The position numbers were made by a program, and so were the translations under genes. Shown piece after piece: positions 1-64,000 of a DNA stretch of 64,000 nt; the stretch's first letter is position 1; each line of letters starts with the position of its first letter. Below the pieces are notes generated by a model, which had not been told where the DNA came from, ran no database searches, and saw nothing but the letters and a program-made list of their open reading frames with translations. The DNA is taken from the IMG/VR virus record IMGVR_UViG_3300031758_000005. One strand, written 5' to 3'. This DNA is from a virus (taxonomy: Duplodnaviria; Heunggongvirae; Uroviricota; Caudoviricetes).

Positions 1-1
1 C

Positions 2-3000
2 CCAGCTACATCTCAATTTCCAACCAATGTAGGATCGACACAATATGCAACAAAATATATTGGATTGATTGGCGGATTAAATGATAAAAATGTAGACTAT
101 GGAGTACAAAAACTAAGTGATAGTTCACTTAAAGTGGTTAAAATGTCTCAAACAACCACACCATTTCCAAGTGGGTCATTGAGTAGCAGTGTAGATAGAG
201 TGTACGTAAATGTGCTTAATTACACAAACGTCAGTGTGACCAGCAGTTATGCTACAAATGCTTTGACCGCAAGTTATATATTGGGTGGAGGCGCAAATGG
301 TAGTAGTGGTACCAGTGGCGCAACAGGATCAAGTGGCACCAGTGGAAACAGTGGTACGAGTGGATCATCTGGTACTAGTGCCACTGCTGGTAGCAGCGGT
401 ACAAGTGGAGTTGGTTCACCTGGCACAAGTGGTACAGCAGGATCAAGTGGCACAAGCATCACTGCTAGTTTGCAAACAGGCAGTATTGCTAAACAAACTA
501 TATTATATAATGTTGTATCTGGTAGTCAGAATGTTATAACCGGTTTAAATTTGAGTGGTAACAAGTGGGGTGTAGATATCAAAGAAGAATGGGACGCTGT
601 AGTTGTACCAGGCGATCAATATTATAATAGTTGTAGCATATTATTACATTTAAATGGTTCAAATGGTAGTACTACATTCGTTGATAATGGTCCCAATAAC
701 TTAACTGTTACAGGAGCTGGTGCTTCTATTAGTACTGTGCAGAGTAAGTTCGGAGGAGCTAGTGCTGTATTTTCCGGGGGAAATGCAATAACTTGGCCAG
801 CTAGCAATTTATTTGCTTATGGATTGTTACCTTTTACCGTTGAATTCTGGGTATATCCAAATTCGGTATCTAGCGAATATATTTATGCGCAAACTAGACT
901 TGGTGATAATTATTTTTTAATAGGAATTGGAGGTGGTGTACTGTATTTAACATTTGGTGCTGGTGGAGGATCTTCAATATCAGGTGGATCTATATCTACT
1001 GGTACGTGGACCAATATCGCACTTGTAAGAGAAGGCACCGGAACAAATCAAACAAAGTTATATATAAACGGAACTCAGGTTGCAGCAGGTACGTGTAATT
1101 ATAATTTTTCCGATACTACTTTTGTACCAACTTTGGGTCGATACACACACACTTCGGCAAATGTATATAATGGATATGTAGATGAATTTCGTATAACCAA
1201 GGGAATTGCAAGATATACCAGTAACTTTACCCCACGAACATCCGAATTTCAAAATAATGTTGGTTTAACACAATATGCTACTAAATATGTAGGTTTGATT
1301 GGTGGTTTGAATGATAGAAGTGTAGATTACGGTGTGCAAAAATTAAGTGACAGTTCGCTTAAAGTGGTGAAGATGACACAAACCACATCGCCTTTTCCAA
1401 GTGGATCGCTTAGCTCATCAGTAGATAGGGTATATGTTAACGTGCTTAATTACACAAACGTCAGTGTAACTAGCAGTTATGCTACAAATGCTTTAACTGC
1501 AAGTTATATATTAGGTGGCGGGGCAAATGGCAGTAGTGGTACCAGTGGTGCAACTGGCGCAACTGGAACGTCAGGTACTTCAGGTAATAGTGGAAGTAGT
1601 GGAACAAGTGGTGGGGGTGCTTCATTAACAACTGGTAGTACGTATCCTATTACAAGCAGTTGGTCTCGTAGATCTTTAACAGCTAGTTATGCATTAAATG
1701 CTAGTGGTGGTGGGTCTTCACTTGCAGTTGGACAAACATTTGTAAGCAATGGTAGTCAAACTGTATATACTTTGAGTCAAACCGCAGCCAATAGAGATCA
1801 AATACTTGTTGTAACCAATGGTGTAGTTCAAAGCAGAAGTGGTAGCAATTATACTGTAAGCGGTACAACTTTAACTTTGAGTGACCCCGTTCAAAGTGGT
1901 GGATTGATTGATGTTCGATTTATAAATGCTGGTCAAGGTTCAAGTGGCACAAGCGGTGCAAATGGTACTGTTCAAACAGGTAGCATTGCTAAACAAACCA
2001 TATTATATAATGTAGTCTCAGGTAGTCAAAACGTAATTACCGGTTTGAATTTAAGCGGCAACAAGTGGGGTGTGGATATCAAAGAAGAATGGGATGCTGT
2101 AATTGTAGCCGGCGATCAATATTATAATAGCTGTAGTTTATTGATGCATTTTAATGGAAGTAATGGTAGTACTACATTTACTGATAATAGTAAAAATAAT
2201 TTTACAGTTACATCGGTTAATGGTACGGCTATAAGTACCGATCAAAGTAAATTTGGCGGTGCAAGTGTATATTTTGATGGTACAAATGACTATCTTTCTA
2301 TAACAAATAATTCAGCACTAAACTTATCGGGTGGGTCATATACAATAGAATGTTGGATTCGTCCAACAGGCAATTATTCTAATTATAGGCCTATAATTGC
2401 AAAAAGAATTCCAGGCACTGGTACCAGTGCCTGGCAAGTTTACTTAAGAGTTACCACAGGATATCTTAGTTATTTTAACGGAACTGAAATTGTATCATCT
2501 ACAACACCAACAGCAAATGTATGGAGTCACGTAGCTGCTGTTTATAATGGAACTACAATTAATTTATATTTAAATGGTGTAAGTGTTTTGTCAACTGCTG
2601 TAGGAAATTCAGACGTTGATGCGTCGATTAATATTGGAGCTTTTCCATCATTTGGCGAATATTTTATTGGTTATATAGATGAATTGAGAGTAACCAAAGG
2701 TATAGCTAGATATACTAGTAATTTTACACCGCCGACTTCTGAATTTCCAAATAATGCTAGTATAACGCAATATGCAACCAAATATGTTGGTTTGATTGGT
2801 GGTTTGAACGATAAAAGTGTAGATTACGGCGTACAGAAGTTGAGTGATAGTTCGCTTAAGGTGGTAAAGATGAGTCAAACCACATCGCCATTTCCAAGTG
2901 GATCATTGAGCAGCAGTGTGGATAGGGTGTATGTGAATGTGTTGGACTATAATAAAGTAAATGTGACCAGCAGTTATGCTACAAATGCTTTGACTGCTAG

Positions 3001-3775
3001 TTATTCTTTAAAAAGTGGTAATGCTCTAAGAACGGGTAGTTTGTATCCAATTACTGCTAGTAGAGCTGTTAGCAGCAGTTATTTACTTGGTGGAAGTCAA
3101 ATATTAACTGAGGATAAAACAGTATCATTTAGTAGTTCATTTACTACTGCACAAATTCAAGCATTGATTGATGTGCAACCAAGAAATTTAGGTAACAAAA
3201 CTTTAACATTTAAATTTGCTGATGGCAATTACAATTTATCCACAGGTTTGAGATTTTTTAATTTTTCTAATGGATCGATTTATATAAGTGGAAATTCTTC
3301 AAATAACACAGTAGCGTTTGCTAAAAATGTAACACTAAGTGGATCGGTTCCTATTTATATTTCTAATAATTCTACATATACAGAAGTAAATTATTTAAGA
3401 TTAGCAGTTAATACAAGTACGTATCAAACTGGATTGGTGATAGAAAATGGTAATGCAAATGTATATTATTGTTCGTTTACAAACCACCCAAGATCAGTTA
3501 CAGTCGGCTCTGGAAATGGTGTAATGACTCAAGCTGGAGGAACTGCTTGGGTAAGATACTGTTATTTTACTTCGATGGATAGATATATAGTTTCTTTATT
3601 CAACGGGATCATTACGGCTGATACAAATTCTCAAGGAACAAATTCAAATATTGCATATTTAGCATATGGGGGAATTATACAAGTACAAAATACAGGATTA
3701 ACAGCGGTAACAACTTATTCAACTAGTGTAGGTGGTTTAATTGTAAGACCTAGTGGAACAACAATAGGAACATAA
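2..3775 (+). CDS. Large tail-fiber/receptor-binding-like protein, 5'-truncated by the window edge. Layout: connector module, collagen-like GXY array, two LamG/concanavalin-like domains, connector modules, C-terminal beta-rich region.
   Basis: The frame stays open from nt 2 and the first residues (QYATKYIGLIGGLNDKNVDYG) match the internal connector module, so the true start lies upstream of the window. Ser/Thr-rich G-X-Y triplet arrays are present. Jelly-roll signatures are LLHxNGSNGSTTFxDNS...FDGxNDYL...YIDELRxTKGIARYTSNFTP. Confidence 0.7.
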   Translation, partial: PATSQFPTNVGSTQYATKYIGLIGGLNDKNVDYGVQKLSDSSLKVVKMSQTTTPFPSGSLSSSVDRVYVNVLNYTNVSVTSSYATNALTASYILGGGANGSSGTSGATGSSGTSGNSGTSGSSGTSATAGSSGTSGVGSPGTSGTAGSSGTSITASLQTGSIAKQTILYNVVSGSQNVITGLNLSGNKWGVDIKEEWDAVVVPGDQYYNSCSILLHLNGSNGSTTFVDNGPNNLTVTGAGASISTVQSKFGGASAVFSGGNAITWPASNLFAYGLLPFTVEFWVYPNSVSSEYIYAQTRLGDNYFLIGIGGGVLYLTFGAGGGSSISGGSISTGTWTNIALVREGTGTNQTKLYINGTQVAAGTCNYNFSDTTFVPTLGRYTHTSANVYNGYVDEFRITKGIARYTSNFTPRTSEFQNNVGLTQYATKYVGLIGGLNDRSVDYGVQKLSDSSLKVVKMTQTTSPFPSGSLSSSVDRVYVNVLNYTNVSVTSSYATNALTASYILGGGANGSSGTSGATGATGTSGTSGNSGSSGTSGGGASLTTGSTYPITSSWSRRSLTASYALNASGGGSSLAVGQTFVSNGSQTVYTLSQTAANRDQILVVTNGVVQSRSGSNYTVSGTTLTLSDPVQSGGLIDVRFINAGQGSSGTSGANGTVQTGSIAKQTILYNVVSGSQNVITGLNLSGNKWGVDIKEEWDAVIVAGDQYYNSCSLLMHFNGSNGSTTFTDNSKNNFTVTSVNGTAISTDQSKFGGASVYFDGTNDYLSITNNSALNLSGGSYTIECWIRPTGNYSNYRPIIAKRIPGTGTSAWQVYLRVTTGYLSYFNGTEIVSSTTPTANVWSHVAAVYNGTTINLYLNGVSVLSTAVGNSDVDASINIGAFPSFGEYFIGYIDELRVTKGIARYTSNFTPPTSEFPNNASITQYATKYVGLIGGLNDKSVDYGVQKLSDSSLKVVKMSQTTSPFPSGSLSSSVDRVYVNVLDYNKVNVTSSYATNALTASYSLKSGNALRTGSLYPITASRAVSSSYLLGGSQILTEDKTVSFSSSFTTAQIQALIDVQPRNLGNKTLTFKFADGNYNLSTGLRFFNFSNGSIYISGNSSNNTVAFAKNVTLSGSVPIYISNNSTYTEVNYLRLAVNTSTYQTGLVIENGNANVYYCSFTNHPRSVTVGSGNGVMTQAGGTAWVRYCYFTSMDRYIVSLFNGIITADTNSQGTNSNIAYLAYGGIIQVQNTGLTAVTTYSTSVGGLIVRPSGTTIGT
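2690..3000 (+). repeat. Connector module copy (~310 nt) ~90% identical to 5455-5770. Further copies at 29-300, 1262-1530 and a diverged copy at 8400-8650.
   Basis: Shared tataacgcaatatgcaaccaaatatgt(t/a)ggtttgattggtggtttgaa(c/t)gataaaagtgtagatta... encoding QYATKYVGLIGGLNDKSVDYGVQKLSDSSLKVVKMSQTTSPFPSGSLSSSVDRVYVNVLDY. Confidence 0.8.
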
Positions 3776-3779
3776 TTTT

Positions 3780-4073
3780 ATGATAGTACTATATAATGAT
3801 ATTACAGGTGATATTACACTCAAAGTGGTAGAAGGAACAGGTGATGCAGAACCAGGACCAGGACATTCTCGTATCATATTAAGTGATTGTGTGGGCAATG
3901 AAACAAATGTTAATCAAATTCCTAGTTTTGCATTAAGATTTTGTCAAGAAAATAGAAAAAAAGAATATCCTACTGTTAGTGAACAATTGGATTATATTTA
4001 TCATAATGGAATTGACGCGTGGAAAACTAACATAATTGACCCAATAAAACAAAAGTATCCAAAGCCAAGTTAA
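3780..4073 (+). CDS. Hypothetical protein (97 aa) between fiber genes
   Basis: ORF with an ATG start, tightly packed between two fiber genes on the same strand. Confidence 0.4.
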   Translation: MIVLYNDITGDITLKVVEGTGDAEPGPGHSRIILSDCVGNETNVNQIPSFALRFCQENRKKEYPTVSEQLDYIYHNGIDAWKTNIIDPIKQKYPKPS

Positions 4074-4076
4074 TTT

Positions 4077-6875
4077 ATGCCATTACTAAAAATATTACCA
4101 TCTTTAATATCTCAAGGATCTTTTACAGGATCTTTCAGTGGTACAGGCAGTTATGCTCGTAGAGCATTAACTGCGAGTTATGTATTAGGCGGAGCAGCTG
4201 GTTCATCAGGCACAAGTGGCGCAAATGGTACAAGTGGTAGTAGCGGAAGTAGTGGTGCAAATGGTACTAGTGGATCGTCTGGTACTAGTGCCACTGCTGG
4301 TAGTAGCGGCACAAGTGGTGTAGGTTCTCCAGGCACTAGTGGAACAGCAGGATCAAGTGGTACATCTGGTTCAAGTGGATCCAGTGGAAATAGTGGTACA
4401 AGCGGAAGCAGTGGTGCTACAGGCAGCAGTGGTACAAGTGGTGCTGGATCGCCAGGTAGTAGTGGTAGTAGTGGAACCAGTACCACTCCAGCTTTATCGT
4501 TGGGTCAAACTTATATAGGAAATGGTAGTACTACCACTTATGCTTTATCACAAAGTGTAGCTAATCGTGATCAAATATTGGTAAATGTAGATGGTGTGTT
4601 GCAAGGTAGAAGTGGTAATTATTATACTGTAAGTGGTACCACATTAACTTTAAGTTCCCCACCACAAAATGGTAGCATCATTGATATACGTTATATTAAC
4701 GGCGGAAGTGGTATTGTCACAACAGGTAGCTTAGCTAAGCAAACCATATTATACAATGTAGTCTCAGGCAGTCAAAACACTATAACCGGCTTAAATTTGA
4801 ACGGTAACAAGTGGGGTGTAGATATAAAAGAAGAGTGGGACGCTGTAATTATAGCTGGTGATCAATATTATAATAGTTGTAGTTTATTATTGCATTGTGA
4901 TGGTACAAATGGAAGCACCACATTCACTGATAATAGCAAAAATGTTTTAATTGTTACATCGGTTAATGGTACTGCAATTAGTACGGCGCAAAGTAAATTT
5001 GGTGGTGCTAGTGGATTATTTGATGGCACAAATGATTATCTTTCTATACCAGATAATGAATCCTTAGAACCAGGTACAAATAATTTGACTTGGGAGATGT
5101 GGATAAAAACTACAAGTAGTGTTCAATACGCTACTCTTTATTCTAGGACACCTTCTTCATTTGGCAGTGGTATGTGGTCGGTGATGATAAATCAGGCATC
5201 AAGCACTGCAGGTGATATTGCATTATATGTGGCTGATTATTCAGGTGTTGCACCTCTGTTATTAACAACGGGTGTAAGTATTAGAGACAATGCATGGCAT
5301 CATATTGCTATAGTAAGAAATGGTAGTGCGTGGGTGTGCTATGTTGATGGAACATCTCGTGCGACAGGCACTTTTAGTGGTAACATCGGTAATCTTAGTT
5401 CTGGTCCCAGAATAGGGGCGGACGAATTTTATGGTAGATATTTCAATGGTTATATAGATGAATTGAGAGTTACTAAAGGTATAGCTAGATATACTAGTAA
5501 TTTTACACCACAAACATCGGAATTTCCAAATAATGCTAGTATAACGCAATATGCAACCAAATATGTAGGTTTGATTGGTGGTTTGAATGATAAAAGTGTA
5601 GATTATGGTGTGCAGAAGTTGAGTGATAGTTCGCTTAAAGTGGTAAAGATGAGTCAAACTACATCGCCATTTCCAAGTGGATCATTGAGTTCATCTGTGG
5701 ACAGAGTGTATGTGAACGTATTGGATTATAGCAAAGTATATGTAACCAGCAGTTATTCGTTAAATTCAATTAATTCATTAGATATACCCAAAATAAAGTC
5801 AATTATATATACAAACAGTAGTTATACCCCAACCACAGCATCAGCTATAGATTTATTCAAACCCAATACCAGTTACATTACTATATCAGGTAGTAATTTT
5901 AAGCCCAGTGCATCTATATTTATAGATAATACGTCTGGATCAGTGGTTACATATGTGAATAGCAACAAACTTAATGTGAATGTAATTTCAAAAAATGAAG
6001 GTACTTATCCAATATATTTGATGAATACTGATGGTGCATCTGCATTTAAAATAAACGCTATAACATATATTACCAGCCAAGACCAATTTCAATATTTGGT
6101 TTTAGCAGGTGGAGGCGGCGGTGGACTTGCACACGCTGGTGGCGGAGGTGCGGGTGGTTTTCGTACTGGATCTTTAGGTTTGAATCGATCTGTACCATAC
6201 ACTGTTTCAGTTGGATCAGGAGGATCTAGCTCACCATCTAGATCCGTAAATGGAACCAATGGAGGCAACAGTGTATTTGCATCAATTACATCGATAGGTG
6301 GTGGCGGAGGAGGATCTGAATACAAACCGGCTAACCCAGGCGGTTCAGGTGGAGGTGGTGCAACCCAGGGTGCAGGTGGATCTGGAACTGTGTCACAAGG
6401 TAATAATGGTGGAGCTGGTAGTCCTACTAGTCCGCCATATGCTGGTGGTGGTGGTGGTGGTGCTGGTGCTATTGGCGGAAGTTATACTCCTGGTTCAGGA
6501 GGTAATGGTGGAAATGGACTTATATCTAATATTTCAAGCACTCCAATATATTATGCTGGCGGCGGAGGCGGCGGTGTATATGGTGGACAAGGTGGTGTCA
6601 CCAATCGCGGAACAGGTGGTCTAGGCGGAGGTGGAAATGGTAACTATGGAAATGGAAACGGATCTGCGGGCGAGGCGGCGCGTGGAGGAGGTGGCGGAGG
6701 TGGTGGATATCCAAATGAAAGTGCATATAATGGTGGATCAGGTATTGTAATTGTAAAATATTTATCTAGTAGAACTTTAACAATTGGGGTGGGTTTGACC
6801 TCATCGACTGTTATTACTGGGAGTTATAAAATTACTACGTTTACAGCTGGTTCAGACACAATAACAATTTCTTAA
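4077..6875 (+). CDS. Tail-fiber-like mosaic protein: collagen-like array, LamG-like domain, connector module, glycine-rich C-terminal domain
   Basis: The N-terminal half is ~85-90% nt-identical in blocks to the gene at 2..3775. The C-terminal 250 aa is Gly-rich (GGGGGG runs, ...GGSGIVIVKYLS) and resembles the C-terminal domains of the five paralogs at 23657..29509. Confidence 0.7.
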   Translation: MPLLKILPSLISQGSFTGSFSGTGSYARRALTASYVLGGAAGSSGTSGANGTSGSSGSSGANGTSGSSGTSATAGSSGTSGVGSPGTSGTAGSSGTSGSSGSSGNSGTSGSSGATGSSGTSGAGSPGSSGSSGTSTTPALSLGQTYIGNGSTTTYALSQSVANRDQILVNVDGVLQGRSGNYYTVSGTTLTLSSPPQNGSIIDIRYINGGSGIVTTGSLAKQTILYNVVSGSQNTITGLNLNGNKWGVDIKEEWDAVIIAGDQYYNSCSLLLHCDGTNGSTTFTDNSKNVLIVTSVNGTAISTAQSKFGGASGLFDGTNDYLSIPDNESLEPGTNNLTWEMWIKTTSSVQYATLYSRTPSSFGSGMWSVMINQASSTAGDIALYVADYSGVAPLLLTTGVSIRDNAWHHIAIVRNGSAWVCYVDGTSRATGTFSGNIGNLSSGPRIGADEFYGRYFNGYIDELRVTKGIARYTSNFTPQTSEFPNNASITQYATKYVGLIGGLNDKSVDYGVQKLSDSSLKVVKMSQTTSPFPSGSLSSSVDRVYVNVLDYSKVYVTSSYSLNSINSLDIPKIKSIIYTNSSYTPTTASAIDLFKPNTSYITISGSNFKPSASIFIDNTSGSVVTYVNSNKLNVNVISKNEGTYPIYLMNTDGASAFKINAITYITSQDQFQYLVLAGGGGGGLAHAGGGGAGGFRTGSLGLNRSVPYTVSVGSGGSSSPSRSVNGTNGGNSVFASITSIGGGGGGSEYKPANPGGSGGGGATQGAGGSGTVSQGNNGGAGSPTSPPYAGGGGGGAGAIGGSYTPGSGGNGGNGLISNISSTPIYYAGGGGGGVYGGQGGVTNRGTGGLGGGGNGNYGNGNGSAGEAARGGGGGGGGYPNESAYNGGSGIVIVKYLSSRTLTIGVGLTSSTVITGSYKITTFTAGSDTITIS
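5455..5770 (+). repeat. Connector module copy in the second fiber gene
   Basis: See 2690-3000. Confidence 0.8.
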
Positions 6876-6879
6876 AAAT

Positions 6880-7272
6880 ATGGCACATTACGCATTTTTA
6901 AATGAAGATTATGTAGTTACCGAAGTGATTGTCGGTAAAGACGAAAGACTTTTTGATTGGGAACATTATTATACAATTAAAAAGGGACAGATATGTAAAC
7001 GAACTAGTTATAATACTAAAGGGGGTATATATTATAATTCAATAACAAATTTACCAGATATCGATCAATCTAAATCATTTAGAAAAAATTTTGCTGGAAT
7101 TGGATTTAAATATGATATGAACTTAGATGCATTCATACCACCACAACCATATCCAAGTTGGATATTAAATGAACAAATCTGTAACTGGGAGTCACCAATA
7201 CCATATCCAACTGACGGACAATTTTATAATTGGGATGAAACAACACAATCTTGGATTTTAATTTCGGAATAA
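6880..7272 (+). CDS. Hypothetical protein (130 aa)
   Basis: ORF in the late block with a 4-nt gap to its neighbours. Confidence 0.5.
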   Translation: MAHYAFLNEDYVVTEVIVGKDERLFDWEHYYTIKKGQICKRTSYNTKGGIYYNSITNLPDIDQSKSFRKNFAGIGFKYDMNLDAFIPPQPYPSWILNEQICNWESPIPYPTDGQFYNWDETTQSWILISE

Positions 7273-7273
7273 T

Positions 7274-10200
7274 ATGTCATTACTTAAAATACGACCATAT
7301 CTAATTAATTCAGGTTCATTCACAGGATCTTTCAGTGGTACAGGCAGTTATGCTCGTAGAGCACTAACAGCTAGTTATGTATTGGGAGGCGCAGCTGGAT
7401 CCAGTGGCACAAGTGGCGCAAATGGTAGTAGCGGTACATCAGGCAATAGTGGCACAAGTGGAACAAGTGCTACTGCTGGTAGTAGTGGTACAAGCGGAGT
7501 TGGTTCGCCAGGCACAAGTGGCACGGCAGGATCCAGTGGTACAAGCAGTACCGCAACGGTGCAAACAGGCAGTATCGCGAAACAAACACTTTGGACCAAT
7601 GTAACCTCAGGTAGCACAAACACCATAACTGGACTAAGCTTAAGTAGCAACAAGTGGGATGTAAGTGTGGTGGAAGAATGGGATGCTGCGACATTGGATC
7701 AATATTATAACAGTTCTAGCTTATTGTGCCACTTTGATAGTTTGAATCCTGCGGGAAGATTTATTGATAGTAGCAGAAACAATTTTACGATTACTTCTAA
7801 CGGTGATTCTAGATTAAGCACTTCACAATATAAATTTGGAGGAGCAAGTGCATATTTTGATGGCACGGCTGATAATCTTTTAATTAACTATAATAACGCA
7901 TTTAATTTATCGGGTGATTTTACAATTGAAGTTTGGTTTTATCCGATTACTTTAAATGGTGGAATGATTTTAAATTTTGCAGGTGGATTGAATATAGCTT
8001 GGGCAAGTTACGAACTGGTTAATAACACAGATGGTATTAATTTCGCCGGTAGTTCTGCGAATAATGGATATGATATTGGTTCTGAAACAGGTGCTACTGG
8101 AAGAATAGGAACGGTTAGTGTAAATACTTGGAATCATATAGCAGTTACTAGACAAGGAAATGTATATAGAGGATATATTAACGGTGTTCAAGGTTACACA
8201 CAAACTTTGGCACTTACTCCATATAATCCAAACGCGAGAGGATTAGCAATAGGTAGTAATTATGCTACTACTTGGGGTGTTACACCAGCAACTGTTTTAA
8301 ATGGTTATTTAGACGAATTAAGAATTACCAAAGGTGTAGCTAGATATACTGCTAATTTTACCCCATCTAATGCACCATTTCCAAATTCAAGAAATCAAGT
8401 GCTTACAAAGTATGTAGGTTTGGTTGGTGGTATTGATGACAAGTATGTGGATTATGGAGTGCAAAAGTTGAGTGATAGTTCGCTTAAATTGACACGATTA
8501 ACTTATCCAAATCAACCTATAGTTGGTAGTGGGTCTTTAAGTGGTAGTGTGAATAGGGTATATGTAAATGTGCTTGATTATACAAAGGTTAGTGTAACGA
8601 GCAGTTATTCATTATTATCTAAGACTGCTAGTTATGCTTTAAATGCTTCTGGTGGGGGTGGTAGTACATTAAGAACAGGTAGTTTGTATCCTATAACTGC
8701 TAGTTGGTCACGTAGAGCTATTACGGCTAGTTATGCGTTGAATGGTGGTACTGCTCTTGTAAATCAAACATTGAATTATGTGAGTGGTAGTAATTTATAT
8801 ACTTTAAGCAGAAGCGTAGTTTCCCCCAGTGATGTGTTGTTGAGTGTAAATGGTATTATACAAACACCCATAACAGATTATACTGTAAGTGCTAGTAAAG
8901 TTACATTTACAGAAAGTTATCCTTCGGGTAGTAAAATTAATGCTAGATATTTGGTAACTGCTACAAATAGTAGTGATGTTAATTTAGCCAATATAGTATT
9001 GACAGGCACAACAACAGGTGATGCTTATTATCCACAAGTTGCTGCATTGTTACACTTTGATGGTGTAAATGGTAGTACCACTATAACAGACAATAGCAAA
9101 AATAACTTAACTGTTACTTCAGTTAATGGCACTGCCATAAGCACTGCGCAAAGTAAATTTGGTGGTGCAAGTGTATTGTTTGACGGTACGAACGATTATC
9201 TTTCTATAGCAAGCAATTCAGTATTTGACTTACTTGGAGATTATACGATTGAATTTTGGGCATATAGTTCAAATTTTGCAGCCGGTAATATGGGATATTT
9301 ACACAGAGGATTTTATACTACGGGTACAGCCACTTGGTCAGGACTATCATTTTCAATTAGAGGACTTAGCACATTAATAAGATTTTATTTTTATGCAACT
9401 ACATCTGCGAATGAACAAAAAATAGATGTATCTCTTCCATCTAATAATGCATGGCATCATTTTGCAATGGTAAAATCAGGTACAACTGGTACAGTTTATG
9501 TAGATGGAACATTAGCAGGAACAATTACTTCATTAAATACACCTGCGGCTAGTTCACAAACTTTGAGAATAGGAGTATGGGATTATAGTGCTGCATCAGA
9601 ATATTTTAACGGTTATATAGATGAATTGCGAATAACGAATGGGTATGCAAGATATACCGGTAATTTTACGCCATCTACCACTGCATTTTCTAATACTGGT
9701 GGTGATGTAGGTAAATCGTTGGTAGTAAATAGTACTGCTACAGGTGTTAGTATTGGTACCGCTGGTTTTAATTTAAATTCTAGCAATATTAATCGTATTA
9801 TTAATGGTGCTATGGCAGTTGACCAAAGAAATGCTGGTGCAGCACAAACAATTACTGCTGCGGCTGCATTAGCTTATACAGTGGATAGATGGTATGCATA
9901 TTGTACTGGGGCTAATGTTACTGGACAAAGAATCACTGGTTCGGCTAATAATCAATTTGCTTATAGATTTACAGGTGCGGCTAGTGTTACTGCTATTGGA
10001 TTTGGACAAAGAATAGAAGCGGCTAATAGTATTGATTTGGCAGGATCTACTGCAACACTTGGTGTAGATTTGGCTAATAGTGTATTGACTAGTGTAACTT
10101 GGACGGCTTATTATGCTAATACTTCGGATACATTTGGTACATTGGCAAGTCCAACTAGAACACAAATATCGACGGGTACATTTACTGTAACTAGTACATT

Positions 10201-10690
10201 GACTAGATATAGCGCACAAATATTTATTCCATCAGCGGCTATTACAGGTCTTGAAATTGTATTTAGTGTTGGTGCTCAAACATCTGGTACTTGGACTATA
10301 GACAATGTTCAATTAGAAGCAGGTCCATTAGCAACACCATTTGAAAGACGCATGATTGGACAAGAATTAATATTGTGTCAAAGATATTTTGCATCTATTA
10401 ATGGAGCTATAGGTGCAGGTAGCGAATTAAATACATCAGCTGCATATATAAAACTACCATTGTCTGTTACGATGCGAGCAGATAATCAAACCGTCACATT
10501 ATCAACAGGAAATTCTATATCAGTTGATTTATTTGGTACCGGTACATCAACTACTTCTACCAGCAATGTAACTATCACTGCGAATCGAGCCGGTATACTT
10601 TTTAATATTAACAGTTTATCACCATCACAAGGAGCAACTGGTGTACCCGCAACAATTTTAGGAACTGTTTCGGTTTCATCCGAATTATAA
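7274..10690 (+). CDS. Tail-fiber-like protein with a collagen-like array, two diverged LamG-like domains and a diverged connector module
   Basis: N-terminus MSLLKIRPYLINSGSFTGSFSGTGSYARRALTASYVLGG is paralogous to the N-terminus of the gene at 4077. It carries FDGTxDxL...YLDELRITKGVARYT jelly-roll motifs. Confidence 0.7.
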   Translation: MSLLKIRPYLINSGSFTGSFSGTGSYARRALTASYVLGGAAGSSGTSGANGSSGTSGNSGTSGTSATAGSSGTSGVGSPGTSGTAGSSGTSSTATVQTGSIAKQTLWTNVTSGSTNTITGLSLSSNKWDVSVVEEWDAATLDQYYNSSSLLCHFDSLNPAGRFIDSSRNNFTITSNGDSRLSTSQYKFGGASAYFDGTADNLLINYNNAFNLSGDFTIEVWFYPITLNGGMILNFAGGLNIAWASYELVNNTDGINFAGSSANNGYDIGSETGATGRIGTVSVNTWNHIAVTRQGNVYRGYINGVQGYTQTLALTPYNPNARGLAIGSNYATTWGVTPATVLNGYLDELRITKGVARYTANFTPSNAPFPNSRNQVLTKYVGLVGGIDDKYVDYGVQKLSDSSLKLTRLTYPNQPIVGSGSLSGSVNRVYVNVLDYTKVSVTSSYSLLSKTASYALNASGGGGSTLRTGSLYPITASWSRRAITASYALNGGTALVNQTLNYVSGSNLYTLSRSVVSPSDVLLSVNGIIQTPITDYTVSASKVTFTESYPSGSKINARYLVTATNSSDVNLANIVLTGTTTGDAYYPQVAALLHFDGVNGSTTITDNSKNNLTVTSVNGTAISTAQSKFGGASVLFDGTNDYLSIASNSVFDLLGDYTIEFWAYSSNFAAGNMGYLHRGFYTTGTATWSGLSFSIRGLSTLIRFYFYATTSANEQKIDVSLPSNNAWHHFAMVKSGTTGTVYVDGTLAGTITSLNTPAASSQTLRIGVWDYSAASEYFNGYIDELRITNGYARYTGNFTPSTTAFSNTGGDVGKSLVVNSTATGVSIGTAGFNLNSSNINRIINGAMAVDQRNAGAAQTITAAAALAYTVDRWYAYCTGANVTGQRITGSANNQFAYRFTGAASVTAIGFGQRIEAANSIDLAGSTATLGVDLANSVLTSVTWTAYYANTSDTFGTLASPTRTQISTGTFTVTSTLTRYSAQIFIPSAAITGLEIVFSVGAQTSGTWTIDNVQLEAGPLATPFERRMIGQELILCQRYFASINGAIGAGSELNTSAAYIKLPLSVTMRADNQTVTLSTGNSISVDLFGTGTSTTSTSNVTITANRAGILFNINSLSPSQGATGVPATILGTVSVSSEL

Positions 10691-10696
10691 AATTTT

Positions 10697-11794
10697 ATGG
10701 CAACCAAACCTTTTTTATCACAAATCGCAGTACCTGTTGGAACAACAACAGGTGATGTTTATTATCCACAAACCAGCTTATTGATGCATTTTAATGGTAC
10801 AAATGGTAGTACCACTATGACAGATAATAGCAAAAATAACTTAACTGTTACTTCAGTTAATGGCGCTGCCATAAGTACTGCACAAAGCAAATTCGGCGGC
10901 AGTAGCGTATTATTTGACGGTACAAATGATTATTTAACTACTAATACAAATGCTAATTTAGCACTAGAAAGTGCAAATTTTACAATTGAGGGTTGGTTTT
11001 ATTTTATTGACGGCACGGCTAATTCACTTCGTCCTGTTTTAGGTAATTATTCGTTATTTTCGTCTAATAGTATTTATTTTGGAAAACACACATCTTATGG
11101 TGGTAAAATGGCACTTTGGATTGGTAACTATTCTGCCAACAATGCATTGTTGGCAGATCCAACTGATCTTACAAATAATCAATGGATACATTTTGCTATA
11201 GTGAGAAATGGTTCAAATTGGACAATGTATAGAGATGGGGTAAGTGTTACAACTGTTACGTATAGTGGTGTAACAAGTACAACAAATTTCTTTTATATAG
11301 GAGCTAGTGGTGATGGATATTATTTTAATGGTTATATAGATGAATTAAGAATTACCAAAGGTATTGCAAGATATACCAGTAATTTTACGCCATCTACCAC
11401 GCAATTTTTAGATAGTGCGGGTGATGCAAATAGTAGTGTAGTGGTTAATAGTACTGCAACAGGATTTGCAATAGGAACAGGTGGTATAAATGGCGCACAA
11501 TTAGCAAAAGCTTGGGTCAACTTTAATGGAACAGGTACTGTAGCTATAAGAGATAGTTATAATGTAAGTAGCATAACAGATTTAGGGGTGGGTGAATATA
11601 CAGTTAATTTTAGTACCGCATTAAATAATACAAATTATTGTGCTGTGGGGTCTTCTAGAATTGTTGTTGGGTCTAGAACTAGTGTAATCGGATTTACAAA
11701 TTATACAACTACAAGTGTAAGAATCGGTGTAATTAATTTAACAAATAGTGTTCAAGATGAAGATACTAACTGTGTATCTATATTTAGCAATTGA
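10697..11794 (+). CDS. LamG-like domain protein (365 aa). Its N-terminal ~65 aa duplicate an internal module of the preceding gene.
   Basis: nt 10745-10945 are ~88% identical to nt 9010-9210. FDGTNDYL and YIDELRITKGIARYTSNFTP motifs are present. Confidence 0.65.
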   Translation: MATKPFLSQIAVPVGTTTGDVYYPQTSLLMHFNGTNGSTTMTDNSKNNLTVTSVNGAAISTAQSKFGGSSVLFDGTNDYLTTNTNANLALESANFTIEGWFYFIDGTANSLRPVLGNYSLFSSNSIYFGKHTSYGGKMALWIGNYSANNALLADPTDLTNNQWIHFAIVRNGSNWTMYRDGVSVTTVTYSGVTSTTNFFYIGASGDGYYFNGYIDELRITKGIARYTSNFTPSTTQFLDSAGDANSSVVVNSTATGFAIGTGGINGAQLAKAWVNFNGTGTVAIRDSYNVSSITDLGVGEYTVNFSTALNNTNYCAVGSSRIVVGSRTSVIGFTNYTTTSVRIGVINLTNSVQDEDTNCVSIFSN

Positions 11795-12039
11795 AATTAA
11801 CTATATATAAGAGTATGAGTGAAAAACGAATAATATACCCAACGGAAAATGGTGGAGTTGCTATAATAATTCCATCCATAAGTGCAAAAAATTCCAATGA
11901 AACTTATGATGAATTTATTGAACGAATTGCTGCAAAAGATGTACCCGCAGCAACATCATATAAAATTGTGCCGGTAGAAGATATACCAACAGATAGAACA
12001 TTCAGAAACGCCTGGGAATATCCAACAGATACACTATAA
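11791..12039 (+). CDS. Hypothetical protein (82 aa)
   Basis: ORF whose start overlaps the stop of the preceding gene by 4 nt. Confidence 0.45.
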   Translation: MKLTIYKSMSEKRIIYPTENGGVAIIIPSISAKNSNETYDEFIERIAAKDVPAATSYKIVPVEDIPTDRTFRNAWEYPTDTL

Positions 12040-12043
12040 TTTT

Positions 12044-12292
12044 ATGATAACCATAAACCTTGATAAAGCCAAAGAAATACAAAAAAATAGATGGAGAACC
12101 GCAAGAAAACCTATCTTAGAAAAATTAGATACACAATTTATGCGTGCTGTTGAAACCGGAGACACAGCCAAACAACAACAAATCGCAACACAAAAACAAG
12201 CACTAAGAGATGTTACAACCACCGATTTATCATCCGTAACTACCCCAGACCAATTAAAAACAATTTGGCCAAGTATATTAAACGAATCATAA
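12044..12292 (+). CDS. Hypothetical protein (82 aa)
   Basis: ORF, tightly packed. Confidence 0.45.
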   Translation: MITINLDKAKEIQKNRWRTARKPILEKLDTQFMRAVETGDTAKQQQIATQKQALRDVTTTDLSSVTTPDQLKTIWPSILNES

Positions 12293-12295
12293 TTT

Positions 12296-12979
12296 ATGTA
12301 CTATAGCCCACGAATAGTCACAAGCGGTTTGGTATTGGCACTAGATGCAGCTGAACGTCTTAGCTATCCTCGCACAGGCACAACGTGGCGTGATTTAAGC
12401 GGTAATAGTAACAATGGCACATTAACCAATGGTCCTACTTTTAGCGCGGGTAATATGGGTAGTATAGTTTTCGATGGTGTGGATGATTATGTTAATATGG
12501 GCACAAGCACTTATTGTAATCTTATTAATATAAGTGTTTCTGTTTGGGTAAGAGTCACTAGTGCAAGTGGATATTTTTTGGGTAGATATAATAACATTAC
12601 TGCTTTTAATGGGTTTATTATGTATTATGATGTAGCATCAACTAAATTTGGTGTTGGTGGTAGAGAATCGAGCGCCACATATTTAAATAGTGCAACGATA
12701 AATACATATCCGTTAAATAACTGGTATAATTTTACCTGGACAAAATCCGCAAATGTTTGGTCGCTTTATGTTAATGGTTCTTTAGATGTATCATCTGCAC
12801 TTGGAAATGGAACCACACCATATTCAAATAATACTATGTGGCTTGGCGCAAATAATGAAGGCGGTACCCAATATTATTCCGGTGGAAATTTATCTAATGT
12901 TTTTATATACAACAGAACAATAACTGCCGTTGAAGTATTGCAAAATTATAACGCAACTAAAAGTAGATTTGGTAGATAA
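12296..12979 (+). CDS. Small LamG/concanavalin-like protein, tandem paralog 1 of 3
   Basis: Shares N-terminus PRIVTSGLVLALDAAERLSYP...WRDLSGNSNNGTLTNGPTFSAGN...FDGVDDY and C-terminus IYNRTITAVEVLQNYNATKSRFG with the next two genes. Confidence 0.65.
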   Translation: MYYSPRIVTSGLVLALDAAERLSYPRTGTTWRDLSGNSNNGTLTNGPTFSAGNMGSIVFDGVDDYVNMGTSTYCNLINISVSVWVRVTSASGYFLGRYNNITAFNGFIMYYDVASTKFGVGGRESSATYLNSATINTYPLNNWYNFTWTKSANVWSLYVNGSLDVSSALGNGTTPYSNNTMWLGANNEGGTQYYSGGNLSNVFIYNRTITAVEVLQNYNATKSRFGR

Positions 12980-12990
12980 TTATAGTATAT

Positions 12991-13695
12991 ATGTCTGGTA
13001 TATCAGGACCCAAAATAATTACAAGTGGATGTGTTTTATCACTAGATGCAGCTGATAAAAACAGTTATCCTGGTAGCGGCACAGCTTGGCGAGATTTGAG
13101 TGGTAATGGAAAAAATCTCACATTAACAAACGGTCCTACATTTAGTGCTGGTAATCAAGGTAGTATAGTTTTTGATGGTACAAATGATTATGCGGTTTTG
13201 AATCCAGTATCTGCATTTAATATATACTGTATTAGTATGTGGTTTAAACCAACAACAATAATTAATTCTACATCGGCTTATAAACCTTTAATTCATTTCA
13301 AAAGTAGTACTGCTAAATATATAAGTTTTGGCGATACAACAAACCGTGTTGCGAATGAATATATTACTATTGTACAAGAACCAGGTGACAGAAGAACGGC
13401 TGTTAACGATGGAGGGTCTTTATCTGCTGGTGTCTGGTATAATGTTGTTTTTAACTACGAAAGTTCTAAATACAATATTTATATAAATAATACATTAAAA
13501 AGTACAACTATTGGTTCTTCTTTAGGTGATGTCCCATTAATAACAGATCCAGATTTTATATATTTAAATTCTTATGAAGGAGTTTCTGGATATTTAGATA
13601 GTTCATTATCTATATGTACGATTTATAACAGAACATTAACCGCATCTGAATTATTACAAAATTATAACGCAGTTAAAAATAGATTTGGATTATAA
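12991..13695 (+). CDS. Small LamG/concanavalin-like protein, tandem paralog 2 of 3
   Basis: Same N- and C-terminal signature. The conserved upstream junction is taattatagtatat. Confidence 0.65.
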   Translation: MSGISGPKIITSGCVLSLDAADKNSYPGSGTAWRDLSGNGKNLTLTNGPTFSAGNQGSIVFDGTNDYAVLNPVSAFNIYCISMWFKPTTIINSTSAYKPLIHFKSSTAKYISFGDTTNRVANEYITIVQEPGDRRTAVNDGGSLSAGVWYNVVFNYESSKYNIYINNTLKSTTIGSSLGDVPLITDPDFIYLNSYEGVSGYLDSSLSICTIYNRTLTASELLQNYNAVKNRFGL

Positions 13696-13704
13696 TTATA
13701 GTAT

Positions 13705-14415
13705 ATGGGAATAGCCAGAGGTCCAAAAATTGTAACAAGCGGTTTATTATTAGCACTAGATGCGGCCGATAAAAACAGTTACGCTGGTAGCGGCACAGCT
13801 TGGCGAGATTTGAGTGGTAATAGTAATAATGGCACATTGACAAATGGACCTACATTTAGTGCGGGTAATCAAGGAAGTATCGTTTTTGATGGCACAAATG
13901 ATTACGTTGATACAGTTAATACCGGAACAACTTTTCAATTTGCAAATGTCACATTTACTGTGAGTTTATGGATAAAAACAAGCGCTACAAGTGGTGTTAT
14001 TATTTCTAAAGGTGCAACTGCTTCTACGGCAGGTTGGCTGTTTCAATTTAACTCCGAAGGAACAGTTTCTGGTACTACAAAAGGTTCTGATGGTACTAAT
14101 ACTTATAACAGAGCAAGCACAGCAACAGTCAATAATAATACTTGGAGAAATATAGTATCAGTATATACAACTAATACAACAACTCTTGCGAGTAATACAA
14201 CATCAATATATATAGATGGTGTTTTAAGTAATGGTACAGGTACATTAGGCGGATTAGTATATGCGACAACTACAGATACTGTTCAAATAGGTAGAAGACC
14301 TTCCGGTGCTTATTGGTCCGGCTCTGTATCTAATTTATTGATATACAACAGAGCATTAACCGCAACAGAAATCTTACAAAACTATAACGCAACAAAAGGT
14401 AGATACGGACTATAA
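13705..14415 (+). CDS. Small LamG/concanavalin-like protein, tandem paralog 3 of 3
   Basis: Same signature, with a diverged middle region. Confidence 0.65.
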   Translation: MGIARGPKIVTSGLLLALDAADKNSYAGSGTAWRDLSGNSNNGTLTNGPTFSAGNQGSIVFDGTNDYVDTVNTGTTFQFANVTFTVSLWIKTSATSGVIISKGATASTAGWLFQFNSEGTVSGTTKGSDGTNTYNRASTATVNNNTWRNIVSVYTTNTTTLASNTTSIYIDGVLSNGTGTLGGLVYATTTDTVQIGRRPSGAYWSGSVSNLLIYNRALTATEILQNYNATKGRYGL

Positions 14416-14420
14416 AATTT

Positions 14421-14693
14421 ATGAGTGAAACAAACGTAACAATATACGAGGATAGAGAATTTATGATATTCAATGTAAGTGAATTGAATCTTGTAGATTT
14501 CACTAAAGTGGAAGAAACTTCAATCGATACTGTAAGAAAAAGTGTTGACCAAACCAAAACATTTTGTAAATGGGATGGCGCAACACCTGAATTCTTCAGT
14601 CAAATGACCACCAAAGAAGGTCCATACACTTACCCCGAAATATTAGATATACTAGCTACACCCGAATGGACAGATCCTAATCCTCCATTCTGA
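14421..14693 (+). CDS. Hypothetical protein (90 aa)
   Basis: ORF. Confidence 0.45.
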   Translation: MSETNVTIYEDREFMIFNVSELNLVDFTKVEETSIDTVRKSVDQTKTFCKWDGATPEFFSQMTTKEGPYTYPEILDILATPEWTDPNPPF

Positions 14694-14732
14694 TCTATTT
14701 ATAGTTTTGGTTTATAATATGTATATAAACCA

Positions 14733-17183
14733 ATGATATTTAGAGCTACAAATTCATCGTCGTTTCTATTTAATCCTATCTACCCAATCTTTCTTACCAG
14801 AAAGTATTTGGGTACGCCTCTTTCATTAAATAGACGCAATCTCATTTTCAGAGTAAAAGTAGTAGAAAGCGCAAGTTTAAATCTTACTCTTAATTCAGCG
14901 CTTACCGAATTAAACACAGAATCATCTACCAATAATATAACATTACGATCTGCTAATGTTATACCATTATATACCCCAGCTACATTATACAGTTCTCTTA
15001 ATAGTGTTTCTATACCATCGTCAATTGGAGATAAAATTGATTATGCACAATCACTAAACAGTGTAACTTATACAAACGCAAATGTAGAATCTGTAACAAT
15101 ATCACCAGGCTTAAATAACATAAGTTTAAAACTTGACGGTGATAAATCAGTAAATTCAATTAATCTTTCAAATGTTCAATTAATTGACCCAAGAATAAAT
15201 ATTGGTAATCAAAATATAGCACTAAATAGTACCATATATGATACTCCAATATTAAACTCAAGTGCTATATACAATACATTAAATAATGTTGATCATTATA
15301 AAAATATAACTGATCAAACAATAACTAATATAGCATTAAACGGTTCAAATTATTACACTGATATATTAGATAGTGGTAATACAAACATATCACTTAATAG
15401 TATTATCACTTATAAGCCTGATATAGATAATTCAATAAACAGTATCAACTTACATAGCACATTACATTTGCCTGTTCAAGTTGATATGGGAAGTAATGTT
15501 GTGCAGTTGTTGGGATCATCTTATTATACAAACATATATGATACATCTCAAACCGCAGTATCTGTATTGGGATCACAATATTATGTAAACTACACAGATA
15601 CGTCGCAAACCGCTGTATCTACATTGGGATCACAGTATTATGTGGATTTCTACGATACGTCACAAACTGCAGTATCCACACTTGGATCACAATATTATGT
15701 TGACTTTTATGATGTATCGCAAATTGCAGAAACAGTACTGGGTTCACAATATTATGTAGATTTTTATGACTCATCACAAACCGCAGTATCCACACTTGGA
15801 TCTCAATATTATGTAAATTTTTATGATGCGTCGCAAAATGCGGAAACTGTACTGGGTTCACAATATTATGTAAATTTTTACAATGCATCACAAACCGCTG
15901 TATCAACGGTGGGATCTCAATATTATGTAAACTATACTGACGCATCCGATACTTCATTAGCACTAAATTCTTCTGGGTATTATGTAAATTATACGGATAC
16001 ATCAATTAATACAAGTAATATAGTTGGTTTAAACAATTATGTAGATTTTTCTGATATATCCAATAATTCTATAGCTTTAAATAAATTAAGCAACTATGTT
16101 AATTTTGATGATGTATCTATTTCAAATAATGTTTTGGGTAGTCTAAATCATAATCCTGTACAACTTGAAATTGTAAATGAAAATCTAACTATTTCTAGTC
16201 TCAATTATAAATCAATTAATTTAGAAATTGTAAATGAAAATCTTACCATCAATAGTTTAAATTACAATTATTATGCTACTGATTTAATTGCTCAAAATAA
16301 TGGTTTAAATAGTTTAATATTAAAATCTGCTGATTATGATGACAGTGTTTCATTTGCAACATCTTTAAATTCTGTAACATTTGTACCAAACGAATACATA
16401 AAATCGGTTATCCAAAATAGTAGTGTATTGACCAATTTGAGTATGTTTCAAGGACCATATTCAAATAATATGACATACAATGTAGCATTAACTAATTTGA
16501 ATTATTCGTTGAGTGAATATAATAAATTGGTTAATACCACAGATAATTTGCGTAAATTGGTATATGAAGATGAATCCAACAATAAGTTGGTAAATCAATC
16601 ATCTAACTTAAGATCGTTAAGATATGATGATACTAGATTTGAAGTAAATGTTAGTGAAAACAATAGATTATCATCGTTAAGAAATTTACTTGACTCAAAT
16701 AATAGCACAAAAATATCTGGGTCATTTAAAAATATATCATATAATGCAGCATTAATTGATACTGTATTGGGTTCAAATACTACATTTAGACCATACAGTA
16801 CCGCTTCAGCTGTTACATTTAATAGTGATTCACCCACAAATTATGTAAAACAAATCAATATTATTTACTATATGAACGGGGGTAATTTAACTCAAAGTAT
16901 AGTAAATTTTGGTGAAGATTTAGCATTTCAAGTAATAGGTAATTCTAATCCTGGCACATATGTAACCAACTTTGATTATAATACACCCTACAGAGCCAGT
17001 TTTATTACAAAAAATTGGCCAGTATATCAATATGATACAGGTTCCAACGCAAACCTACCTGTTATACTCAATTGTTCCAATGTTGAACGTAAAATAAGCG
17101 CAACATCAGGTATATGGGTAGAAGCATCATTGGAAGACGGTGGAACATTGGTGGATGAATACGGATTTAGTATAGATATATAA
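14733..17183 (+). CDS. Repeat-rich structural protein (816 aa) with ~11 tandem 20-aa repeats (YYVNYTDTSQTAVSTLGSQ)
   Basis: 60-nt period repeats at 15519-16143. Asn/Ser/Thr-rich beta-strand-like composition. Confidence 0.6.
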   Translation: MIFRATNSSSFLFNPIYPIFLTRKYLGTPLSLNRRNLIFRVKVVESASLNLTLNSALTELNTESSTNNITLRSANVIPLYTPATLYSSLNSVSIPSSIGDKIDYAQSLNSVTYTNANVESVTISPGLNNISLKLDGDKSVNSINLSNVQLIDPRINIGNQNIALNSTIYDTPILNSSAIYNTLNNVDHYKNITDQTITNIALNGSNYYTDILDSGNTNISLNSIITYKPDIDNSINSINLHSTLHLPVQVDMGSNVVQLLGSSYYTNIYDTSQTAVSVLGSQYYVNYTDTSQTAVSTLGSQYYVDFYDTSQTAVSTLGSQYYVDFYDVSQIAETVLGSQYYVDFYDSSQTAVSTLGSQYYVNFYDASQNAETVLGSQYYVNFYNASQTAVSTVGSQYYVNYTDASDTSLALNSSGYYVNYTDTSINTSNIVGLNNYVDFSDISNNSIALNKLSNYVNFDDVSISNNVLGSLNHNPVQLEIVNENLTISSLNYKSINLEIVNENLTINSLNYNYYATDLIAQNNGLNSLILKSADYDDSVSFATSLNSVTFVPNEYIKSVIQNSSVLTNLSMFQGPYSNNMTYNVALTNLNYSLSEYNKLVNTTDNLRKLVYEDESNNKLVNQSSNLRSLRYDDTRFEVNVSENNRLSSLRNLLDSNNSTKISGSFKNISYNAALIDTVLGSNTTFRPYSTASAVTFNSDSPTNYVKQINIIYYMNGGNLTQSIVNFGEDLAFQVIGNSNPGTYVTNFDYNTPYRASFITKNWPVYQYDTGSNANLPVILNCSNVERKISATSGIWVEASLEDGGTLVDEYGFSIDI
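15519..16143 (+). repeat. Coding tandem repeat array, 60-nt (20-aa) period, ~11 units
   Basis: ...tcacaatattatgta(a/g)a(c/t)t...tc(g/a)caaaccgc(a/t)gtatc... repeated. Located inside gene 14733..17183. Confidence 0.8.
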
Positions 17184-17207
17184 CAGTGTTTTAATATTTA
17201 TTAAAGA

Positions 17208-20200
17208 ATGAGAATAACAGATCTACCACAATTATTTACAGCGTCTATCAATGATTTGCTGTACGTAATTGATGTAAACGATACAAGTAGCTTTTTTTCT
17301 GGGTCAAGCAAAAGAATAGACATTAGTACTCTTTTTTCTTCACCTAGCATAACCGCTAGTTTTGCTAAAAAAGCATTAAGTGCTAGTTATGCTAAAACAG
17401 CCAGTTACGCACTAGTATCAAGATCATCCAGTTACGCATTTAATGCTACAACCGCAAGTTATGCATTAAATGCTGGTACCAAAATATACACAGGCAGTGT
17501 ATATCCAATAACCGCAAGTTGGGCTATCAATGGTGGCACCAAATTGTATACCGGAAGTACATACCCAATAACTTCCAGTTGGGCACTCAATGGTGGCACA
17601 AAGTTATATACTTCCAGTACATATCCAATAACCGCAAGTTGGGCCATAACCGCGAGTTACGCTTTAAATCAAACCACCAGCGGTACATCAGGCACTTCTG
17701 GCACCGCAGGTAGTAGCGGAACAAGTGGTACCAGTGGCACAAGTGGTACCAGTGGCACCAGTGGAACAAATGGCACCAGTGGATCAAGTGGGTCAAGTGG
17801 ATCAAGTGGTACATCTGCAACCGCTGGTACTAGTGGTTTAACAGGATCAAGTGGTACGAGTGGTACAAGCGGCAGTGATGGTACCAGTGGGTCAAGCGGT
17901 AGCAGTGGCAGCAGTGGTACCAGCGGTATAGAAGGTGGTAGATTGTTTACCGTAACAAGTTCTGGATTTAATTATAATATCGCTGGTTACACTGGATCAT
18001 TTCCTACCATTACGGTGGTAAGGGGACAATTATATTACTTTGATGTAAGCGGTGTATCTGCGTCACATCCATTTGCCTTGAGATTGTCAAGTGGCAATAC
18101 TAGTGCTGTACCTGGCACCACAAATAATGATCCTGTAAATGGATTGGCAAATACAAACACTTTAATAATTTACAGAGTACCTGAAGACGCTCCTTCTAGT
18201 ATAGTTTACCAATGTGTTGTACATTCAGGTATGATTGGAACTATAAATATAGTAAACCAATATGGTACATCTGGTACATCTGGTACTGCGGGAACAGCCG
18301 GTAGTAGCGGAAGTAGTGGCACAAGTGGTAGTGATGGTACCAGTGGGTCTAGCGGTAGTAGTGGAGAATCTGGTACAAGTGGTAGCAGTGGAAGTAGTGG
18401 AAGTAGTGGTAGTAGCGGATCTAGCGGTAGTAGCGGTAGTAGTGGAAGTAGTGGTACAAGCGGCAGTGATGGTACCAGTGGATCCAGCGGTAGCAGTGGC
18501 AGTAGTGGAACAAGTGGTATAGAAGGTGGTGGTTTATTTACAGTAACTAGTTCTGGTTTTAATTATAACATTGCTGGTTATTCTGGTACTTTTCCTACTA
18601 TTACGGTAGTGAGAGGTCAGTTGTATTATTTTAATGTAAGCGGCGTATCTGCATCACATCCATTTGCATTGAGATTATCAAGTGGTAATACTGCAACAGT
18701 ACCAGGAACAACAAACAATGATCCTGTAAATGGATTGGCAAATACAAACACTTTAATAATTTACAGAGTACCCAATGATGCGCCTAATAGTATAGTTTAT
18801 CAGTGCGTTATACATTCAGGTATGATTGGAACTATAAACATAGTTGATCAATATGGTACATCCGGTACATCTGGTACTACGGGAACAGCTGGATCAAGTG
18901 GTAGCAGTGGTAGCAGTGGTAGCAGTGGTGAAAATGGTACAAGTGGTACTAGCGGTAGTACTGGTACAAGTGGTAGCAGTGGATCCAGTGGAAGTAGTGG
19001 AACAAGTGGTACGTCCGCAACTGCTGGTACAAGTGGTGAAACTTTTGGTACCAGTGGTACTAGCGGCAGTACAGGAACAAGTGGTACTAGTGGAGAATCT
19101 GGTACAAGTGGTAGCAGTGGATCCAGTGGAAGTAGTGGAACAAGCGGCACCAATGGTACATCTGCAACTGCTGGTACAAGCGGTGAAACTTTTGGTACCA
19201 GTGGTACCAGTGGATTGACGGGAACTAGCGGTACATCTGGTAGTACCGGAACAAGTGGTAGCAGTGGTAGCAGTGGAGAATCAGGTACCAGTGGAAGTAG
19301 TGGACAATCTGGTACTAGTGGCAGTAGTGGTAATACTGGTAGCAGCGGTAGTAGTGGTGTGAGTGGTACTACGTTGTATACTGGTAGCACATATCCTATA
19401 ACGGCTAGTAGAGCTGTTACTGCAAGTTATGCGTTGAATGCTACTGGTGGTGGAAGTTCTTTGTACACTGGTAGTACTTATCCGATAACTGCAAGTTGGG
19501 CACTGTATGTAGTGAATGGAACTAGTGGTACTGCTTCATTGAATTTAACTAACATTACACGTAGTGGCAATGGAAGTGGTTCTGTTTATAATTTAAATAA
19601 CAATACATTTACCGGCACAAATTCTTTGGTATTTCTGGGTGGTATTACTTTAAATAATAATATTGATTATACACTGAGTTCTGGAATATTAACATTTACT
19701 TCCCCACCACTATTAAATGAAGAAATACACGTTGTTAAATTTACAGGTGGTGGTGCAAATGGTACTAGTGGTACAAGTGGCATAGTTGGTATTGCCAATG
19801 CGCAAACATTCACAAGCAATGGTATTGCTACACAATACGCTCTTACACAAAGTGTAGTACGTAGTTATGACATTATAGTTGCTATTAATGGTGTGGTTCA
19901 AAATTACAGTTCCAGTTATACTGTAACTGGATCTACACTTACATTAGCTTCTGCACCACCATTAAATTCTAAAGTGGATGTCAGATTTTTAGGTAGCGCA
20001 GCTGGCGGTGGAGGAGGCGGTAGCGGCACAAACGGTACAAGTGGATCAAGTGGATCAAGTGGTACTAGCGGCACAAGTGGGTCAAGTGGAGAATCAGGTA
20101 CAAGTGGATCAAGTGGAGAATCAGGTACAAGTGGGTCAAGTGGGTCAAGTGGAGAATCAGGTACAAGTGGGTCAAGTGGTACTAGCGGCACAAGTGGATC

Positions 20201-20831
20201 AAGTGGAGAATCAGGTACAAGTGGGTCAAGTGGTACTAGCGGCACAAGTGGGTCAAGTGGAGAATCAGGTACAAGTGGATCAAGTGGGTCAAGTATATCT
20301 TTGCAAACTGGCAGTTTATATCCCATAACGGCAAGTAGAGCTATTACTGCAAGTTACGCATTGAACGCAACTGGTGGTGGAAGTTCTTTGTATACTGGTA
20401 GTACTTATCCCATAACAGCGAGTAGAGCTATTACTGCAAGTTACGCATTGAATGCTTCTGGTGGAGGTGGTAGTACATTACAAACTGGTAGCACTTATCC
20501 CATTACTAGTAGTTATGCTAATTTTGCAATAAATATTGCTGGTAGTGTTACTACATTGGTGGGTACTGATATAAATTGGAACAATCCAACTTATGAAAAG
20601 AATATTTCAGTTGCAGAGACATATACATTTTCAAATGTTACAACTGGCAGTTCAATTGTGGTTATATTGAATAATACAGGCAGCAACAGTATATTATCTA
20701 CATTTCCAAATAGTGTAAAATGGGCCAATTCATTGCCACCCACAAATATACTATCAAATGCAACTTCAATTTATACATTTGTAAGAACCAAATTATATGT
20801 TCTGGGTAGTTCTACTGAAAACTATCAATAA
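17208..20831 (+). CDS. Collagen-like repeat fiber protein (1207 aa) with a duplicated globular insert domain and repeated TGSxYPITASWA motifs
   Basis: Long G-[TS]-S triplet arrays. A ~590-nt module is present twice (17920-18290 and 18510-18890). The N-terminus MRITDLPQ...VIDVNDT resembles the N-termini of the 23657-27020 paralogs. Confidence 0.7.
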   Translation: MRITDLPQLFTASINDLLYVIDVNDTSSFFSGSSKRIDISTLFSSPSITASFAKKALSASYAKTASYALVSRSSSYAFNATTASYALNAGTKIYTGSVYPITASWAINGGTKLYTGSTYPITSSWALNGGTKLYTSSTYPITASWAITASYALNQTTSGTSGTSGTAGSSGTSGTSGTSGTSGTSGTNGTSGSSGSSGSSGTSATAGTSGLTGSSGTSGTSGSDGTSGSSGSSGSSGTSGIEGGRLFTVTSSGFNYNIAGYTGSFPTITVVRGQLYYFDVSGVSASHPFALRLSSGNTSAVPGTTNNDPVNGLANTNTLIIYRVPEDAPSSIVYQCVVHSGMIGTINIVNQYGTSGTSGTAGTAGSSGSSGTSGSDGTSGSSGSSGESGTSGSSGSSGSSGSSGSSGSSGSSGSSGTSGSDGTSGSSGSSGSSGTSGIEGGGLFTVTSSGFNYNIAGYSGTFPTITVVRGQLYYFNVSGVSASHPFALRLSSGNTATVPGTTNNDPVNGLANTNTLIIYRVPNDAPNSIVYQCVIHSGMIGTINIVDQYGTSGTSGTTGTAGSSGSSGSSGSSGENGTSGTSGSTGTSGSSGSSGSSGTSGTSATAGTSGETFGTSGTSGSTGTSGTSGESGTSGSSGSSGSSGTSGTNGTSATAGTSGETFGTSGTSGLTGTSGTSGSTGTSGSSGSSGESGTSGSSGQSGTSGSSGNTGSSGSSGVSGTTLYTGSTYPITASRAVTASYALNATGGGSSLYTGSTYPITASWALYVVNGTSGTASLNLTNITRSGNGSGSVYNLNNNTFTGTNSLVFLGGITLNNNIDYTLSSGILTFTSPPLLNEEIHVVKFTGGGANGTSGTSGIVGIANAQTFTSNGIATQYALTQSVVRSYDIIVAINGVVQNYSSSYTVTGSTLTLASAPPLNSKVDVRFLGSAAGGGGGGSGTNGTSGSSGSSGTSGTSGSSGESGTSGSSGESGTSGSSGSSGESGTSGSSGTSGTSGSSGESGTSGSSGTSGTSGSSGESGTSGSSGSSISLQTGSLYPITASRAITASYALNATGGGSSLYTGSTYPITASRAITASYALNASGGGGSTLQTGSTYPITSSYANFAINIAGSVTTLVGTDINWNNPTYEKNISVAETYTFSNVTTGSSIVVILNNTGSNSILSTFPNSVKWANSLPPTNILSNATSIYTFVRTKLYVLGSSTENYQ
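17470..17650 (+). repeat. Three tandem 60-nt coding repeats (GGTKLYTGSTYPITASWAxN)
   Basis: Direct inspection, inside gene 17208..20831. Confidence 0.8.
17920..18890 (+). repeat. Tandem duplication of a ~590-nt coding module (globular insert domain plus flanking collagen-like triplets)
   Basis: ggtatagaaggtggt...ataaa(t/c)atagt...caatatggtacatc(t/c)ggtacatctggtact(g/a)cg occurs twice. Confidence 0.8.
20040..20290 (+). repeat. Near-perfect 54-nt tandem repeats encoding SGESGTSGSSGTSGTSGS collagen-like triplets
   Basis: agtggagaatcaggtacaagtgggtcaagtggtactagcggcacaagtgg units. Confidence 0.75.
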
Positions 20832-20839
20832 TATGTTGT

Positions 20840-22207
20840 ATGCCTATATCAAGAATAACCAGAAATAGTCTAGTATACGCCAATAACAAAACTCAAAACA
20901 TTGAGTCTAGACTATTTGGCTTACCAACACAATCAGGCTCACTTTATTTGCAAAATAGTCAATCACTATATTTGCAAGATTTAAGCGGTACATACGTACT
21001 AGAATATCCTTCCGCAATCGCATTATCCTATAACAGTTACTACAATAAATTCATAGCCGATAGGTCCACCCAAAACTCATTACTAACAACACGTTATTAT
21101 ACCAGTGAAAGTAAAGCTACTGGCGATTTTGGCTATATACTGTACCAAAATAGTAGATCAATGTATACTCAAGCTACCCCAGACATTTATTTGCTTGAAT
21201 ATAGCGCTACAAGCAGTTTGTTAACTGATACAGGATCAAGTGCTTTATCGCTCAAAACACGTTACTTTGTTAGTGAAAGTAAAGCTACTGGCGATTTTGG
21301 CTATATATTGTATCAAAATAGCAGATCAATGTATACTCAAGCTACTCCAGACATTTATTTGCTTGAATATAACGCTACAAGCAGTTTGTTAACTGATACA
21401 GGATCAAGTGCTTTATCGCTCAAAACACGTTACTTTGTTAGTGAAAGTAAAGGAAGTGGTAACTTTGGTTATATACTGTATCAAAATAGCAGATCCGTAT
21501 ATCTACAAGATCCAAATAGTATACTTTTATTATATGATCCAGATATTATACCAGTTGGCACCAGTGCAAGTTTACAAGAAACTGGATCAAATGTTTTATC
21601 TTTTAGAACTCGTTATTATATCAGTGAAAGTAAAGCGTCAAGTATATATCTAGGTTATCAAAATGATAGAAGCATCTATTTAGAAAATACTGCAAATCCA
21701 TTTGTCATAGAATATAACGGTACAAGCAGTTTGTTAACTGATACCGGATCAAATGCTTTATCTTTTAGAACTCGTTATTATATCAGTGAAAGTAAAGCGT
21801 CAAGTATCTTCTTGGGTTATCAAAATGATAGAAGCATCTATTTAGAAAATACCGCAAATCCATTTGTCATAGAATATAGTGGTACAAGTAGTTTGTTAAC
21901 TGATACCGGATCAAGTGCTTTATCGTTCAGAACCAAATACTATATCAGTGAAAGTAAAGCGTCAAGTATCTTCTTGGGTTATCAAAATGATAGAGCTGTA
22001 TATTTGGAGAATACTGATAATCCATTTGTTATAGAATATAGTACTACGAGCAGTTTGTTAACTGATAGCGGGTCAATTAATCAGTTATTATTAACAAAGT
22101 ATTATCTCAGTGAAAGTATAGCGTCAGGTAGTTTATATATTGGATATCAAAATGATAGAAGTATCTATTTAGAGAATTTAACCGATGTATTTGTTTTGGA
22201 GCCATAA
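20840..22207 (+). CDS. Repeat protein (455 aa) made of ~7 tandem ~55-aa repeats
   Basis: Repeated unit TGSxALSxxTRYxxSESKAxxxxxGYxxxxRSxYxxxxxxxxxxEYxxTSSLLTD in two subfamilies, ~165-nt period. Confidence 0.6.
   Translation: MPISRITRNSLVYANNKTQNIESRLFGLPTQSGSLYLQNSQSLYLQDLSGTYVLEYPSAIALSYNSYYNKFIADRSTQNSLLTTRYYTSESKATGDFGYILYQNSRSMYTQATPDIYLLEYSATSSLLTDTGSSALSLKTRYFVSESKATGDFGYILYQNSRSMYTQATPDIYLLEYNATSSLLTDTGSSALSLKTRYFVSESKGSGNFGYILYQNSRSVYLQDPNSILLLYDPDIIPVGTSASLQETGSNVLSFRTRYYISESKASSIYLGYQNDRSIYLENTANPFVIEYNGTSSLLTDTGSNALSFRTRYYISESKASSIFLGYQNDRSIYLENTANPFVIEYSGTSSLLTDTGSSALSFRTKYYISESKASSIFLGYQNDRAVYLENTDNPFVIEYSTTSSLLTDSGSINQLLLTKYYLSESIASGSLYIGYQNDRSIYLENLTDVFVLEP
21090..22200 (+). 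repeat. ~165-nt coding tandem repeats (~7 units, two subfamilies)
   Basis: Repeated ...cgttactttgttagtgaaagtaaagctactggcgattttggctatata... and ...cgttattatatcagtgaaagtaaagcgtcaagtat... units. Confidence 0.75.
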
Positions 22208-22268
22208 AAAATAAAGTTTATATCATAACATTCTTTATATTTATAAACAGAAATCGTAATTTTATAAA

Positions 22269-23636
22269 ATGTCAACAGGAATAAACAACAATATTGATTG
22301 TAAATTGCAAGGCAAAGTTCGTGTTGTGGTTATGGAAAAAGACAAAATCATACACGACACTGGTGAAATAAAAAATATGATCACCAATCAAGGTATGGAT
22401 GAAGTTGCAAATAGACCATTTGCTGAATTATTCGCTTGTTGTGCAATTGGAACTGGAACTGCTGATACTAAAAAAACCAATGTTCCCATAACTGGTTCCA
22501 TAACATCAGGCAATGGTTTTGATATTAATTTAAGAGGCAGTGTTTCTCGTAGATCTGGATCATTGGTAACGTTTCCCAGAACAAGTGTAGCATTTCCTAT
22601 ATCAGGCAGTGTTATTAGAGCAAGTGATGTGGGTAATATCATTAAAATAAACAACGATAATACTTTTAGAATAAGAGCACAAACTGGTATTAATACAGCC
22701 AGAAGTTGTAGTGTATTAAATATGGATGGTACTGTACCAACAGGATCCTCAAGTGATAATAATTATACCATTTGGTTTACCAATCAAATTAGTATGTCAA
22801 ATGAAACACAAAGATGTGGTAGAACATCAGATGGCAATAACTTTCCTGCTGCATCAGGTAGTTATGGTACAAATTGTAATAGTCAAATTTATAGCAGCGG
22901 TATAATTCACAGTCGTCAATTTAATTTTGCAACCGCATTGGTTGATGATACAAATACAATCACTGAAGTTGGATTGAGTTGGTTACCATTTTATAGAAGT
23001 CCAGCATTGTTTAGTAGAATTCGTTTGACCCAAGGCAGTGCTGGTAATGCGATACCTGCTGTATTGGCTGGACAAAACGTGGTGGTATTTTATTCACTAA
23101 ACGTTGGTATGTCGCCTACCACAGCTACAACCGGTTCTGTTAATATAACTGGTAGCAATAAAGGTGGTAATTCACAAATGAATTTGTATGGATTAAGCAA
23201 AGTAAGTAGCAGTGGAGTAACAACTTATTTTGATGGTGGGTTACACGGCAATGAACCATATTATTTTAACCAAAGAAGTAAATACGGACTACCAGATACA
23301 GTTTTTAGACCACTGTATATATTTACATCCGCAACTGATACTGCAAGTCCTACGTGGGGTACAAATATAACTAGAAATAGTAGTTTTATTACCAAATCAA
23401 TTGATAAAACACCTGTATATAGTAGAGTATATCCCACCAGCAGTTATGGTTATACATTAACCAAAGTGGCTACATTCAATGATACTGAATCTATCAATGC
23501 AACTTGGAACAGTTTTGGTGTGGGTGTACATACAGCCAGTAACTTGATGTCATTTGTATTTGGTGCTACTCAAAATAAACAAAATGGATATTTGTTAGCA
23601 ATATCTCAATCGTTTACTTGGAATAGAATATTTTAA
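22269..23636 (+). CDS. Hypothetical structural protein (455 aa)
   Basis: ORF preceded by the largest intergenic gap in the late block (61 nt). Confidence 0.55.
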   Translation: MSTGINNNIDCKLQGKVRVVVMEKDKIIHDTGEIKNMITNQGMDEVANRPFAELFACCAIGTGTADTKKTNVPITGSITSGNGFDINLRGSVSRRSGSLVTFPRTSVAFPISGSVIRASDVGNIIKINNDNTFRIRAQTGINTARSCSVLNMDGTVPTGSSSDNNYTIWFTNQISMSNETQRCGRTSDGNNFPAASGSYGTNCNSQIYSSGIIHSRQFNFATALVDDTNTITEVGLSWLPFYRSPALFSRIRLTQGSAGNAIPAVLAGQNVVVFYSLNVGMSPTTATTGSVNITGSNKGGNSQMNLYGLSKVSSSGVTTYFDGGLHGNEPYYFNQRSKYGLPDTVFRPLYIFTSATDTASPTWGTNITRNSSFITKSIDKTPVYSRVYPTSSYGYTLTKVATFNDTESINATWNSFGVGVHTASNLMSFVFGATQNKQNGYLLAISQSFTWNRIF

Positions 23637-23656
23637 TATTAATAGTTATAAGTTAT

Positions 23657-24835
23657 ATGCCACAACCAATATCACAATTAGCAGACTATACAACAATAAC
23701 AGGATCCGCATTTGTTCCTATTGTTGATGTTAATGAAACAGTATCATCAAAAAACAAAAAGATCAGTGTAGATGATTTGAGAAAAACTTTCTTTAAAAGT
23801 GGAGTTCTTCTTTCATCTTCTTTCACAGAACATACGCCGGGTTTTTATTACTTTGGTGACAATCGTGATGGTCGTCTCAATTTAACAGGTTCAATTGCCA
23901 CTGTTAGAACTTTTGTAAGCAGATCGTTCGCAAGTACACAAGATGGCGCACCTGTCGTTAAAAACTTTAGTTCGTTGTTCATTTCCAGAAGTGTGGTGGT
24001 GAGTCCAACCAATAGATGTAGAGGATTGTTGATATTTGTGGATGGTGATGCAACCATCAGTGGTAGCATAAGTATGACTGCTAGAGGAGCGAGGTTTACA
24101 GGAAGCGACGCTTCCTTCACAACAATAAATCCGCCATATTTGGGTGATTACTGGAGCACGCAGTTGTTTCCGTCTGCGAGTTATTTGAGCAGAGTATTTG
24201 CGGTTGGAGCGGCTGGTGGTACGGCTGGCCCCGCTCCATCTAGCGTTGGTGGCGTTGGTGTCACTGGTATACTGGGAAGAAGTGGAGGTGGAGGAGGCGG
24301 CGGTGGACAAGCAGCCGCGGGTGGAGCGGGATCAACAGGCACATCTTTTAGTGGTGGATCTGGTGGTGGAGGAGGTGGGCCATCTCCAGGAGCAAATGGC
24401 TTTGCATTTGGTGGTCAAGGTGGTCCAACGCTTGGTAGCGGCGGCGCCGGATCAGGCAATCCAGGTGGAATAACGCCAGCTCAGCCGCCCAGTAGTCCAC
24501 TCCCAGTCTCAGCACCAAGTGGTACTGGTGGATTGTTAATATTAATAGTGAAAGGTAATTTAAGAATTGGACCAAATGGATCAATTACGGCTAATGGAAT
24601 CAGTGGTGGTAATGGACTTGCTGGTTTTGGAACTGCTGGTGGCGGTGGAAGTGGAGGTGGAGTGTTATATATTTATTATGGTGGGTCTTTAACAAATAAT
24701 GGCACTGTAACTGCTAATGGTGGGTCAGGTGGTTTAACTGGTACACCCTCGCCAGCTCTTAATCAAGGCGGAGCAGGAGGAGCTGGAACTGCGATAATAT
24801 CAAAATTAAACGTTGCATTTCCAGTAGCAAACTAA
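23657..24835 (+). CDS. Glycine-rich beta-helix-like fiber paralog 1
   Basis: N-terminus ISQLADYTTITGSAFVPIVDVNE. Middle NRCRGLLIFVDGDATISGS. C-terminal Gly runs and LLILIVKGNLRIGPNGSITANG. Confidence 0.65.
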   Translation: MPQPISQLADYTTITGSAFVPIVDVNETVSSKNKKISVDDLRKTFFKSGVLLSSSFTEHTPGFYYFGDNRDGRLNLTGSIATVRTFVSRSFASTQDGAPVVKNFSSLFISRSVVVSPTNRCRGLLIFVDGDATISGSISMTARGARFTGSDASFTTINPPYLGDYWSTQLFPSASYLSRVFAVGAAGGTAGPAPSSVGGVGVTGILGRSGGGGGGGGQAAAGGAGSTGTSFSGGSGGGGGGPSPGANGFAFGGQGGPTLGSGGAGSGNPGGITPAQPPSSPLPVSAPSGTGGLLILIVKGNLRIGPNGSITANGISGGNGLAGFGTAGGGGSGGGVLYIYYGGSLTNNGTVTANGGSGGLTGTPSPALNQGGAGGAGTAIISKLNVAFPVAN

Positions 24836-24847
24836 ATAATTATTTAT

Positions 24848-25972
24848 ATGCCTACAAGAATATCAGATTTACCCGAATATACAACAATAACATCATCAGC
24901 ATTTGTGCCTATTGTTGATGTTAATGAATTGGTAGCTTCAAAAAATAAAAAAATAAGAATTGACGATTTAAGAAAATATTTTTTCACAGGCACAACCACC
25001 AGCAGTTCTTTCACAGAACATACCCCAGGCCTTTATTACTTTGGCGATAACAGCGACGGACCTCTTAACTTAACAGGCTCTATCGCCACCGTTAGAACTT
25101 TTGTAAGCAGATCCTTCGCAAGCACTCAAGATGGCGCGCCTGTCGTTAAGAACTTCAGTTCATTGTTCATTTCCAGAAGCGTAGTAGTGAGTCCAACAAA
25201 TAGATGTAGAGGAATGTTGATATTTGTGGATGGTGATGCAACTATTAGTGGTAGTCTACGAATGAACGGCAGAGGTGCTTCCGCGGTTGGAGCTGATGCG
25301 TCTTTTACAACAATAAATCCGCCATATTTGGGTGATTACTGGAGCACGCAATTGTTTCCTTCGTCGAGTTATTTGAGCAGAGTATTTGCTGTAGGCGCAG
25401 CAGGTTCAGGCTATGGAACTGATGGGGTAACTGGTGTAAATGGAAGATCTGGTGGCGGAGGAGGTGGGTCTAGTTATGGTGCACCGACAGCAGGTTCAGG
25501 CGCAACCGGCACATCGTTTAGTGGTGGTTCTGGTGGAGGTGGATCCCAGGTTAACGTCATCGCCGGAGGAAGTGCGAGTGGAAATGGTGGCGCAGGGGGA
25601 AATGGCGCAACCGGCCCCGGCGGTACCGGCGGCGGTGGAGCTGGAAATCCAGGCGGCACTCCAAATGGAGGTGTAGGAACAGGTGGATTATTAATATTAA
25701 TTGTACGAGGTAATTTAAGAATTGGGCCAAATGGCAGTATAACATCAAATGGTAGCAATGGCGGAAATGCAAGTAGTCCAACGCAGGGCGGAGGAGGAGG
25801 TGGAAGTGGCGGTGGGGTGTTATATGTATATTATGGCGGTACACTAACAAACAATGGCACTGTAACCGCATCTGGAGGCACCCGTGGCACGGGTGGAAAC
25901 GTTGCTGGAAACGGTGGAGCTGGAACTGCTATATTATCAAAATTAAACGTTGCATTTCCAGCAGCAAACTAA
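24848..25972 (+). CDS. Glycine-rich fiber paralog 2
   Basis: Close paralog of 23657..24835: the N-terminal ~200 aa are nearly identical. Confidence 0.65.
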   Translation: MPTRISDLPEYTTITSSAFVPIVDVNELVASKNKKIRIDDLRKYFFTGTTTSSSFTEHTPGLYYFGDNSDGPLNLTGSIATVRTFVSRSFASTQDGAPVVKNFSSLFISRSVVVSPTNRCRGMLIFVDGDATISGSLRMNGRGASAVGADASFTTINPPYLGDYWSTQLFPSSSYLSRVFAVGAAGSGYGTDGVTGVNGRSGGGGGGSSYGAPTAGSGATGTSFSGGSGGGGSQVNVIAGGSASGNGGAGGNGATGPGGTGGGGAGNPGGTPNGGVGTGGLLILIVRGNLRIGPNGSITSNGSNGGNASSPTQGGGGGGSGGGVLYVYYGGTLTNNGTVTASGGTRGTGGNVAGNGGAGTAILSKLNVAFPAAN

Positions 25973-25985
25973 TATTTAATAATAT

Positions 25986-27020
25986 ATGGCAAATAAACGT
26001 ATAACAGATTTAACCGAAGCAACTTTTGTAAGTGCGAGTAATTTTTATGTTGTGTATGATCCTACAGCTACACAAGATCAAAATGCTGATGGTTATACTG
26101 ATTTTAATAAAAAAGTAAAACTAAAAAATATTTGTACCCAAGTAAGTCAATCAGCCATCACTTGGTTTGGTACAGGCGCAAATGGTGCTTTAAATACAAC
26201 AGGTAGTGTTACTTTTACCACTACAAATGATCAAGAAGTATTTGTGAGAAATTATACATCTCTCACAGTAAATGCTGGTCATACAATGACTGTAAGCAAC
26301 AGATGTAGAGGATTGTTGATATATGTTGGGGGAGATTGTACTATAAATGGTACAGTAACAATGTCAGGCAAAGGAGCCAACTCGGTTGGAACAGCTGCTC
26401 ATTATGTATATCAATCTAAAAATTACTATGGCAACTTTATTCCCCAATATCAATTTAACAGCGTAAAATTATATGGATCTGGTAGTGCCGGTGGACCCGC
26501 AAATACTGCTGGTAGATCCGCAGGCGAAGGTTATACAGGTGGTGGAGGCGGTGGAGGTGGAACTGGTGGTGCTGGTGCAGCAGGCACCAGTTGGAGTGGT
26601 GGATCAGGTGGAGGTGGTGGACCATCTGCAACTGCAGGCACTATAAATGGTGGTGCTGGTGGTAATGGTACAGCTGCGAATACTGGTGGTGGTGCTGGTA
26701 ATGGTGGTGGCAGTGCTGGTCCAGGTGGTATAGCTGGTGGTACTGGTACAGGTGGTTTGATTATTTTTGTGGTAAAAGGTACATTTACATTGGGAAATAC
26801 AGGTGCAATAACTGCAAATGGTGTTGCGGGTGGAAATGGTAGTGCAGGAGGAGGAGGAGGTAGTGGAGGTGGAAGAATAGTTGTATTATACAATCAAAAT
26901 TATATAAATAATGGTGGTACTATTACTGCAAATGGTGGAGCTGGTGGAGGAACTGCTCCAACTGCTGGTGGCAGTGGGGGAGCCGGTAGCATAACAATAA
27001 GAGAAATAGGAATTTGGTAA
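25986..27020 (+). CDS. Glycine-rich fiber paralog 3
   Basis: N-terminus RITDLTEATF. Middle NRCRGLLIYVGGDCTINGTVTMSGKGA. Gly-rich C-terminus. Confidence 0.65.
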   Translation: MANKRITDLTEATFVSASNFYVVYDPTATQDQNADGYTDFNKKVKLKNICTQVSQSAITWFGTGANGALNTTGSVTFTTTNDQEVFVRNYTSLTVNAGHTMTVSNRCRGLLIYVGGDCTINGTVTMSGKGANSVGTAAHYVYQSKNYYGNFIPQYQFNSVKLYGSGSAGGPANTAGRSAGEGYTGGGGGGGGTGGAGAAGTSWSGGSGGGGGPSATAGTINGGAGGNGTAANTGGGAGNGGGSAGPGGIAGGTGTGGLIIFVVKGTFTLGNTGAITANGVAGGNGSAGGGGGSGGGRIVVLYNQNYINNGGTITANGGAGGGTAPTAGGSGGAGSITIREIGIW

Positions 27021-27037
27021 AATATTTATAAAGTTAT

Positions 27038-28279
27038 ATGGCAATACCATCACAAGCAATATCTCAAATGACTACCTTGGTAGGTAGTAATCGTAACGAC
27101 AATTGTTTATTTACATTGTATAATGCATTAATATCGTCCAGTGTCAATCAAAATTTAAAAGCAAGAATAAGTACCCACGAACAATTTTATAGCAACAACA
27201 ATACCGTCATAAATCAAGGTACTTATAATAATTACTTTGGAACAGGCAAAGATGGTAGTGTAACCATAAGTAGCAGTGCGCAAATAAGTTCATCCACATC
27301 TCCAGCTGGATTAAATAATATTAGTCGTGAATTTGGCGACCCAGTTATAAAAAACTTTCAAAATTTAACCATCAACAGTGGTGTATTGTTCAGCCCATTA
27401 AGAGCTTGTAGAGGAATGATAATATATTGTACTGGCAATTTAACAGTAAACGGCACTTTGAGTATGACTGGTAAAGGTGGAGGCGTTGGTTCTAAAGTCG
27501 CGTCTCCTATTGGATTTGCTACAAGCACCGATTCAAGATATGATTTGGTGGATGCTACATTATATTTTAACAATTTTTCATCAAGCACTGCAGGTGGAAG
27601 AGGAATACCTACACATTGGAATTGGGCGCCTAGTGGTAGTATTTGGTTTAATAATTATAAGATTAGAGTGCCATTGAGTGGGAGTGCTGCTGGAGGAGGA
27701 CCAAATAATGGTGGTAGTGCGGGAATATTTTGTTGTGGAGGTGGAGGTGGGGGTGGTCAATCAAACCCTGGCGCGGTAAGGGCAGGAGGATCCGGTGGTA
27801 GCGGAACTATATTTCTAGGAGGAGGGGGAGGAGGAGGAGGATCATACGGCGGCGGCGCCGGCACCAACGGCATATTTGAAGCTGGTGGAATTGGCGGATT
27901 TGGGCCTAATCCAGGATTAGGCCCAAATGGTTCTGGCGGAGGTGGAGCTGGAACACCTGCTGGACCTGGCTCCGGAGGCGCTGGTAATACAGGCGTTGGT
28001 GGATTAATTATATTAATAGTACGTGGTAATATTACAATAAACGGCACAGTTTCTAGTGGTGGCGCAAATGGAGGTAATGGAACTACTGGAGGTGCTGGAG
28101 CTGCTGGCGGTGGCGGTGGAAGTGGCGGTGGTAGGATAATAATTATTTACGGCGGTACATATAGTAATGTTGGTACCATTGTGGTTAATGGTGGCTCCGG
28201 CGGCGCCGGTGGCCCCGGCGCACTCACTGGTGGTGCTGGTGGTGCGGGTTCTATAACTATAAGAAGGGTAAATGTTTAA
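27038..28279 (+). CDS. Glycine-rich fiber paralog 4
   Basis: ACRGMIIYCTGNLTVNGTLSMTGKGGGVGSKVASPIGFATSTDSRYDLVD. Gly-rich C-terminus. Confidence 0.65.
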   Translation: MAIPSQAISQMTTLVGSNRNDNCLFTLYNALISSSVNQNLKARISTHEQFYSNNNTVINQGTYNNYFGTGKDGSVTISSSAQISSSTSPAGLNNISREFGDPVIKNFQNLTINSGVLFSPLRACRGMIIYCTGNLTVNGTLSMTGKGGGVGSKVASPIGFATSTDSRYDLVDATLYFNNFSSSTAGGRGIPTHWNWAPSGSIWFNNYKIRVPLSGSAAGGGPNNGGSAGIFCCGGGGGGGQSNPGAVRAGGSGGSGTIFLGGGGGGGGSYGGGAGTNGIFEAGGIGGFGPNPGLGPNGSGGGGAGTPAGPGSGGAGNTGVGGLIILIVRGNITINGTVSSGGANGGNGTTGGAGAAGGGGGSGGGRIIIIYGGTYSNVGTIVVNGGSGGAGGPGALTGGAGGAGSITIRRVNV

Positions 28280-28285
28280 AATTTT

Positions 28286-29509
28286 ATGGCTACACAAATA
28301 TCAAGTTTAACAACACTAGTTAATGGCGTAAACAGTTATGATTGTTTTTTGCCATTGGTTGATCCAACATTAGCATTAGATTCTCGTAATGTTAAAATTA
28401 GAATAAGTACCCACAATGAAATGTTCAGCAACAACTTTGCTGTAGCTAGTTTGAGCAGTTATGCAAACTATTTTGGAACAGGCAAAGATGGTAGCTTAAC
28501 CATAAGCAGCAGTGCTCAAGTAAGCGCTTCATTGAATAATATTAGTCGTGAATTTGGCGACCCAGTTATAAAAAACTTTCAAAATTTAACCATCGGCAGT
28601 GGTATATTATTTAGTCCACTAAGAGCTTGTAGAGGTATGATAATATATTGCACAGGCGATTTAACGGTGAATGGTACCATAAGTATGACTGGTAAAGGTG
28701 GAGGCGTTGGTTCTAAAGTCGCGTCTCCTATTGGATTTGCTACAAGCACCGATTCAAGATATGATTTGGTGGATGGCACATTATATTTCAATAATTTTTC
28801 ATCAAGTACAGCGGGTGGTTATGGAATACCTACGCATTGGAATTGGGCGCCTAGTGGAAGTGTTTGGTTTAGGAATTATAAGATACGAGTGCCATTGAGC
28901 GGAAGTGTTGACGGTGGCAATGGTGCATCGACCGCTGCGGCTTCGGGTAATGCGGGATCAGCTGGTATATTTAGTTGTGGTGGCGGCGGTGGTGGTGGTT
29001 CCGGAGAATCGCAGTATGGTACTTTTGGATCAGGAGCTTCTGGAGGCAGAGGAACTATATTTTCTGGTGGTGGCGGTGGAGGAGGCGGCGGCGGTGGATG
29101 TTGTGGTGGCAATGTACCTGGTACATCTGGTATTCTTGAAAGAGGAGGAGCAGGGGGAGCTTCTCCTAACGGCCCAGCGGGTGGAGGAGCGGGAACTACA
29201 ACTACTGGTGGAAACGGTACATTAGGTGTTGGGGGATTATTAATATTAATTGTACGTGGAAATATAATAATTAATGGAACTATTAGTTCAAATGGAGCTA
29301 GTGGTGGAAACGGAGTACGTATTAGTAAAGGATCTGGTGGAGGAGGTGGAAGTGGCGGTGGTCGAATAATTATAACTTATGGCGGTACATACACTAATGC
29401 GGGTTCCGTTGTTGCAAATGGTGGATCAGGTGGTTCTGCCAGCTCTGGCGGTGGTCCAGGTGCGTCTGGTGGTGCTGGATCTATAACTACAAGAAAGATA
29501 CATATATGA
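28286..29509 (+). CDS. Glycine-rich fiber paralog 5
   Basis: Close paralog of 27038..28279. Confidence 0.65.
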   Translation: MATQISSLTTLVNGVNSYDCFLPLVDPTLALDSRNVKIRISTHNEMFSNNFAVASLSSYANYFGTGKDGSLTISSSAQVSASLNNISREFGDPVIKNFQNLTIGSGILFSPLRACRGMIIYCTGDLTVNGTISMTGKGGGVGSKVASPIGFATSTDSRYDLVDGTLYFNNFSSSTAGGYGIPTHWNWAPSGSVWFRNYKIRVPLSGSVDGGNGASTAAASGNAGSAGIFSCGGGGGGGSGESQYGTFGSGASGGRGTIFSGGGGGGGGGGGCCGGNVPGTSGILERGGAGGASPNGPAGGGAGTTTTGGNGTLGVGGLLILIVRGNIIINGTISSNGASGGNGVRISKGSGGGGGSGGGRIIITYGGTYTNAGSVVANGGSGGSASSGGGPGASGGAGSITTRKIHI

Positions 29510-29874
29510 GAGATAAAATTATAATATATAGCGTTCATGACAAAACGAGCAGAGAATTTGTTGCTGCATATGGTAACAGAAACGACGTTACTGTGTTGGA
29601 AGATGACGGATATAGTGTTCGAATAAAATATCCATACATTAGTGCTTTTCCAACTGTAATAATAAATACACCTTCATATACGGAGTCTTTTATTGTAGAT
29701 GAAGGTGGAGGCGGTGCATTTGTAAATTTAGATTCTATTGGAAATGAAACAATAGTGCCAGAAGATGTAGAATATATTAGATCTCCTAAAGATTGGAATG
29801 AAGTACAACAACGTATTGATTATTGGGAAAACAAAGTGCCCAATTGGAAACAAACTGATACTAGATATTTATGA
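29506..29874 (+). CDS. Hypothetical protein, copy A of a duplicated gene flanking the modification cassette
   Basis: N-terminus MRDKIIIYSVHDKTSREFVAAYGNRNDVTVLEDDG and C-terminus IDYWENKVPNWKQTDTRY are shared with 31140..31469. Confidence 0.5.
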   Translation: MRDKIIIYSVHDKTSREFVAAYGNRNDVTVLEDDGYSVRIKYPYISAFPTVIINTPSYTESFIVDEGGGGAFVNLDSIGNETIVPEDVEYIRSPKDWNEVQQRIDYWENKVPNWKQTDTRYL

Positions 29875-30545
29875 CAAGATATACCATTTTAGGCGAACGT
29901 AGATCAGGTACTAATTTTTTGCAACATTGTATAACTGACAACTTCAATTTACAATTAGATTGGTTAAAAGGATGGAAACATTTTTTTGGATGTAATGGTT
30001 ATGAAGATAAATTGAAGAATAACCAAGACGTAATATACTTGTGTATTGTTAGAAATCCAATTGATTATTTTGTATCATTTTATAATTCTAAATTGATGCA
30101 AAGTGAAGAACGTACAAAAGATATTGAAACGTTTTTATTATCAGAATTTTATTCAGTTTATAACTATAAAAACGGATTAATTGACGTATCAGACGACTAT
30201 AATTTTAAAAATAACAATAAGCGTTACAAAAACATATTTGAAATGCGATCCGTTAAATGTAAATATTTGTTAGATGATATGCCTAATTTAGTGAGTAAAT
30301 ATCATTTTATAAGATATGAAGATTTAAAACATAATACTAATACTGTATTGAATACAATTAGTGATAAATTTAATCTTATAAAAAAGAATGACAATTATTT
30401 AATAAATACAAATTATGTCGGTGTAAAAATTAATGGAGGTGTTATAACAGAAAATTATCAAGTTGAAGATAAAATAAAACAGATAATATATAACAATATA
30501 GATTTATCGACAGAACATAGAATGGGTTATTTGACCGATATATGA
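29871..30545 (+). CDS. Sulfotransferase-family protein (PAPS-dependent)
   Basis: The 5'-phosphosulfate-binding P-loop-like motif RRSGTNF resembles PKSGTTW. The 3'-phosphate-binding motif IVRNPIDYFVSFY resembles RNxKDxxVSxY of cytosolic sulfotransferases. Confidence 0.55.
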   Translation: MTRYTILGERRSGTNFLQHCITDNFNLQLDWLKGWKHFFGCNGYEDKLKNNQDVIYLCIVRNPIDYFVSFYNSKLMQSEERTKDIETFLLSEFYSVYNYKNGLIDVSDDYNFKNNNKRYKNIFEMRSVKCKYLLDDMPNLVSKYHFIRYEDLKHNTNTVLNTISDKFNLIKKNDNYLINTNYVGVKINGGVITENYQVEDKIKQIIYNNIDLSTEHRMGYLTDI

Positions 30546-31105
30546 AATTATACTCATATGATATAACTGAATTTAATTTTAAAGAGCAATTACAAACTGT
30601 TTTGAACGTGTCTAATTTAGATGATTTGGGGGAAAACAAAGATAAAGAGAAACTGTATTCTGAGTATATTTTGGGTAAACAGTTTTTAGATATGTATGTA
30701 CAGTTTATAAAAAAATATGTTAGAAATTTGTACGATGACGTTATAGCATATCAAACTAAACCAGTATGTAGATTGGTATATAAAAATAAATTAAATATGC
30801 ATAAACTTCATAAAGACAAGTGGTATAGAAGAAATACTATTTATAGTGATATGCAGATAGATAATATTTTTTTACCATTTACAAATGCTTTTGATACAAA
30901 CACAATTTGGACTGAATCAGTTGAAGACAGTCACGATTTTTTTCCGATAAATTGTGATTACGGACAATTTGTACACTGGGATGGTTGCAATTTACTTCAC
31001 GGTAATAAATTTAATAATACTAACAAAACAAGACTGAGTATAGATTTTAGAGTTTATAAATACAAAAATTTATTACACCCAGAGTATTCTTTATTGAATT
31101 TTTAG
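30542..31105 (+). CDS. 2OG-Fe(II) oxygenase-like protein (PhyH-like)
   Basis: HKD (HxD) around aa 89, distal His in LLHGN about 64 aa later, followed by TRLSIDFR (R-x-S 2OG-binding motif). Confidence 0.45.
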   Translation: MKLYSYDITEFNFKEQLQTVLNVSNLDDLGENKDKEKLYSEYILGKQFLDMYVQFIKKYVRNLYDDVIAYQTKPVCRLVYKNKLNMHKLHKDKWYRRNTIYSDMQIDNIFLPFTNAFDTNTIWTESVEDSHDFFPINCDYGQFVHWDGCNLLHGNKFNNTNKTRLSIDFRVYKYKNLLHPEYSLLNF

Positions 31106-31139
31106 AAGAAAAACTATTTATTAGTTACACAAAGAGATT

Positions 31140-31469
31140 ATGAGAGATACAATTATAATACATAATATTCATGACAAAGCGAGTAGAGAATTTGTTGCTG
31201 CATATGGTAACAGAAATGATGTTACTGTATTGGAAGACGACGGACTAAATGTACGTTTAGCGTTTCCTTATATCAGCGCTTTTCCTACTGTTGTAATACC
31301 CACACCATCTTATGAAAATACAGATGAAAATGGAACAGTAACCCAAATCGAAGGATCTATAGAATATCTAAGAGCACCTGAAGATTGGAATACAGTACAA
31401 ACACGAATTGATTATTGGGAAAACAAAGTACCCAATTGGAAACAAACTGATAGTAGATACAAACAATAA
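31140..31469 (+). CDS. Hypothetical protein, copy B of the duplicated flanking gene
   Basis: Paralog of 29506..29874 with high nt identity over the first ~180 nt and the last ~60 nt. Confidence 0.5.
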   Translation: MRDTIIIHNIHDKASREFVAAYGNRNDVTVLEDDGLNVRLAFPYISAFPTVVIPTPSYENTDENGTVTQIEGSIEYLRAPEDWNTVQTRIDYWENKVPNWKQTDSRYKQ

Positions 31470-31474
31470 TTAAA

Positions 31475-31849
31475 ATGAATAATCAACCAACCGTAACTTG
31501 GAAAGTAACAAATTTAGATTGTTATCCTACATATCAACAAAACACCGATGTTGTATTTACAGTACATTGGGATTGTTTGGGGCAAATTGTTGTATCCACT
31601 GGCAGTTTGAGTGGATCTACATACAACAGTAGATTATATGGTACCACTGGTGTACAATACCACAGTGGATCTTCATTTATACCATACAATCAATTAACTC
31701 AAGATGATGTGCTTGGATGGACATTTGATAGTATGGGAACTGGCAGCAAGTATAATATTGAAAAAGGAGCTGTATCAAGTTTATACACTCAGATAAATCC
31801 ACCTGTAGTACAACCACCTTTGCCTTGGGTAACAACTGGTTCTATTTGA
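31475..31849 (+). CDS. Hypothetical protein (124 aa)
   Basis: ORF. Confidence 0.45.
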   Translation: MNNQPTVTWKVTNLDCYPTYQQNTDVVFTVHWDCLGQIVVSTGSLSGSTYNSRLYGTTGVQYHSGSSFIPYNQLTQDDVLGWTFDSMGTGSKYNIEKGAVSSLYTQINPPVVQPPLPWVTTGSI

Positions 31850-31897
31850 TTTATAATAAGTACTGTTGTGTAAATAAAAACTATATATTAAAAAGTT

Positions 31898-32077
31898 ATG
31901 GAAGAAAACAAACAAATAAATTTAGCTGATTTGACGCTCGTAGAATTAAAAGCAATATCTTATGATGAAATTGTCAAATTGAATTTGGCACAAAACAACT
32001 TAAGAGTTTTAAATCAAGAATTATATAACCGTCAACAAAAAGGCGTAGAAGGTGCTTCGCCAGTAAATCAAAATTAA
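31898..32077 (+). CDS. Small hypothetical protein (59 aa) absent from the ORF track because it is under 60 aa. Tandem paralog of 32087..32281.
   Basis: MEENKQINLADLTLVELKAISYDEIVKLNLAQNNLRVLNQELYNRQQ aligns with MEKKISDLTVIELKSLAYDELAKIELCQNNLRALNQEITNRLQ. Confidence 0.35.
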   Translation: MEENKQINLADLTLVELKAISYDEIVKLNLAQNNLRVLNQELYNRQQKGVEGASPVNQN

Positions 32078-32086
32078 AATAGTTTT

Positions 32087-32281
32087 ATGGAAAAAAAGAT
32101 ATCTGACTTAACCGTGATTGAATTAAAAAGTTTAGCATATGATGAATTGGCTAAAATTGAATTGTGCCAAAATAATCTTCGTGCATTGAATCAAGAAATT
32201 ACAAATAGATTGCAACCACAGTCAAATCAATTGAGTGGGAATTTTGATAGCCCCCCCACCGCTACAACCGAAACCGTTTAA
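32087..32281 (+). CDS. Small hypothetical protein (64 aa), last gene of the + block
   Basis: ORF. Its stop lies inside the palindrome CCGTTTAAACGG shared with the convergent gene. Confidence 0.4.
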   Translation: MEKKISDLTVIELKSLAYDELAKIELCQNNLRALNQEITNRLQPQSNQLSGNFDSPPTATTETV

Positions 32282-32541
32282 ACGGGATCACCATAGATAT
32301 TGAAGCCTTTGGGTGGTTGTGGTACCACTTCTTCTTCAATTGTCTTAATAGCATACAATTTGCTATCTAGTGGGGCTAGTCTATATTCACACTTGATCTT
32401 GGTTTCTTTGAAATAAGATTCAAGCGCTTCAGTGATACTTGGATGAATGATTTTACGGTTATCATTCACAAGAGTCCATCTATCGCCAGGTGGTACTCTA
32501 GTAGCAATCAATTCATTGTGTTCTGTAATTTTTGTAGCCAT
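32278..32541 (-). CDS. Hypothetical protein (87 aa), last gene of the − block
   Basis: ORF. Confidence 0.45.
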   Translation of the reverse strand: MATKITEHNELIATRVPPGDRWTLVNDNRKIIHPSITEALESYFKETKIKCEYRLAPLDSKLYAIKTIEEEVVPQPPKGFNIYGDPV

Positions 32542-32547
32542 AATATA

Positions 32548-32841
32548 TTATCGGGGTTTGACAAAGAATATTTTGTGCATTCCTGTCATATAAAAAGTAT
32601 TCAAATCCATATTCAACGCTTTACATTCCAATTCTCCCGGCCAAAATCCTTTCCAAGAAGCAAATTGTTTATCGTGGTTAGTACATTCACAACTTATTTT
32701 TTGACCACCACATTCACTACATCTTTCAATGTCACACTTTTTCTTGTGTATTTTACCCGCAACAACTTTGCAACTAAAACAATTGTCTAGTTCCACTTTC
32801 TGACACACTGGAGTTTGTTTCTTTTTCATAATTAACAACAA
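32548..32841 (-). CDS. Cys-rich small protein (putative zinc-binding)
   Basis: CQKVELDNCFSCK...CDIERCSECGGQKISCEC Cys cluster. Confidence 0.45.
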   Translation of the reverse strand: MLLIMKKKQTPVCQKVELDNCFSCKVVAGKIHKKKCDIERCSECGGQKISCECTNHDKQFASWKGFWPGELECKALNMDLNTFYMTGMHKIFFVKPR

Positions 32842-33044
32842 TGTCCTTTCTTGTCATCTGCAGTAAAATTATTTAGATTATAGTTACTTGAACGTATATC
32901 CCGCAATCCATACAATTCTCTGTACATATCATATACGATATGATCCAAATCTTTTACTGTCATTGGAATGCTTTTGGTTTTATCTACTTCTTGCATTTTC
33001 AAACAATGTTTTTTGATGATAGAATCAATTTGTTCTTTCATCAA
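32832..33044 (-). CDS. Hypothetical protein (70 aa)
   Basis: ORF with overlapping start/stop to its neighbours. Confidence 0.4.
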   Translation of the reverse strand: MMKEQIDSIIKKHCLKMQEVDKTKSIPMTVKDLDHIVYDMYRELYGLRDIRSSNYNLNNFTADDKKGHCC

Positions 33045-33286
33045 TTTTTAGTAGTGTTAATAATTTTACCGTCACAATTATAATAGGCTCTATAATAATT
33101 GGTATGCACAGTATATACACTGTTTGTTGAATTTTCAATCATACTATAAGTAATATAGTCGTTGTTAATTGCATGTACTCTACTACAGGGTGGTAGATTT
33201 TCTAATGCTCTATTATAACTATATCTTAGATACATTCCACTAGTACAACCAGTAGACAACAATGCAATAATCAATAAATTCTTCAT
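33041..33286 (-). CDS. Small putative lipoprotein
   Basis: N-terminus MKNLLIIALLSTGC carries a lipobox (LSTG-C). Confidence 0.5.
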   Translation of the reverse strand: MKNLLIIALLSTGCTSGMYLRYSYNRALENLPPCSRVHAINNDYITYSMIENSTNSVYTVHTNYYRAYYNCDGKIINTTKN

Positions 33287-33507
33287 TCTGTTAGCTCACG
33301 TTCTTCTACTGAATAATTATGACTTTCTTTGTACATATCACAATATTTCTGAGCATTTTCTTTTTTGAGATATACCTTCTCAATTGCCAGATCGTTTCCT
33401 CTATATGACATAATGAGGTATACCTTAAGTTTTGGTGGTTCTACTGTCATAGCAGTCAATAGAATTGCTGTTAGCCCCCCCACTATAATTTTATTAAAAC
33501 GATTCAT
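33283..33507 (-). CDS. Small protein with an N-terminal signal/anchor segment
   Basis: MNRFNKIIVGGLTAILLTAMT hydrophobic N-terminus. Confidence 0.45.
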   Translation of the reverse strand: MNRFNKIIVGGLTAILLTAMTVEPPKLKVYLIMSYRGNDLAIEKVYLKKENAQKYCDMYKESHNYSVEERELTE

Positions 33508-33712
33508 ACTTACTTAGTTTGTTTTTATAACGTTGAATTGTAATGTGATCTTCATCCATATGATTGTTAGCTTTAACGATTTCTTTACTGAATCGTTCCA
33601 CTTCATCACACAGATAACGAATGTCTTCACACAGTTTTGCATCAAGCAAATTATTGCAGTTGTAACTTGTGAACTGTCGTAGTCTACTAATTACTTCTTG
33701 GTTAGTCTTCAT
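33494..33712 (-). CDS. Hypothetical protein (72 aa)
   Basis: ORF. Confidence 0.4.
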   Translation of the reverse strand: MKTNQEVISRLRQFTSYNCNNLLDAKLCEDIRYLCDEVERFSKEIVKANNHMDEDHITIQRYKNKLSKYESF

Positions 33713-33893
33713 TGGTTCTGTAAATTACTTTATCAATGGTAATACCCTTCTTGGAAGATTTGGGTCCATATAAAGCACCCCATTGATTTCTGCTATTGAT
33801 ATAAGTCATTAAATCTTTTTTAATAACTTCCGCATCCAAATCATTGAAATTTGGTGGTAGATTAATTTTTAAATAATATTTTGGATCACTCAT
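33702..33893 (-). CDS. Hypothetical protein (63 aa)
   Basis: ORF. Confidence 0.4.
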   Translation of the reverse strand: MSDPKYYLKINLPPNFNDLDAEVIKKDLMTYINSRNQWGALYGPKSSKKGITIDKVIYRTNED

Positions 33894-33897
33894 AATT

Positions 33898-34095
33898 TTA
33901 CCAGTGATGAATAATGTTTGCGATAATGAAAGCGCATGTAATAAAGTTTACCAGAACAATGATAAATCTCAAGAAAAAACTAGCAAGAGCATAACTTACA
34001 GGCAATACAGGCACATCAGGCTTGCATTCATCTGTATGACCTACACGATGGTCAATAGTACGTGCTAGAGTTAAAAAAAACTTATTGGTTGTCAT
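33898..34095 (-). CDS. Small membrane protein
   Basis: Hydrophobic C-terminal segment FFLRFIIVLVNFITCAFIIANII. Confidence 0.4.
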   Translation of the reverse strand: MTTNKFFLTLARTIDHRVGHTDECKPDVPVLPVSYALASFFLRFIIVLVNFITCAFIIANIIHHW

Positions 34096-34173
34096 CTTTT
34101 GTTAAAATAAAAAATCCACTGATTATTAAAATTAATCCAATAAAACACAATACATAATATAGTGTATCAACAT

Positions 34174-34383
34174 TCATATAATGAGAAACCTTACAATTTG
34201 CAGATCACCATCAGCGTTCTTGGTTTCAAGAATTACATCAGGATTTGGACGATCACAGCTAAGATAAACCTTAGCATTAGGTATATTTAGTTCCTTAATC
34301 ATCTTCTTTTCCACTGCGTTTTTAACCCATTCAATAATTTCTGATGTTTTTACAATAGTCATATAATTTAATTTCCCATCCAA
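34174..34383 (-). CDS. Hypothetical protein (69 aa)
   Basis: ORF. Confidence 0.4.
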   Translation of the reverse strand: MDGKLNYMTIVKTSEIIEWVKNAVEKKMIKELNIPNAKVYLSCDRPNPDVILETKNADGDLQIVRFLII

Positions 34384-34571
34384 TTACTTACATTCTCTGG
34401 TCCATTTGATGTATGAATACCCAAATACTTTACCTTGGTCAAATCCATAGGCATCTTGATGCGTTTCCAATCCCATAGGGCTGGTAGATCACTATCATCA
34501 ACAGCTTCCCATTCAATTTCCAATACAATTTTAGCAGATTTAGTTTTATTATTCATAACTTTCACGGTCAA
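34368..34571 (-). CDS. Hypothetical protein (67 aa)
   Basis: ORF. Confidence 0.4.
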   Translation of the reverse strand: MTVKVMNNKTKSAKIVLEIEWEAVDDSDLPALWDWKRIKMPMDLTKVKYLGIHTSNGPENVSNWMGN

Positions 34572-35646
34572 TGTTTGTCACATACGGAAATCTGGGCAGT
34601 TCATCACCAGGTGTAAGATTAAAATATTTCACCGTAGCACTCTTTCCAATAAGTTTATTTTTATTCTTCAAGAGTTCTTTTAGATATTCCCGAGTGCCTT
34701 TGATATTACTATGGAACTCAATTCCCTTATGATTCTTGAATACCATATATCCAGCCATACCACTCTTGTTGCCTATTCCTTCAACAATATCAAGAATTTT
34801 GAATTCACTATCTTGAAATTCTTTACGCTTGAGTAGGTATTTACTGCGCTTGTTTTCATATGGCCCATCGGTACGAACCATCTGACCTTCGTAACCTTCG
34901 TCAATGTACTTTTCATACAACTCATTCAAATGTGTAATCGTGTCCACAAGGTGAGTCGGAACACGACGAACCACATTGTTATTAACAAGATAAGTAGTAA
35001 TGTCAGCATTACGATCACTAAAAGTCTTCTGTACAATCCAGTCATATACCCAATATTGAATATTCTTTGCACTCTCAGTCAAATCTTCTGGTGTAGGTTT
35101 GGTCTTCTTTACCAAACTACAAATAGCATTAAAATCATTGGCAAACTTATCCGCATACAACTCACCATCAAGAATTGCATTTGGGAATTTAACAAAGAAA
35201 TCCTTCAATGCTACCAATACGTGAGGAGCTGAAACAATAGGTTTACCATTACGACTCCACATACCATCTTTCTTTACAACACAACGAATGCCATCCAACT
35301 TGGGTTGACTATAAACAGGATACTTCAAATCATCCTTATAATCGTCATAGTTCTTTGCCAACATTGGCTCAGTAAAACTAACTCCATCAATATCCGTGAT
35401 TTTTTCAAAGTAACCACTTTCTTTCTTTTTCTTCCAAGTGGCTTTGGCTTCTTTTACAGCTTGATCTTCATTGGAAGTAGCATTCTTTTTGCCGGTATTT
35501 TTACCAACACAAAGAGTCCATTCTGTAATTTGAATAGCCCCATCAAGCTGACCATAATGGGTACGATACTTGTTGCCATCAACTTCGATGGTCCAAGTTT
35601 GAATAGCACCCGTATTTGTACGGGCGAATAACATAGGTAGTTTCAT
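34549..35646 (-). CDS. ATP-dependent DNA ligase
   Basis: Motif I KLDGIRC (lysine adenylation site with the Arg typical of DNA ligases), motif III LDGELY, motif IV EGQMVR, motif V KYLLKRK. Confidence 0.8.
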   Translation of the reverse strand: MKLPMLFARTNTGAIQTWTIEVDGNKYRTHYGQLDGAIQITEWTLCVGKNTGKKNATSNEDQAVKEAKATWKKKKESGYFEKITDIDGVSFTEPMLAKNYDDYKDDLKYPVYSQPKLDGIRCVVKKDGMWSRNGKPIVSAPHVLVALKDFFVKFPNAILDGELYADKFANDFNAICSLVKKTKPTPEDLTESAKNIQYWVYDWIVQKTFSDRNADITTYLVNNNVVRRVPTHLVDTITHLNELYEKYIDEGYEGQMVRTDGPYENKRSKYLLKRKEFQDSEFKILDIVEGIGNKSGMAGYMVFKNHKGIEFHSNIKGTREYLKELLKNKNKLIGKSATVKYFNLTPGDELPRFPYVTNIDRESYE

Positions 35647-35690
35647 ATCTTATATAATATTACCACGGTGCAATAAAAAAGTCAAGGAGA
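35647..35690 (-). promoter_or_regulatory. Conserved sigma70-like promoter, leaderless type, upstream of DNA ligase
   Basis: − strand reads CTTGACTT-N17-TAATAT-N10-ATG. Confidence 0.45.
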
Positions 35691-35708
35691 TTTTCATCGT
35701 CCTTGACT
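35672..35708 (-). terminator. Rho-independent terminator downstream of the DUF262 gene
   Basis: Stem AGTCAAGGA / TCCTTGACT, followed on the − strand by TTTTTTATT. Its arm overlaps the −35 of the ligase promoter. Confidence 0.55.
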
Positions 35709-35718
35709 TTGGTGTGGT

Positions 35719-36900
35719 TTAAGCAGAAACCGTGTTGATTTTTGTTTTATACTTATAAACTGCGGTTACGTTTTCGTCTGTCATTACCTTTGACTTGACC
35801 AAACCATTGGAAAGCAATTCATATCGCTTTTGACACTTTGGTGTTTCTCGTCCACGAAGCAATGCTGCATATGTCATTTTTTTGTCACCAACCTTATGAT
35901 CAGCTTCTGGATTCTTCTTTAGAAGAGCGTTGATTTCCACAAACTTATACATAAACGTCTTTACATCCTTGATCTGATTGCGATGACGGTGATAAAACAC
36001 GAACAAATCAAATACAGTTTGCTTACTTAGCTTCATACCGTCCTTGAATACATCTTCATTTGGAGCGACCCACGTATTGAAGAAGTTGTCTACATCATTT
36101 TTAAAAAGAGATGACTTGCTGTTTAGCTCAGATCCATCTTCGTATTCACTGCGAAGAATGCCATCACTAATATTCTTCTTGAATCCAAAACTATGAAAGA
36201 ATGCCATACCAGCAAATTGCGAGTCAATCTTACGACGGTTATAATCTTGTTCTGAAAAGATCGAAAGAATCCAACTACGTGTAGTGAAATCCCGATAATA
36301 TCTTTCGCCAAATTCACGACAAATCTTTGAAATTGGACTAATAATAGCATTACGCTTTTCAGCCGCGTTCAATTCACATCCACTATTTACAGCGATGAAA
36401 ATATCACTCAATTGTGAACGAGTTGCATTGGTATATACTTGAACTGTGATGGTACGAGTTAGAATGAAATCTTTAACTGATTCACTCAGATCCGCCCATC
36501 GTTGGTCACGCTTGATGGTAAACTTATTGTCCAGTTCATCTGAATATGTTCCAGCACGCAATTCAAGTTGATTTGTAAACAACAAACGCAACGTAGTAAA
36601 ACGGTTGTTACTATCCAAATTGAGATAGTTAGCTCCCTTGGAAAGCCAACCAGAGTAATAGTTGATATCTTCTGCCAACATTGCACTCTTTCTACATTCA
36701 GGAACGTCAGCAAAAATAAACTTGCTTGGAGCAATTCCCTTAAGCAAATTGTGGAGATAACTGCGTGACTTTGTTGCATCCCAACGAGCGGGACTCTGAA
36801 AACTATCGTCGATAAACACACTATCGAGAAACTTCTTTGCATTAGAAAGTTCCCAGTTTTCGGTTGTGGACTTAACCATCTTTTGATTGTTATTAATCAT
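35719..36900 (-). CDS. DUF262 / ParB-like nuclease-superfamily protein with a degenerate catalytic motif
   Basis: N-terminal SFQSPARWD...LHNLLKGIAPSKFIFA matches the DUF262 IPxFQR..W...LxxSLxxGxP pattern. LDSNNRFTTLRLL aligns with the DGQQRLTTL motif, here as DSNNR. Confidence 0.5.
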   Translation of the reverse strand: MINNNQKMVKSTTENWELSNAKKFLDSVFIDDSFQSPARWDATKSRSYLHNLLKGIAPSKFIFADVPECRKSAMLAEDINYYSGWLSKGANYLNLDSNNRFTTLRLLFTNQLELRAGTYSDELDNKFTIKRDQRWADLSESVKDFILTRTITVQVYTNATRSQLSDIFIAVNSGCELNAAEKRNAIISPISKICREFGERYYRDFTTRSWILSIFSEQDYNRRKIDSQFAGMAFFHSFGFKKNISDGILRSEYEDGSELNSKSSLFKNDVDNFFNTWVAPNEDVFKDGMKLSKQTVFDLFVFYHRHRNQIKDVKTFMYKFVEINALLKKNPEADHKVGDKKMTYAALLRGRETPKCQKRYELLSNGLVKSKVMTDENVTAVYKYKTKINTVSA

Positions 36901-37024
36901 ATTACTTTTTATTTTTTATACTGGAATTTTTGGTTATGACATAATTGTCTAATTAATAATTTTTATCTCAGACAGCGTAATTGCTTTTTGGATTCAAATT
37001 ATCAGTCGTGAACCAGTTACTCAC

Positions 37025-37060
37025 AACAAAATCATCTTATCAGTTGTTTCTTTAAAAGTC
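37025..37060 (-). promoter_or_regulatory. Sigma70-like promoter ~120 nt upstream of the DUF262 gene
   Basis: − strand reads CTTGACTTTTAAAGAAACAACTGATAAGAT. Confidence 0.35.
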
Positions 37061-37573
37061 AAGCGGAACATTGAGCGTTTTCCAAAACTTTTCGTTGAGA
37101 ATTTTTATAGGTACTTCGTTTTTTAGCTCAAAATTAGGATGTTCATACACATAATCGAGCAAAGTTTTTGCTGAAATGTAAAACAACACAATTTTATCAC
37201 TACACAATTTGGTGCAAAAATACCCACCATTGTTAAGAACTTCAGCTTTATCTTCCCAAATCAATTTTTTCAAATTGCCCGATGTATGTCCCAGATAAAT
37301 TGTGTTTGTTGGAGATACACGACGAATGTCTACACGAACAGTGGGGTCATTTGTCAATTCAAAATCCCACTTACTATTTGCTGGACTCTTTTTGATATTG
37401 GTATATTCGCTTTTGGTGGTCAAATAATCCAATATCATTCGTTCAATTAGTTCACCACATCCGCCTATTTTAACTTGATTGTAAACATAATCGTTGATCA
37501 TCTTATAGCGTTTTAATTCTTTAAGATAAATTTCACCCATATTATATACTTCAGATTTGAATTCAATATTCAT
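37052..37573 (-). CDS. Hypothetical protein (173 aa)
   Basis: ORF. Confidence 0.45.
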   Translation of the reverse strand: MNIEFKSEVYNMGEIYLKELKRYKMINDYVYNQVKIGGCGELIERMILDYLTTKSEYTNIKKSPANSKWDFELTNDPTVRVDIRRVSPTNTIYLGHTSGNLKKLIWEDKAEVLNNGGYFCTKLCSDKIVLFYISAKTLLDYVYEHPNFELKNEVPIKILNEKFWKTLNVPLDF

Positions 37574-37575
37574 TT

Positions 37576-38001
37576 TTAATTTTTTACAATTTCACCCTTA
37601 GCATCACTATACCACACTTCACCCACATTAAATTGCTTGACCACACTTTGACAACCACAACACGGCTTGCTGTTGTTCAACTTACCCGTTCGATCCACTC
37701 TAAGTACAACCATTTTAAAATCACTCAGATTCTCACGACCACTCTTCATACACACACTCAACTCAGCGTGAAGTCCAACAAGCTGATGGTTTTTATAATC
37801 ATATTCCAAAGTCTTGGGATGACTCTTACAGCTGTTTGTACCAATATGTACAATTTTACCACATCGAATCAAAAAAGCTATATGACTACACCTATGCTCA
37901 ATGTTGAGCGGACACATAGCCTTAGCAATGTCAATGGTACGCTTCAGAATCTTGCTGTTCATTACTAAACTCATACTACCATCGACTTTATAAAAAATCA
38001 A
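37576..38001 (-). CDS. Small CDA-fold (cytidine/deoxycytidylate-type) zinc deaminase
   Basis: HAELS zinc-ligand/catalytic Glu motif and PCCGC second zinc motif. 141 aa. Confidence 0.5.
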   Translation of the reverse strand: MIFYKVDGSMSLVMNSKILKRTIDIAKAMCPLNIEHRCSHIAFLIRCGKIVHIGTNSCKSHPKTLEYDYKNHQLVGLHAELSVCMKSGRENLSDFKMVVLRVDRTGKLNNSKPCCGCQSVVKQFNVGEVWYSDAKGEIVKN

Positions 38002-38014
38002 CTACATTTTTTAT

Positions 38015-38052
38015 ATTTTGAAATTTTGAGGTAGTTGTGATATGATATATTT
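38015..38052 (+). promoter_or_regulatory. Sigma70-like promoter abutting the start of the + strand gene at 38053
   Basis: TTGAAA-N17-TATGAT-N6-ATG. Confidence 0.4.
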
Positions 38053-38760
38053 ATGGAAAACCTTTATGTTGAAAAAATACACAATTCGATTGCCAAAGAA
38101 TTGATTGTTAAACATCATTATACACACAAGTGGACCATAGCCGAGTTGTGTATCGGAATTTACGACAAAAGCAAACGTAGTGTATTTTTTGACGTTCCTA
38201 CGCTGGTTGGCGCAGTTGTATTTGGACCCACTGCTGGCGCAAATGTGGCTAGAAGTGTGTCTCCACTATTAAATCATTCCAATTTATGGGAATTGAAACG
38301 ATTGTGGGTAGCAGATGAATTGGGTAAAAATACTGAAAGTTGGGTTATTGGTCAATGTTTGAAATATATCAAACAACATCACAGTGAAATAAAGTGTTTG
38401 ATCAGTTATGCTGATCCTGATGCTGGACACATTGGTACCATATATCAAGCTACCAATTGGCTGTATCAAGATATTGAAAGACGCAAAGGCACTAGTGGTT
38501 ATATTGTTAGTTTTGACGGTGGTATTAAATGGCAACACTCACGTACATTATTCAACAAATATGGAACATTCAACTATAATAAATTGGTGGAAGTGTTACC
38601 CAGACCATTTAAGATCAAAGAATTATCAGTTAAAGAACGATATATTTATCCTTTGGGAAGCAAAGTGGAAAAGAAAAATCTGATTAAAAGTTTGAATTAT
38701 CCCATTATAGAATATCCCAAACTCAAATCAGATAAAGAAACTGTAGTGGAATTTAATTAA
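38053..38760 (+). CDS. Hypothetical protein, possibly an acyltransferase-fold enzyme
   Basis: Lone + strand gene within the − block, with its own promoter-like element. The acyltransferase assignment is an impression from motif spacing only. Confidence 0.35.
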   Translation: MENLYVEKIHNSIAKELIVKHHYTHKWTIAELCIGIYDKSKRSVFFDVPTLVGAVVFGPTAGANVARSVSPLLNHSNLWELKRLWVADELGKNTESWVIGQCLKYIKQHHSEIKCLISYADPDAGHIGTIYQATNWLYQDIERRKGTSGYIVSFDGGIKWQHSRTLFNKYGTFNYNKLVEVLPRPFKIKELSVKERYIYPLGSKVEKKNLIKSLNYPIIEYPKLKSDKETVVEFN

Positions 38761-39601
38761 TAATCTTCAACTGAATGTTGCCAAGTGTAAGATTTTGCAC
38801 AATAACATTGTTTGCACTCAAAAACTCATACTTGCTTTCAACTCGCTTTACTTTACGATTACCCTTTTTGCTCTTACGATACACAATAACACCACCACTA
38901 TAACTGTTGATAATCATCTGCGCAACAGTCTTACGCCATTCATAAGCTGAAAAATTACCAACAGTATCAATCAAAATATTACCAGCCACATTGTTCTTAA
39001 AATTGTCGTTGGTTTTGATCATAGTCAACAAGGTATCAAACAATTCAAAATCAGAGCTTGAAAATTCAGTGACCTTTTTACGAAAATATTGATTAAAATA
39101 TTTGGTAATATCACTATCAACAAAATAGGTATTCAAAATTTTATCACAAAAAGATCGAATTGTAACAAGCTCATTGTACTTGTCAGTAACATTGCCACGG
39201 GTTTTGATAGCAAAATCAATGATGCCACTTTCTTTCTTCAATTCATAAGACTTATCACCCAACGTAACATCTCCAGTCTCACCACGCTTGATGATGCTCT
39301 TTCTTGAATTGGCAATCATCAAAAATACAGACAACTCACCACGACCAGTCTGATGCTTGATGTTTTCAGGTGACGCAAGCACATTGTCAATTTTATGTGC
39401 ATCACTATTAACATCATTCACCTCTTTGAGAAATGTGTCTACGTTGTCAAATTGCGGAATGCTGTTGATACCAATATTGGTCAAAGACGCAACCAAAGTG
39501 TCAATTTTGGATTGATGTGATTGAGTCTTGAGCTTGTCAAGACCATTTTTGATTTGATCGCTAAAAAAAGTGGTAGAATTGGTGCTCATTACAAGAACCA
39601 A
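38753..39601 (-). CDS. Hypothetical protein (282 aa)
   Basis: ORF. Confidence 0.45.
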   Translation of the reverse strand: MVLVMSTNSTTFFSDQIKNGLDKLKTQSHQSKIDTLVASLTNIGINSIPQFDNVDTFLKEVNDVNSDAHKIDNVLASPENIKHQTGRGELSVFLMIANSRKSIIKRGETGDVTLGDKSYELKKESGIIDFAIKTRGNVTDKYNELVTIRSFCDKILNTYFVDSDITKYFNQYFRKKVTEFSSSDFELFDTLLTMIKTNDNFKNNVAGNILIDTVGNFSAYEWRKTVAQMIINSYSGGVIVYRKSKKGNRKVKRVESKYEFLSANNVIVQNLTLGNIQLKIIN

Positions 39602-39631
39602 TCTACCACACTTTTTTCAAATGTCAACAGC

Positions 39632-40012
39632 TTATTTTAAGACTTTATGGGTAATCATACTAATAATAAGCGTATCGGAGAGTGAACCAGTTTGTGTATT
39701 TTTCATATGATCGTTAAACTGATTATAAACAGTTCTAAACACAGATATGTTATTTAAATCTTTAACAGTTGCCTTTTTTCCATTTTCTAAATAACCAGTA
39801 ATCAACGTAGAATATCGTTTTTTAACAGCTTCCTTTGTGGAAAATTCATCTACAAAAACTGTTTTTTTACGTCTAACCTTCAACATCTCTTTATCATTAC
39901 GGTTAACAATCTCAAATGTAAGACCTTTACATTTATCAATTGGAACAGGCGGAAAAGTTTTTAACATTTCCCACCAAATTTCAAATTTTTGATTTAACTG
40001 ATGTTTATTCAT
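39632..40012 (-). CDS. Hypothetical protein (126 aa)
   Basis: ORF. Confidence 0.45.
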   Translation of the reverse strand: MNKHQLNQKFEIWWEMLKTFPPVPIDKCKGLTFEIVNRNDKEMLKVRRKKTVFVDEFSTKEAVKKRYSTLITGYLENGKKATVKDLNNISVFRTVYNQFNDHMKNTQTGSLSDTLIISMITHKVLK

Positions 40013-40019
40013 AATAATA

Positions 40020-40751
40020 TTATTTTAAAGCCTTATAATTGTTGATGGGTGTATGCTTTTTTGTAAGTAAATCCTGATCAAGTACATCAATAGCTTTCTT
40101 TTTAGACTTATAAAAAGCATTGGTCAATACACGAAGTTCATAGTCTTCAATATTATATCCCATCTTGATATACTTAACCAATCGTTTCAACGTAACACTT
40201 GGATAATTAATGCTCTTTGGATTGAACTTCAAATTGTTATTTTGAATCTGGTTCAATACATTTTCTTCAATAACTACATTGTTACCATCATAAGCAATAC
40301 AACATAAATTGATATCAAATGACCTAAATAAATCTTCAATGGTATCAAAATACTTGAAACTCACACACTGAATCTTCCACTCTGTATCCATATAGGATAT
40401 TACCATTGTATGATGCCACTCAGATACAATATAACTGTTGACACTATACTTACCAGTTGATAAAGCATTGCTATTTAATTCAAGCAAATACTTATCCAAT
40501 TGTTCTTTGTTCTTAAAAAAGACATCCACATCACTATCACTCAGTGGTAGTTTACGATAGGTTCTATGTAAAGCACCCCCAGCAATCCAAGGTCCATCTT
40601 CATTACACTTGGGTAGAATCTCAATCAAATGTTCAAGTACACTACCAGTTGTCAAATGCTTTAGAAAAACATTCAACGACAGTTTATTTGTTTTAATTGG
40701 TACCACACATTCAGCTTGTGGCAGTTCTACGAATTTAACATCAGTTGACAT
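40020..40751 (-). CDS. Putative pol-beta-superfamily nucleotidyltransferase
   Basis: GGALHRTYRKLPLSDSDVDV fits hG[GS]x(9-14)DxD. Weak call. Confidence 0.35.
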   Translation of the reverse strand: MSTDVKFVELPQAECVVPIKTNKLSLNVFLKHLTTGSVLEHLIEILPKCNEDGPWIAGGALHRTYRKLPLSDSDVDVFFKNKEQLDKYLLELNSNALSTGKYSVNSYIVSEWHHTMVISYMDTEWKIQCVSFKYFDTIEDLFRSFDINLCCIAYDGNNVVIEENVLNQIQNNNLKFNPKSINYPSVTLKRLVKYIKMGYNIEDYELRVLTNAFYKSKKKAIDVLDQDLLTKKHTPINNYKALK

Positions 40752-40971
40752 AAATCTTCTTTAATAAATTTGGATAACAATTATCCTGATAAGTTTTGGT
40801 ATTCTTTCCACTACTATAACTCAAACATACACTTTCGTCAAGTACAGGTTCAAACTTGTGTTTAGTCTTATAAAACATATTTACACTATTATTGGTACAA
40901 GTCTGATAAAAATCACAACGTACACTCATACACATACCCAGATCATTGGTCTTAATACTATACTTTTTCAT
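40741..40971 (-). CDS. Cys-rich small protein
   Basis: Eight Cys in 76 aa. Confidence 0.4.
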   Translation of the reverse strand: MKKYSIKTNDLGMCMSVRCDFYQTCTNNSVNMFYKTKHKFEPVLDESVCLSYSSGKNTKTYQDNCYPNLLKKIYVN

Positions 40972-40973
40972 AA

Positions 40974-41011
40974 AAAAATAAGGGAGGTACTGTTATATAC
41001 CTCCCTTTTGA
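40974..41011. terminator. Bidirectional rho-independent terminator
   Basis: Stem GGGAGGTA / TACCTCCC flanked by AAAAAAATAA on one side and TTTTG on the other. Confidence 0.6.
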
Positions 41012-42064
41012 TTATTCCTTACTTCCAAGTAGGTAAGTATTGCTAATAGCCTTGAAACTAAACTCCCGTTCAAGACCACGAACAACTACACCTTCACGGT
41101 CAACACCCATATTCAATACACTCTTACCTTCAGCATACTTCAACATATTATCAACCAAGTTTTCATTGGGTAATACATATCCATACTTTTCAAGTACAGG
41201 TACCATTGGCACTTCCAACCTAAACAACAACCACTCCAGTTCATCAAAGAACATACGACGACCCTTATCAATGTCATAACCAGTAAAGAAAAACAACTTG
41301 TGGTCGCTCAATCCATACAAATTACCATTGATATTTGAACCAATCAATTCTCCCTGAAGCGCAATGTTCTTGCCATACTTAGTCAACTTATCCTTCAACT
41401 CAAGCATATTAGCCATACGCCATAGACTATTGTCATTGGTTTCAGTCAACTCCCAATTACGTCCACAAACACCAAATACACCATTATTGAAGTAACAAGT
41501 GAAACTAGTACCATCCAACTTCTCAGTGATATACACTCGTTCTCCAACAGGCACAAAACCAATGTCACTTTCAAAGTTCTGAATACGAGTTTCATCCGTC
41601 TTTGGAATAAAACTAGGAAATGTACCCTTGATCTTTCCAGCCAATTGAGCAGGAATAGGAGGTTCATACTTGACAATATCAAGAGCCTCTGTCAAATCAT
41701 CACCTTCCTTTGGATCAATTATACCATCTGGAATTGGAGTCAATAGACCTTGACTCAATTGTCCACGCAACTTGATGGTCTTAAGACGAAATCCTTCAGC
41801 GGTTCCCATACGCTTGAAACTACTCTTACGCAAGAATTCAAACTGAGGTCGGATAGGTAAGAAGCTGTCAATTTCATAATAAACAGCCAAGTCACCTACC
41901 TTATATTCTCCAACTTTCACGACTACATTCCACCCCTTTACCTTAGCCACAACAATGGCATCAGCACCAACAATAGGTTGAATGTCAACAATCTTTACAA
42001 CACTAGCTAACTTACGTTCCATATTTATCCTTTCTAAATTAATAAGAGTCAAACTCAACCTCAA
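41012..42064 (-). CDS. RNA ligase-like nucleotidyltransferase
   Basis: KxDG adenylation motif ITEKLDGTSF without the DNA-ligase Arg. N-terminal OB-like region. Terminator hairpin immediately downstream. Confidence 0.55.
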   Translation of the reverse strand: MRLSLTLINLERINMERKLASVVKIVDIQPIVGADAIVVAKVKGWNVVVKVGEYKVGDLAVYYEIDSFLPIRPQFEFLRKSSFKRMGTAEGFRLKTIKLRGQLSQGLLTPIPDGIIDPKEGDDLTEALDIVKYEPPIPAQLAGKIKGTFPSFIPKTDETRIQNFESDIGFVPVGERVYITEKLDGTSFTCYFNNGVFGVCGRNWELTETNDNSLWRMANMLELKDKLTKYGKNIALQGELIGSNINGNLYGLSDHKLFFFTGYDIDKGRRMFFDELEWLLFRLEVPMVPVLEKYGYVLPNENLVDNMLKYAEGKSVLNMGVDREGVVVRGLEREFSFKAISNTYLLGSKE

Positions 42065-42356
42065 GTGAATTGAAATTGATAGTAGACGGATCTACATTCA
42101 AATCAATACCACCATCAACAACAAAAACCTTCAAATCCTTCTTAATCTCGGTAGAAGGTCCACCACTACAGCTACAACCAGAGCTATAACACCAAGTGAC
42201 GTTACCATCCTTGTCTACACCAACACCCTCATAAGAGTGATGACCATAACCCCAATTCTCATTCTCAATCTCCTTGAAAATGACAACGATATCATCATCA
42301 AACTTGCTCTTAGGAAGAGCGTCCCAATTCTGTACAATGTAATCTACGATATTCAT
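42039..42356 (-). CDS. Hypothetical protein (105 aa)
   Basis: ORF with the consensus promoter directly upstream. Confidence 0.45.
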   Translation of the reverse strand: MNIVDYIVQNWDALPKSKFDDDIVVIFKEIENENWGYGHHSYEGVGVDKDGNVTWCYSSGCSCSGGPSTEIKKDLKVFVVDGGIDLNVDPSTINFNSLEVEFDSY

Positions 42357-42398
42357 TACTCATCTAAGTTACCACGGAGTTTATACAAAGTCAACAAA
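42357..42398 (-). promoter_or_regulatory. Conserved promoter upstream of 42039..42356
   Basis: − strand reads TTGACTTTGTATAAACTCCGTGGTAACTT-N9-ATG. Confidence 0.45.
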
Positions 42399-42425
42399 AA
42401 ACCCGCAGAATTTCTTCAACGGGTC
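42399..42425 (-). terminator. Weak terminator-like hairpin after the SPFH gene
   Basis: ACCCG / CGGGT 5-bp stem with a T6 run on the − strand. Confidence 0.3.
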
Positions 42426-42446
42426 ACCAATGTTACTTGTTATTTT

Positions 42447-43352
42447 TTACTTGTTGGTACTTCCAATATTAATGAATGGAACAACACCTCCACCATTATA
42501 CACCGGCAACTTACCATCCCACCTCTGAAGTGCTTCATACTGAACCAGTGACGGAGTTAGTGACTGTGCCAACACAAGGTTAGCTTTTGCTTGAGCCTCT
42601 GCCTTTAGAGCAATACTCCTTGCTTCACCTTCCGCCTTAGCAATATTACTTTCCTTCTCACCACGAGCCTTTTCAATCACTTGATCTGCCTCTGCCTTTG
42701 ACTGCTTGACCTTAGTCTCAGCCTCAATAGCACGTTGTGATGCTTCAAGTACTGCATTGATACGTGCCTGAACACTTTGATCTACACGAAGACCACCGTG
42801 GAAGCTAATCAACTCAAACTTGAATCCCTTGGGGCCAAGATGGGCATTGAGATTGCTCTTTACATTGTCAAGAAGGTACTGCTTACGTTCACCAAAGATA
42901 TCACTAGCTTTCATTGTACTAGCAACTCGGTTGAATGCATTATTGATTTCATTCCGCATAAATCCGTGGGTAATAACGTCTGGATCTTGTCGGAACTCAA
43001 CAAAGATTTGTGGAACCTTATCTGCCACAAATGTATAAGCAAGTGCAATATCTGCATTAACTACTGCACCCTCAATACTATTGAATGTAACACTATCATC
43101 ACCGGGACTTTCCTTTGAACCAGCTGCCCTATCCCACACAGCATTTTGCATAAATGTGGGGAACTTATAGATATCTTCTGTAAGAGGATTATAGAAGACA
43201 CCACCAGTCACAAGAGGAAAGTCATTGACTCCCTTCTGACTACCCCACTGATTTACCTTGATGCCAACATAACCAGGTTCAACCCTGTCACAACCAGTAA
43301 AGGTTGAAATGGCGACGATACCAGCAATAATACTAACAATGTTCTTATTCAT
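42447..43352 (-). CDS. SPFH/band-7 (stomatin/prohibitin/HflC-like) lipoprotein
   Basis: Lipobox ISTFTGC at the N-terminus. SPFH core with a C-terminal Ala/Glu/Lys-rich coiled-coil (EAETKVKQSKAEADQVIEKARGEKESNIAKAEGEARSIALKAEAQAKAN). Confidence 0.75.
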   Translation of the reverse strand: MNKNIVSIIAGIVAISTFTGCDRVEPGYVGIKVNQWGSQKGVNDFPLVTGGVFYNPLTEDIYKFPTFMQNAVWDRAAGSKESPGDDSVTFNSIEGAVVNADIALAYTFVADKVPQIFVEFRQDPDVITHGFMRNEINNAFNRVASTMKASDIFGERKQYLLDNVKSNLNAHLGPKGFKFELISFHGGLRVDQSVQARINAVLEASQRAIEAETKVKQSKAEADQVIEKARGEKESNIAKAEGEARSIALKAEAQAKANLVLAQSLTPSLVQYEALQRWDGKLPVYNGGGVVPFINIGSTNK

Positions 43353-43593
43353 TTTCTTTATTTTCTGACTTGATGTTCTTGACCAACTTGGTCACATCAC
43401 TTTTTAAGATTATCAGCGACCCGATAAAAAGTCCAGCGAAAAGTGCGGTTCCAACAAGATTTGCAACGTCACTCTTTTGATTAATTAAATTAGTGGATTG
43501 ATTAAACAAACAAGCGCCCACTGTAAGTACAACAAAATACTTTGCACAATACTTTACAATATTTTTATTACTAAACATAAATTTTTCATTCAT
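43345..43593 (-). CDS. Small membrane protein overlapping the SPFH gene (possible partner protein)
   Basis: Two hydrophobic helices. Its stop overlaps the SPFH start. Confidence 0.45.
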   Translation of the reverse strand: MNEKFMFSNKNIVKYCAKYFVVLTVGACLFNQSTNLINQKSDVANLVGTALFAGLFIGSLIILKSDVTKLVKNIKSENKENE

Positions 43594-43648
43594 ATCAAAT
43601 AGACTATACTACAAAAAAGAGGAACTGTCAAGTCCCTCTTAAATGTTT

Positions 43649-44293
43649 TTAATGATGTTTATCTTGCTTAACGTGATTCTTGTTCATCATAATCTTCTGA
43701 ATCTCTGGAAAAGACAACGGCTTGCCGTGACCATCCCAACCCACATCCAGAATTTTATTGTCTGGGTTATCAAGTTGAGTAGTTGGATTGGTATAGTGGC
43801 TGTGACCACTCAACTGCCAAGCACCCTTTTGCATCTGATTAAAAATCTGATGTGGGTAATGATGAATAACAATCATATGACCATTTACAATTAGTTCCTT
43901 GTAATAACCCAGATAAGTTATCTTACCAACTGCATATGGATACACTTCAATATCTTTACCATATTCAGTTGCAATAGCTTCTTCATACAATCTACGAATA
44001 CAACTGTTATGATTACCCCAAATATAAGCAATATTTTGACAATTGATTCGTGCTAGAATTTCATTGAACTCTGGAGGGGTAATGTTTAGACAAAAATCAC
44101 CCAGATGAATTAGTGTATCTTCTGGACGCACTACTTCATTAATCTTTGCAATCAAAGCATCATCGTGTTCATAACGATCTTTATAACCTCTAGCTTCAAA
44201 TATGAAACTTTGGTTATGCCGGAAATGAGTATCACTGGTAAAGAATACCTTGTGACTATCATTATGTGTTAGTTTTAGAGGTCTTTCAAACAT
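43649..44293 (-). CDS. Calcineurin-like metallophosphoesterase (putative polynucleotide 3'-phosphatase partner of PNK)
   Basis: Motifs DTHF ... GDFCLN ... GNHN. Overlaps the kinase gene by 8 nt. Confidence 0.7.
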   Translation of the reverse strand: MFERPLKLTHNDSHKVFFTSDTHFRHNQSFIFEARGYKDRYEHDDALIAKINEVVRPEDTLIHLGDFCLNITPPEFNEILARINCQNIAYIWGNHNSCIRRLYEEAIATEYGKDIEVYPYAVGKITYLGYYKELIVNGHMIVIHHYPHQIFNQMQKGAWQLSGHSHYTNPTTQLDNPDNKILDVGWDGHGKPLSFPEIQKIMMNKNHVKQDKHH

Positions 44294-44744
44294 AAATCAT
44301 TACATCAATTCCTTCATTAAAGGATGGATCTTCATATTTTGATAGCATCCTATCAATAATATTTGTAGGCACAACTCTACCACCTTGTTCTCCTCGTTTC
44401 TTGTTTCTTTCAATTAATCCTTGACGATCCATCTTGAAAACAATAGCAACTACTTTTGCACCATATTTCTTTGCAGTCTTAATATAGTCACTACGTTCCT
44501 TACGGTTTACACTGGTTGCGTCAACCAATACATTTTTACCATCTTTTAGAAATTCGTCAACCTTTCTTTTGATGTGACCGAAAACAAGTGGGGTAACAGT
44601 TTGATCTTCTTCACTTTTACCATATACAGCACGTAGTGAATCACTACTTAGATATTCAATATCTTTGTCTTTAATAAAGTTTTTTGCATATGTGGATTTA
44701 CCACTTCCAGGCAATCCAACCGCAATATAAAGTGTATTATTCAT
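44286..44744 (-). CDS. Polynucleotide 5'-kinase (P-loop kinase domain, T4 PseT kinase-like)
   Basis: N-terminal LYIAVGLPGSGKSTYA aligns with the T4 Pnk N-terminus (...GCPGSGKSTWA). 152 aa, kinase domain only. Confidence 0.65.
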   Translation of the reverse strand: MNNTLYIAVGLPGSGKSTYAKNFIKDKDIEYLSSDSLRAVYGKSEEDQTVTPLVFGHIKRKVDEFLKDGKNVLVDATSVNRKERSDYIKTAKKYGAKVVAIVFKMDRQGLIERNKKRGEQGGRVVPTNIIDRMLSKYEDPSFNEGIDVMIYV

Positions 44745-44782
44745 ATGTACATCTTAACTCAACTTGTTATAAAGTCAAGAAA
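44745..44782 (-). promoter_or_regulatory. Conserved promoter upstream of the PNK-phosphatase operon
   Basis: − strand reads CTTGACTT-N16-TAAGAT-N6-ATG. Confidence 0.4.
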
Positions 44783-44881
44783 ATTGTTAAGGGTAGGTAA
44801 AAGATGTTTATTTGGGGTACAATCTATGGTATATATGTAGTGTAATCAATGGTTGGTTACAGAGTAACAAAAGGTAAATAT

Positions 44882-45220
44882 ATGTTAAAGTATCTATTAG
44901 TATTGACCGCAGCATTGTCTTTAAATGCTCAACAAGGTCCAAAACAACCAAAAACAGGTGGACCAGATCCAGTACCACCACATTTGCGTCCTGAACGTCC
45001 CAAGTTGACTGAAGAACAAAAGAAGCAACGTAGTGAACTTGTTGCTAAATATGATGCAAATAAAGATGGTAAGTTGGACAAAGAAGAACGTATCAAGGTT
45101 AGTGACGCTGATCGTAAGTTAATGAGAAGTTTTGGTCCACCTCCAAGAGGTCCAAAACACGATGGTCCTCCTCCAACAAAAGATGGTGAAAGACCAGGTA
45201 AACCACACAAGAAGAACTAA
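44882..45220 (+). CDS. Secreted Pro/Lys-rich small protein with an EF-hand-like Ca-binding loop
   Basis: Signal peptide MLKYLLVLTAALSLNAQQ. DANKDGKLDKEE matches the EF-hand loop pattern DxNxDGxLDxxE. The track start at 44849 is probably too far upstream because the signal peptide begins at the second Met. Confidence 0.5.
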   Translation: MLKYLLVLTAALSLNAQQGPKQPKTGGPDPVPPHLRPERPKLTEEQKKQRSELVAKYDANKDGKLDKEERIKVSDADRKLMRSFGPPPRGPKHDGPPPTKDGERPGKPHKKN

Positions 45221-45229
45221 AACAAATAA

Positions 45230-45257
45230 CCCCACTAAATTAGTAGTGGGGTTTTTG
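45230..45257. terminator. Bidirectional rho-independent terminator
   Basis: Stem CCCCACTA / TAGTGGGG (8 bp) followed by TTTTTG. Closes the + strand EF-hand gene and the − strand gene at 45273. Confidence 0.65.
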
Positions 45258-45272
45258 ATTTATACTTAAAAA

Positions 45273-46346
45273 TTACGGTGTTTGTATAGCATTGAGTAAT
45301 GCTCTTGCTACAACACGATCTTTTTCTTTTTCTTCTTCAGGAAGTGAAGAATAATTTACATTTGACAATTTTCTTCTTTGTTCAATTTTAGCGTCCAATT
45401 TACCATTATCTCTCAACTTTTGAGTATCACTGAATTGGTCTGGGTTTGCCACAAACTTTTTAGCAGTTTCATTCCAACCACTATGAATTGCATCCGAAAT
45501 CTTTTCTATGTCAGTTACACCCGCGTCAATTACTCTTTTGGCAAATTCCGCTGATTTTAAATTGGCTTGCCATCCAAATGTATTACCCGGAGTGCTTCTA
45601 CCATAATGATAAGCATTATCCAATGCTTCATCACTAACGGTTGCCAAATCTTCTATTGACATATTTTCATTCAACTTCTTGTGTAGAAGTTTAAGATGCT
45701 TTTGAAATGTTTCGTTTAAAATATTCTGGTTCATATGATTATAAGTATCTTCGGTTATATGTAATTGTTTTAAAAAAAAGTCAACAATTTCTTTTATTAT
45801 AGGTGCTAATCCTTTCGTGGAAAACATAATATCAGATTCTTTTTCAACGTCATCAAAATCTAAATCATAACTTCCAAGCTTTAAACCATTAGTAATGATA
45901 TCACGTATACTTTTAAGTGCAGCTCCATCACCACTCAATCCTTTTTTATACAATATCAACTTTGCAACTTTCATTAATAAACCAATTGTAATTGTATAAT
46001 ATATCGTAATAGCAATATGTTTTAATTCAGATTCATCTTTTGTTTTTAGTTTTGGTATTTTTTTCAATACAAACACCAATCCATTAATATATGATGTAGC
46101 CCATTTATCAATATTATCTATTGCAATTTGAATTTTTGGTAACATAGTTTTTGTTACAAAATTTGCAGTCTTCGATTTGTTAGAATCAGCAAACAAATTT
46201 TTAGGCATAATTAATGCAATTAAATTTTTTACTATATTAAGAAATGCAGCAGATATTACTGGTAAGGTAAGCAGCAATGTCACAATTGATACTACATCTC
46301 CAATTCCTTCTACATATAGTTTTTTCTTATTTACATTTTTAGCCAT
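45273..46346 (-). CDS. Hypothetical protein (357 aa)
   Basis: ORF sharing an NETFQKHLKLLHKKLNEN motif with the next gene. Confidence 0.5.
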   Translation of the reverse strand: MAKNVNKKKLYVEGIGDVVSIVTLLLTLPVISAAFLNIVKNLIALIMPKNLFADSNKSKTANFVTKTMLPKIQIAIDNIDKWATSYINGLVFVLKKIPKLKTKDESELKHIAITIYYTITIGLLMKVAKLILYKKGLSGDGAALKSIRDIITNGLKLGSYDLDFDDVEKESDIMFSTKGLAPIIKEIVDFFLKQLHITEDTYNHMNQNILNETFQKHLKLLHKKLNENMSIEDLATVSDEALDNAYHYGRSTPGNTFGWQANLKSAEFAKRVIDAGVTDIEKISDAIHSGWNETAKKFVANPDQFSDTQKLRDNGKLDAKIEQRRKLSNVNYSSLPEEEKEKDRVVARALLNAIQTP

Positions 46347-46377
46347 ATTGATATAAATATATCTACAAAAAAATAAA

Positions 46378-46405
46378 CCCCACTAAATTAATAGTGGGGT
46401 TTTTG
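46378..46405. terminator. Bidirectional rho-independent terminator with the same stem sequence as 45230
   Basis: CCCCACTA aattaa TAGTGGGG, flanked by AAAAAAATAAA and TTTTTG. Confidence 0.65.
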
Positions 46406-46425
46406 CTTATTAAATTGATATAGTT

Positions 46426-47088
46426 TTAAACTAATACAGCGTCATATAACTGGTTTGAATTGGCTGCTTTTATTCGAAGATGAACTTTGCCATCACTTGA
46501 TGTGATTACATGAATTACCTCAGCACCTCTTAAACCAGCTGGTTCACTACCTTCATTAGTTACTTCATCAACTGGTCTTTTTACTCCGCCGGCTGTATAG
46601 AGTATATCCAATAATTGTTTAAAGTTTTCGTCACTCCAATTTGGAAAGTTGCTTCTAACATCAGGATCTCCTCCTCCTTGACTCATACTTACAAAATCTC
46701 TAGCGGACATTTGCAAAGATGATGAACCTTTGCCAAAATGTTTTATATATTGATTAGCAGTATCTTTTACTTCTTCATCGGAAACACCACTGCCTTTTTT
46801 AACAATTTTTACAAACTCATTTCCTTTCAATTCAAAACCTCTTTCTTTGAATGCATCCACCAATTCATTAAACTCAGGCGTGCCTTTTTTAATATCTAAA
46901 TCATTCAAAATAGTATCAACTTCAAATGAAGAGGTATAACCACTACTATTTTGATCTAACCAAAAGGCTAGTTTAGCATCTATAGTGTCGTCGTCAGGCT
47001 CAAATAATCCTTCATTCAACTGAAGTTTTTTATTTAGAAGACCCAAATGTTTTTTAAATGTTTCGTTAAGTAAATTGCTCATATACAA
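46426..47088 (-). CDS. Hypothetical protein (220 aa)
   Basis: N-terminal LLNETFKKHLGLLNKKL is paralogous to an internal segment of 45273..46346. Confidence 0.5.
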   Translation of the reverse strand: MYMSNLLNETFKKHLGLLNKKLQLNEGLFEPDDDTIDAKLAFWLDQNSSGYTSSFEVDTILNDLDIKKGTPEFNELVDAFKERGFELKGNEFVKIVKKGSGVSDEEVKDTANQYIKHFGKGSSSLQMSARDFVSMSQGGGDPDVRSNFPNWSDENFKQLLDILYTAGGVKRPVDEVTNEGSEPAGLRGAEVIHVITSSDGKVHLRIKAANSNQLYDAVLV

Positions 47089-47104
47089 TAAATATATACA
47101 AAAA

Positions 47105-47133
47105 AATAAAACCCATCAAATTAATGATGGGTT
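47105..47133 (-). terminator. Rho-independent terminator after the RNA ligase gene
   Basis: AACCCATCA / TGATGGGTT stem, with the − strand reading TTTTATTTTTTTG after it. Confidence 0.6.
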
Positions 47134-47139
47134 CTACTA

Positions 47140-48231
47140 TTAGTTCTTTAAGACTTGGAACATCAACTTCTTATATTCTTCCTTACCTAATGGACGATTA
47201 TCCAAGAGTTTAAATACAAAAGCAGCTCTGTTTGTTTCACCATAAGATGAAATAACCAGTTGTGCTTGTTCTTTTCTGGTAGGCAATGAACGAAGTCTGT
47301 TATTCACAAAACTATTCATACCATCCACAATCTTGTTTACTTCCTTCTTACCATCCGCAATACGGCTAATAGTACCTTTAATTTGTTCTGCTAACTCGAA
47401 ATCAAAGGTGGTAAAGATATAGTTATAAAAAGTGTTGTAGTCAGGCATACCCTGTTCCAACCACACATCCATAATTTTTTCCAGTGAACTAAGTTCAGAC
47501 TTTAGATGATGTAACAGGAGATATTTAGATGCTTTAATCTTATGAATAGTCTGATCATTCTTACTATATAAGCATACGCCTTCTTTATCTTGCCACTTAT
47601 CTACAATCTGTAACATATCAGTTATATCAGTAAAAGTATAGATTTCCGGACGAAGTAAATCATACTTCTTAGCCATAGCATCCAACATATCTTGTTGTGC
47701 AAGTGAATAGTTGATATGATTAATAAAACCAATCAACTTCCACATAGGTTCATCGCCATACGATAACACAATTTTATTGATTGGAGACAGCCATTCCCAA
47801 ATGATAGAATAACCCCAAGTATCATTGTTATCCTGTAACTTACTTAGAATAGTTGACTTGAACAATTCTAACTCAAAACCATTAGCCATAGTAGAAGCAT
47901 CAACAGTTCCACGGGTTCGTAGAATATATTGACCCTTATACTTGCTAACAATCAAAGTGCTACCGTCCAACTTTTCAACAACAGTGCAATGCTTCAATGA
48001 AGCAGGAACAGGAAAGTGTTCAGGATTCTCCCCATAGTTAGTAAACTTCGGAAATGATGCACTAATAACTTCACCCTCATAATTCACAACCACACTACGC
48101 ATGTGCTTGTTGTCTTGCGTCCACTTAGTGCCAATATTTTGGGGTTGAATCAAATGGACAATTTCACCGAAAGCGTGGAAATGGTGCACCATAAATTGAG
48201 TGCGGTCAACCTTATCTATGTCAATTTTCAT
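47140..48231 (-). CDS. RNA ligase-like nucleotidyltransferase (second copy, distinct family)
   Basis: VVEKLDGSTLIVSKY KxDG motif. Size of 363 aa is similar to T4 Rnl1. Leaderless-type promoter upstream. Confidence 0.55.
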   Translation of the reverse strand: MKIDIDKVDRTQFMVHHFHAFGEIVHLIQPQNIGTKWTQDNKHMRSVVVNYEGEVISASFPKFTNYGENPEHFPVPASLKHCTVVEKLDGSTLIVSKYKGQYILRTRGTVDASTMANGFELELFKSTILSKLQDNNDTWGYSIIWEWLSPINKIVLSYGDEPMWKLIGFINHINYSLAQQDMLDAMAKKYDLLRPEIYTFTDITDMLQIVDKWQDKEGVCLYSKNDQTIHKIKASKYLLLHHLKSELSSLEKIMDVWLEQGMPDYNTFYNYIFTTFDFELAEQIKGTISRIADGKKEVNKIVDGMNSFVNNRLRSLPTRKEQAQLVISSYGETNRAAFVFKLLDNRPLGKEEYKKLMFQVLKN

Positions 48232-48268
48232 AGATTTATCTTACAACAGATTTTAAAGAAAGTCAAGG
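48232..48268 (-). promoter_or_regulatory. Conserved promoter upstream of RNA ligase 47140..48231
   Basis: − strand reads CTTGACTTTCTTTAAAATCTGTTGTAAGAT-N6-ATG. The −35 overlaps the stop of the upstream gene. Confidence 0.45.
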
Positions 48269-48595
48269 TTCATCTTCAACATTTTCACCACATTCTTTGC
48301 AACTATCAAATAGTAGAAACAAAGACAGTTTTTCTTCCATTTTTTCTTTGCTTCCAAAGTGTTCTGTAAGTATTTCGTCTGCTTTGATATCATCTTTCCA
48401 ACCAGCCCAATTTCCGTCACCGGGAGTTCCACCCAATTCCAGATAATTACACCAAGGAAATTCCACACCATTGACATTTTTTACATCATAGTATGGACAC
48501 CGATTTACTGTGCCACGATAGTTGTTACTTTCACTAGGAACCTCTTTCCAAGTGTAACAATAATCTCCTTTGGGTATGACACTAGTGTCTTTCAT
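48263..48595 (-). CDS. Hypothetical protein (110 aa)
   Basis: ORF with the consensus promoter upstream. Confidence 0.45.
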   Translation of the reverse strand: MKDTSVIPKGDYCYTWKEVPSESNNYRGTVNRCPYYDVKNVNGVEFPWCNYLELGGTPGDGNWAGWKDDIKADEILTEHFGSKEKMEEKLSLFLLFDSCKECGENVEDEP

Positions 48596-48634
48596 ACAAC
48601 TACATTACTACACAGTTTAGAATAAGTCAAGCCA
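48596..48634 (-). promoter_or_regulatory. Conserved promoter upstream of 48263..48595
   Basis: − strand reads CTTGACTTATTCTAAACTGTGTAGTAATGT-N6-ATG. Confidence 0.5.
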
Positions 48635-49034
48635 AATATTTCAAAATGAAATAATTGCAAATTAGATGATAGGTATTATCACTTATAATGTATAGCCAAG
48701 TGCTAATAAACTTGGGTCTAGCATCTGGATCAGTATTTTTCCAATCGTCATAATAACCAGTAACGTTGCATTTATCATATGATGGATATGACCAATCTGG
48801 TCCAATTCGATTTTTATACCAAACAAAGTATTTGATAATACACCATCTATCTTGAATAAAGTGAGTGGCAAATATTAGAAATAGTGCTAGTATATTTTGA
48901 GTAAGCAACAAAAATGGTACAGTATATAACAAACAGTGAACCAAACAAGGAATAGATCGCTTGTTTTTATTCAAAGCCATCCAATCGCTTTGGAAATAAT
49001 AATCTGCTACTAAATGTACCAATAGTTGTTCCAT
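48627..49034 (-). CDS. Integral membrane protein (135 aa)
   Basis: Several hydrophobic segments. Confidence 0.45.
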   Translation of the reverse strand: MEQLLVHLVADYYFQSDWMALNKNKRSIPCLVHCLLYTVPFLLLTQNILALFLIFATHFIQDRWCIIKYFVWYKNRIGPDWSYPSYDKCNVTGYYDDWKNTDPDARPKFISTWLYIISDNTYHLICNYFILKYLA

Positions 49035-49035
49035 A

Positions 49036-49557
49036 TCAAAGTAGAGTTATATCTTCGTATCTGATTACCCAACCACCCTTTTTATTAATATCATCATTCA
49101 CAGTTACTTCATAAGTTTCTGGTTTAATGCCGGTAATATAGTGATTTTCATACTTCTTATAACCTTGTTTGGCATTTACCTTTTTGCCAATTACATCACT
49201 AGGAATCTCTAGAAAATTCTCTTTGGTCCATTGTCCAATAATTTCTTTGGTCAAACTATCCTTGATAGTACTAACACCATCCAGAATATATACCAATTCA
49301 CTATCTGGTTCAATATACTTATATTCACTCAAATATTGAGCAAGTGTAAATCCATCAGTATCAGATTCAAACAAACAATCAATAATGTCTTGTTCATAGG
49401 TTTCCTGTGTTTCTTCATAACCGCCACCAGAGGTACACCAATTTATATATTGATCAACAACACGATTAAAGTGTTTGTTTTCACGGTTAATATTTTCCCT
49501 TGAAAATTTAGGACGCTTAACCTTGTCTTGTAGCTTCATATAGGTTTGTTCACTCAT
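49036..49557 (-). CDS. Hypothetical protein (173 aa)
   Basis: ORF with the consensus promoter upstream. Confidence 0.45.
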   Translation of the reverse strand: MSEQTYMKLQDKVKRPKFSRENINRENKHFNRVVDQYINWCTSGGGYEETQETYEQDIIDCLFESDTDGFTLAQYLSEYKYIEPDSELVYILDGVSTIKDSLTKEIIGQWTKENFLEIPSDVIGKKVNAKQGYKKYENHYITGIKPETYEVTVNDDINKKGGWVIRYEDITLL

Positions 49558-49598
49558 AACTTTATAAGATTACCACACAGTTTATAACAAGTCAAGAA
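49558..49598 (-). promoter_or_regulatory. Conserved promoter upstream of 49036..49557
   Basis: − strand reads CTTGACTTGTTATAAACTGTGTGGTAATCT-N9-ATG, near-identical to the 48596 copy. Confidence 0.5.
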
Positions 49599-49942
49599 AT
49601 TTCTGGACACAAAGTTGCATCATACGCTCTTGGTAAAGAATCATCTCTACCATCTTTAAATGGAAATTTATGACAAACTGATGGGTAAAATTTATGAGAA
49701 TGTATTTTACATCCATTATTCCAAAATATACATCTTCCATTCCAAGTTTGGGTTCTATATTCTTTTTTATCATTATCAAAGAAAATAAAATTATCCCCAA
49801 ACTCATTTAACAGACCCTCACCTTCTTCTTTTGATAAGAAAGTTCCCCACTTACAACATACAGAGTTGTGAGGACACGGATTACATGGTAATATATTCAT
49901 ATTTTTGGCAGTTTGTAGTCTGGAATTTGACTTGGAAACCAA
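49592..49942 (-). CDS. Cys-rich hypothetical protein
   Basis: CNPCPHNSVCC ... CIFWNNGC ... C clusters. Confidence 0.4.
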   Translation of the reverse strand: MVSKSNSRLQTAKNMNILPCNPCPHNSVCCKWGTFLSKEEGEGLLNEFGDNFIFFDNDKKEYRTQTWNGRCIFWNNGCKIHSHKFYPSVCHKFPFKDGRDDSLPRAYDATLCPEIS

Positions 49943-50106
49943 AAGAAGTCTTCTTCAAAACTATAAAAAAAGTTTTGATTAGTAGCATGATTATACGCTT
50001 CCATTACAGTTCTGTCATTTAATGTACGTTGTTTACCCCTAAATTCCATGTGGGGATATTTTTTCTTAATTTCTTCTGGAACGTGAATATTCATTTGGCA
50101 ATCCAA
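49897..50106 (-). CDS. Hypothetical protein (69 aa)
   Basis: ORF overlapping the start of the previous gene. Confidence 0.35.
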   Translation of the reverse strand: MDCQMNIHVPEEIKKKYPHMEFRGKQRTLNDRTVMEAYNHATNQNFFYSFEEDFFWFPSQIPDYKLPKI

Positions 50107-50417
50107 TCGTGAAATCGTTGCGGTAAAAACATATAAATTGTTATTGTTGCAAGTGAAATTGTAACGGGTGATACATCTACCTTAAATAGATGATACAACA
50201 ATATACTTGTACCCAATGACAATATCAAATTAACAATAAACGCTAAAAATAATTTCATAGAAATATTGATTGAATGCTCTTTAACTTACGATTAAGTTCT
50301 TTATTTTCTTCTTTCAGTTGTTCAACTTCTTGCATTAATCTAGAGTTTTCTTCGTGTAAATTTCTAATGTTATCCATTAAATCTCGTAAGATATCTTCAT
50401 TACTTTCAAAGTCCATA

Positions 50418-50630
50418 TTATTCTACCTTTCCATATACAGTTTCAACATCAATATAATAATTAGGCAATCCAAATGGACGAATAGTGAACTTCCAAGTCT
50501 TTTCCCTATCCTTGAAGTTATAACCACTAATAAATCCAATACCACGGTTAGTGTTTACCTTGTCACCAAAATGATAAGGAAGAGGATTTTCAGCAAGAAC
50601 TTTGGCGAACAACTCATTATTATTGATCAT
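50418..50630 (-). CDS. Hypothetical protein (70 aa)
   Basis: ORF. Confidence 0.4.
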   Translation of the reverse strand: MINNNELFAKVLAENPLPYHFGDKVNTNRGIGFISGYNFKDREKTWKFTIRPFGLPNYYIDVETVYGKVE

Positions 50631-50654
50631 ATAACAACTTTACCCCAACTTTTT

Positions 50655-51182
50655 TTAAATGTCAAACACTTTTCCGTCAAAATATGCTTTACATCCCAAA
50701 ACTCGGTCAATCGCAAAGATTTTCACATCAGCTTCACTAAACATAGTAAATGTAGCATTATCGTGTCCCTTCCATTGTTCACGTTGTGCCTCATTACACA
50801 AATCATTAAATTGCCGGTGTATATAAACATCTTTGATGCCACTTTGGATGATTCCCCTAGCACAGTCTGCACAAGGCAAAGCATTGGTATAAAGAATTGC
50901 GCCATCGGTGTTTATACCGTACCTAGCAGCTGCGTAAATCGCATTGCGTTCACCGTGTTCGTACCATTTGTACTTTTCTGGTCGTTCGTTACGAATTTCA
51001 TTTTTGTCTGCTACCCCAATAGGAATGCCATTGAAGCCAGTAGATATGATTCGTTTGTCTTTTACAATGAGAGCACCAATCTTTGTCTTGGGATCTTTGG
51101 ATTTACTTGCAACCCAATAGACTCCTTGTAAAAACCATTCGTTCCAATCTGGTGGTGTATAATTTAATCCCATAAGTGACAA
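50655..51182 (-). CDS. dCMP deaminase
   Basis: HGERNAI zinc/catalytic motif and PCADCA motif. Overall T4 Cd-like layout, 175 aa. Confidence 0.8.
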   Translation of the reverse strand: MSLMGLNYTPPDWNEWFLQGVYWVASKSKDPKTKIGALIVKDKRIISTGFNGIPIGVADKNEIRNERPEKYKWYEHGERNAIYAAARYGINTDGAILYTNALPCADCARGIIQSGIKDVYIHRQFNDLCNEAQREQWKGHDNATFTMFSEADVKIFAIDRVLGCKAYFDGKVFDI

Positions 51183-51709
51183 TAGTATTTTGCAAATAGT
51201 TCTAGACCTTTTTGTTTGCGTTCTTGTAATTCATTGTGTTTTTTCATCCACTCATCAAAAGATTGTTTTTGTTCTGGAGTTTTTCCTTTATTTAGAAGCC
51301 ATTCTGTATCTCCAAGATAATGTGGAAATGGATTGAATCGTTCGTCATCATTTAGATATTCAAATGTCCAAATAAGTTCATCAAGTACATTTTCCCATTC
51401 TTCTGGTGTGAAATCTGGATGATAACCATACCGTTTCATTTTCTTGAAGTGTTTTAGTCTGGGTAGAATAAACTTACTGAATGTACCATCCAAACTCCAA
51501 CATTCTTCATTACTTACACCATAACGCATACGTTGATATGTACTAATAAACCATCGTTTAATGTCATGACATTTGTAATATACACGCCAACCATATGGTA
51601 CTGTATCAAACAACCAGTCACCAAATTTATTGGTTCTATACCATTTTTCTTCTGAAAGAGGTGTGTTTTCAGAATCTTCTAATCGTTCGTTGATTTTTTT
51701 GAGATCCAT
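51164..51709 (-). CDS. Hypothetical protein (181 aa)
   Basis: ORF with a promoter-like TTGACA-N16-TATAGT immediately upstream. Confidence 0.45.
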   Translation of the reverse strand: MDLKKINERLEDSENTPLSEEKWYRTNKFGDWLFDTVPYGWRVYYKCHDIKRWFISTYQRMRYGVSNEECWSLDGTFSKFILPRLKHFKKMKRYGYHPDFTPEEWENVLDELIWTFEYLNDDERFNPFPHYLGDTEWLLNKGKTPEQKQSFDEWMKKHNELQERKQKGLELFAKYYCHLWD

Positions 51710-51748
51710 ATTACAACTATATCACAGAGTGTATATGTGTCAAACAAA
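51710..51748 (-). promoter_or_regulatory. Sigma70-like promoter upstream of 51164..51709
   Basis: − strand reads TTGACA-N16-TATAGT-N6-ATG. Confidence 0.4.
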
Positions 51749-51771
51749 AAACCCCACATTTTACTGTGGGG
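51745..51771 (-). terminator. Rho-independent terminator
   Basis: CCCCACA / TGTGGGG stem, with the − strand followed by TTTTTTGTTTG. Confidence 0.6.
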
Positions 51772-51797
51772 TATGATGAATAAACAAACAAATGAAA

Positions 51798-52019
51798 TTA
51801 TTTAACGTTTTTCAAACCAGGATGTGCTTTGTGCCAAGGCATTTCGTGTACAACTGTTGGTGCTTGGTTAGACCATCTAGCTTGTTGTGGTTGTTGGGCT
51901 TGTTGTTGAGCTTGATCCATTTGTTGAGCAGCTAACATAGCATTTGCGGTACCTGGATTGTTGCTGGTAAGACCTACAACTGGATTTTGTGTTTTGATTC
52001 CTAAATAAAGACCTGACAT
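51798..52019 (-). CDS. Gln-rich small protein
   Basis: ORF followed by a terminator hairpin. Confidence 0.4.
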   Translation of the reverse strand: MSGLYLGIKTQNPVVGLTSNNPGTANAMLAAQQMDQAQQQAQQPQQARWSNQAPTVVHEMPWHKAHPGLKNVK

Positions 52020-52048
52020 AGTGTTATACCTTTTGTTAAATATAACTA

Positions 52049-52246
52049 TTAAGCTTTATCATCATTATACACAAAATTATCACTAAACATAGAATATAAA
52101 TAATCGTGATGTTTATCTTCTAAAAGATATTCACGTATATCAATAATGCGACGGTCATCACAACAATGACACTGCATATAAATCTTATCCCGCTTTAATT
52201 TAGCTGGCATATCACAATAATTGCAAGTAATTTGAAGGTTGTCCAT
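52049..52246 (-). CDS. Small zinc-ribbon-like protein
   Basis: CNYC ... CHCC Cys pairs. Confidence 0.4.
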   Translation of the reverse strand: MDNLQITCNYCDMPAKLKRDKIYMQCHCCDDRRIIDIREYLLEDKHHDYLYSMFSDNFVYNDDKA

Positions 52247-52271
52247 ATACTATAAAAATATCATACATTTT

Positions 52272-52308
52272 AAATAAAACAAGGGATGTCACTGTTACGT
52301 AACATCCC
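52272..52308 (-). terminator. Rho-independent terminator after the metallophosphoesterase gene
   Basis: GGGATGT / ACATCCC stem, with the − strand followed by TTGTTTTATTT. Confidence 0.5.
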
Positions 52309-52329
52309 CCATTATATTGTAACATTAGG

Positions 52330-53109
52330 TTACAGATCGCTATAGTTCTTCAGTTCAATCTTACCATTTAGTATGGTAATATACTGACTAAGATTACAAT
52401 CAATACAAATGTTGTTTGCATCAACGATATTAGCAAATCCTTCTCTATGATATTGTGCGGCTTTACCAGTTCGCCATTGATTTGTATGACCCACAATTTG
52501 TCTCAACTCTTCAATGGGTTGAAACTCTTCGTTAAAATCACACCAAACAATACCACCACATTTGTTTCTACCACCCCTTGCATATCCAGCGCCATAAAAC
52601 CAATGTGGTTCATTGATCTTTAGTTTGGTTCTAGCATCATTATCACTTTGATCCAGATACTTGAAGATAACTTCATTTGTGGCACAAATTGGAGGTAACA
52701 AACGTTTATCCAATCCAGCGTGGGTTAATAGAATATCATCTACAACAATCGACCAGTGAAACTTATCTTGTATATCACCTCTGACCTTGCCAATAACGTT
52801 ATCAATTGCATCATACTTCCATTGTTCATAACCACTACACCAAGATGTAGAAGCATTAAACAGATAGTGTATATCGTGATTACCAAATAGAGTATAGTTC
52901 TTTGGGTTAGGAAGAAATACATCTCTTAGATATTTGGCTGTAGCAACATAGTCAGTAACATCATCCAAATTGAAACTATCAAACCAATCACCCAAACAAA
53001 TGTTGATATCGCCATCTTCTTTGGTAAAGATGGTATCCAACTTTGTGTAATGATTATGTGGATCAGCAGCAATTACAATCTTTTGTTTATTGGAACTAAA
53101 CTTTAGCAT
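52330..53109 (-). CDS. Calcineurin-like metallophosphoesterase (Ser/Thr phosphatase or diadenosine-tetraphosphatase type)
   Basis: DPHNHY ... GDWFDS ... GNHDIHY motifs. Confidence 0.7.
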   Translation of the reverse strand: MLKFSSNKQKIVIAADPHNHYTKLDTIFTKEDGDINICLGDWFDSFNLDDVTDYVATAKYLRDVFLPNPKNYTLFGNHDIHYLFNASTSWCSGYEQWKYDAIDNVIGKVRGDIQDKFHWSIVVDDILLTHAGLDKRLLPPICATNEVIFKYLDQSDNDARTKLKINEPHWFYGAGYARGGRNKCGGIVWCDFNEEFQPIEELRQIVGHTNQWRTGKAAQYHREGFANIVDANNICIDCNLSQYITILNGKIELKNYSDL

Positions 53110-53147
53110 ACTGAGAGTATAACACGATTATTTTTAAAAGTCAAGTG
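53110..53147 (-). promoter_or_regulatory. Conserved promoter upstream of metallophosphoesterase 52330..53109
   Basis: − strand reads CTTGACTTTTAAAAATAATCGTGTTATACT-N6-ATG. Confidence 0.45.
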
Positions 53148-53379
53148 ATTTGGTCTTAACTTTTGTTAGTAGCCATTTGACCATTTGATATTTGGTAGAT
53201 GGATCACCATACTTTTTTATATTAAAGTGATCCAGTTCCAATTCATAGAGTCTACGAGTAGTGTCCATTTTTTCAAACCATTTTGAATCTACTGGAGAGT
53301 CATCTGTGTGTTTCTCTAGTTTTTCTAAACATTCGATTAGAAATTCGTATTCAATTTTGGTAAGAATTACTTTTTTCAC
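53134..53379 (-). CDS. Hypothetical protein (81 aa)
   Basis: ORF. Confidence 0.4.
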   Translation of the reverse strand: MKKVILTKIEYEFLIECLEKLEKHTDDSPVDSKWFEKMDTTRRLYELELDHFNIKKYGDPSTKYQMVKWLLTKVKTKSLDF

Positions 53380-53436
53380 TTCTCGGTAGATTTAGACTTC
53401 TTTTTATCTCCCCAGTTAATTTTATCGTAATTAGAA

Positions 53437-53868
53437 TTATAGGTTTTCTTGTTCACTGGTCTGGGAGACGATCCCTTCCCGTTCTGATGTGATTGATTGC
53501 TCATAAAAATGTTGATATCCTTTCTCTATTGTACTAAAAAATGAATTGTTCGCATACATATCTGAAGCAATTGCTTTATCACTTTTGATATATTGTGCAT
53601 TTACGTTTTTCAAAGTAAATTTTCCGTTTGTGTCGTCGGTTTTTTCGTATCCTACAAATAAAACACTGAAATATTTTTCATGAAGCACATCATCAAATGC
53701 TCCATCGTAATCTTGGATGTAAACAATGTCTGCTTCGCTCCACTTATTATTAATACGTGGACACACACATAGTTTGTATTCGTTATCAATGAATGCTTTG
53801 AATACAAAAGCATTGGGTTTGGTTAATTCACTCATATTTTTCAGCACATTTACTGCAAAGTTGACCAA
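53437..53868 (-). CDS. Hypothetical protein (143 aa)
   Basis: ORF. Confidence 0.45.
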   Translation of the reverse strand: MVNFAVNVLKNMSELTKPNAFVFKAFIDNEYKLCVCPRINNKWSEADIVYIQDYDGAFDDVLHEKYFSVLFVGYEKTDDTNGKFTLKNVNAQYIKSDKAIASDMYANNSFFSTIEKGYQHFYEQSITSEREGIVSQTSEQENL

Positions 53869-54007
53869 CTCCTTCTACATAGTTGTAACGATAGTCGATA
53901 TGTTTGTCTTTGGGTTCATTTGTTTCGACTCCACAAACAATACATTCTTCCATTTCAGACATTACTTTAAAGTCACCATTGGGTAATTTTTCAATTTTAT
54001 TATTCAT
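53828..54007 (-). CDS. Possible small Cys4 zinc-ribbon protein (59 aa), absent from the ORF track because it is under 60 aa
   Basis: MNNKIEKLPNGDFKVMSEMEECIVCGVE...GQLCSKCAEKYE. Fills the otherwise empty 53869-54010 gap on the gene-dense strand and overlaps the next gene's start. Confidence 0.3.
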   Translation of the reverse strand: MNNKIEKLPNGDFKVMSEMEECIVCGVETNEPKDKHIDYRYNYVEGVGQLCSKCAEKYE

Positions 54008-54010
54008 AAT

Positions 54011-54352
54011 TTATTTCCACAAAACTTGTAATATAACTATTAATGCACTCAATGCAATTAGTGTTAATGTTTTAACACTTATCTTTTCATTGAAATAAAT
54101 ATGTGTCAATATTGTAAACATAACTATACCAATGCTAAATGTAAAAATTCTATTTGGCCACATTTTTCCATTAAAATATTCTGCTAGTAATTTCGTAGCA
54201 TATATTGATAACAACGTACTAGGTACACTTAACCATATCAACCACATTTCATATTTTTTATAAAATACATTAATAAATTGTCCATAAATTTGATGCCAAC
54301 CAATAATATAAACAAATACTAGTATTGACAATGCAAATAATAACTTAATCAT
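54011..54352 (-). CDS. Integral membrane protein (113 aa)
   Basis: Three or four hydrophobic helices. Confidence 0.45.
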   Translation of the reverse strand: MIKLLFALSILVFVYIIGWHQIYGQFINVFYKKYEMWLIWLSVPSTLLSIYATKLLAEYFNGKMWPNRIFTFSIGIVMFTILTHIYFNEKISVKTLTLIALSALIVILQVLWK

Positions 54353-54543
54353 TTTTTTCTCAATATCGTACTATGTTTATTAACAACTTCTTTGCAAACA
54401 ATACTACCTTTACTTAGTTTAGCATAAAAGTTATCATATATATGAACTAAATCAGCAACTTCAATCTTGATACCCTCTTTTAACTTGGTATACTTTTTGA
54501 TATCTGATTCAGTTAATTCAACTACATTATCAGCGCTCTTCAT
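54349..54543 (-). CDS. Hypothetical protein (64 aa)
   Basis: ORF. Confidence 0.4.
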   Translation of the reverse strand: MKSADNVVELTESDIKKYTKLKEGIKIEVADLVHIYDNFYAKLSKGSIVCKEVVNKHSTILRKK

Positions 54544-54920
54544 ACAGATTTATTATAGGACTCTATATAAGATTCTATGTTGAGTTTTCCTACGGGATTC
54601 ATAGAGTGTACCATATAAGGCGGATGTTTAACACCCTTGTTCATACAATATTCCACAAGCCATTTTGCACAATCATATCCAGTCTTTTCATTGTATGAAT
54701 CATATGGAATATCATCACCACTCAACCCATGACCATAGTGGCAGTCTGATAAATCGTGATCATAAGTTACAAACTTAGGAAGACCACGCAGTGTAATTAT
54801 ATTAACAAACTCTTGATAATTTCTTACCACAGAGTAATGTTGATCTTTTGGAATATTAACCCAAGTGACATTCGTTGGAATGCGGTTGTCATCGAGAAAT
54901 AAATTATAGTTGGTTATCAT
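54540..54920 (-). CDS. Hypothetical protein (126 aa)
   Basis: ORF. Confidence 0.45.
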   Translation of the reverse strand: MITNYNLFLDDNRIPTNVTWVNIPKDQHYSVVRNYQEFVNIITLRGLPKFVTYDHDLSDCHYGHGLSGDDIPYDSYNEKTGYDCAKWLVEYCMNKGVKHPPYMVHSMNPVGKLNIESYIESYNKSV

Positions 54921-55110
54921 ATTTTTTAAGTGATTCTTTTAGTGTTTTTAATGCACTTTCTGTACAAGTCCAAATTACATCTGCTTTATGTTTCTTACGA
55001 TACTTATTTGCTTCAGCTAATGATGCGTCTTCACTGAGACATTCGCCTAATGAATCAACACATAGATTGTTGTTTTGATCTAAAATAATAACGTAGTAAT
55101 TTGTTTTCAT
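54904..55110 (-). CDS. Hypothetical protein (68 aa)
   Basis: ORF. Confidence 0.4.
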   Translation of the reverse strand: MKTNYYVIILDQNNNLCVDSLGECLSEDASLAEANKYRKKHKADVIWTCTESALKTLKESLKKYDNQL

Positions 55111-55292
55111 TTATTAATCTTCTTTTCCAAGTATACCACGAACTTTTTCATCGGTCTACCACTTTCAAACAAATCACCAATAAATTCTGCTTTGACTACA
55201 CGATATCCGTTTGAACCATAATCATTCATTACATTCTCAAGTTCTGAATAATCAATTACATTATGTATTTTTATTGAATATTTGTATTTCAT
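55107..55292 (-). CDS. Hypothetical protein (61 aa)
   Basis: ORF. Confidence 0.4.
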   Translation of the reverse strand: MKYKYSIKIHNVIDYSELENVMNDYGSNGYRVVKAEFIGDLFESGRPMKKFVVYLEKKINK

Positions 55293-55432
55293 TGTTTGTG
55301 CATCATCAAACCACTTAAGTTTGGCATTGTATAACCTTGTTTAATTAGCTCACGGGTATCTTTGACAATTTTATCAAAGTAAGCCAACTTCATCTTGATT
55401 TCTTCACGTTCTTTTTTTGTAAGCTTCTTCAT
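55289..55432 (-). CDS. Possible small protein (47 aa), not in the ORF track
   Basis: MKKLTKKEREEIKMKLAYFDKIVKDTRELIKQGYTMPNLSGLMMHKQ. ATGA stop/start overlap with the downstream gene. Confidence 0.3.
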   Translation of the reverse strand: MKKLTKKEREEIKMKLAYFDKIVKDTRELIKQGYTMPNLSGLMMHKQ

Positions 55433-55532
55433 ATAGTAATAATACTATCGTTAGTGATAAAACACAAGATTTATTTTTCACACCGTGTCACATTTTATTT
55501 CATTTTTTAAAAATGATTAATATTTATTATAT

Positions 55533-56213
55533 ATGAAAATAATATCTGGAATTTATAAACTCACATCACCGTCCGGAAAATGTTATATTGGTCAAAGTAA
55601 AAATATATATCAAAGATTTCGTGATCACAAAAGAGCTAATAAACATAAACATTGCAAGTTATATGTTGCAATTAAAAAATACGGATACGAAAATTTTAAA
55701 AAAGAAATAATAGAAGAATGTAACAAAGAAATTTTAGATAAAAAAGAACAATATTGGATTAAATATCACAACTCCGTTGATAACGGATATAATTGTGATT
55801 ATGGTGGACAAATTCATAAAGAATTTGGAAAAGAACATAGAGAAAAATTACGTGCAGCATTTTTAGGAAAGTATAATGGCAACCAAAATATTGAATTTTA
55901 CATAGATAACATTTTGTATAAATCAATTGGTGATGCTAGTAAAAAATTAAATATACCCCCTAAAACGATATATAATAGGTTAAATTCTAAAAACATAGAA
56001 TTTGATAATTATAAATATAAAGATGTAAATTTAATACCAACCAGAAGTATTAGAAAATACGCATCACAACCTTTTATTATTGATGGTATAAAATATACCA
56101 CTATAAAAGAAGCGTCTGAAGTATTAAATATACCATCATCAATATTGAGAAGAAAATTAAAATCTGGTAAATTGTCAAATTCATCATATATTACACCGCA
56201 ACATCCGCTTTAA
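55533..56213 (+). CDS. Free-standing GIY-YIG homing endonuclease with C-terminal HTH (NUMOD-like) DNA-binding repeats
   Basis: GIYKLTSPSGKCYIGQS...R...H...YWIKYHNSVDNGYNCDYGG GIY-YIG core. Two C-terminal repeats (YKSIGDASKKLNIPPKTIYNRL and YTTIKEASEVLNIPSSILRRKL). Convergent 23-nt overlap with thyA. Confidence 0.8.
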   Translation: MKIISGIYKLTSPSGKCYIGQSKNIYQRFRDHKRANKHKHCKLYVAIKKYGYENFKKEIIEECNKEILDKKEQYWIKYHNSVDNGYNCDYGGQIHKEFGKEHREKLRAAFLGKYNGNQNIEFYIDNILYKSIGDASKKLNIPPKTIYNRLNSKNIEFDNYKYKDVNLIPTRSIRKYASQPFIIDGIKYTTIKEASEVLNIPSSILRRKLKSGKLSNSSYITPQHPL

Positions 56214-57342
56214 TTGTTGGGTGTGATTGATAATCTATTAACTTAATATCATCATATTTAAAATCAAATAATGATTTTATTTCAGGATTCAACCACAATT
56301 TTGGTAACTTCATTGGTTCTCTTGACATTTGTAGTTTAATTTGATCCAAATGGTTCGTATACAAATGTGCGTCACCGATTGAGTATGTCAATGTACCAGT
56401 AGCCATATTGCTTACATGCGACATCATTGCTACCATCAGTGCATATGATGCTATATTAAATGGCTTCCCAAGAAAAATATCATTTGATCTGATTGTCATC
56501 ATTAAATTCAAACGACGGGTTGGAATATTAGCGTCATTTAATACTTTTTCATTCATTTCAGGCACAGATACCCATCCTTTATTTCCTCCTGATTTTCTGT
56601 ATAAATCAAATCGTTCTTCCAGTGTCAATTCTTCTGTATTAAAAATTAGAAAACAATGACAGGGCGGTAAGGCGCAATGATCTACCCAATGTGGATGCCA
56701 TGCTGATACGATCATACGACGATCATCTGGATTGGTTTTTAGCTTGTCAATTACTTTTTGTAGTTGATCTATTCTACCAAAAAACCACGATTCGGCATAA
56801 TCACCTTTTGTTCCACTCACAGTACCTTTGGGACAAGTGCTTGCATCATTATCATTCACGGTGGTATAAAACGGAAAATTTCTCCACATTCCGCCATACG
56901 TTCCTTCACCTAATTCACCCCATAAAAGTGCAAAATTTGGGTCATCTTTAATTTCTTGAATGAAACGCTCTTGAGTCCAAGAAGACCGCCACCGATTCCC
57001 ACCCAAATCGCCATACGGATTTGCTTCATAGGTTTCTTCAGGATGAGATTTGCAAAAATCAATATAGCGTTTATATGCCCACTCATTCCAGATTCTAACG
57101 TTATTGTCAACCAGATACTTGATATTTGTATCACCACTAATGAACCACAGCAATTCGTGAACAATAGCTGGCCAATGAACTTTCTTTGTGGTTAATAGAG
57201 GAAATGCATTTAGATCCACATTGTATTTGGCTTGAGCACCAAAAATGCCAATGGTATCTACCCCAGTTCTGTTCTTTTTAAGTTTTCCGTTTGTCAAAAT
57301 ATCATTGACAATTCTGAAATATTCTGTGTCTACTTTGTTCAT
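56191..57342 (-). CDS. thyA: Thymidylate synthase (ThyA) carrying unusual insertions
   Basis: DRTG...FPLLTTKKV...IVHELLWFISGDTNIKYL, NDPDDRRMIVSAWHP, ALPPCH (catalytic Cys), FLGKPFNIASYAL (Asn conserved, pointing to dUMP specificity), GDAHLYTNH, REP..LP, HP.IKA.VAV. 383 aa versus ~265-320 aa typical. Confidence 0.9.
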   Translation of the reverse strand: MNKVDTEYFRIVNDILTNGKLKKNRTGVDTIGIFGAQAKYNVDLNAFPLLTTKKVHWPAIVHELLWFISGDTNIKYLVDNNVRIWNEWAYKRYIDFCKSHPEETYEANPYGDLGGNRWRSSWTQERFIQEIKDDPNFALLWGELGEGTYGGMWRNFPFYTTVNDNDASTCPKGTVSGTKGDYAESWFFGRIDQLQKVIDKLKTNPDDRRMIVSAWHPHWVDHCALPPCHCFLIFNTEELTLEERFDLYRKSGGNKGWVSVPEMNEKVLNDANIPTRRLNLMMTIRSNDIFLGKPFNIASYALMVAMMSHVSNMATGTLTYSIGDAHLYTNHLDQIKLQMSREPMKLPKLWLNPEIKSLFDFKYDDIKLIDYQSHPTIKADVAV

Positions 57343-57343
57343 A

Positions 57344-57835
57344 TTATTTAGTATACATTATAACTTTGTGTAGGTCAAATTCTTTTACAACTTCTTTATG
57401 TGTAAACGTATGTTCAAACTCAGGCATAAATGTATCACCATCATAATTACCATTTATATGCGTAACATAGAACTCCTTAATGTATGGTAACAACTTAATA
57501 TAAGTTTTAGCACCACCAGCAACAATCAAATAGTCTTTTCTAAATTGACTATATGATTCAAAATCTGTCATTGTAATCAGTTGACCAGTCATAGAGTTAT
57601 TGTTTACCAGATATTGATTTGGATTTGCAGCCATTATTTTGTCTTCTTTGACTAGTACAAGACATTCTCTATTTTTTAGAAGTGGTAGTGTATCAAATGT
57701 ATTTTTACCTACCACAATAGTATTACCAACGGTAAATTCTTTAAAGTGCTTAAAATCCTCTTTTATAGATGGCCAGGGTAATCCACCATTTTTGCCTATA
57801 ACCCTATTTTGTGCCATTGCAAGTATTGCTTTCAT
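57344..57835 (-). CDS. Dihydrofolate reductase
   Basis: MKAILAMAQNRVIGKNGGLPW, VVGKNTF, LIVAGGAKTY, THINGNYDGDTFMP DHFR signature. Its stop abuts the thyA start. Confidence 0.85.
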   Translation of the reverse strand: MKAILAMAQNRVIGKNGGLPWPSIKEDFKHFKEFTVGNTIVVGKNTFDTLPLLKNRECLVLVKEDKIMAANPNQYLVNNNSMTGQLITMTDFESYSQFRKDYLIVAGGAKTYIKLLPYIKEFYVTHINGNYDGDTFMPEFEHTFTHKEVVKEFDLHKVIMYTK

Positions 57836-58269
57836 TGTATATAATTTAAAATTAGTTTGATTGATTGTTCAATAGAATTTTTATCGGTGTCAATATCAAG
57901 ATAGTTATTTAATGGCGGTTCATAATAATCCACCATCTTACCCTCCCTTAATCTGTTACTATGTAGATATACTTCTTTTACAATATGTGTAGAATCATTT
58001 TTTAATGAGTCTCTTAAATTTCTGAACGGAGATACTAACGACATTATTGTGTAATTATATAATTTGTTGCTAGTTTTTGCCATTTCTATAGCTAATCTCA
58101 CATTACTTTTTCTGCCACTAATACTATAGTCTTTATTGTTACTAATACTACGTAACGTATCCCCATCAATAGTTACAGCTGTACGATTTGTTTTTGTTAA
58201 AAGTGTTTCTAATGTTAACGCCAATGTGGTTTTACCACTATTTGGTTGACCTGTTAATATAATAATCAT
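57832..58269 (-). CDS. Adenylylsulfate (APS) kinase-like P-loop kinase
   Basis: P-loop ILTGQPNSGKTTLA. IDGDTLRS resembles LDGDNVR. GRKSNVRLAIEMAK resembles DRxENIRRxAEVAK. LVSPFRNLRD resembles ISPYRxDRD. C-terminal YYEPPLNNYLDIDTD resembles YExPxxPELxLDT. Confidence 0.6.
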   Translation of the reverse strand: MIIILTGQPNSGKTTLALTLETLLTKTNRTAVTIDGDTLRSISNNKDYSISGRKSNVRLAIEMAKTSNKLYNYTIMSLVSPFRNLRDSLKNDSTHIVKEVYLHSNRLREGKMVDYYEPPLNNYLDIDTDKNSIEQSIKLILNYIQ

Positions 58270-58913
58270 AACAATATTTTCTTTTCGTGTTTTACCACAA
58301 CTTCAGGATGTACCCAAACATCAATACCACATTCTTTTACCAAATGACAAAAGCTTACGTCTTCCATTGTAAACTCCGTAACATTGCCAAATTGTTTCCA
58401 AATTGGTCTAAACCATGGATATTTCAATTTTTCAAATACACCCCGTTTTATAAGTATAAAGCCAAATCCAGTGTAGTCTACTGTAAATGGATCTTTGAAT
58501 TGTTTTAATTTATCGAAAGTTAAAAATTCAAAACTACCATACTTCTTAAAATGATCTTCGTTCCAATCTTTTACAGTAGCATAGTGCGTACCATCTTGCA
58601 TTAGATATAAACCAGATGCAATATCTTTCTTTATATTGAATAGCTTAATGAAGTCATCCACTTTGAACATATTGTCACTATCAATCCAAAGTATATAATC
58701 ATATTCGATTCTACCTTGCCATGGCTTTTGATTTTCTCCAGCATTAGAATCACCACCCAAACACATATTACGTACATAATAGATGTTACACGATTCTCTA
58801 CGAGAAAGTATAGGAGTTATTTTGTTATGAATACACCAATTATAAAATGGTATAAAACTATCTAACCACTGACCAGAGAAATTATTGCCGGGTAAACAAA
58901 TTATTAATCTCAT
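58266..58913 (-). CDS. GT-A fold glycosyltransferase (DxD-type)
   Basis: ILWIDSDNMF DxD-like motif. Paralogous pattern with the next gene (SGLY...GFxLxKxxVF). Confidence 0.55.
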   Translation of the reverse strand: MRLIICLPGNNFSGQWLDSFIPFYNWCIHNKITPILSRRESCNIYYVRNMCLGGDSNAGENQKPWQGRIEYDYILWIDSDNMFKVDDFIKLFNIKKDIASGLYLMQDGTHYATVKDWNEDHFKKYGSFEFLTFDKLKQFKDPFTVDYTGFGFILIKRGVFEKLKYPWFRPIWKQFGNVTEFTMEDVSFCHLVKECGIDVWVHPEVVVKHEKKILL

Positions 58914-59659
58914 GATTTAAAAAACAAATTGTTTTGTACAAACAAGTTACCTTTATAACCTTTCCAACCATAGTGAGTCAAGTTACAAGTGGTATCTACA
59001 TATATCTTACCACCGATACTTCTATAAAGATTACAAAAGCCATAATCTTCACTTTCATATTTCTTTGTCTTTTCATTTATTTTACATGGAAAGAAATCAT
59101 AGAACTTATCCCCATATCCCATATACCCATCAATGTCATTCTTATATGCTATATTAGGCATTTCTCTAGAAATTTGATTGAAGACACGTTTCTTGAATAA
59201 CATGAATCCAGTAGCAGCATAATTTACTTCTTCAATGTTTTTCATTTCGGGATTGAGTTTAATTTCTGTAGCAAAGTCGGTACATAGTTCTTCGTAATTA
59301 TCACCGATCATTTCTGGTCCTTGTTTTGCTAACAACTTTACTTTAGACGAATTAATATACTTCTTGGGATATAAACCTGAAATAACATCTTTATCAGCCT
59401 TTAACAATGAAAAGAAACTCTCGGGTTCAAATGATATATCACTATCAATGAACATCATATAATCACAATCCGGTTGATTTAGAAAATTAGCAGCTGCAGC
59501 ATTTCTAGCTCTAGCAATCAAACTTTCAAAGTATATACAATCCAAACTAAATGATATACCCCTACGTTGTCCCTCAAATATCAACTTCATCACACTAAAC
59601 ATAAAGTGTGATAGTACAGTATGATTATAACAAATCACAGGCAAATAAACTTTGGTCAT
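58910..59659 (-). CDS. GT-A fold glycosyltransferase (family-2-like)
   Basis: YMMFIDSDISFEPESF DxD motif. ATGFMLFKKRVF C-terminal motif. Confidence 0.55.
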   Translation of the reverse strand: MTKVYLPVICYNHTVLSHFMFSVMKLIFEGQRRGISFSLDCIYFESLIARARNAAAANFLNQPDCDYMMFIDSDISFEPESFFSLLKADKDVISGLYPKKYINSSKVKLLAKQGPEMIGDNYEELCTDFATEIKLNPEMKNIEEVNYAATGFMLFKKRVFNQISREMPNIAYKNDIDGYMGYGDKFYDFFPCKINEKTKKYESEDYGFCNLYRSIGGKIYVDTTCNLTHYGWKGYKGNLFVQNNLFFKS

Positions 59660-59892
59660 AGTATGATCTTTTCCTTCTCAAAATATTCAGTAACTTCATC
59701 ATTCCAAGGCTTGTTGATGTCATCTAACTTATTAGCAATAGAACGCATTATATGTGACGGCCAGCAACCATCATTACTTGGCCAGAAATAATAATAACCA
59801 TCAACATCCATAATAAGTTCACCAACTAAATGATTATTCGGAGTCAGTACGTGGAACTTCTGGTTGTTGATCTGTTTGTAAATTAGATTCAT
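59656..59892 (-). CDS. Hypothetical protein (78 aa)
   Basis: ORF. Confidence 0.4.
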   Translation of the reverse strand: MNLIYKQINNQKFHVLTPNNHLVGELIMDVDGYYYFWPSNDGCWPSHIMRSIANKLDDINKPWNDEVTEYFEKEKIIL

Positions 59893-60334
59893 TTTTTTCT
59901 AAAACAATATTTGTAGTACCCTCGTAATTTACCCCACCAATAACATTAATAATAAATTTGTTGGTGATGGTTCCCTCCAAGTTACTAGTAACAATATAAC
60001 TCTCTTGTACGCTTCCGTCAAGAAAAAACACAATTTTGGTAGAACTTGATTCAAGTATCTTCAAGTCATTTGTAACAGCATCCATCAAATAAACATCATC
60101 AAATGAACTATACATATTATAGTTTTCATCAAACGTAAGTTCAAACTCACGTTGTTGAAATGCTGCTTGATGTTTGAGATTAATCAATAGTGTCTTTAAG
60201 TTTTCTCTAGCTTCAAAATATCTATTGTTACCAACTAGACTATCATAGTTGATAACAATTGCACCAATAATACCAAGCAATATGGTTATGGCTAATACTA
60301 ACTCTATTAGTGTAAATGCTTTATTGTTTTTCAC
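59834..60334 (-). CDS. Type IV pilin / pseudopilin-like protein with a prepilin N-terminal cleavage-methylation motif
   Basis: MKNNKAFTLIELVLAITILLGIIGAIV: class-III signal (K-A|FTLIEL with Glu at +5) followed by a hydrophobic helix. Confidence 0.5.
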   Translation of the reverse strand: MKNNKAFTLIELVLAITILLGIIGAIVINYDSLVGNNRYFEARENLKTLLINLKHQAAFQQREFELTFDENYNMYSSFDDVYLMDAVTNDLKILESSSTKIVFFLDGSVQESYIVTSNLEGTITNKFIINVIGGVNYEGTTNIVLEKNESNLQTDQQPEVPRTDSE

Positions 60335-60578
60335 GAATTAGTTTTAATTTTTGTTGACGGGTCAATTGTTTGATTTGATACTCCCTCTTCATTGCTTCAC
60401 TTTTACTATTAAAACATTCGGTATATACTAATCTAACTGGTAATCGTGTCTTAGTATATTTAGCACCACACCCTCTAGAATGATCACTAACTCGTTTTTC
60501 AACATTATTAGAGTAACCACAATAGAGGGTGTTGTCCCCACAAATAACTATATAGCAACAATGATTCTTAACTATCAC
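60321..60578 (-). CDS. Small GIY-YIG (URI-domain, COG2827-type) nuclease
   Basis: CYIVICGDNTLYCGYSNNVEKRVSDHSRGCGAKYTKTRLPVRLVYTECFNSKSEAMKREYQIKQL matches the GIY-YIG, R, H, E, N arrangement of UPF0213-type proteins. Confidence 0.8.
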   Translation of the reverse strand: MIVKNHCCYIVICGDNTLYCGYSNNVEKRVSDHSRGCGAKYTKTRLPVRLVYTECFNSKSEAMKREYQIKQLTRQQKLKLIREKQ

Positions 60579-60957
60579 ATCGTATATCTAATTTCGCTGT
60601 AGGAGTATAAGTGCCCAATCCAATATTGCCATTTGAAGCAATGGTCAATCGTGATTCTACACCATAATATCCAAATGAATTTGTTTCTGCTTTAACTACA
60701 GCTGGTTTATTTAGTGGCGAACAAATATTGATTGAAATATTCTCACTATTATTAACTAGGATTTCAAAGTTATCACTATCTCTGAATTGCATTACACAAG
60801 TAGCACCATCACTACGAGTAAATACAAGTTTTTCACAAGTTAATACTTTTTCAGACGAAGAAGCTGGTTCTGATGCTTTAACAGTTGAACCAGCAACAAC
60901 ACCTGCGATTCCTCCAAATAGGGTGGAGAAAAACCCTTTACGATTTAGTTTTTCCAT
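60568..60957 (-). CDS. Secreted hypothetical protein
   Basis: N-terminal signal-like MEKLNRKGFFSTLFGGIAGVVAGSTVKA. Confidence 0.45.
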   Translation of the reverse strand: MEKLNRKGFFSTLFGGIAGVVAGSTVKASEPASSSEKVLTCEKLVFTRSDGATCVMQFRDSDNFEILVNNSENISINICSPLNKPAVVKAETNSFGYYGVESRLTIASNGNIGLGTYTPTAKLDIRCDS

Positions 60958-60997
60958 ATAATATACTATATCATAGTATGGATACTAAATCAATATT

Positions 60998-61315
60998 TTA
61001 TTTCTTAAATAGTTCTTTGATACTAACTCCGTGTTTGTTGTCTTTGAAAGACCAAATGGATGGTTTCTTTTTTAGATATAGATCTTGATTAGCATACAAC
61101 TCTTTTACACAATTATCTGTTTTAACGATGACCACTTTGTGTTTACCATCTGCGTCTAGTTGGTTTTTGAATTGAACTAAATGACCGTCTGACCAAGCCA
61201 TTTGTTGTTTACATACAATACAAGTTCTACCAGACTTTTTCTTGGCAAAGATACTTGCATTTGCATTTGTTGCGGTTAATACTAATAGTCCAACAATTAA
61301 TAATACTTTATTCAT
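60998..61315 (-). CDS. Secreted hypothetical protein
   Basis: Signal peptide MNKVLLIVGLLVLTATNANA. Confidence 0.45.
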   Translation of the reverse strand: MNKVLLIVGLLVLTATNANASIFAKKKSGRTCIVCKQQMAWSDGHLVQFKNQLDADGKHKVVIVKTDNCVKELYANQDLYLKKKPSIWSFKDNKHGVSIKELFKK

Positions 61316-61349
61316 AATAACTCAAAGATAACATATATCGAATACAATG

Positions 61350-62375
61350 TCAACGTATATAATAAAGAACACGTTGCAAAACATATTGATAGGTATCAAA
61401 CCATTTTTTATTACCCAACTGATATTTTGGTATCTTACTCAAGTCAATTGATTCACTATAAATTGCATATGAACTTAAATAAGCATCATTACAATTGGCG
61501 TGTTGTTCATAATGATTAGGCATTGGTATCATCAACAATGGTTTGTTTTGATATATAGCTTCAGCACTTGTTTCAAATCCACCACTACATACTACTGCCT
61601 TACATACCTTCATCTTTTCTTGAAATAGTTTACCATCAAGATTAAATAATTTTAAATTTGGTAGTTCATCATATTGTTTGGTTAATTTGGTAAAACAATG
61701 AATATTGATATCTGGATATTTTTTTGCTTGATTAATCAATTGCGGTAACATATCTTCATTCATTAGATATACCAACACAAAGTCTTCTTGTTTGTGTGAT
61801 ACACTATAACTTTCACTTCTTAATATTGGAGGACTTGCAATCATAACATCATCATTAAATTCATAATAACTTAATGCTACGATTTTGGATCTGATACTAG
61901 TGATTTTGTTTATGATATTTAAAAATAACTTTTGTACAGGATATCCATTGATTCGTGGATATATAATAGAATCCATTGCGTATTGATGTCCAAAGCTTAC
62001 ATACTTTATGTTTTTAAAGAATAATGCGGTTAGACCTACCAGTGGTTCATAATAGTTGAATATAGCATCTGGTTTTTCTTTTTGGATGATGCTACAGATT
62101 TTAATGAATGATACAATTAAGCGTGGTAATTCAAATGTGTTGTTCAATATGGTTTTCCAGATAACAACTCTACCTACACTATCAAATACAAAATCAAATC
62201 CATCATAGTCTACTACGTTAAATTCGTCTGTAAAATATTTAGATAACCCCCGTTTCTTTTTAGCTGCAAAAGCAGTTGTTACCTCAATGCCTTGCGATTG
62301 TAGATATTGTTTGGTTGCTATAGCTTGTGTAATGTGTCCATTACCTTCAGTTTGAACTCCGAATAATATCTTCAT
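61350..62375 (-). CDS. GT-B fold glycosyltransferase (MurG / family-28-like)
   Basis: N-terminal GVQTEGNGH resembles GGTGGH. C-terminal CSGGFETSAEAIYQNKPLLMIPMPNHYEQHANCN resembles the MurG C-terminal donor-binding region. Confidence 0.6.
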   Translation of the reverse strand: MKILFGVQTEGNGHITQAIATKQYLQSQGIEVTTAFAAKKKRGLSKYFTDEFNVVDYDGFDFVFDSVGRVVIWKTILNNTFELPRLIVSFIKICSIIQKEKPDAIFNYYEPLVGLTALFFKNIKYVSFGHQYAMDSIIYPRINGYPVQKLFLNIINKITSIRSKIVALSYYEFNDDVMIASPPILRSESYSVSHKQEDFVLVYLMNEDMLPQLINQAKKYPDINIHCFTKLTKQYDELPNLKLFNLDGKLFQEKMKVCKAVVCSGGFETSAEAIYQNKPLLMIPMPNHYEQHANCNDAYLSSYAIYSESIDLSKIPKYQLGNKKWFDTYQYVLQRVLYYIR

Positions 62376-63082
62376 AATTTGATTAGTTTTATGTCACCTT
62401 CTAATGTCTCAATTATATACGATGTATTTTCTCCAACAATAAAACTACCACAATTGTAATAGTTTATACCATCAATAATGGTACATTCTGGTTTGTGTAT
62501 ATGACCGCATAAAATACTATCGTGTCCACTATTTTTACAATAGTGTACAACGGTAGCTTCATAATTGCCTATGTACTTAACTGCTTCTTTTGCTTTTTGT
62601 TTGAGAAAGTTACTGAAGCTAAATTTGAATATTCTAAATAGTTTATTTACCGACAAACTATAATCGTATATTACTGAACCAATATGTTGTATCCACTTAT
62701 TTTTGGTTACTAATCCATCAAATTGATCTCCGTGAATAATTAATATTCTTTCGTTTTTTAATGTGGTATGAGTGATTTCTCTTACAACTTGTATATTATC
62801 GCCAAAGTATATGTCATTGAATGGTTCGATAAAGTCATCGTGGTTACCCCAAATATAATATACTTTGGTTCCTTTACGACTCATACGCAATATTTTTTGC
62901 AATATTGTGTTATAATTGCTATGCCACTTAAACTTTCTACTCAATAACCAACCATCAATAAAATCACCTACAATATACAAATATTCACATTCAACTTCAC
63001 TTAATAGTTTCAATAATTTTTCGTGGTTACAAAAATCACTACCTATATGACAATCACTTATAAATAATGTGCGTACTTTCAT
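62372..63082 (-). CDS. LpxH-like calcineurin-family phosphoesterase (UDP-sugar pyrophosphatase type)
   Basis: LFISDCHIGSD ... LYIVGDFIDGW ... GNHD resembles the LpxH motifs LFISDLHLG ... LYLLGDLFDxW. Confidence 0.6.
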   Translation of the reverse strand: MKVRTLFISDCHIGSDFCNHEKLLKLLSEVECEYLYIVGDFIDGWLLSRKFKWHSNYNTILQKILRMSRKGTKVYYIWGNHDDFIEPFNDIYFGDNIQVVREITHTTLKNERILIIHGDQFDGLVTKNKWIQHIGSVIYDYSLSVNKLFRIFKFSFSNFLKQKAKEAVKYIGNYEATVVHYCKNSGHDSILCGHIHKPECTIIDGINYYNCGSFIVGENTSYIIETLEGDIKLIKL

Positions 63083-63113
63083 TATTTATAAATATTCATA
63101 CACTTGTTACAGA

Positions 63114-63515
63114 CTAGTTACGATTTTTTCGGAACTGGCAATCGGTCATCCAGCAATCGCAATGGATACATTCTCCATTGTGGTCTGGTTTGCATGGCAA
63201 TTGAAAGATATTACCAATCACTTCTAAATTTTCTGAAAGTAAATTACAAAATGGAATGCTTTCTTTACCATTTTCAGTAATAGCCCATCCAAAGTCTTTT
63301 GATACAACTTCAGCAGCATATCTTACATCATACTTATCGTAAGTTGCTTTATTATAAATAATATCCCCTTGGTAAATTTCTTTACCATTTTTATCTTTTA
63401 AGCCGGTAAACCATTGAATAGTTCTACCTTGTTTCTTAAATTCTTCATATGGATAACAAGTAATTGGAGATTCATCCCAACAATTGTATTTTTCGTCCCA
63501 AGCTCTGTATTTCAT
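63114..63515 (-). CDS. YopX-family phage protein
   Basis: TGLKDKNGKEIYQGDIIY hallmark motif. Confidence 0.6.
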   Translation of the reverse strand: MKYRAWDEKYNCWDESPITCYPYEEFKKQGRTIQWFTGLKDKNGKEIYQGDIIYNKATYDKYDVRYAAEVVSKDFGWAITENGKESIPFCNLLSENLEVIGNIFQLPCKPDHNGECIHCDCWMTDCQFRKNRN

Positions 63516-63516
63516 A

Positions 63517-63852
63517 TTATTTCTTTGTTTTCTTTAATGTTTGATGAATATTACCCACAACAAGTAGATCTTCATCAAACATTGCTAGAGGAAATTCATC
63601 TAAATACCACCCATAACTATCCCAGATTACATTACTATAATGGTTTTTACGCCCAAACTTTTGTCTGACGATATCACCTTCGAAGATTCTAGTGCCTTTG
63701 ATATCATTTAGTCCAGTATATTCTTCAATGATGGTTTCATTGCGATTAAAGCATTGTGCTAGATGTGCAGTACCTTCACAACCATAAAGAGAACCAGTCA
63801 TAGTGTACTTGTTTTCTTTGATGTTAAAGATTCTGTAAATGAATTGTCTCAT
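63517..63852 (-). CDS. YopX-family phage protein, tandem paralog
   Basis: TGLNDIKGTRIFEGDIV motif. Confidence 0.6.
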   Translation of the reverse strand: MRQFIYRIFNIKENKYTMTGSLYGCEGTAHLAQCFNRNETIIEEYTGLNDIKGTRIFEGDIVRQKFGRKNHYSNVIWDSYGWYLDEFPLAMFDEDLLVVGNIHQTLKKTKK

Positions 63853-64000
63853 AGTAGTTTTAGATGTTTAGTGACTGGATCTATAATGGAACTATAATTA
63901 GGTCCAATAGATATACAAGTGATAGTAGGTTCATCAAACAAGTCATTTTCTTGAATATAATAAACTTTTAGTCCAATAGCAACAGCTTGATGTCCAATAT

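Follow-up and report, generated by a model that had tools for sequence, protein, structure and literature searches.

Phage T4 heals RNA ends that carry 5′-OH and 2′,3′-cyclic phosphate and then seals them, using Pnkp, a kinase fused to a HAD (DxDxT) phosphatase, together with the ligases Rnl1 and nick-sealing Rnl2. In the bacterial Pnkp-Hen1 systems (Clostridium thermocellum Pnkp; Capnocytophaga Pnkp1-Rnl-Hen1), Pnkp combines three activities in one polypeptide, which includes a lambda-phosphatase-type domain and has Rnl4 as its ligase, and its partner is the methyltransferase Hen1. A survey of RNA repair in jumbo phages (Iyer et al. 2021, PMC7824862) described sets in which RNA ligases, polynucleotide kinases and phosphatases are combined with an accessory Pol-beta nucleotidyltransferase, RlaP being among these nucleotidyltransferases. 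The chief ligase families that it names are Rnl1 and Rnl2, and its phosphatases are usually HAD enzymes, with calcineurin-like ones occurring rarely. The Rnl5 ligases, such as DraRnl (Deinococcus) and NgrRnl (Naegleria), require that the strand supplying the 3′-OH be RNA, and their physiological substrates are not known (PMC4408790).

Here, in a window of 64,000 nucleotides (the whole stretch of DNA that was analysed) from an uncultured jumbo phage, two RNA ligases, an RNA 5′-end kinase and a metal-dependent phosphoesterase look able to jointly mend host-cut RNA. Given the family assignments, the intact catalytic residues, the operon structure and the conservation of the set, the region probably represents a heal-and-seal RNA repair set that shares the logic of T4 but is built from other parts. 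As in T4, an Rnl1-family ligase is combined with a second, nick-sealing ligase among early phage genes; however, the kinase stands alone and is nearer to bacterial Pnkp kinases, a separate metallophosphoesterase takes the place of the HAD phosphatase, and the second ligase is an Rnl5 enzyme with an N-terminal OB domain instead of Rnl2. The locus resembles Pnkp-Hen1 in its kinase, whose best PDB matches are from these systems, and in a calcineurin-superfamily metallophosphoesterase with a predicted role in 3′ healing, whereas its proteins are separate, its phosphoesterase belongs to another family, its ligases are Rnl1-like and Rnl5, and Hen1 is absent. The four open reading frames and the motifs ITEKLDGTSF, VVEKLDGSTL and GLPGSGKST, on which a preliminary description had based a similar interpretation, were all found; the frames are real and intact, and lie at the coordinates given in that description, on the minus strand.

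Two RNA ligases of different families

Profiles and an alignment with NgrRnl assign the 336-aa product of 41012..42022 (minus strand; ligase A) to the Rnl5 family (DraRnl/NgrRnl) of nick-sealing RNA ligases. An OB domain forms its N-terminal part and is joined to a nucleotidyltransferase domain. The protein scores 192.2 bits against TIGR02306 (cut-off 151.15), matches PF21189 (2.8e-39) and PF09414 (2.6e-25), and aligns end to end with the NgrRnl structure 5cot (E = 1.9e-70). The domain layout is that of the Rnl5 ligases DraRnl and NgrRnl and the active-site residues are identical; ligase A keeps all 12 of those that PMC7261155 names for NgrRnl, and K168 is predicted to be the adenylylated lysine. 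The gene had been thought to begin at a TTG at 42064, but the start is most likely the ATG at 42022 (MERKLAS, with AAAGGA before it), because homology to NgrRnl opens exactly at that codon.

The second ligase (47140..48231, minus strand, 363 aa; ligase J) is a distant Rnl1-family (T4 RnlA-like) ATP-dependent RNA ligase. It matches PF09511 (8e-11, 42.6 bits, cut-off 28.3), phrog_562 (1.4e-32, residues 35-360) and the T4 Rnl1 structures 2c5u/5tt6 (about 2e-8), and falls below the NCBIfam equivalog cut-off, being too divergent. T4 residues R54, K75, K99, G102 and E159 correspond to R45, K62, K87, G90 and E146, and E227, G228, K240 and K242 to E217, G218, K231 and K233; the nucleophile and motifs III, IV and V are intact, K87 is the predicted adenylylated lysine, and the substitutions relative to T4 Rnl1 are K119 to R107 and F77 to T64. 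Profile assignment had been named beforehand as the test for both proteins, and it placed them in the DRB0094/Rnl5 and Rnl1 families, respectively; by profile and structure matches, both stand apart from capping enzymes and from DNA ligases. Since the window has its own true and separate ATP-dependent DNA ligase (34549..35646), there is no need to invoke the two RNA ligases in replication.

A kinase overlapping a metallophosphoesterase

The stand-alone polynucleotide 5′-OH kinase (44286..44744, minus strand, 152 aa) matches AAA_33 (2.8e-27), phrog_505 (1.4e-22) and the N-terminal domain of TIGR04075 (bacterial Pnkp; 6.9e-23), in agreement with its earlier reading as a Pnk-type enzyme. Its key residues are P-loop K16, general-base D35, R38, D75 and lid R113/R117. 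On sequence comparison it is nearer to the bacterial Pnkp kinase than to T4 Pnk, its PDB matches being the C. thermocellum Pnkp kinase (CthPnk, 2.4e-16), Pnkp1 (3e-12) and T4 Pnk (8e-9).

Polynucleotide kinases generally accept DNA besides RNA, and the kinase and phosphoesterase could instead heal DNA ends (5′-OH and 3′-phosphate) for the phage DNA ligase, with Rnl5 sealing ribonucleotide-patched DNA nicks, in a role in genome maintenance and not RNA repair. Genes of DNA and nucleotide metabolism are abundant nearby (the DNA ligase, thymidylate synthase, deaminases and a Mom-like protein), and the phi92-like and K8 cassettes described below also have a DNA ligase near. Moreover, Rnl5 can join an RNA 3′-OH to a DNA 5′-phosphate, and Deinococcus without DraRnl is radiation-sensitised (PMC4408790, PMC5397189). 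Nevertheless, Rnl1 enzymes are specialists for tRNA loops and single-stranded RNA, Rnl5 works only where the 3′-OH strand is RNA, the kinase is nearest to dedicated RNA-repair kinases, and the 2H fusion described below suggests RNA cyclic-phosphate chemistry; we regard DNA-end repair as rather improbable.

The neighbouring gene (43649..44293, minus strand, 214 aa) encodes a binuclear metallophosphoesterase of the aq_1665/phrog_547 family, as judged from its match to phrog_547 (4e-39) and its motif residues D21, H23, D66, N94, H95, H145, H164 and H166. It has no match in Pfam or NCBIfam, and PDB entry 1xm7 is matched at 3.5e-5 by the single sequence and at 3e-11 by a profile of the family. Across 88 family members the five metallophosphoesterase motifs are all kept, and the dinuclear metal site is complete, with H23, G65-D66, G93-N94-H95, H145 and H166 invariant and D21 and H164 near-invariant. 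The start of the gene overlaps the kinase stop codon by 8 nt (ATGTTTGA, 44286..44293), as had been noted, and the enzyme is of the calcineurin superfamily and translationally coupled to the kinase, as proposed. The likeness to bacterial Pnkp over T4, which had been suggested for both proteins, did not extend to the phosphoesterase: the family profile retrieved aq_1665 (3e-11), GpdQ (1.6e-5) and MPPED2 (1e-3), but lambda phosphatase only at 0.76, and the C. thermocellum Pnkp phosphatase was absent from the family-profile matches. A Pnkp-type (lambda-phosphatase-type) assignment was thus rejected, and the likeness is confined to the kinase.

Purely from its gene context, the phosphoesterase is predicted to be an RNA 2′,3′-cyclic-phosphate / 3′-phosphate end-healing enzyme, and it may do just one of the two 3′-healing steps because an HD domain adjoins it in some genomes. 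Two points count against a healing role: we know of no member of the aq_1665/phrog_547 family with a characterised substrate, and the nearest characterised relatives, GpdQ and MPPED2, are small-molecule diester enzymes.

Transcription units and recurrence of the gene set

Leaderless-type promoters (TTGACT-N16/17-TAAGAT-N6-ATG) lie immediately 5′ of ligase J (48238..48266, minus strand, N17, ATG 6 nt further) and of the kinase-phosphoesterase pair (44751..44778, minus strand, N16, ATG 6 nt further); neither of the other two repair genes has a promoter of this type directly ahead of it. The claim that each ligase has such a promoter therefore stands for ligase J but not for ligase A, where the promoter (42366..42394, minus strand, TTGACT-N17-TAACTT, ATG 9 nt further) belongs to the upstream ORF 42039..42356 and by inference serves ligase A too. 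In the whole window, 12 such combinations of promoter and start codon were counted, whereas 100 shuffles gave 0.18 on average and never more than 2. Ligase J is monocistronic because of an intrinsic-terminator-like hairpin with a T-run directly 3′ of it (47105..47138, minus strand); kinase and phosphoesterase share one promoter and one terminator-like hairpin, which ends their bicistronic unit 3′ of the phosphoesterase (43617..43640, minus strand), and another terminator-like hairpin lies directly 3′ of ligase A (40980..41007, minus strand). Instead of the single module proposed earlier, the genes thus form three transcription units, and these are separated by variable cassettes that encode an SPFH lipoprotein, proteins of 357 and 220 aa and, on the opposite strand, a secreted protein.

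The 105-aa ORF 42039..42356 (minus strand), first gene of the ligase A unit, had no match in family searches, and whether it belongs to the repair set is doubtful, since relatives that lack the SPFH cassette lack this ORF as well. On the other side of ligase A, a 243-aa Pol-beta-fold nucleotidyltransferase (40020..40751, minus strand; phrog_1614 3e-9; G58-G59, D74-x-D76 and D146 invariant) may be part of the set, as a candidate accessory RNA 3′-end repair enzyme. It lies 3′ of ligase A in most close relatives, with the order kept in at least 20 related contigs, and in one relative other genes stand in its place. Its Foldseek matches, from a query model of low confidence, are weak and all Pol-beta nucleotidyltransferases; assignment to RlaP was rejected for want of a PF10127 match, in which it differs from the RlaP-containing sets surveyed (PMC7824862). 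A 76-aa Cys-rich ORF (40741..40971, minus strand) overlaps the nucleotidyltransferase start by 11 nt and is kept between it and ligase A in relatives; family searches returned no match.

The three promoter-terminator units and the unrelated variable cassettes between them would also fit four independent early genes, brought together within 7 kb by chance, and the phrog_562 label ('RNA ligase and tail fiber protein attachment catalyst') would fit an Rnl1-like protein that mainly attaches tail fibres like T4 gp63. However, the order Rnl1-like, kinase-phosphoesterase, Rnl5 is the same in 23 related viral contigs, with Rnl5 directly following the phosphoesterase in four of the 23, and the repair genes are adjacent in related contigs without the cassettes, which counts against chance proximity. 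With the ligase catalytic residues intact and the same families repeatedly co-localised in distant phages and bacteria, operons and fusions included, chance assembly seems very unlikely, although some of the proximity could be incidental in a neighbourhood crowded with independently promoted early genes.

Cassettes of the phosphoesterase, an Rnl1-like ligase and a small kinase (phrog_547, phrog_562 and AAA_33) occur in phi92-like coliphages, Pseudomonas phage K8 (Pakpunavirus) and Vibrio phage 166E36-1, at about 30-35% identity to this phage and in comparable surroundings of early and nucleotide-metabolism genes, with a DNA ligase close by. Their genes are contiguous in the order phosphoesterase, ligase, kinase, whereas in the present phage kinase and phosphoesterase overlap and the ligase forms its own unit 3 kb upstream; Rnl5 is absent from the stretch examined in those phages, and their genome annotations label the three genes separately, without a link. 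In a 205-kb viral contig (phosphoesterase 36% identical), Rnl1-like ligase, HD, phosphoesterase, kinase and Rnl5 lie within 6 kb. A Ruminococcus genome contains an operon of kinase-HD, phosphoesterase and Rnl5, Pasteurellaceae genomes a kinase::Rnl1-like fusion followed by the phosphoesterase, and one archaeal genome a fusion of a 2H (2′,3′-cyclic phosphodiesterase superfamily) domain to the phosphoesterase. Among 39 distant phosphoesterase lineages, 13 have a same-strand Pnk-type kinase within 6 kb, seven of them with an RNA ligase too; 26 have no Pnk-type kinase within this distance, and about two thirds have neither kinase nor ligase less than 6 kb away, which counts against a healing role.

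The 26 lineages could point to cleavage of a small-molecule phosphodiester (e.g., a nucleotide intermediate, or an immune signal derived from a cyclic nucleotide or from ADP-ribose) and not of RNA ends; kinase adjacency would then reflect a nucleotide-centred pathway, and RNA might even so be repaired by the kinase and the ligases, with the 3′-OH coming from elsewhere. The kinship to the diesterases GpdQ and MPPED2 fits this alternative, as do the nucleoside 2-deoxyribosyltransferase-like domains fused to some family members (lineages L132 and L134), which hint at nucleotide substrates, and the destruction of immune signals by phage phosphoesterases is well established (PMC11974786). Nevertheless, the 8-nt overlap is with a Pnk-type kinase, kinase adjacency is found in both gene orders in independent lineages and often with RNA ligases, and the 2H fusion exists. 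The stand-alone kinases of such cassettes would otherwise be left without a 3′-phosphatase partner, a gap noted for Pakpunavirus, whose kinase was described as having no phosphatase (PMC12846349). A small-molecule substrate is considered unlikely.

Proposed repair scheme and its meaning

Under the preferred reading of RNA repair, we infer what the phosphoesterase acts on, how the two ligases share the work, and a role in counter-defence. The metallophosphoesterase (43649..44293) would strip the cyclic or 3′-phosphate to leave a 3′-OH, its co-translated kinase partner (44286..44744) would add a phosphate to the 5′-OH, and either ligase could then close the break. The Rnl1-like ligase (47140..48231) might act on breaks in single-stranded loops, e.g., the anticodon loop, and the Rnl5 ligase (41012..42022) on nicks in duplex RNA, e.g., stems of tRNA or rRNA, in parallel to the Rnl1/Rnl2 pair of T4, and the Pol-beta nucleotidyltransferase encoded 3′ of the Rnl5 gene may refill nucleotides missing at the 3′ end. 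Counter-defence against PrrC/RloC-type nucleases would be a reasonable analogy with T4; no tRNA genes were found in the window, which counts against the repair reading as a whole. The observation made in the preliminary description is thus confirmed, and its interpretation as a whole partly supported.

Such toolkits have been described before; the one point that invites experiment is the predicted activity of the phosphoesterase family. Ligase A differs from DraRnl and NgrRnl in being phage-encoded, and the arrangement of kinase, phosphoesterase and Rnl5 is found in its close relatives and in one Ruminococcus genome, therefore providing a candidate pathway for the orphan Rnl5 ligase family.

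Organisation of the predicted repair genes in an uncultured jumbo phage

The preliminary description had read four minus-strand genes as an RNA-repair module, and all four were confirmed as predicted repair genes: an Rnl1-like ligase (ligase J, 47140..48231), a stand-alone polynucleotide 5′-OH kinase (44286..44744), a metallophosphoesterase (43649..44293) and an Rnl5-type ligase (ligase A, taken as 41012..42022 within an ORF that reaches 42064). Megablast of the 7.2-kb region found no cultured-phage relatives. Since the region is shared at 80-95% protein identity by 23 IMG/VR contigs, the largest of 295,831 bp, the source phage is a member of an uncultured jumbo phage lineage known only from metagenomes. 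Between 1 and 31 kb of the window the plus strand codes for baseplate and tail-fibre proteins, and between 32 and 64 kb the minus strand holds genes of nucleic-acid metabolism, among them those for deaminases, a Mom-like protein and thymidylate synthase; the Mom-like DNA-modification gene itself (38053..38760; PF25680, 6e-44) runs on the plus strand, opposite to the early genes that surround it. Together with two cytidine/dCMP-deaminase-like genes (37576..38001 and 50655..51182, both minus strand) and a homologue of thymidylate synthase (383 aa, 56191..57342), it suggests that the phage modifies its own DNA. An ATP-dependent DNA ligase gene, separate from the RNA ligases (34549..35646, minus strand; phrog_114, 4e-75), is 5 kb away from Rnl5, and phi92-like and K8 phages also have a DNA ligase near their phosphoesterase/ligase/kinase cassette. 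A search of the window for tRNA genes found none.

The repair set is arranged in three units with variable cassettes between them, and not as the compact module first proposed. Ligase J forms a unit by itself, between a promoter and a terminator of its own; the kinase and phosphoesterase genes overlap by 8 nt and share one promoter and one terminator; and in the third unit ligase A comes after an ORF of 105 aa. The proposal that each ligase gene has its own promoter thus holds for ligase J but not for ligase A, where the promoter precedes the 105-aa ORF and a Shine-Dalgarno-like AAAGGA precedes the ligase gene. These promoters belong to a class with the form TTGAC(T/A)-N16-17-TAnnnT, often with TG in front, and are separated from the ATG by only 4-10 nt, so that the early mRNAs are expected to be leaderless or nearly leaderless. 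The promoter-plus-ATG arrangement occurs 12 times in the window (13 when distances of up to 30 nt to the ATG are allowed), always on the minus strand between 35646 and 61353 and never on the plus strand, compared with a mean of 0.18 and a maximum of 2 in shuffled sequences. The enrichment is confined to this specific arrangement, as a generic sigma-70 scan found 34 promoters in the region against 36 expected.

Of the cassettes present or absent among relatives, one lies between the phosphoesterase and Rnl5 genes and consists of an SPFH/Band-7 lipoprotein gene (42447..43352, minus strand; phrog_200, 9e-62) and two small ORFs (43345..43593 and 42039..42356). It is missing from several close relatives, and in four relatives Rnl5 directly follows the phosphoesterase. 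Another comprises neighbouring ORFs of 357 and 220 aa (45273..46346 and 46426..47088), which share the peptide motif LNETF-KHL-LL-KKL and vary among relatives; each is followed by a near-identical terminator hairpin (AAACCCCACTAnTAATTTAGTGGGGTT; 45228..45253 and 46375..46402), and a C-terminal LPEEEKEKDR stretch of the 357-aa product resembles a RyR domain by eye, with no Pfam match. Also between the units, and grouped with the variable cassettes, is the only plus-strand gene of the region (44849..45220), divergent from and upstream of the kinase and conserved in all relatives; its 123-aa secreted-type product has a signal-peptide-like N-terminus, Pro/Gly-rich tails and an EF-hand-like loop, DANKDGKLD, with a weak Pfam match. 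In close relatives, free-standing homing endonuclease genes occur within the repair set (L003 2914-3774 and L013 6974-7906, minus strand; L007 11645-12376, plus strand): a GIY-YIG or LAGLIDADG gene splits the kinase from the phosphoesterase, breaking the 8-nt overlap, and a GIY-YIG/NUMOD3 gene closely precedes the one for Rnl5.

Family assignment of the two ligases and the kinase

Rnl5 enzymes are defined by the sealing of 3′-OH/5′-PO4 nicks with RNA as the 3′-OH strand, and ligase A is, as judged from its sequence, a nick-sealing RNA ligase of this type, for which sealing activity is predicted. It scored 192.2 bits against TIGR02306 (RNA_lig_DRB0094), over the equivalog cut-off of 151.15, with a match that covers ORF residues 19-346 and positions 2-340 of the 341-position model. 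Its architecture consists of an N-terminal OB domain (PHA02142; PF21189, 2.8e-39) and an RNA_ligase domain. All 12 active-site residues of Naegleria NgrRnl (R4, D53, K121, T145, R149, K170, D172, R190, E227, F248, E312 and K326; PMC7261155) are kept, as R3, D52, K118, T142, R146, K168, D170, R188, E225, F246, E310 and K324. The two proteins align end to end (1.9e-70), and no C-terminal appendage extends past the nucleotidyltransferase domain: only 3 residues of the protein follow the alignment, which extends to position 336 of 340.

The preliminary description had called the two ligases unrelated, and they show no significant pairwise similarity outside motif I. Ligase J exceeded the cut-off of Pfam PF09511 (RNA_lig_T4_1; 42.6 bits against 28.3) and matched phrog_562 over nearly its full length (1.4e-32, aligned through residue 360), but fell far under that of the NCBIfam equivalog TIGR02308 (58.1 bits against 242.25); its matches to T4 Rnl1 structures were about 2e-8. 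The catalytic residues of T4 Rnl1 are reportedly R54, K75, F77, K99, G102, K119, E159, E227, G228, K240 and K242, as worked out by Wang, Schwer and Shuman in 2006. Nine of these 11 are identical in ligase J, in which the nucleophilic lysine is intact, as are motifs III, IV and V. The exceptions are K119, conservatively replaced by R107, and F77, replaced by T64 with a Phe one position before. The pairwise alignment to T4 Rnl1 ends at query residue 269 (T4 residue 279), and the C-terminal helical domain is the source of the tRNA specificity of T4 Rnl1. Ligase J is thus classed, by profile and residue matches, as a divergent Rnl1-family ligase at the superfamily/Pfam level and not as a T4 RnlA equivalog.

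The kinase is a 152-aa AAA_33 protein with no second domain, in agreement with the early reading of a kinase without a fused HAD phosphatase. Its closest solved structures are the kinase of Clostridium thermocellum Pnkp (CthPnk; 2.4e-16) and Pnkp1 (3e-12), followed by T4 Pnk (8e-9). A P-loop, GLPGSGKST (K16), is followed by SSDSLR, which contains the putative general base D35 and R38 (aligned to CthPnk D38 and R41), and by RNKKRG with the lid arginines R113 and R117, so that the motifs place it, as a predicted member, in the T4 Pnk/CthPnk clade of polynucleotide 5′-OH kinases. T4 Pnk aligns over its kinase domain only, and the C-terminal HAD (DxDxT) 3′-phosphatase to which the T4 kinase is fused has no counterpart in the protein. 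The bacterial Pnkp model TIGR04075 likewise matched in the kinase domain only (positions 9-131 of 851; 80.8 bits against a cut-off of 750). Pnkp matched better than did nucleotide kinases or seryl-tRNA(Sec) kinase (PSTK). A role as a 5-hydroxymethyl-dU DNA kinase was also considered, because thymidylate-synthase-like and Mom-like genes lie nearby; the best matches, and the ligase neighbours of the kinase in other genomes, argue against it.

The metallophosphoesterase and its genomic neighbourhoods

The phosphoesterase had no match in Pfam or NCBIfam and matched phrog_547 (4e-39) and the uncharacterised Aquifex protein aq_1665. Its membership of the calcineurin-like binuclear metallophosphoesterase superfamily comes from five motifs (DxH, GD, GNH(D/E/N), H and GHxH), which are invariant or near-invariant over 88 diverse homologues and are represented here by D21-x-H23, G65-D66, G93-N94-H95, H145 and H164-x-H166. 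In searches with the family profile, aq_1665 (1xm7; 3e-11) was followed by the diesterases GpdQ and MPPED2, lambda phosphatase was not significant (E = 0.76) and the Pnkp phosphatase was not found. A Pnkp/lambda-phosphatase type was thus rejected, and the supposed likeness to bacterial Pnkp stands for the kinase and fails for the phosphoesterase. The best 120 matches listed by a word-indexed protein search were all close relatives of at least 82% identity, and a first scan of reference genomes found no close relatives. The diversity of the family was sampled from a library of representatives, in which it comprises 6782 cluster representatives at E < 1e-3; among the best 150 of these, almost all are stand-alone proteins of about 200-230 aa.

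Neighbourhoods were surveyed, with profiles built here, in 57 viral contigs and five cultured-phage loci, whose phosphoesterases form 39 clusters at 60% identity. A Pnk-type kinase lies within 6 kb on the same strand in 13 of the 39 clusters, often as the direct neighbour and on either side. Nine clusters have a ligase of the Rnl1-like or Rnl5 type, and seven have both kinase and ligase. The phosphoesterase (phrog_547), an Rnl1-like ligase (phrog_562) and a small AAA_33 kinase are side by side in phi92-like coliphages, Pseudomonas phage K8 and Vibrio phage 166E36-1; in Flavobacterium phage immuto the phosphoesterase adjoins a tRNA cluster, and in Staphylococcus phage P108 it stands alone. A 205-kb contig with a 36% identical phosphoesterase holds an Rnl1-like ligase, an HD protein, the phosphoesterase, a kinase and Rnl5 inside 6 kb, and a Ruminococcus MAG has an operon of kinase-HD, phosphoesterase and Rnl5. 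Furthermore, in two Pasteurellaceae a fusion of P-loop kinase and Rnl1-like ligase (L114 4463-5959; L124 4453-5937) is immediately followed by the phosphoesterase, and in an archaeal MAG (L133 3256-4554) the phosphoesterase is fused to a protein of the 2H (2′-5′ RNA ligase/cyclic phosphodiesterase) superfamily.

From the kinase operon, the recurrent neighbourhoods and the 2H fusion, we infer that the phosphoesterase heals RNA 3′ ends (2′,3′-cyclic or 3′-phosphate). As an HD or 2H partner is often present, it may carry out only one of the two 3′-healing steps. About two thirds of the phosphoesterase lineages have no kinase or ligase neighbours, which counts against an RNA-end role, and two genomes of gut bacteria (L132 5089-6069; L134 5530-6519) encode a family member fused to a nucleoside 2-deoxyribosyltransferase-like domain, a hint that some members act on nucleotides instead of RNA ends. 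Nevertheless, because the neighbourhoods recur in cultured phages, distant viral contigs and reference genomes, an RNA-end role is the best reading for this protein, yet the weakest link of the repair set.

A predicted repair pathway and its parts

In the proposed pathway, the phosphoesterase would make the 3′-OH and the kinase the 5′-phosphate, whereupon the Rnl1-like ligase would close breaks in loops and Rnl5 nicks in duplex regions. Trimmed 3′ ends are rebuilt by RlaP (PMC12776372), and the Pol-beta-fold nucleotidyltransferase downstream of ligase A (40020..40751, minus strand) may restore them in a similar style, though outside the RlaP family: it had no match to PF10127 even at E <= 10. 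Most relatives have two genes after Rnl5, a Cys-rich ORF of 76 aa and the one for the nucleotidyltransferase (243 aa; Pol-beta signature G-G...DxD...D); one relative has different genes at this place. An AlphaFold model from a shallow alignment was weak (pLDDT 52) and gave only weak Foldseek matches to Pol-beta nucleotidyltransferases (E 2e-3 or worse, TM about 0.25-0.3), consistent with a generic Pol-beta fold and no more. Homologues in other genomes (L053, L057-L059) bear the precomputed Pfam label PF26128. In another jumbo-phage lineage, in which no kinase or ligase is nearby, a phosphoesterase of 46-47% identity has a distant homologue of the nucleotidyltransferase (E about 1e-24) less than 3 kb away.

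RNA repair is a classic phage answer to host anticodon nucleases, and to our knowledge it has been worked out by experiment almost only for T4. The window's set would follow the same logic as T4 Pnkp, Rnl1 and Rnl2, but its kinase is separate, whereas that of T4 Pnkp is fused to a HAD 3′-phosphatase. Bacterial Pnkp, by contrast, is a single polypeptide of kinase, lambda-phosphatase-type phosphoesterase and Rnl4 ligase with Hen1 as partner, an arrangement that the set does not share; neither Hen1 nor Rnl4 was found among the scanned ORFs. The early interpretation is right in substance and wrong in the type of phosphoesterase, the ligase A promoter and the compactness of the module, its functional claims being inferential.

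Earlier work has already described heal-and-seal counter-defence in jumbo phages, in which calcineurin-like phosphatases are occasionally used, so no new principle emerges here. A survey of 224 jumbo phages described repertoires of ligases, kinases, phosphatases (mostly HAD) and RlaP nucleotidyltransferases, 'a small number' using calcineurin-like or HD domains (PMC7824862). The available text of a 2025 Pakpunavirus paper lists a kinase without a 3′-phosphatase domain and two ligases, and does not tie the neighbouring phosphoesterase to the kinase (PMC12846349). Phage Rnl5 homologues were noted before, and the physiological substrates of Rnl5 are not known (PMC4408790). The locus and the cassette that recurs elsewhere indicate an alternative set of components, apparently a common one, in which a kinase of the Pnkp type that stands alone is combined with an uncharacterised family of metallophosphoesterases and with Rnl1-like ligases, Rnl5 ligases or both. 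With confidence evenly divided, we propose that the aq_1665/phrog_547-type proteins are a widespread, biochemically uncharacterised class of RNA 3′-end-healing enzymes. In some bacteria, and in considerably more than a thousand sequenced phage genomes, they would be the 'missing' phosphatase of stand-alone Pnk kinases, and with an Rnl1-like or Rnl5 ligase they would form a modular repair system, the first physiological pathway for the orphan Rnl5. The value of these results lies in a sharpened, testable hypothesis on this phosphoesterase family and on the role of Rnl5. If the phosphoesterase does heal RNA 3′ ends, this would explain how repair is completed in many phages with a phosphatase-less kinase, add one more enzyme family to the RNA-repair toolbox, and suggest a biological role for Rnl5 ligases.

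Follow-up and report, generated by a model that had tools for sequence, protein, structure and literature searches.

In rhizobia, NodP, NodQ and NodH constitute a dedicated sulfate activation and sulfotransferase system for the sulfation of the Nod-factor glycan; the APS-kinase domain of NodQ is canonical, and NodPQ forms a sulfurylase of the CysDN type. A pair of an adenylyltransferase and a kinase is also found in CoaD and CoaE, i.e., the phosphopantetheine adenylyltransferase and the dephospho-CoA kinase, which are fused as CoA synthase in eukaryotes. In viruses, cysC has been named as an auxiliary metabolic gene in many virome papers, and is usually interpreted in terms of assimilatory sulfate reduction and cysteine synthesis. 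The APS kinase B2ZYE1 of the Ralstonia phage phiRSL1 is one such viral "cysC", and members of the family examined here are labelled "adenylylsulfate kinase" in IMG; these annotations are automatic.

The canonical CysC enzymes (EC 2.7.1.25; PF01583, TIGR00455) include those of M. tuberculosis and P. chrysogenum, the kinase domain of human PAPSS1 and 8a8h of M. thermolithotrophicus. In M. tuberculosis CysC, the ligands are contacted by D480, R483, F492, R497 and I523/S524, together with lid F576 and H575, and the P-loop and LDGD motif provide the contacts to Mg2+ and the ribose hydroxyl (PMC4373884). In the mobile lid, an Arg stacks on the adenine of ATP, a Lys contacts the gamma-phosphate and the 2'-OH, and a second Phe stacks on the adenine of APS; correct closure of this lid is essential in the M. 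tuberculosis enzyme (PMC4373884).

The window analysed in this work, i.e., the whole stretch of 64,000 nucleotides of a Caudoviricetes phage (IMG/VR record IMGVR_UViG_3300031758_000005), contains a homolog of these kinases of 145 aa at 57832..58269, located on the minus strand in a run with the transcription order GTA2 > GTA1 > KIN > DHFR > ThyA. The two upstream genes encode probable GT-A glycosyltransferases, i.e., GTA2 (58910..59659, 249 aa) and GTA1 (58266..58913, 215 aa), and the latter overlaps the start of the kinase by 4 bp. The dihydrofolate reductase gene (DHFR, 57344..57835; PF00186, 104.6 bits) overlaps the kinase by another 4 bp. The run ends with a ThyA of 383 aa (56191..57342; PF00303, 304.9 bits), which carries a large insertion, as its residues 7-383 map onto a profile of 266 positions. 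The kinase and glycosyltransferase ORFs have 4-bp start/stop overlaps and are located where an earlier reading of the sequence only had put them. That reading had however placed the kinase just downstream of thyA and DHFR; in the direction of transcription it is upstream of both. A scan for promoters and terminators gave nothing above the shuffled expectation, and thus it is from the overlapping reading frames only that we infer a probable co-transcription of the run. Megablast of the region 55500-62500 against cultured phages gave no match, tblastn of the kinase retrieved two weak gut-phage fragments only, and tblastn of the ORF at 35719-36900 gave one weak cyanophage match.

The kinase matches PF01583 with 59.8 bits (E 4e-16, cut-off 21.1), a match which spans only positions 4-107 of the 152 in the profile, and the next-best Pfam family, KTI12, has an E-value seven orders of magnitude weaker. 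Against TIGR00455 it scores 68.3 bits, below the equivalog cut-off of 138.7, which is the threshold licensing the functional name in NCBIfam, and it is far under every cut-off of the remaining adenylyl-sulfate kinase models of this collection. Alignment to these two profiles had been proposed as a check of the assignment, and it is the family profile that agrees and the equivalog that does not. The best 22 matches in a phmmer search of PDB sequences are, without exception, APS kinases or domains of this type, headed by 8a8h (E 7.5e-13) and including the APS-kinase-like domains of ATP sulfurylases (1m8p, 1i2d, and 3cr8). Similarly, the 50 best Foldseek matches in the PDB for the AF2 model (pLDDT 95.1, pTM 0.90) are all APS kinases (TMq 0.75-0.88, E down to 2.5e-9). 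By profile, PDB sequence matches and predicted fold, the product of 57832-58269 belongs to the APS kinases, as the sequence-only reading had claimed, and the best matches are APS kinases instead of gluconate, shikimate or thymidylate kinases.

The motifs quoted in that reading (IDGDTLRS, GRKSNVRLAIEMAK, LVSPFRNLRD, and YYEPP...LDIDTD) are all present in the translation. In detail, the P-loop is located at G7-T14 (G7-QPNSGKT-T15) and the DGD motif at D35-D37 (I34-DGD37), with R40, Y48, R53, N56 and V79-S80 as further residues of the family. The kinase and the canonical enzymes have in common the fold (TMq up to 0.88), the P-loop, the LDGD-type motif, both phosphosulfate arginines, the first adenine-stacking aromatic residue, the I/V-S-P strand end and the C-terminal YExP...D. 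The non-lid contacts of M. tuberculosis CysC map onto the kinase as D480=D37, R483=R40, F492=Y48, R497=R53 and I523/S524=V79/S80. Hence, R40 and R53 are retained for the phosphosulfate and Y48 as the first stacking aromatic residue (Phe to Tyr), along with V79-S80. Most of these positions are invariant or nearly so across the short-lid family, with the exception of S80, which is kept in 76 of the 133 representatives and corresponds to a contact made through the main chain. The P-loop and LDGD-type motif do not vary in the subfamily alignment, and 121-130 of the 133 representatives retain them. Judged from these alignments, the kinase keeps the catalytic and core APS-binding residues.

The lid is different. 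It comprises 12 residues against 32 in the canonical enzyme, i.e., about 20 fewer, in a protein of 145 aa against 175-200 aa. The segment ARxGEIxxFTGIxxP is deleted, and with it the second Phe that stacks on the adenine (F576 in M. tuberculosis); H575 is also without a counterpart. The remaining mini-lid (S104-Y115) contains R106, R108 and E109, which are invariant in alignment A1 (position 108 being R/K). R106 aligns with the canonical lid Arg, whereas the lid Lys is out of register, with R108 and K111 nearby; the clade of the window has a Lys where 86 of the 133 family representatives have Y/F. The statement that every signature position is matched does not hold, given the shortened lid, the missing segment and the TIGR00455 score.

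The short lid and the sub-threshold equivalog score, as well as the PDB matches to 1m8p, 1i2d and 3cr8, would also suit a non-catalytic protein that binds APS or PAPS or acts as a regulator, as does the allosteric, APS-kinase-like domain of ATP sulfurylase in fungi. This is highly improbable, since the Lys/Thr of the P-loop and the aspartates of the DGD motif vary little or not at all (subfamily alignment, 133 representatives), and the lid residues R106 and R/K108, invariant in A1, predominate among the representatives (92/133 and 104/133, respectively). Such a pattern of conservation fits selection for catalysis.

By sequence, the kinase falls into a large short-lid subfamily, whose proteins measure approximately 145-165 aa. 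The same short architecture is found, for instance, in A0A6J5MI95 (UniProt; uncultured Caudovirales phage, 148 aa; TM 0.88/0.86). A viral copy had been considered unusual, but viral "cysC" is already widely annotated. In the literature searched, no description was found of the lid shortening, of a nucleotidyltransferase partner or of a sulfotransferase and fibre-module context, and a search on phage sulfotransferase or PAPS pathways gave nothing relevant; nor was anything of use found on DUF2061.

The subfamily shows a recurrent genomic link with sulfotransferases. Among 80 viral loci, 17 have a sulfotransferase immediately upstream of the kinase; they correspond to 8 of 30 clusters, and these relatives are 40-50% identical to the kinase of the window and have the same short lid. 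In cellular contigs, a PF19798 sulfotransferase (168 bits) adjoins the kinase in L066, with a homologous ORF in the same place in L067, and a PF00685/PF13469 sulfotransferase adjoins it in L064. Sulfotransferases of three Pfam families, which have solely PAPS in common, are thus neighbors of short-lid kinases across phage and cellular contigs, and this connects the kinase with sulfation. Independent support is thereby given to the sulfation link that had been proposed from the window only. Around 19 of the 30 viral kinase clusters (150 neighboring ORFs), there is no sulfotransferase family among the 25 listed of 101 Pfam families, so that single matches outside these 25 could have escaped, and a motif-regex scan for additional sulfotransferases, with a pattern that was probably too strict, found none. 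The sulfotransferase of the L018 type weakly matches the model of the nodulation sulfotransferase NoeE.

The most frequent partner is a nucleotidyltransferase of the PF01467 type, similar to NMN adenylyltransferases, which lies just downstream of the kinase in 59 of the 80 related viral loci. It is of 115-140 aa (134 aa in the sister loci cited), is closer to NMNAT-type adenylyltransferases than to sugar-1-phosphate transferases or PPAT, and often has a DUF2061 gene and a small HAD phosphatase in its vicinity. The kinase is fused to a cytidylyltransferase-like nucleotidyltransferase in P0291, P0316, P0347 and P0295, fusions which mirror those of kinase and ATP sulfurylase. The pair follows the same two-step logic as CoaD and CoaE, in which a PF01467-type adenylyltransferase is combined with a P-loop kinase acting on the 3'-OH of an adenylate. 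The two pairs differ in that the kinase does not specifically resemble CoaE, the nucleotidyltransferase is nearer to NMNAT than to PPAT, and the neighbors are sulfotransferases and glycosyltransferases instead of CoA genes. The likeness to NodPQ and NodH lies in an accessory, pathway-specific supply of PAPS beside a carbohydrate sulfotransferase; the differences are the short lid of the kinase and the candidate sulfurylase, which in sister loci would be the NMNAT-like protein and is absent in the window.

The gene content of some of these cassettes resembles an ADP-heptose pathway. A different group could be activated by a kinase step and a subsequent nucleotidyl transfer, resulting in an NDP-X for glycans, where X may be a sugar such as heptose or an alcohol phosphate. 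The gene of the window would then be a sugar or small-molecule kinase accompanying the GT-A pair, and the nearby sulfotransferases would decorate the same glycan with PAPS of the host. Apart from the frequent nucleotidyltransferase, this is in agreement with the fusions of the kinase to HAD phosphatases (P0279 and P0302), the HAD-like ORF of some cassettes, the GT9 (heptosyltransferase-like) genes within the same cassettes and the ORF with a GmhA-like SIS motif in L113 and L120; among the 150 neighboring ORFs, two match SIS families and two match GHMP-kinase families. We consider it unlikely, because the nearest relatives of the kinase in sequence and fold are APS kinases only, the family as a whole keeps both arginines that bind the phosphosulfate and the aromatic residue that stacks on the adenine, and the partner is not of the sugar-1-phosphate type. 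Moreover, L113 and L120 already hold SIS and GHMP-kinase-like genes (L120 also a separate nucleotidyltransferase), and thus the short-lid kinase is unneeded there as a heptose kinase.

Within the clade of the window, the neighborhood is dominated by DHFR. It is located downstream of the kinase in all 12 viral loci of this DHFR clade, in 11 of them abutting or overlapping and in one at a distance of 830 bp, and the kinase is also directly upstream of DHFR in L001, L005 and L016-L019. The GT-A pair is absent from 4 of the 11 informative viral loci of the clade and from L001 and L005, so that DHFR is the constant neighbor and the two GT-A genes are accessory. No sulfotransferase or nucleotidyltransferase partner adjoins the kinase in the DHFR-clade loci, and an ATP sulfurylase was likewise not found in any of them. 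A nucleotidyltransferase considered in locus L083 was rejected as an HNH endonuclease that had entered the HMM via a fused ORF in L096.

This gene order, mostly with overlapping stop and start codons, may indicate nucleotide metabolism, where the kinase would serve the module of DHFR and thymidylate synthase as a dTMP/dNMP kinase or as a kinase of an adenine dinucleotide (NAD to NADP for DHFR). Genes of NAD salvage (NAMPT, Nudix, and PRPP synthetase) are found near the kinase in a related phage (L001), and the phosphorylation of a ribose hydroxyl on an adenylate by APS kinase is formally similar to that of NAD. However, the match to thymidylate kinase is weak and reflects the general P-loop-kinase fold (phrog_761, E 0.0015, against 4e-16 for APS_kinase). 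From what is generally known of this kinase group, the DGD motif points to the phosphorylation of a hydroxyl and not of a phosphate. This argument also draws on the function of D480 in M. tuberculosis CysC (PMC4373884). In L091, moreover, the kinase persists with the GT-A genes next to a ThyX-like gene, and no DHFR was detected there within 7 kb; elsewhere in the short-lid subfamily the kinase is not linked to DHFR. A role in nucleotide metabolism is therefore rather improbable.

The ThyA with its unusual insertion and the glycosyltransferases near the kinase, together with a Mom-family DNA-modification protein in the window, could also suggest a polynucleotide or DNA-modification kinase, acting either in end healing like T4 Pnk or on 5-hydroxymethyl-dU DNA, with the ThyA homolog and the glycosyltransferases providing a hypermodification of the DNA. 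A weak match to the polynucleotide kinases of phrog_505 and a faint similarity to the PNKP phosphatase in the HAD domains fused to some family members point in the same direction. We regard this as very unlikely. A different, PNK-like kinase (44286-44744; AAA_33, 96 bits) is already encoded in the window in the vicinity of an RNA ligase; it has only the P-loop in common with the short-lid kinase, and none of the 50 top Foldseek matches is a polynucleotide kinase. DHFR implies a true thymidylate synthase cycle, as thymidylate synthase alone oxidises folate to dihydrofolate, and in L008, L009 and L012 an ordinary short ThyA takes the place of the inserted one.

The two glycosyltransferases belong to phrog_1574 (197 bits for GTA1 and 140.8 bits for GTA2), which is labelled "unknown function". 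Both carry a DSD motif, located at residues 78-80 in GTA1, and the AF2 model of GTA1 (pLDDT 93.2) retrieved GT-A enzymes with Foldseek, i.e., STIV A197 (E 1.5e-9), COLGALT1, LH3, Mimivirus R699, Mnn9 and ppGalNAc-T. The designation as two DxD-type glycosyltransferases is in line with these results. The scores to Pfam Glycos_transf_2 are below the gathering threshold of 23.3 (16.3 bits for GTA1 and 14.3 bits for GTA2), the match of GTA2 to Anp1 is likewise sub-threshold, and PDB sequence searches with both proteins gave nothing meaningful. GTA2 is, on sequence similarity, a distant paralogue of GTA1 (25% identity over 165 aa, E 2e-9). As to their association with the kinase, phrog_1574-type genes recur near it in rearranged contexts (L016, L091, and L116), but the pair is missing from several loci of the same clade, so that the proposed link stands in part. 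Homologs of the GT-A proteins occur on a phage contig as well as in an Elusimicrobia MAG, in uninformative contexts.

The presumed consumer of PAPS in the window is a sulfotransferase of 224 aa (29871..30545, plus strand), with scores above the cut-off for PF00685 (27.1 bits, cut-off 22) and PF03567 (22.9 bits). Its translation contains GERRSGTN (8-15) and RNPIDYFVS (61-69), which we take to be the 5'-PSB loop and the 3'-PB motif of PAPS-dependent sulfotransferases; a PDB sequence search gave nothing meaningful. The gene is coupled to a probable 2OG-Fe(II) oxygenase of 187 aa (30542..31105, plus strand), with a sub-threshold match of 32 bits to TIGR04324, the "sporadic carbohydrate cluster 2OG-Fe(II) oxygenase", and in L053 both are fused as a single ORF of 402 aa. 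The cassette lies in the tail-fibre module, 27 kb from the kinase, close to the 28 kb given earlier, and is present or absent among relatives. The two contigs informative for co-occurrence, i.e., the window and IMGVR 3300042908_000899, which has a kinase of 65% and a sulfotransferase of 74% identity, contain both genes. The pattern scans for this co-occurrence were insensitive, as they missed the sulfotransferase of 3300042908_000899. Most contigs end before the expected position. A check for an ATP-sulfurylase gene had been proposed. Motif and HMM scans of the window, the latter with part of its ORFs against Pfam, revealed no such gene (Sat, CysD, or CysN motifs), and the HMM of the partner nucleotidyltransferase gave no match there.

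In conclusion, the kinase is predicted to be a lid-shortened, catalytically competent enzyme which most likely converts APS to PAPS for phage sulfation, and we give this reading a probability of roughly 55%. It would transfer the gamma-phosphate of ATP to the 3'-OH of adenosine 5'-phosphosulfate, and the resulting PAPS would be used by the sulfotransferase at 29871-30545 and possibly for the product of the neighboring GT-A glycosyltransferases. APS would be the substrate despite the missing lid segment, and it would be supplied by the host, since the window and its clade are without the nucleotidyltransferase partner. The target of the sulfation would probably be a glycan or the collagen-like tail fibres. 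Against the conversion of APS to PAPS count the short lid, the sub-equivalog score, the lack of an identified sulfurylase or partner nucleotidyltransferase in the window and its clade, DHFR as the neighbor, the distant and variable sulfotransferase and the 19 viral clusters around which no sulfotransferase family was listed.

A broader proposal is more tentative, and we consider it possible but doubtful. The short-lid kinase and the NMNAT-like nucleotidyltransferase, often with DUF2061 and the small HAD phosphatase, would form an undescribed minimal module of sulfate activation, in which the nucleotidyltransferase would be a third type of ATP sulfurylase, neither Sat nor CysDN. Phages and some bacteria would use this module for the sulfation of glycans or collagen-like fibres, and the phage of the window would have a kinase-only version depending on APS of the host, sulfating the products of its own tail-fibre module through the cassette at 29871-31105 and the two GT-A enzymes.

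If the short-lid enzyme makes PAPS, an APS kinase works without most of the lid held to be essential in the enzymes studied. A widespread group of aquatic phages would then run its own sulfation, apparently tied to fibre and glycan genes and not to the synthesis of cysteine, many annotations of viral "cysC" as an auxiliary gene would need to be read again, and the nucleotidyltransferase of the sister loci would be a candidate for a new type of ATP sulfurylase. If the substrate is another one, the label "adenylylsulfate kinase", assigned automatically to a large set of entries in IMG and UniProt, would be wrong.

The kinase (145 aa, 57832-58269, minus strand) scores 59.8 bits (E 4e-16) against the Pfam profile APS_kinase (PF01583), whose gathering score is 21.1; the second family is KTI12 (E 1.3e-9) and the remaining matches are generic P-loop ones. 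Every one of its best 22 matches among PDB sequences is an APS kinase or an APS-kinase domain, headed by the Methanothermococcus enzyme 8a8h (E 7.5e-13). The AlphaFold model (58 homologs, mean pLDDT 95.1) retrieves with Foldseek only APS kinases among its best 50 PDB structures (TMq 0.75-0.88). No other P-loop kinase family gives a better match in any of these searches, and the family assignment of the sequence-only reading is therefore retained. IMG labels members of the same short family "adenylylsulfate kinase", and a 148-aa "CysC" of an uncultured Caudovirales phage in UniProt shares the fold (TM 0.88).

All the peptide strings quoted earlier for the kinase occur in its translation, but a match at every signature position was an overstatement. 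PF01583 is passed, whereas the NCBIfam equivalog TIGR00455 gives 68.3 bits, below its cut-off of 138.7, and most of the lid is missing. The PF01583 match spans only profile positions 4-107 of 152. HMMER aligns the kinase to solved APS kinases in two separated pieces, because the lid, from the fourth strand to the YExP motif, has 12 residues (SNRLREGKMVDY) against 32 in the canonical enzyme (MAFFT). Aligned with canonical enzymes, the kinase retains the first part of the lid, R106 matching the Arg of RDxKG, but lacks the ARxGEIxxFTGIxxP segment; it thus does not possess the full lid, one defining feature of APS kinases. In Mycobacterium tuberculosis CysC the 30-residue lid supplies three ligand contacts, R559 by stacking on the adenine of ATP, K562 through the gamma-phosphate and the 2'-OH of APS, and F576 as the second of the aromatics that sandwich the APS adenine; a conservative mutation loosening the lid abolishes activity (PMC4373884).

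With the same enzyme as reference, all non-lid APS contacts map to conserved residues of the kinase: D37, R40, Y48, R53 and V79-S80 correspond to D480, R483, F492, R497 and I523-S524. Judged from these positions, the active-site core is that of an APS kinase. Since the catalytic residues are conserved, a protein that binds APS or PAPS without catalysis is highly improbable. We favor, at a probability of about 55%, an active, lid-shortened APS kinase, which would take up host-derived APS as its substrate and convert it to PAPS, to be used by the phage sulfotransferase.

Searched exhaustively, a set of 1.84 billion representative proteins contained 1525 matches at E <= 1e-3. The best 150 of these are nearly all 140-165 aa long and align with the query end to end, and a truncation artefact as the origin of the short form was thus rejected. 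In an alignment including both clades, that of the window and its sister, the P-loop, DGD, R40, R53, N56, S80-P81, R86, R106, R108 and E109 are among the invariant residues. Position 111 is Tyr or Phe in 86 of 133 representatives, possibly a substitute stacking residue, and Lys in the window's clade. The short kinase is also found fused to a nucleotidyltransferase (four representatives), a HAD phosphatase (two) or an FkbM methyltransferase (one).

A viral route to the sulfate donor had been considered unusual. However, lists of auxiliary metabolic genes widely include phage "cysC", and an APS kinase is annotated in Ralstonia phage phiRSL1, so a viral homolog is not new in itself. In the searched literature we found no description of the lid-shortened architecture as a large subfamily, nor of its coupling to an NMNAT-like nucleotidyltransferase or to sulfotransferases near fiber genes.

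The alignment-based scan of viral contigs yielded 80 kinase loci (L079-L158), forming 30 clusters at 85% kinase identity. In 59 of the 80, the kinase is followed on the same strand, within 0-350 bp, by a nucleotidyltransferase of 115-140 aa. This NMNAT-like partner (PF01467, cytidylyltransferase-like) is nearly universal outside the window's clade, occurring also in L018, L046-L050 and L064-L072. Among named proteins it is closest to NadM-type NMN adenylyltransferases, and it matches the ATP-sulfurylase profile faintly; it could act as a minimal ATP sulfurylase or serve some other activation pathway. Downstream of it there are often DUF2061 and a small HAD-like ORF. A nucleotidyltransferase call in L083 was rejected as an HNH endonuclease artefact, caused by L096, where an HNH-type endonuclease and the partner gene are read as a single ORF (6428-7150).

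Sulfotransferases recur beside these kinases. A PF13469/PF00685 sulfotransferase immediately precedes the kinase in 17 of the 80 viral loci (8 clusters), often at <= 50 bp. In cellular genome-bin contigs the kinase-nucleotidyltransferase pair occurs with other sulfotransferase families too: two PF00685/PF13469 genes in a Crocinitomicaceae MAG (L064), a PF19798 gene (168 bits) within a polysaccharide locus of a gammaproteobacterial MAG (L066), its homolog at the equivalent position in a Marinimicrobia single-cell genome (L067), and L018-type sulfotransferases in L065 and L071. As unrelated sulfotransferase families share only their donor, PAPS, this recurrence is the strongest indirect evidence for a sulfation role of the short-lid kinase. 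The pattern is incomplete, however: for 19 of the 30 viral clusters, the 25 Pfam families listed for 150 neighboring ORFs include none of sulfotransferases. GT9-type glycosyltransferases and HAD phosphatases are further members of the kinase cassettes, a GmhA-like SIS-motif gene occurs in L113 and L120, and the SIS and GHMP-kinase families have two matches each among the 150 ORFs. With these genes, sugar activation keeps some weight as a reading: the kinase would act on a different acceptor, in a pathway for glycans or nucleotide sugars, which we regard as rather unlikely. Separately, an Oligoflexia MAG (L073, 5008-7477) encodes an unusual fusion of a pyruvate-kinase barrel domain with a canonical APS kinase that has the full lid (PF01583, 144 bits); the next gene is a sulfotransferase.

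In the window's clade, DHFR follows the kinase in 12 of 12 viral loci and the partner nucleotidyltransferase in none; L001, L005 and L016-L019 show the same arrangement. A role in nucleotide metabolism, as a kinase linked to DHFR and ThyA, is nonetheless an improbable reading. In L091 the kinase and GT-A genes are retained beside a ThyX-like gene (KIN...GTA...ThyX-like...GTA) with no DHFR or ThyA detected nearby, and therefore the kinase can persist without a nearby detected DHFR. Of 11 informative viral loci of the clade, 7 have the GT-A pair and L081 and L088-L090 lack it; it is also missing from L001 and L005. Genes for GT-A enzymes of this phrog turn up again close to the kinase, in altered order, in L091 and in L016, L017 and L019 (KIN-DHFR-GTA-ThyA), which hints at a real link. 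Modelled GTA1 resembles, with modest TM scores, STIV A197, COLGALT1 (collagen galactosyltransferase), LH3, Mimivirus R699 and polypeptide GalNAc-transferases.

Five closely packed minus-strand genes occupy 56191-59659, in transcription order GTA2 (58910-59659), GTA1 (58266-58913), the kinase, DHFR (57344-57835) and ThyA (56191-57342). The kinase is thus upstream of DHFR and thyA, not downstream as previously stated. The reported overlap with the glycosyltransferase genes holds: 4-bp stop/start overlaps join GTA2 to GTA1 and GTA1 to the kinase, and likewise the kinase to DHFR, and ThyA starts just past the DHFR stop. Because of these overlaps co-transcription is a reasonable inference; in a consensus scan, promoter-like and terminator-like sites were no more frequent in these genes than expected.

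ThyA (383 aa) spans its 266-position profile end to end and therefore contains a large insertion; an ordinary short ThyA, 27-34% identical, fills this slot in L008, L009 and L012. Two probable GIY-YIG endonuclease genes (55533-56213, plus; 60321-60578, minus), whose L001 homologs carry PF01541, flank the region, the former overlapping the thyA 3' end on the opposite strand. Just upstream of the GT-A genes, 59834-60334 (minus) encodes a protein of 166 aa that bears a motif for prokaryotic N-terminal methylation (type IV pilin-like); its counterparts in related phage loci are 83-97% identical.

A kinase acting on polynucleotides or in DNA modification is very unlikely, as the window has a separate PNK-like kinase (44286-44744, minus) close to an RNA ligase. 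This P-loop kinase (AAA_33/KTI12) belongs to a probable RNA-repair set among the minus-strand ORFs 41012-42064, 44286-44744, 47140-48231 and 34549-35646, with an RNA ligase bearing a PHA02142 OB domain and an ORF homologous to one of L001 that carries the annotation T4 Rnl1-like RNA ligase. The window further encodes an ATP-dependent DNA ligase, and a Mom-family protein (38053-38760, plus; PF25680, 150.6 bits) suggests DNA adenine modification in this phage.

As for sulfur supply to the favored lid-shortened APS kinase, the window contains no recognisable ATP sulfurylase (Sat, CysD or CysN motif) and no match to the partner-nucleotidyltransferase HMM. About half of the phage genome probably lies beyond the window; a related contig with a 65%-identical kinase measures 140,758 bp. 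The sulfotransferase proposed earlier is confirmed: ORF 29871-30545 (plus) passes the PF00685 and PF03567 cut-offs. We take its GERRSGTN to be the 5'-phosphosulfate-binding loop and RNPIDYFVS the 3'-phosphate motif. The sole other informative contig, IMGVR 3300042908_000899, also carries both this sulfotransferase and a kinase (65% identical).

The very large fiber module (65-22207, plus) includes several proteins of 800-1240 aa in which laminin-G domains and collagen triple-helix repeats occur; nine collagen-repeat stretches lie in ORF 17208-20831 (plus). A mobile three-gene cassette (29506-31105, plus) has inserted among five paralogous fiber-module proteins of ~400 aa and consists of a 122-aa protein, the sulfotransferase and a probable 2OG-Fe(II) oxygenase.

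The sulfotransferase adjoins this oxygenase (30542-31105, plus) at the end of a long fiber module, which is rich in laminin-G and collagen-repeat proteins, and in L053 (7611-8819) the two are fused in one ORF. The cassette is variable: the window, L020, L053 and L054 have it, whereas L051, L052 and L055 do not. In the sister clade the sulfotransferase-kinase cassette comes after long fiber-like genes, which in L018 are rich in glycine- and collagen-like repeats. Together with the structural resemblances of GTA1, this arrangement would fit a decoration of the phage's collagen-like fibers by hydroxylation, glycosylation and sulfation.
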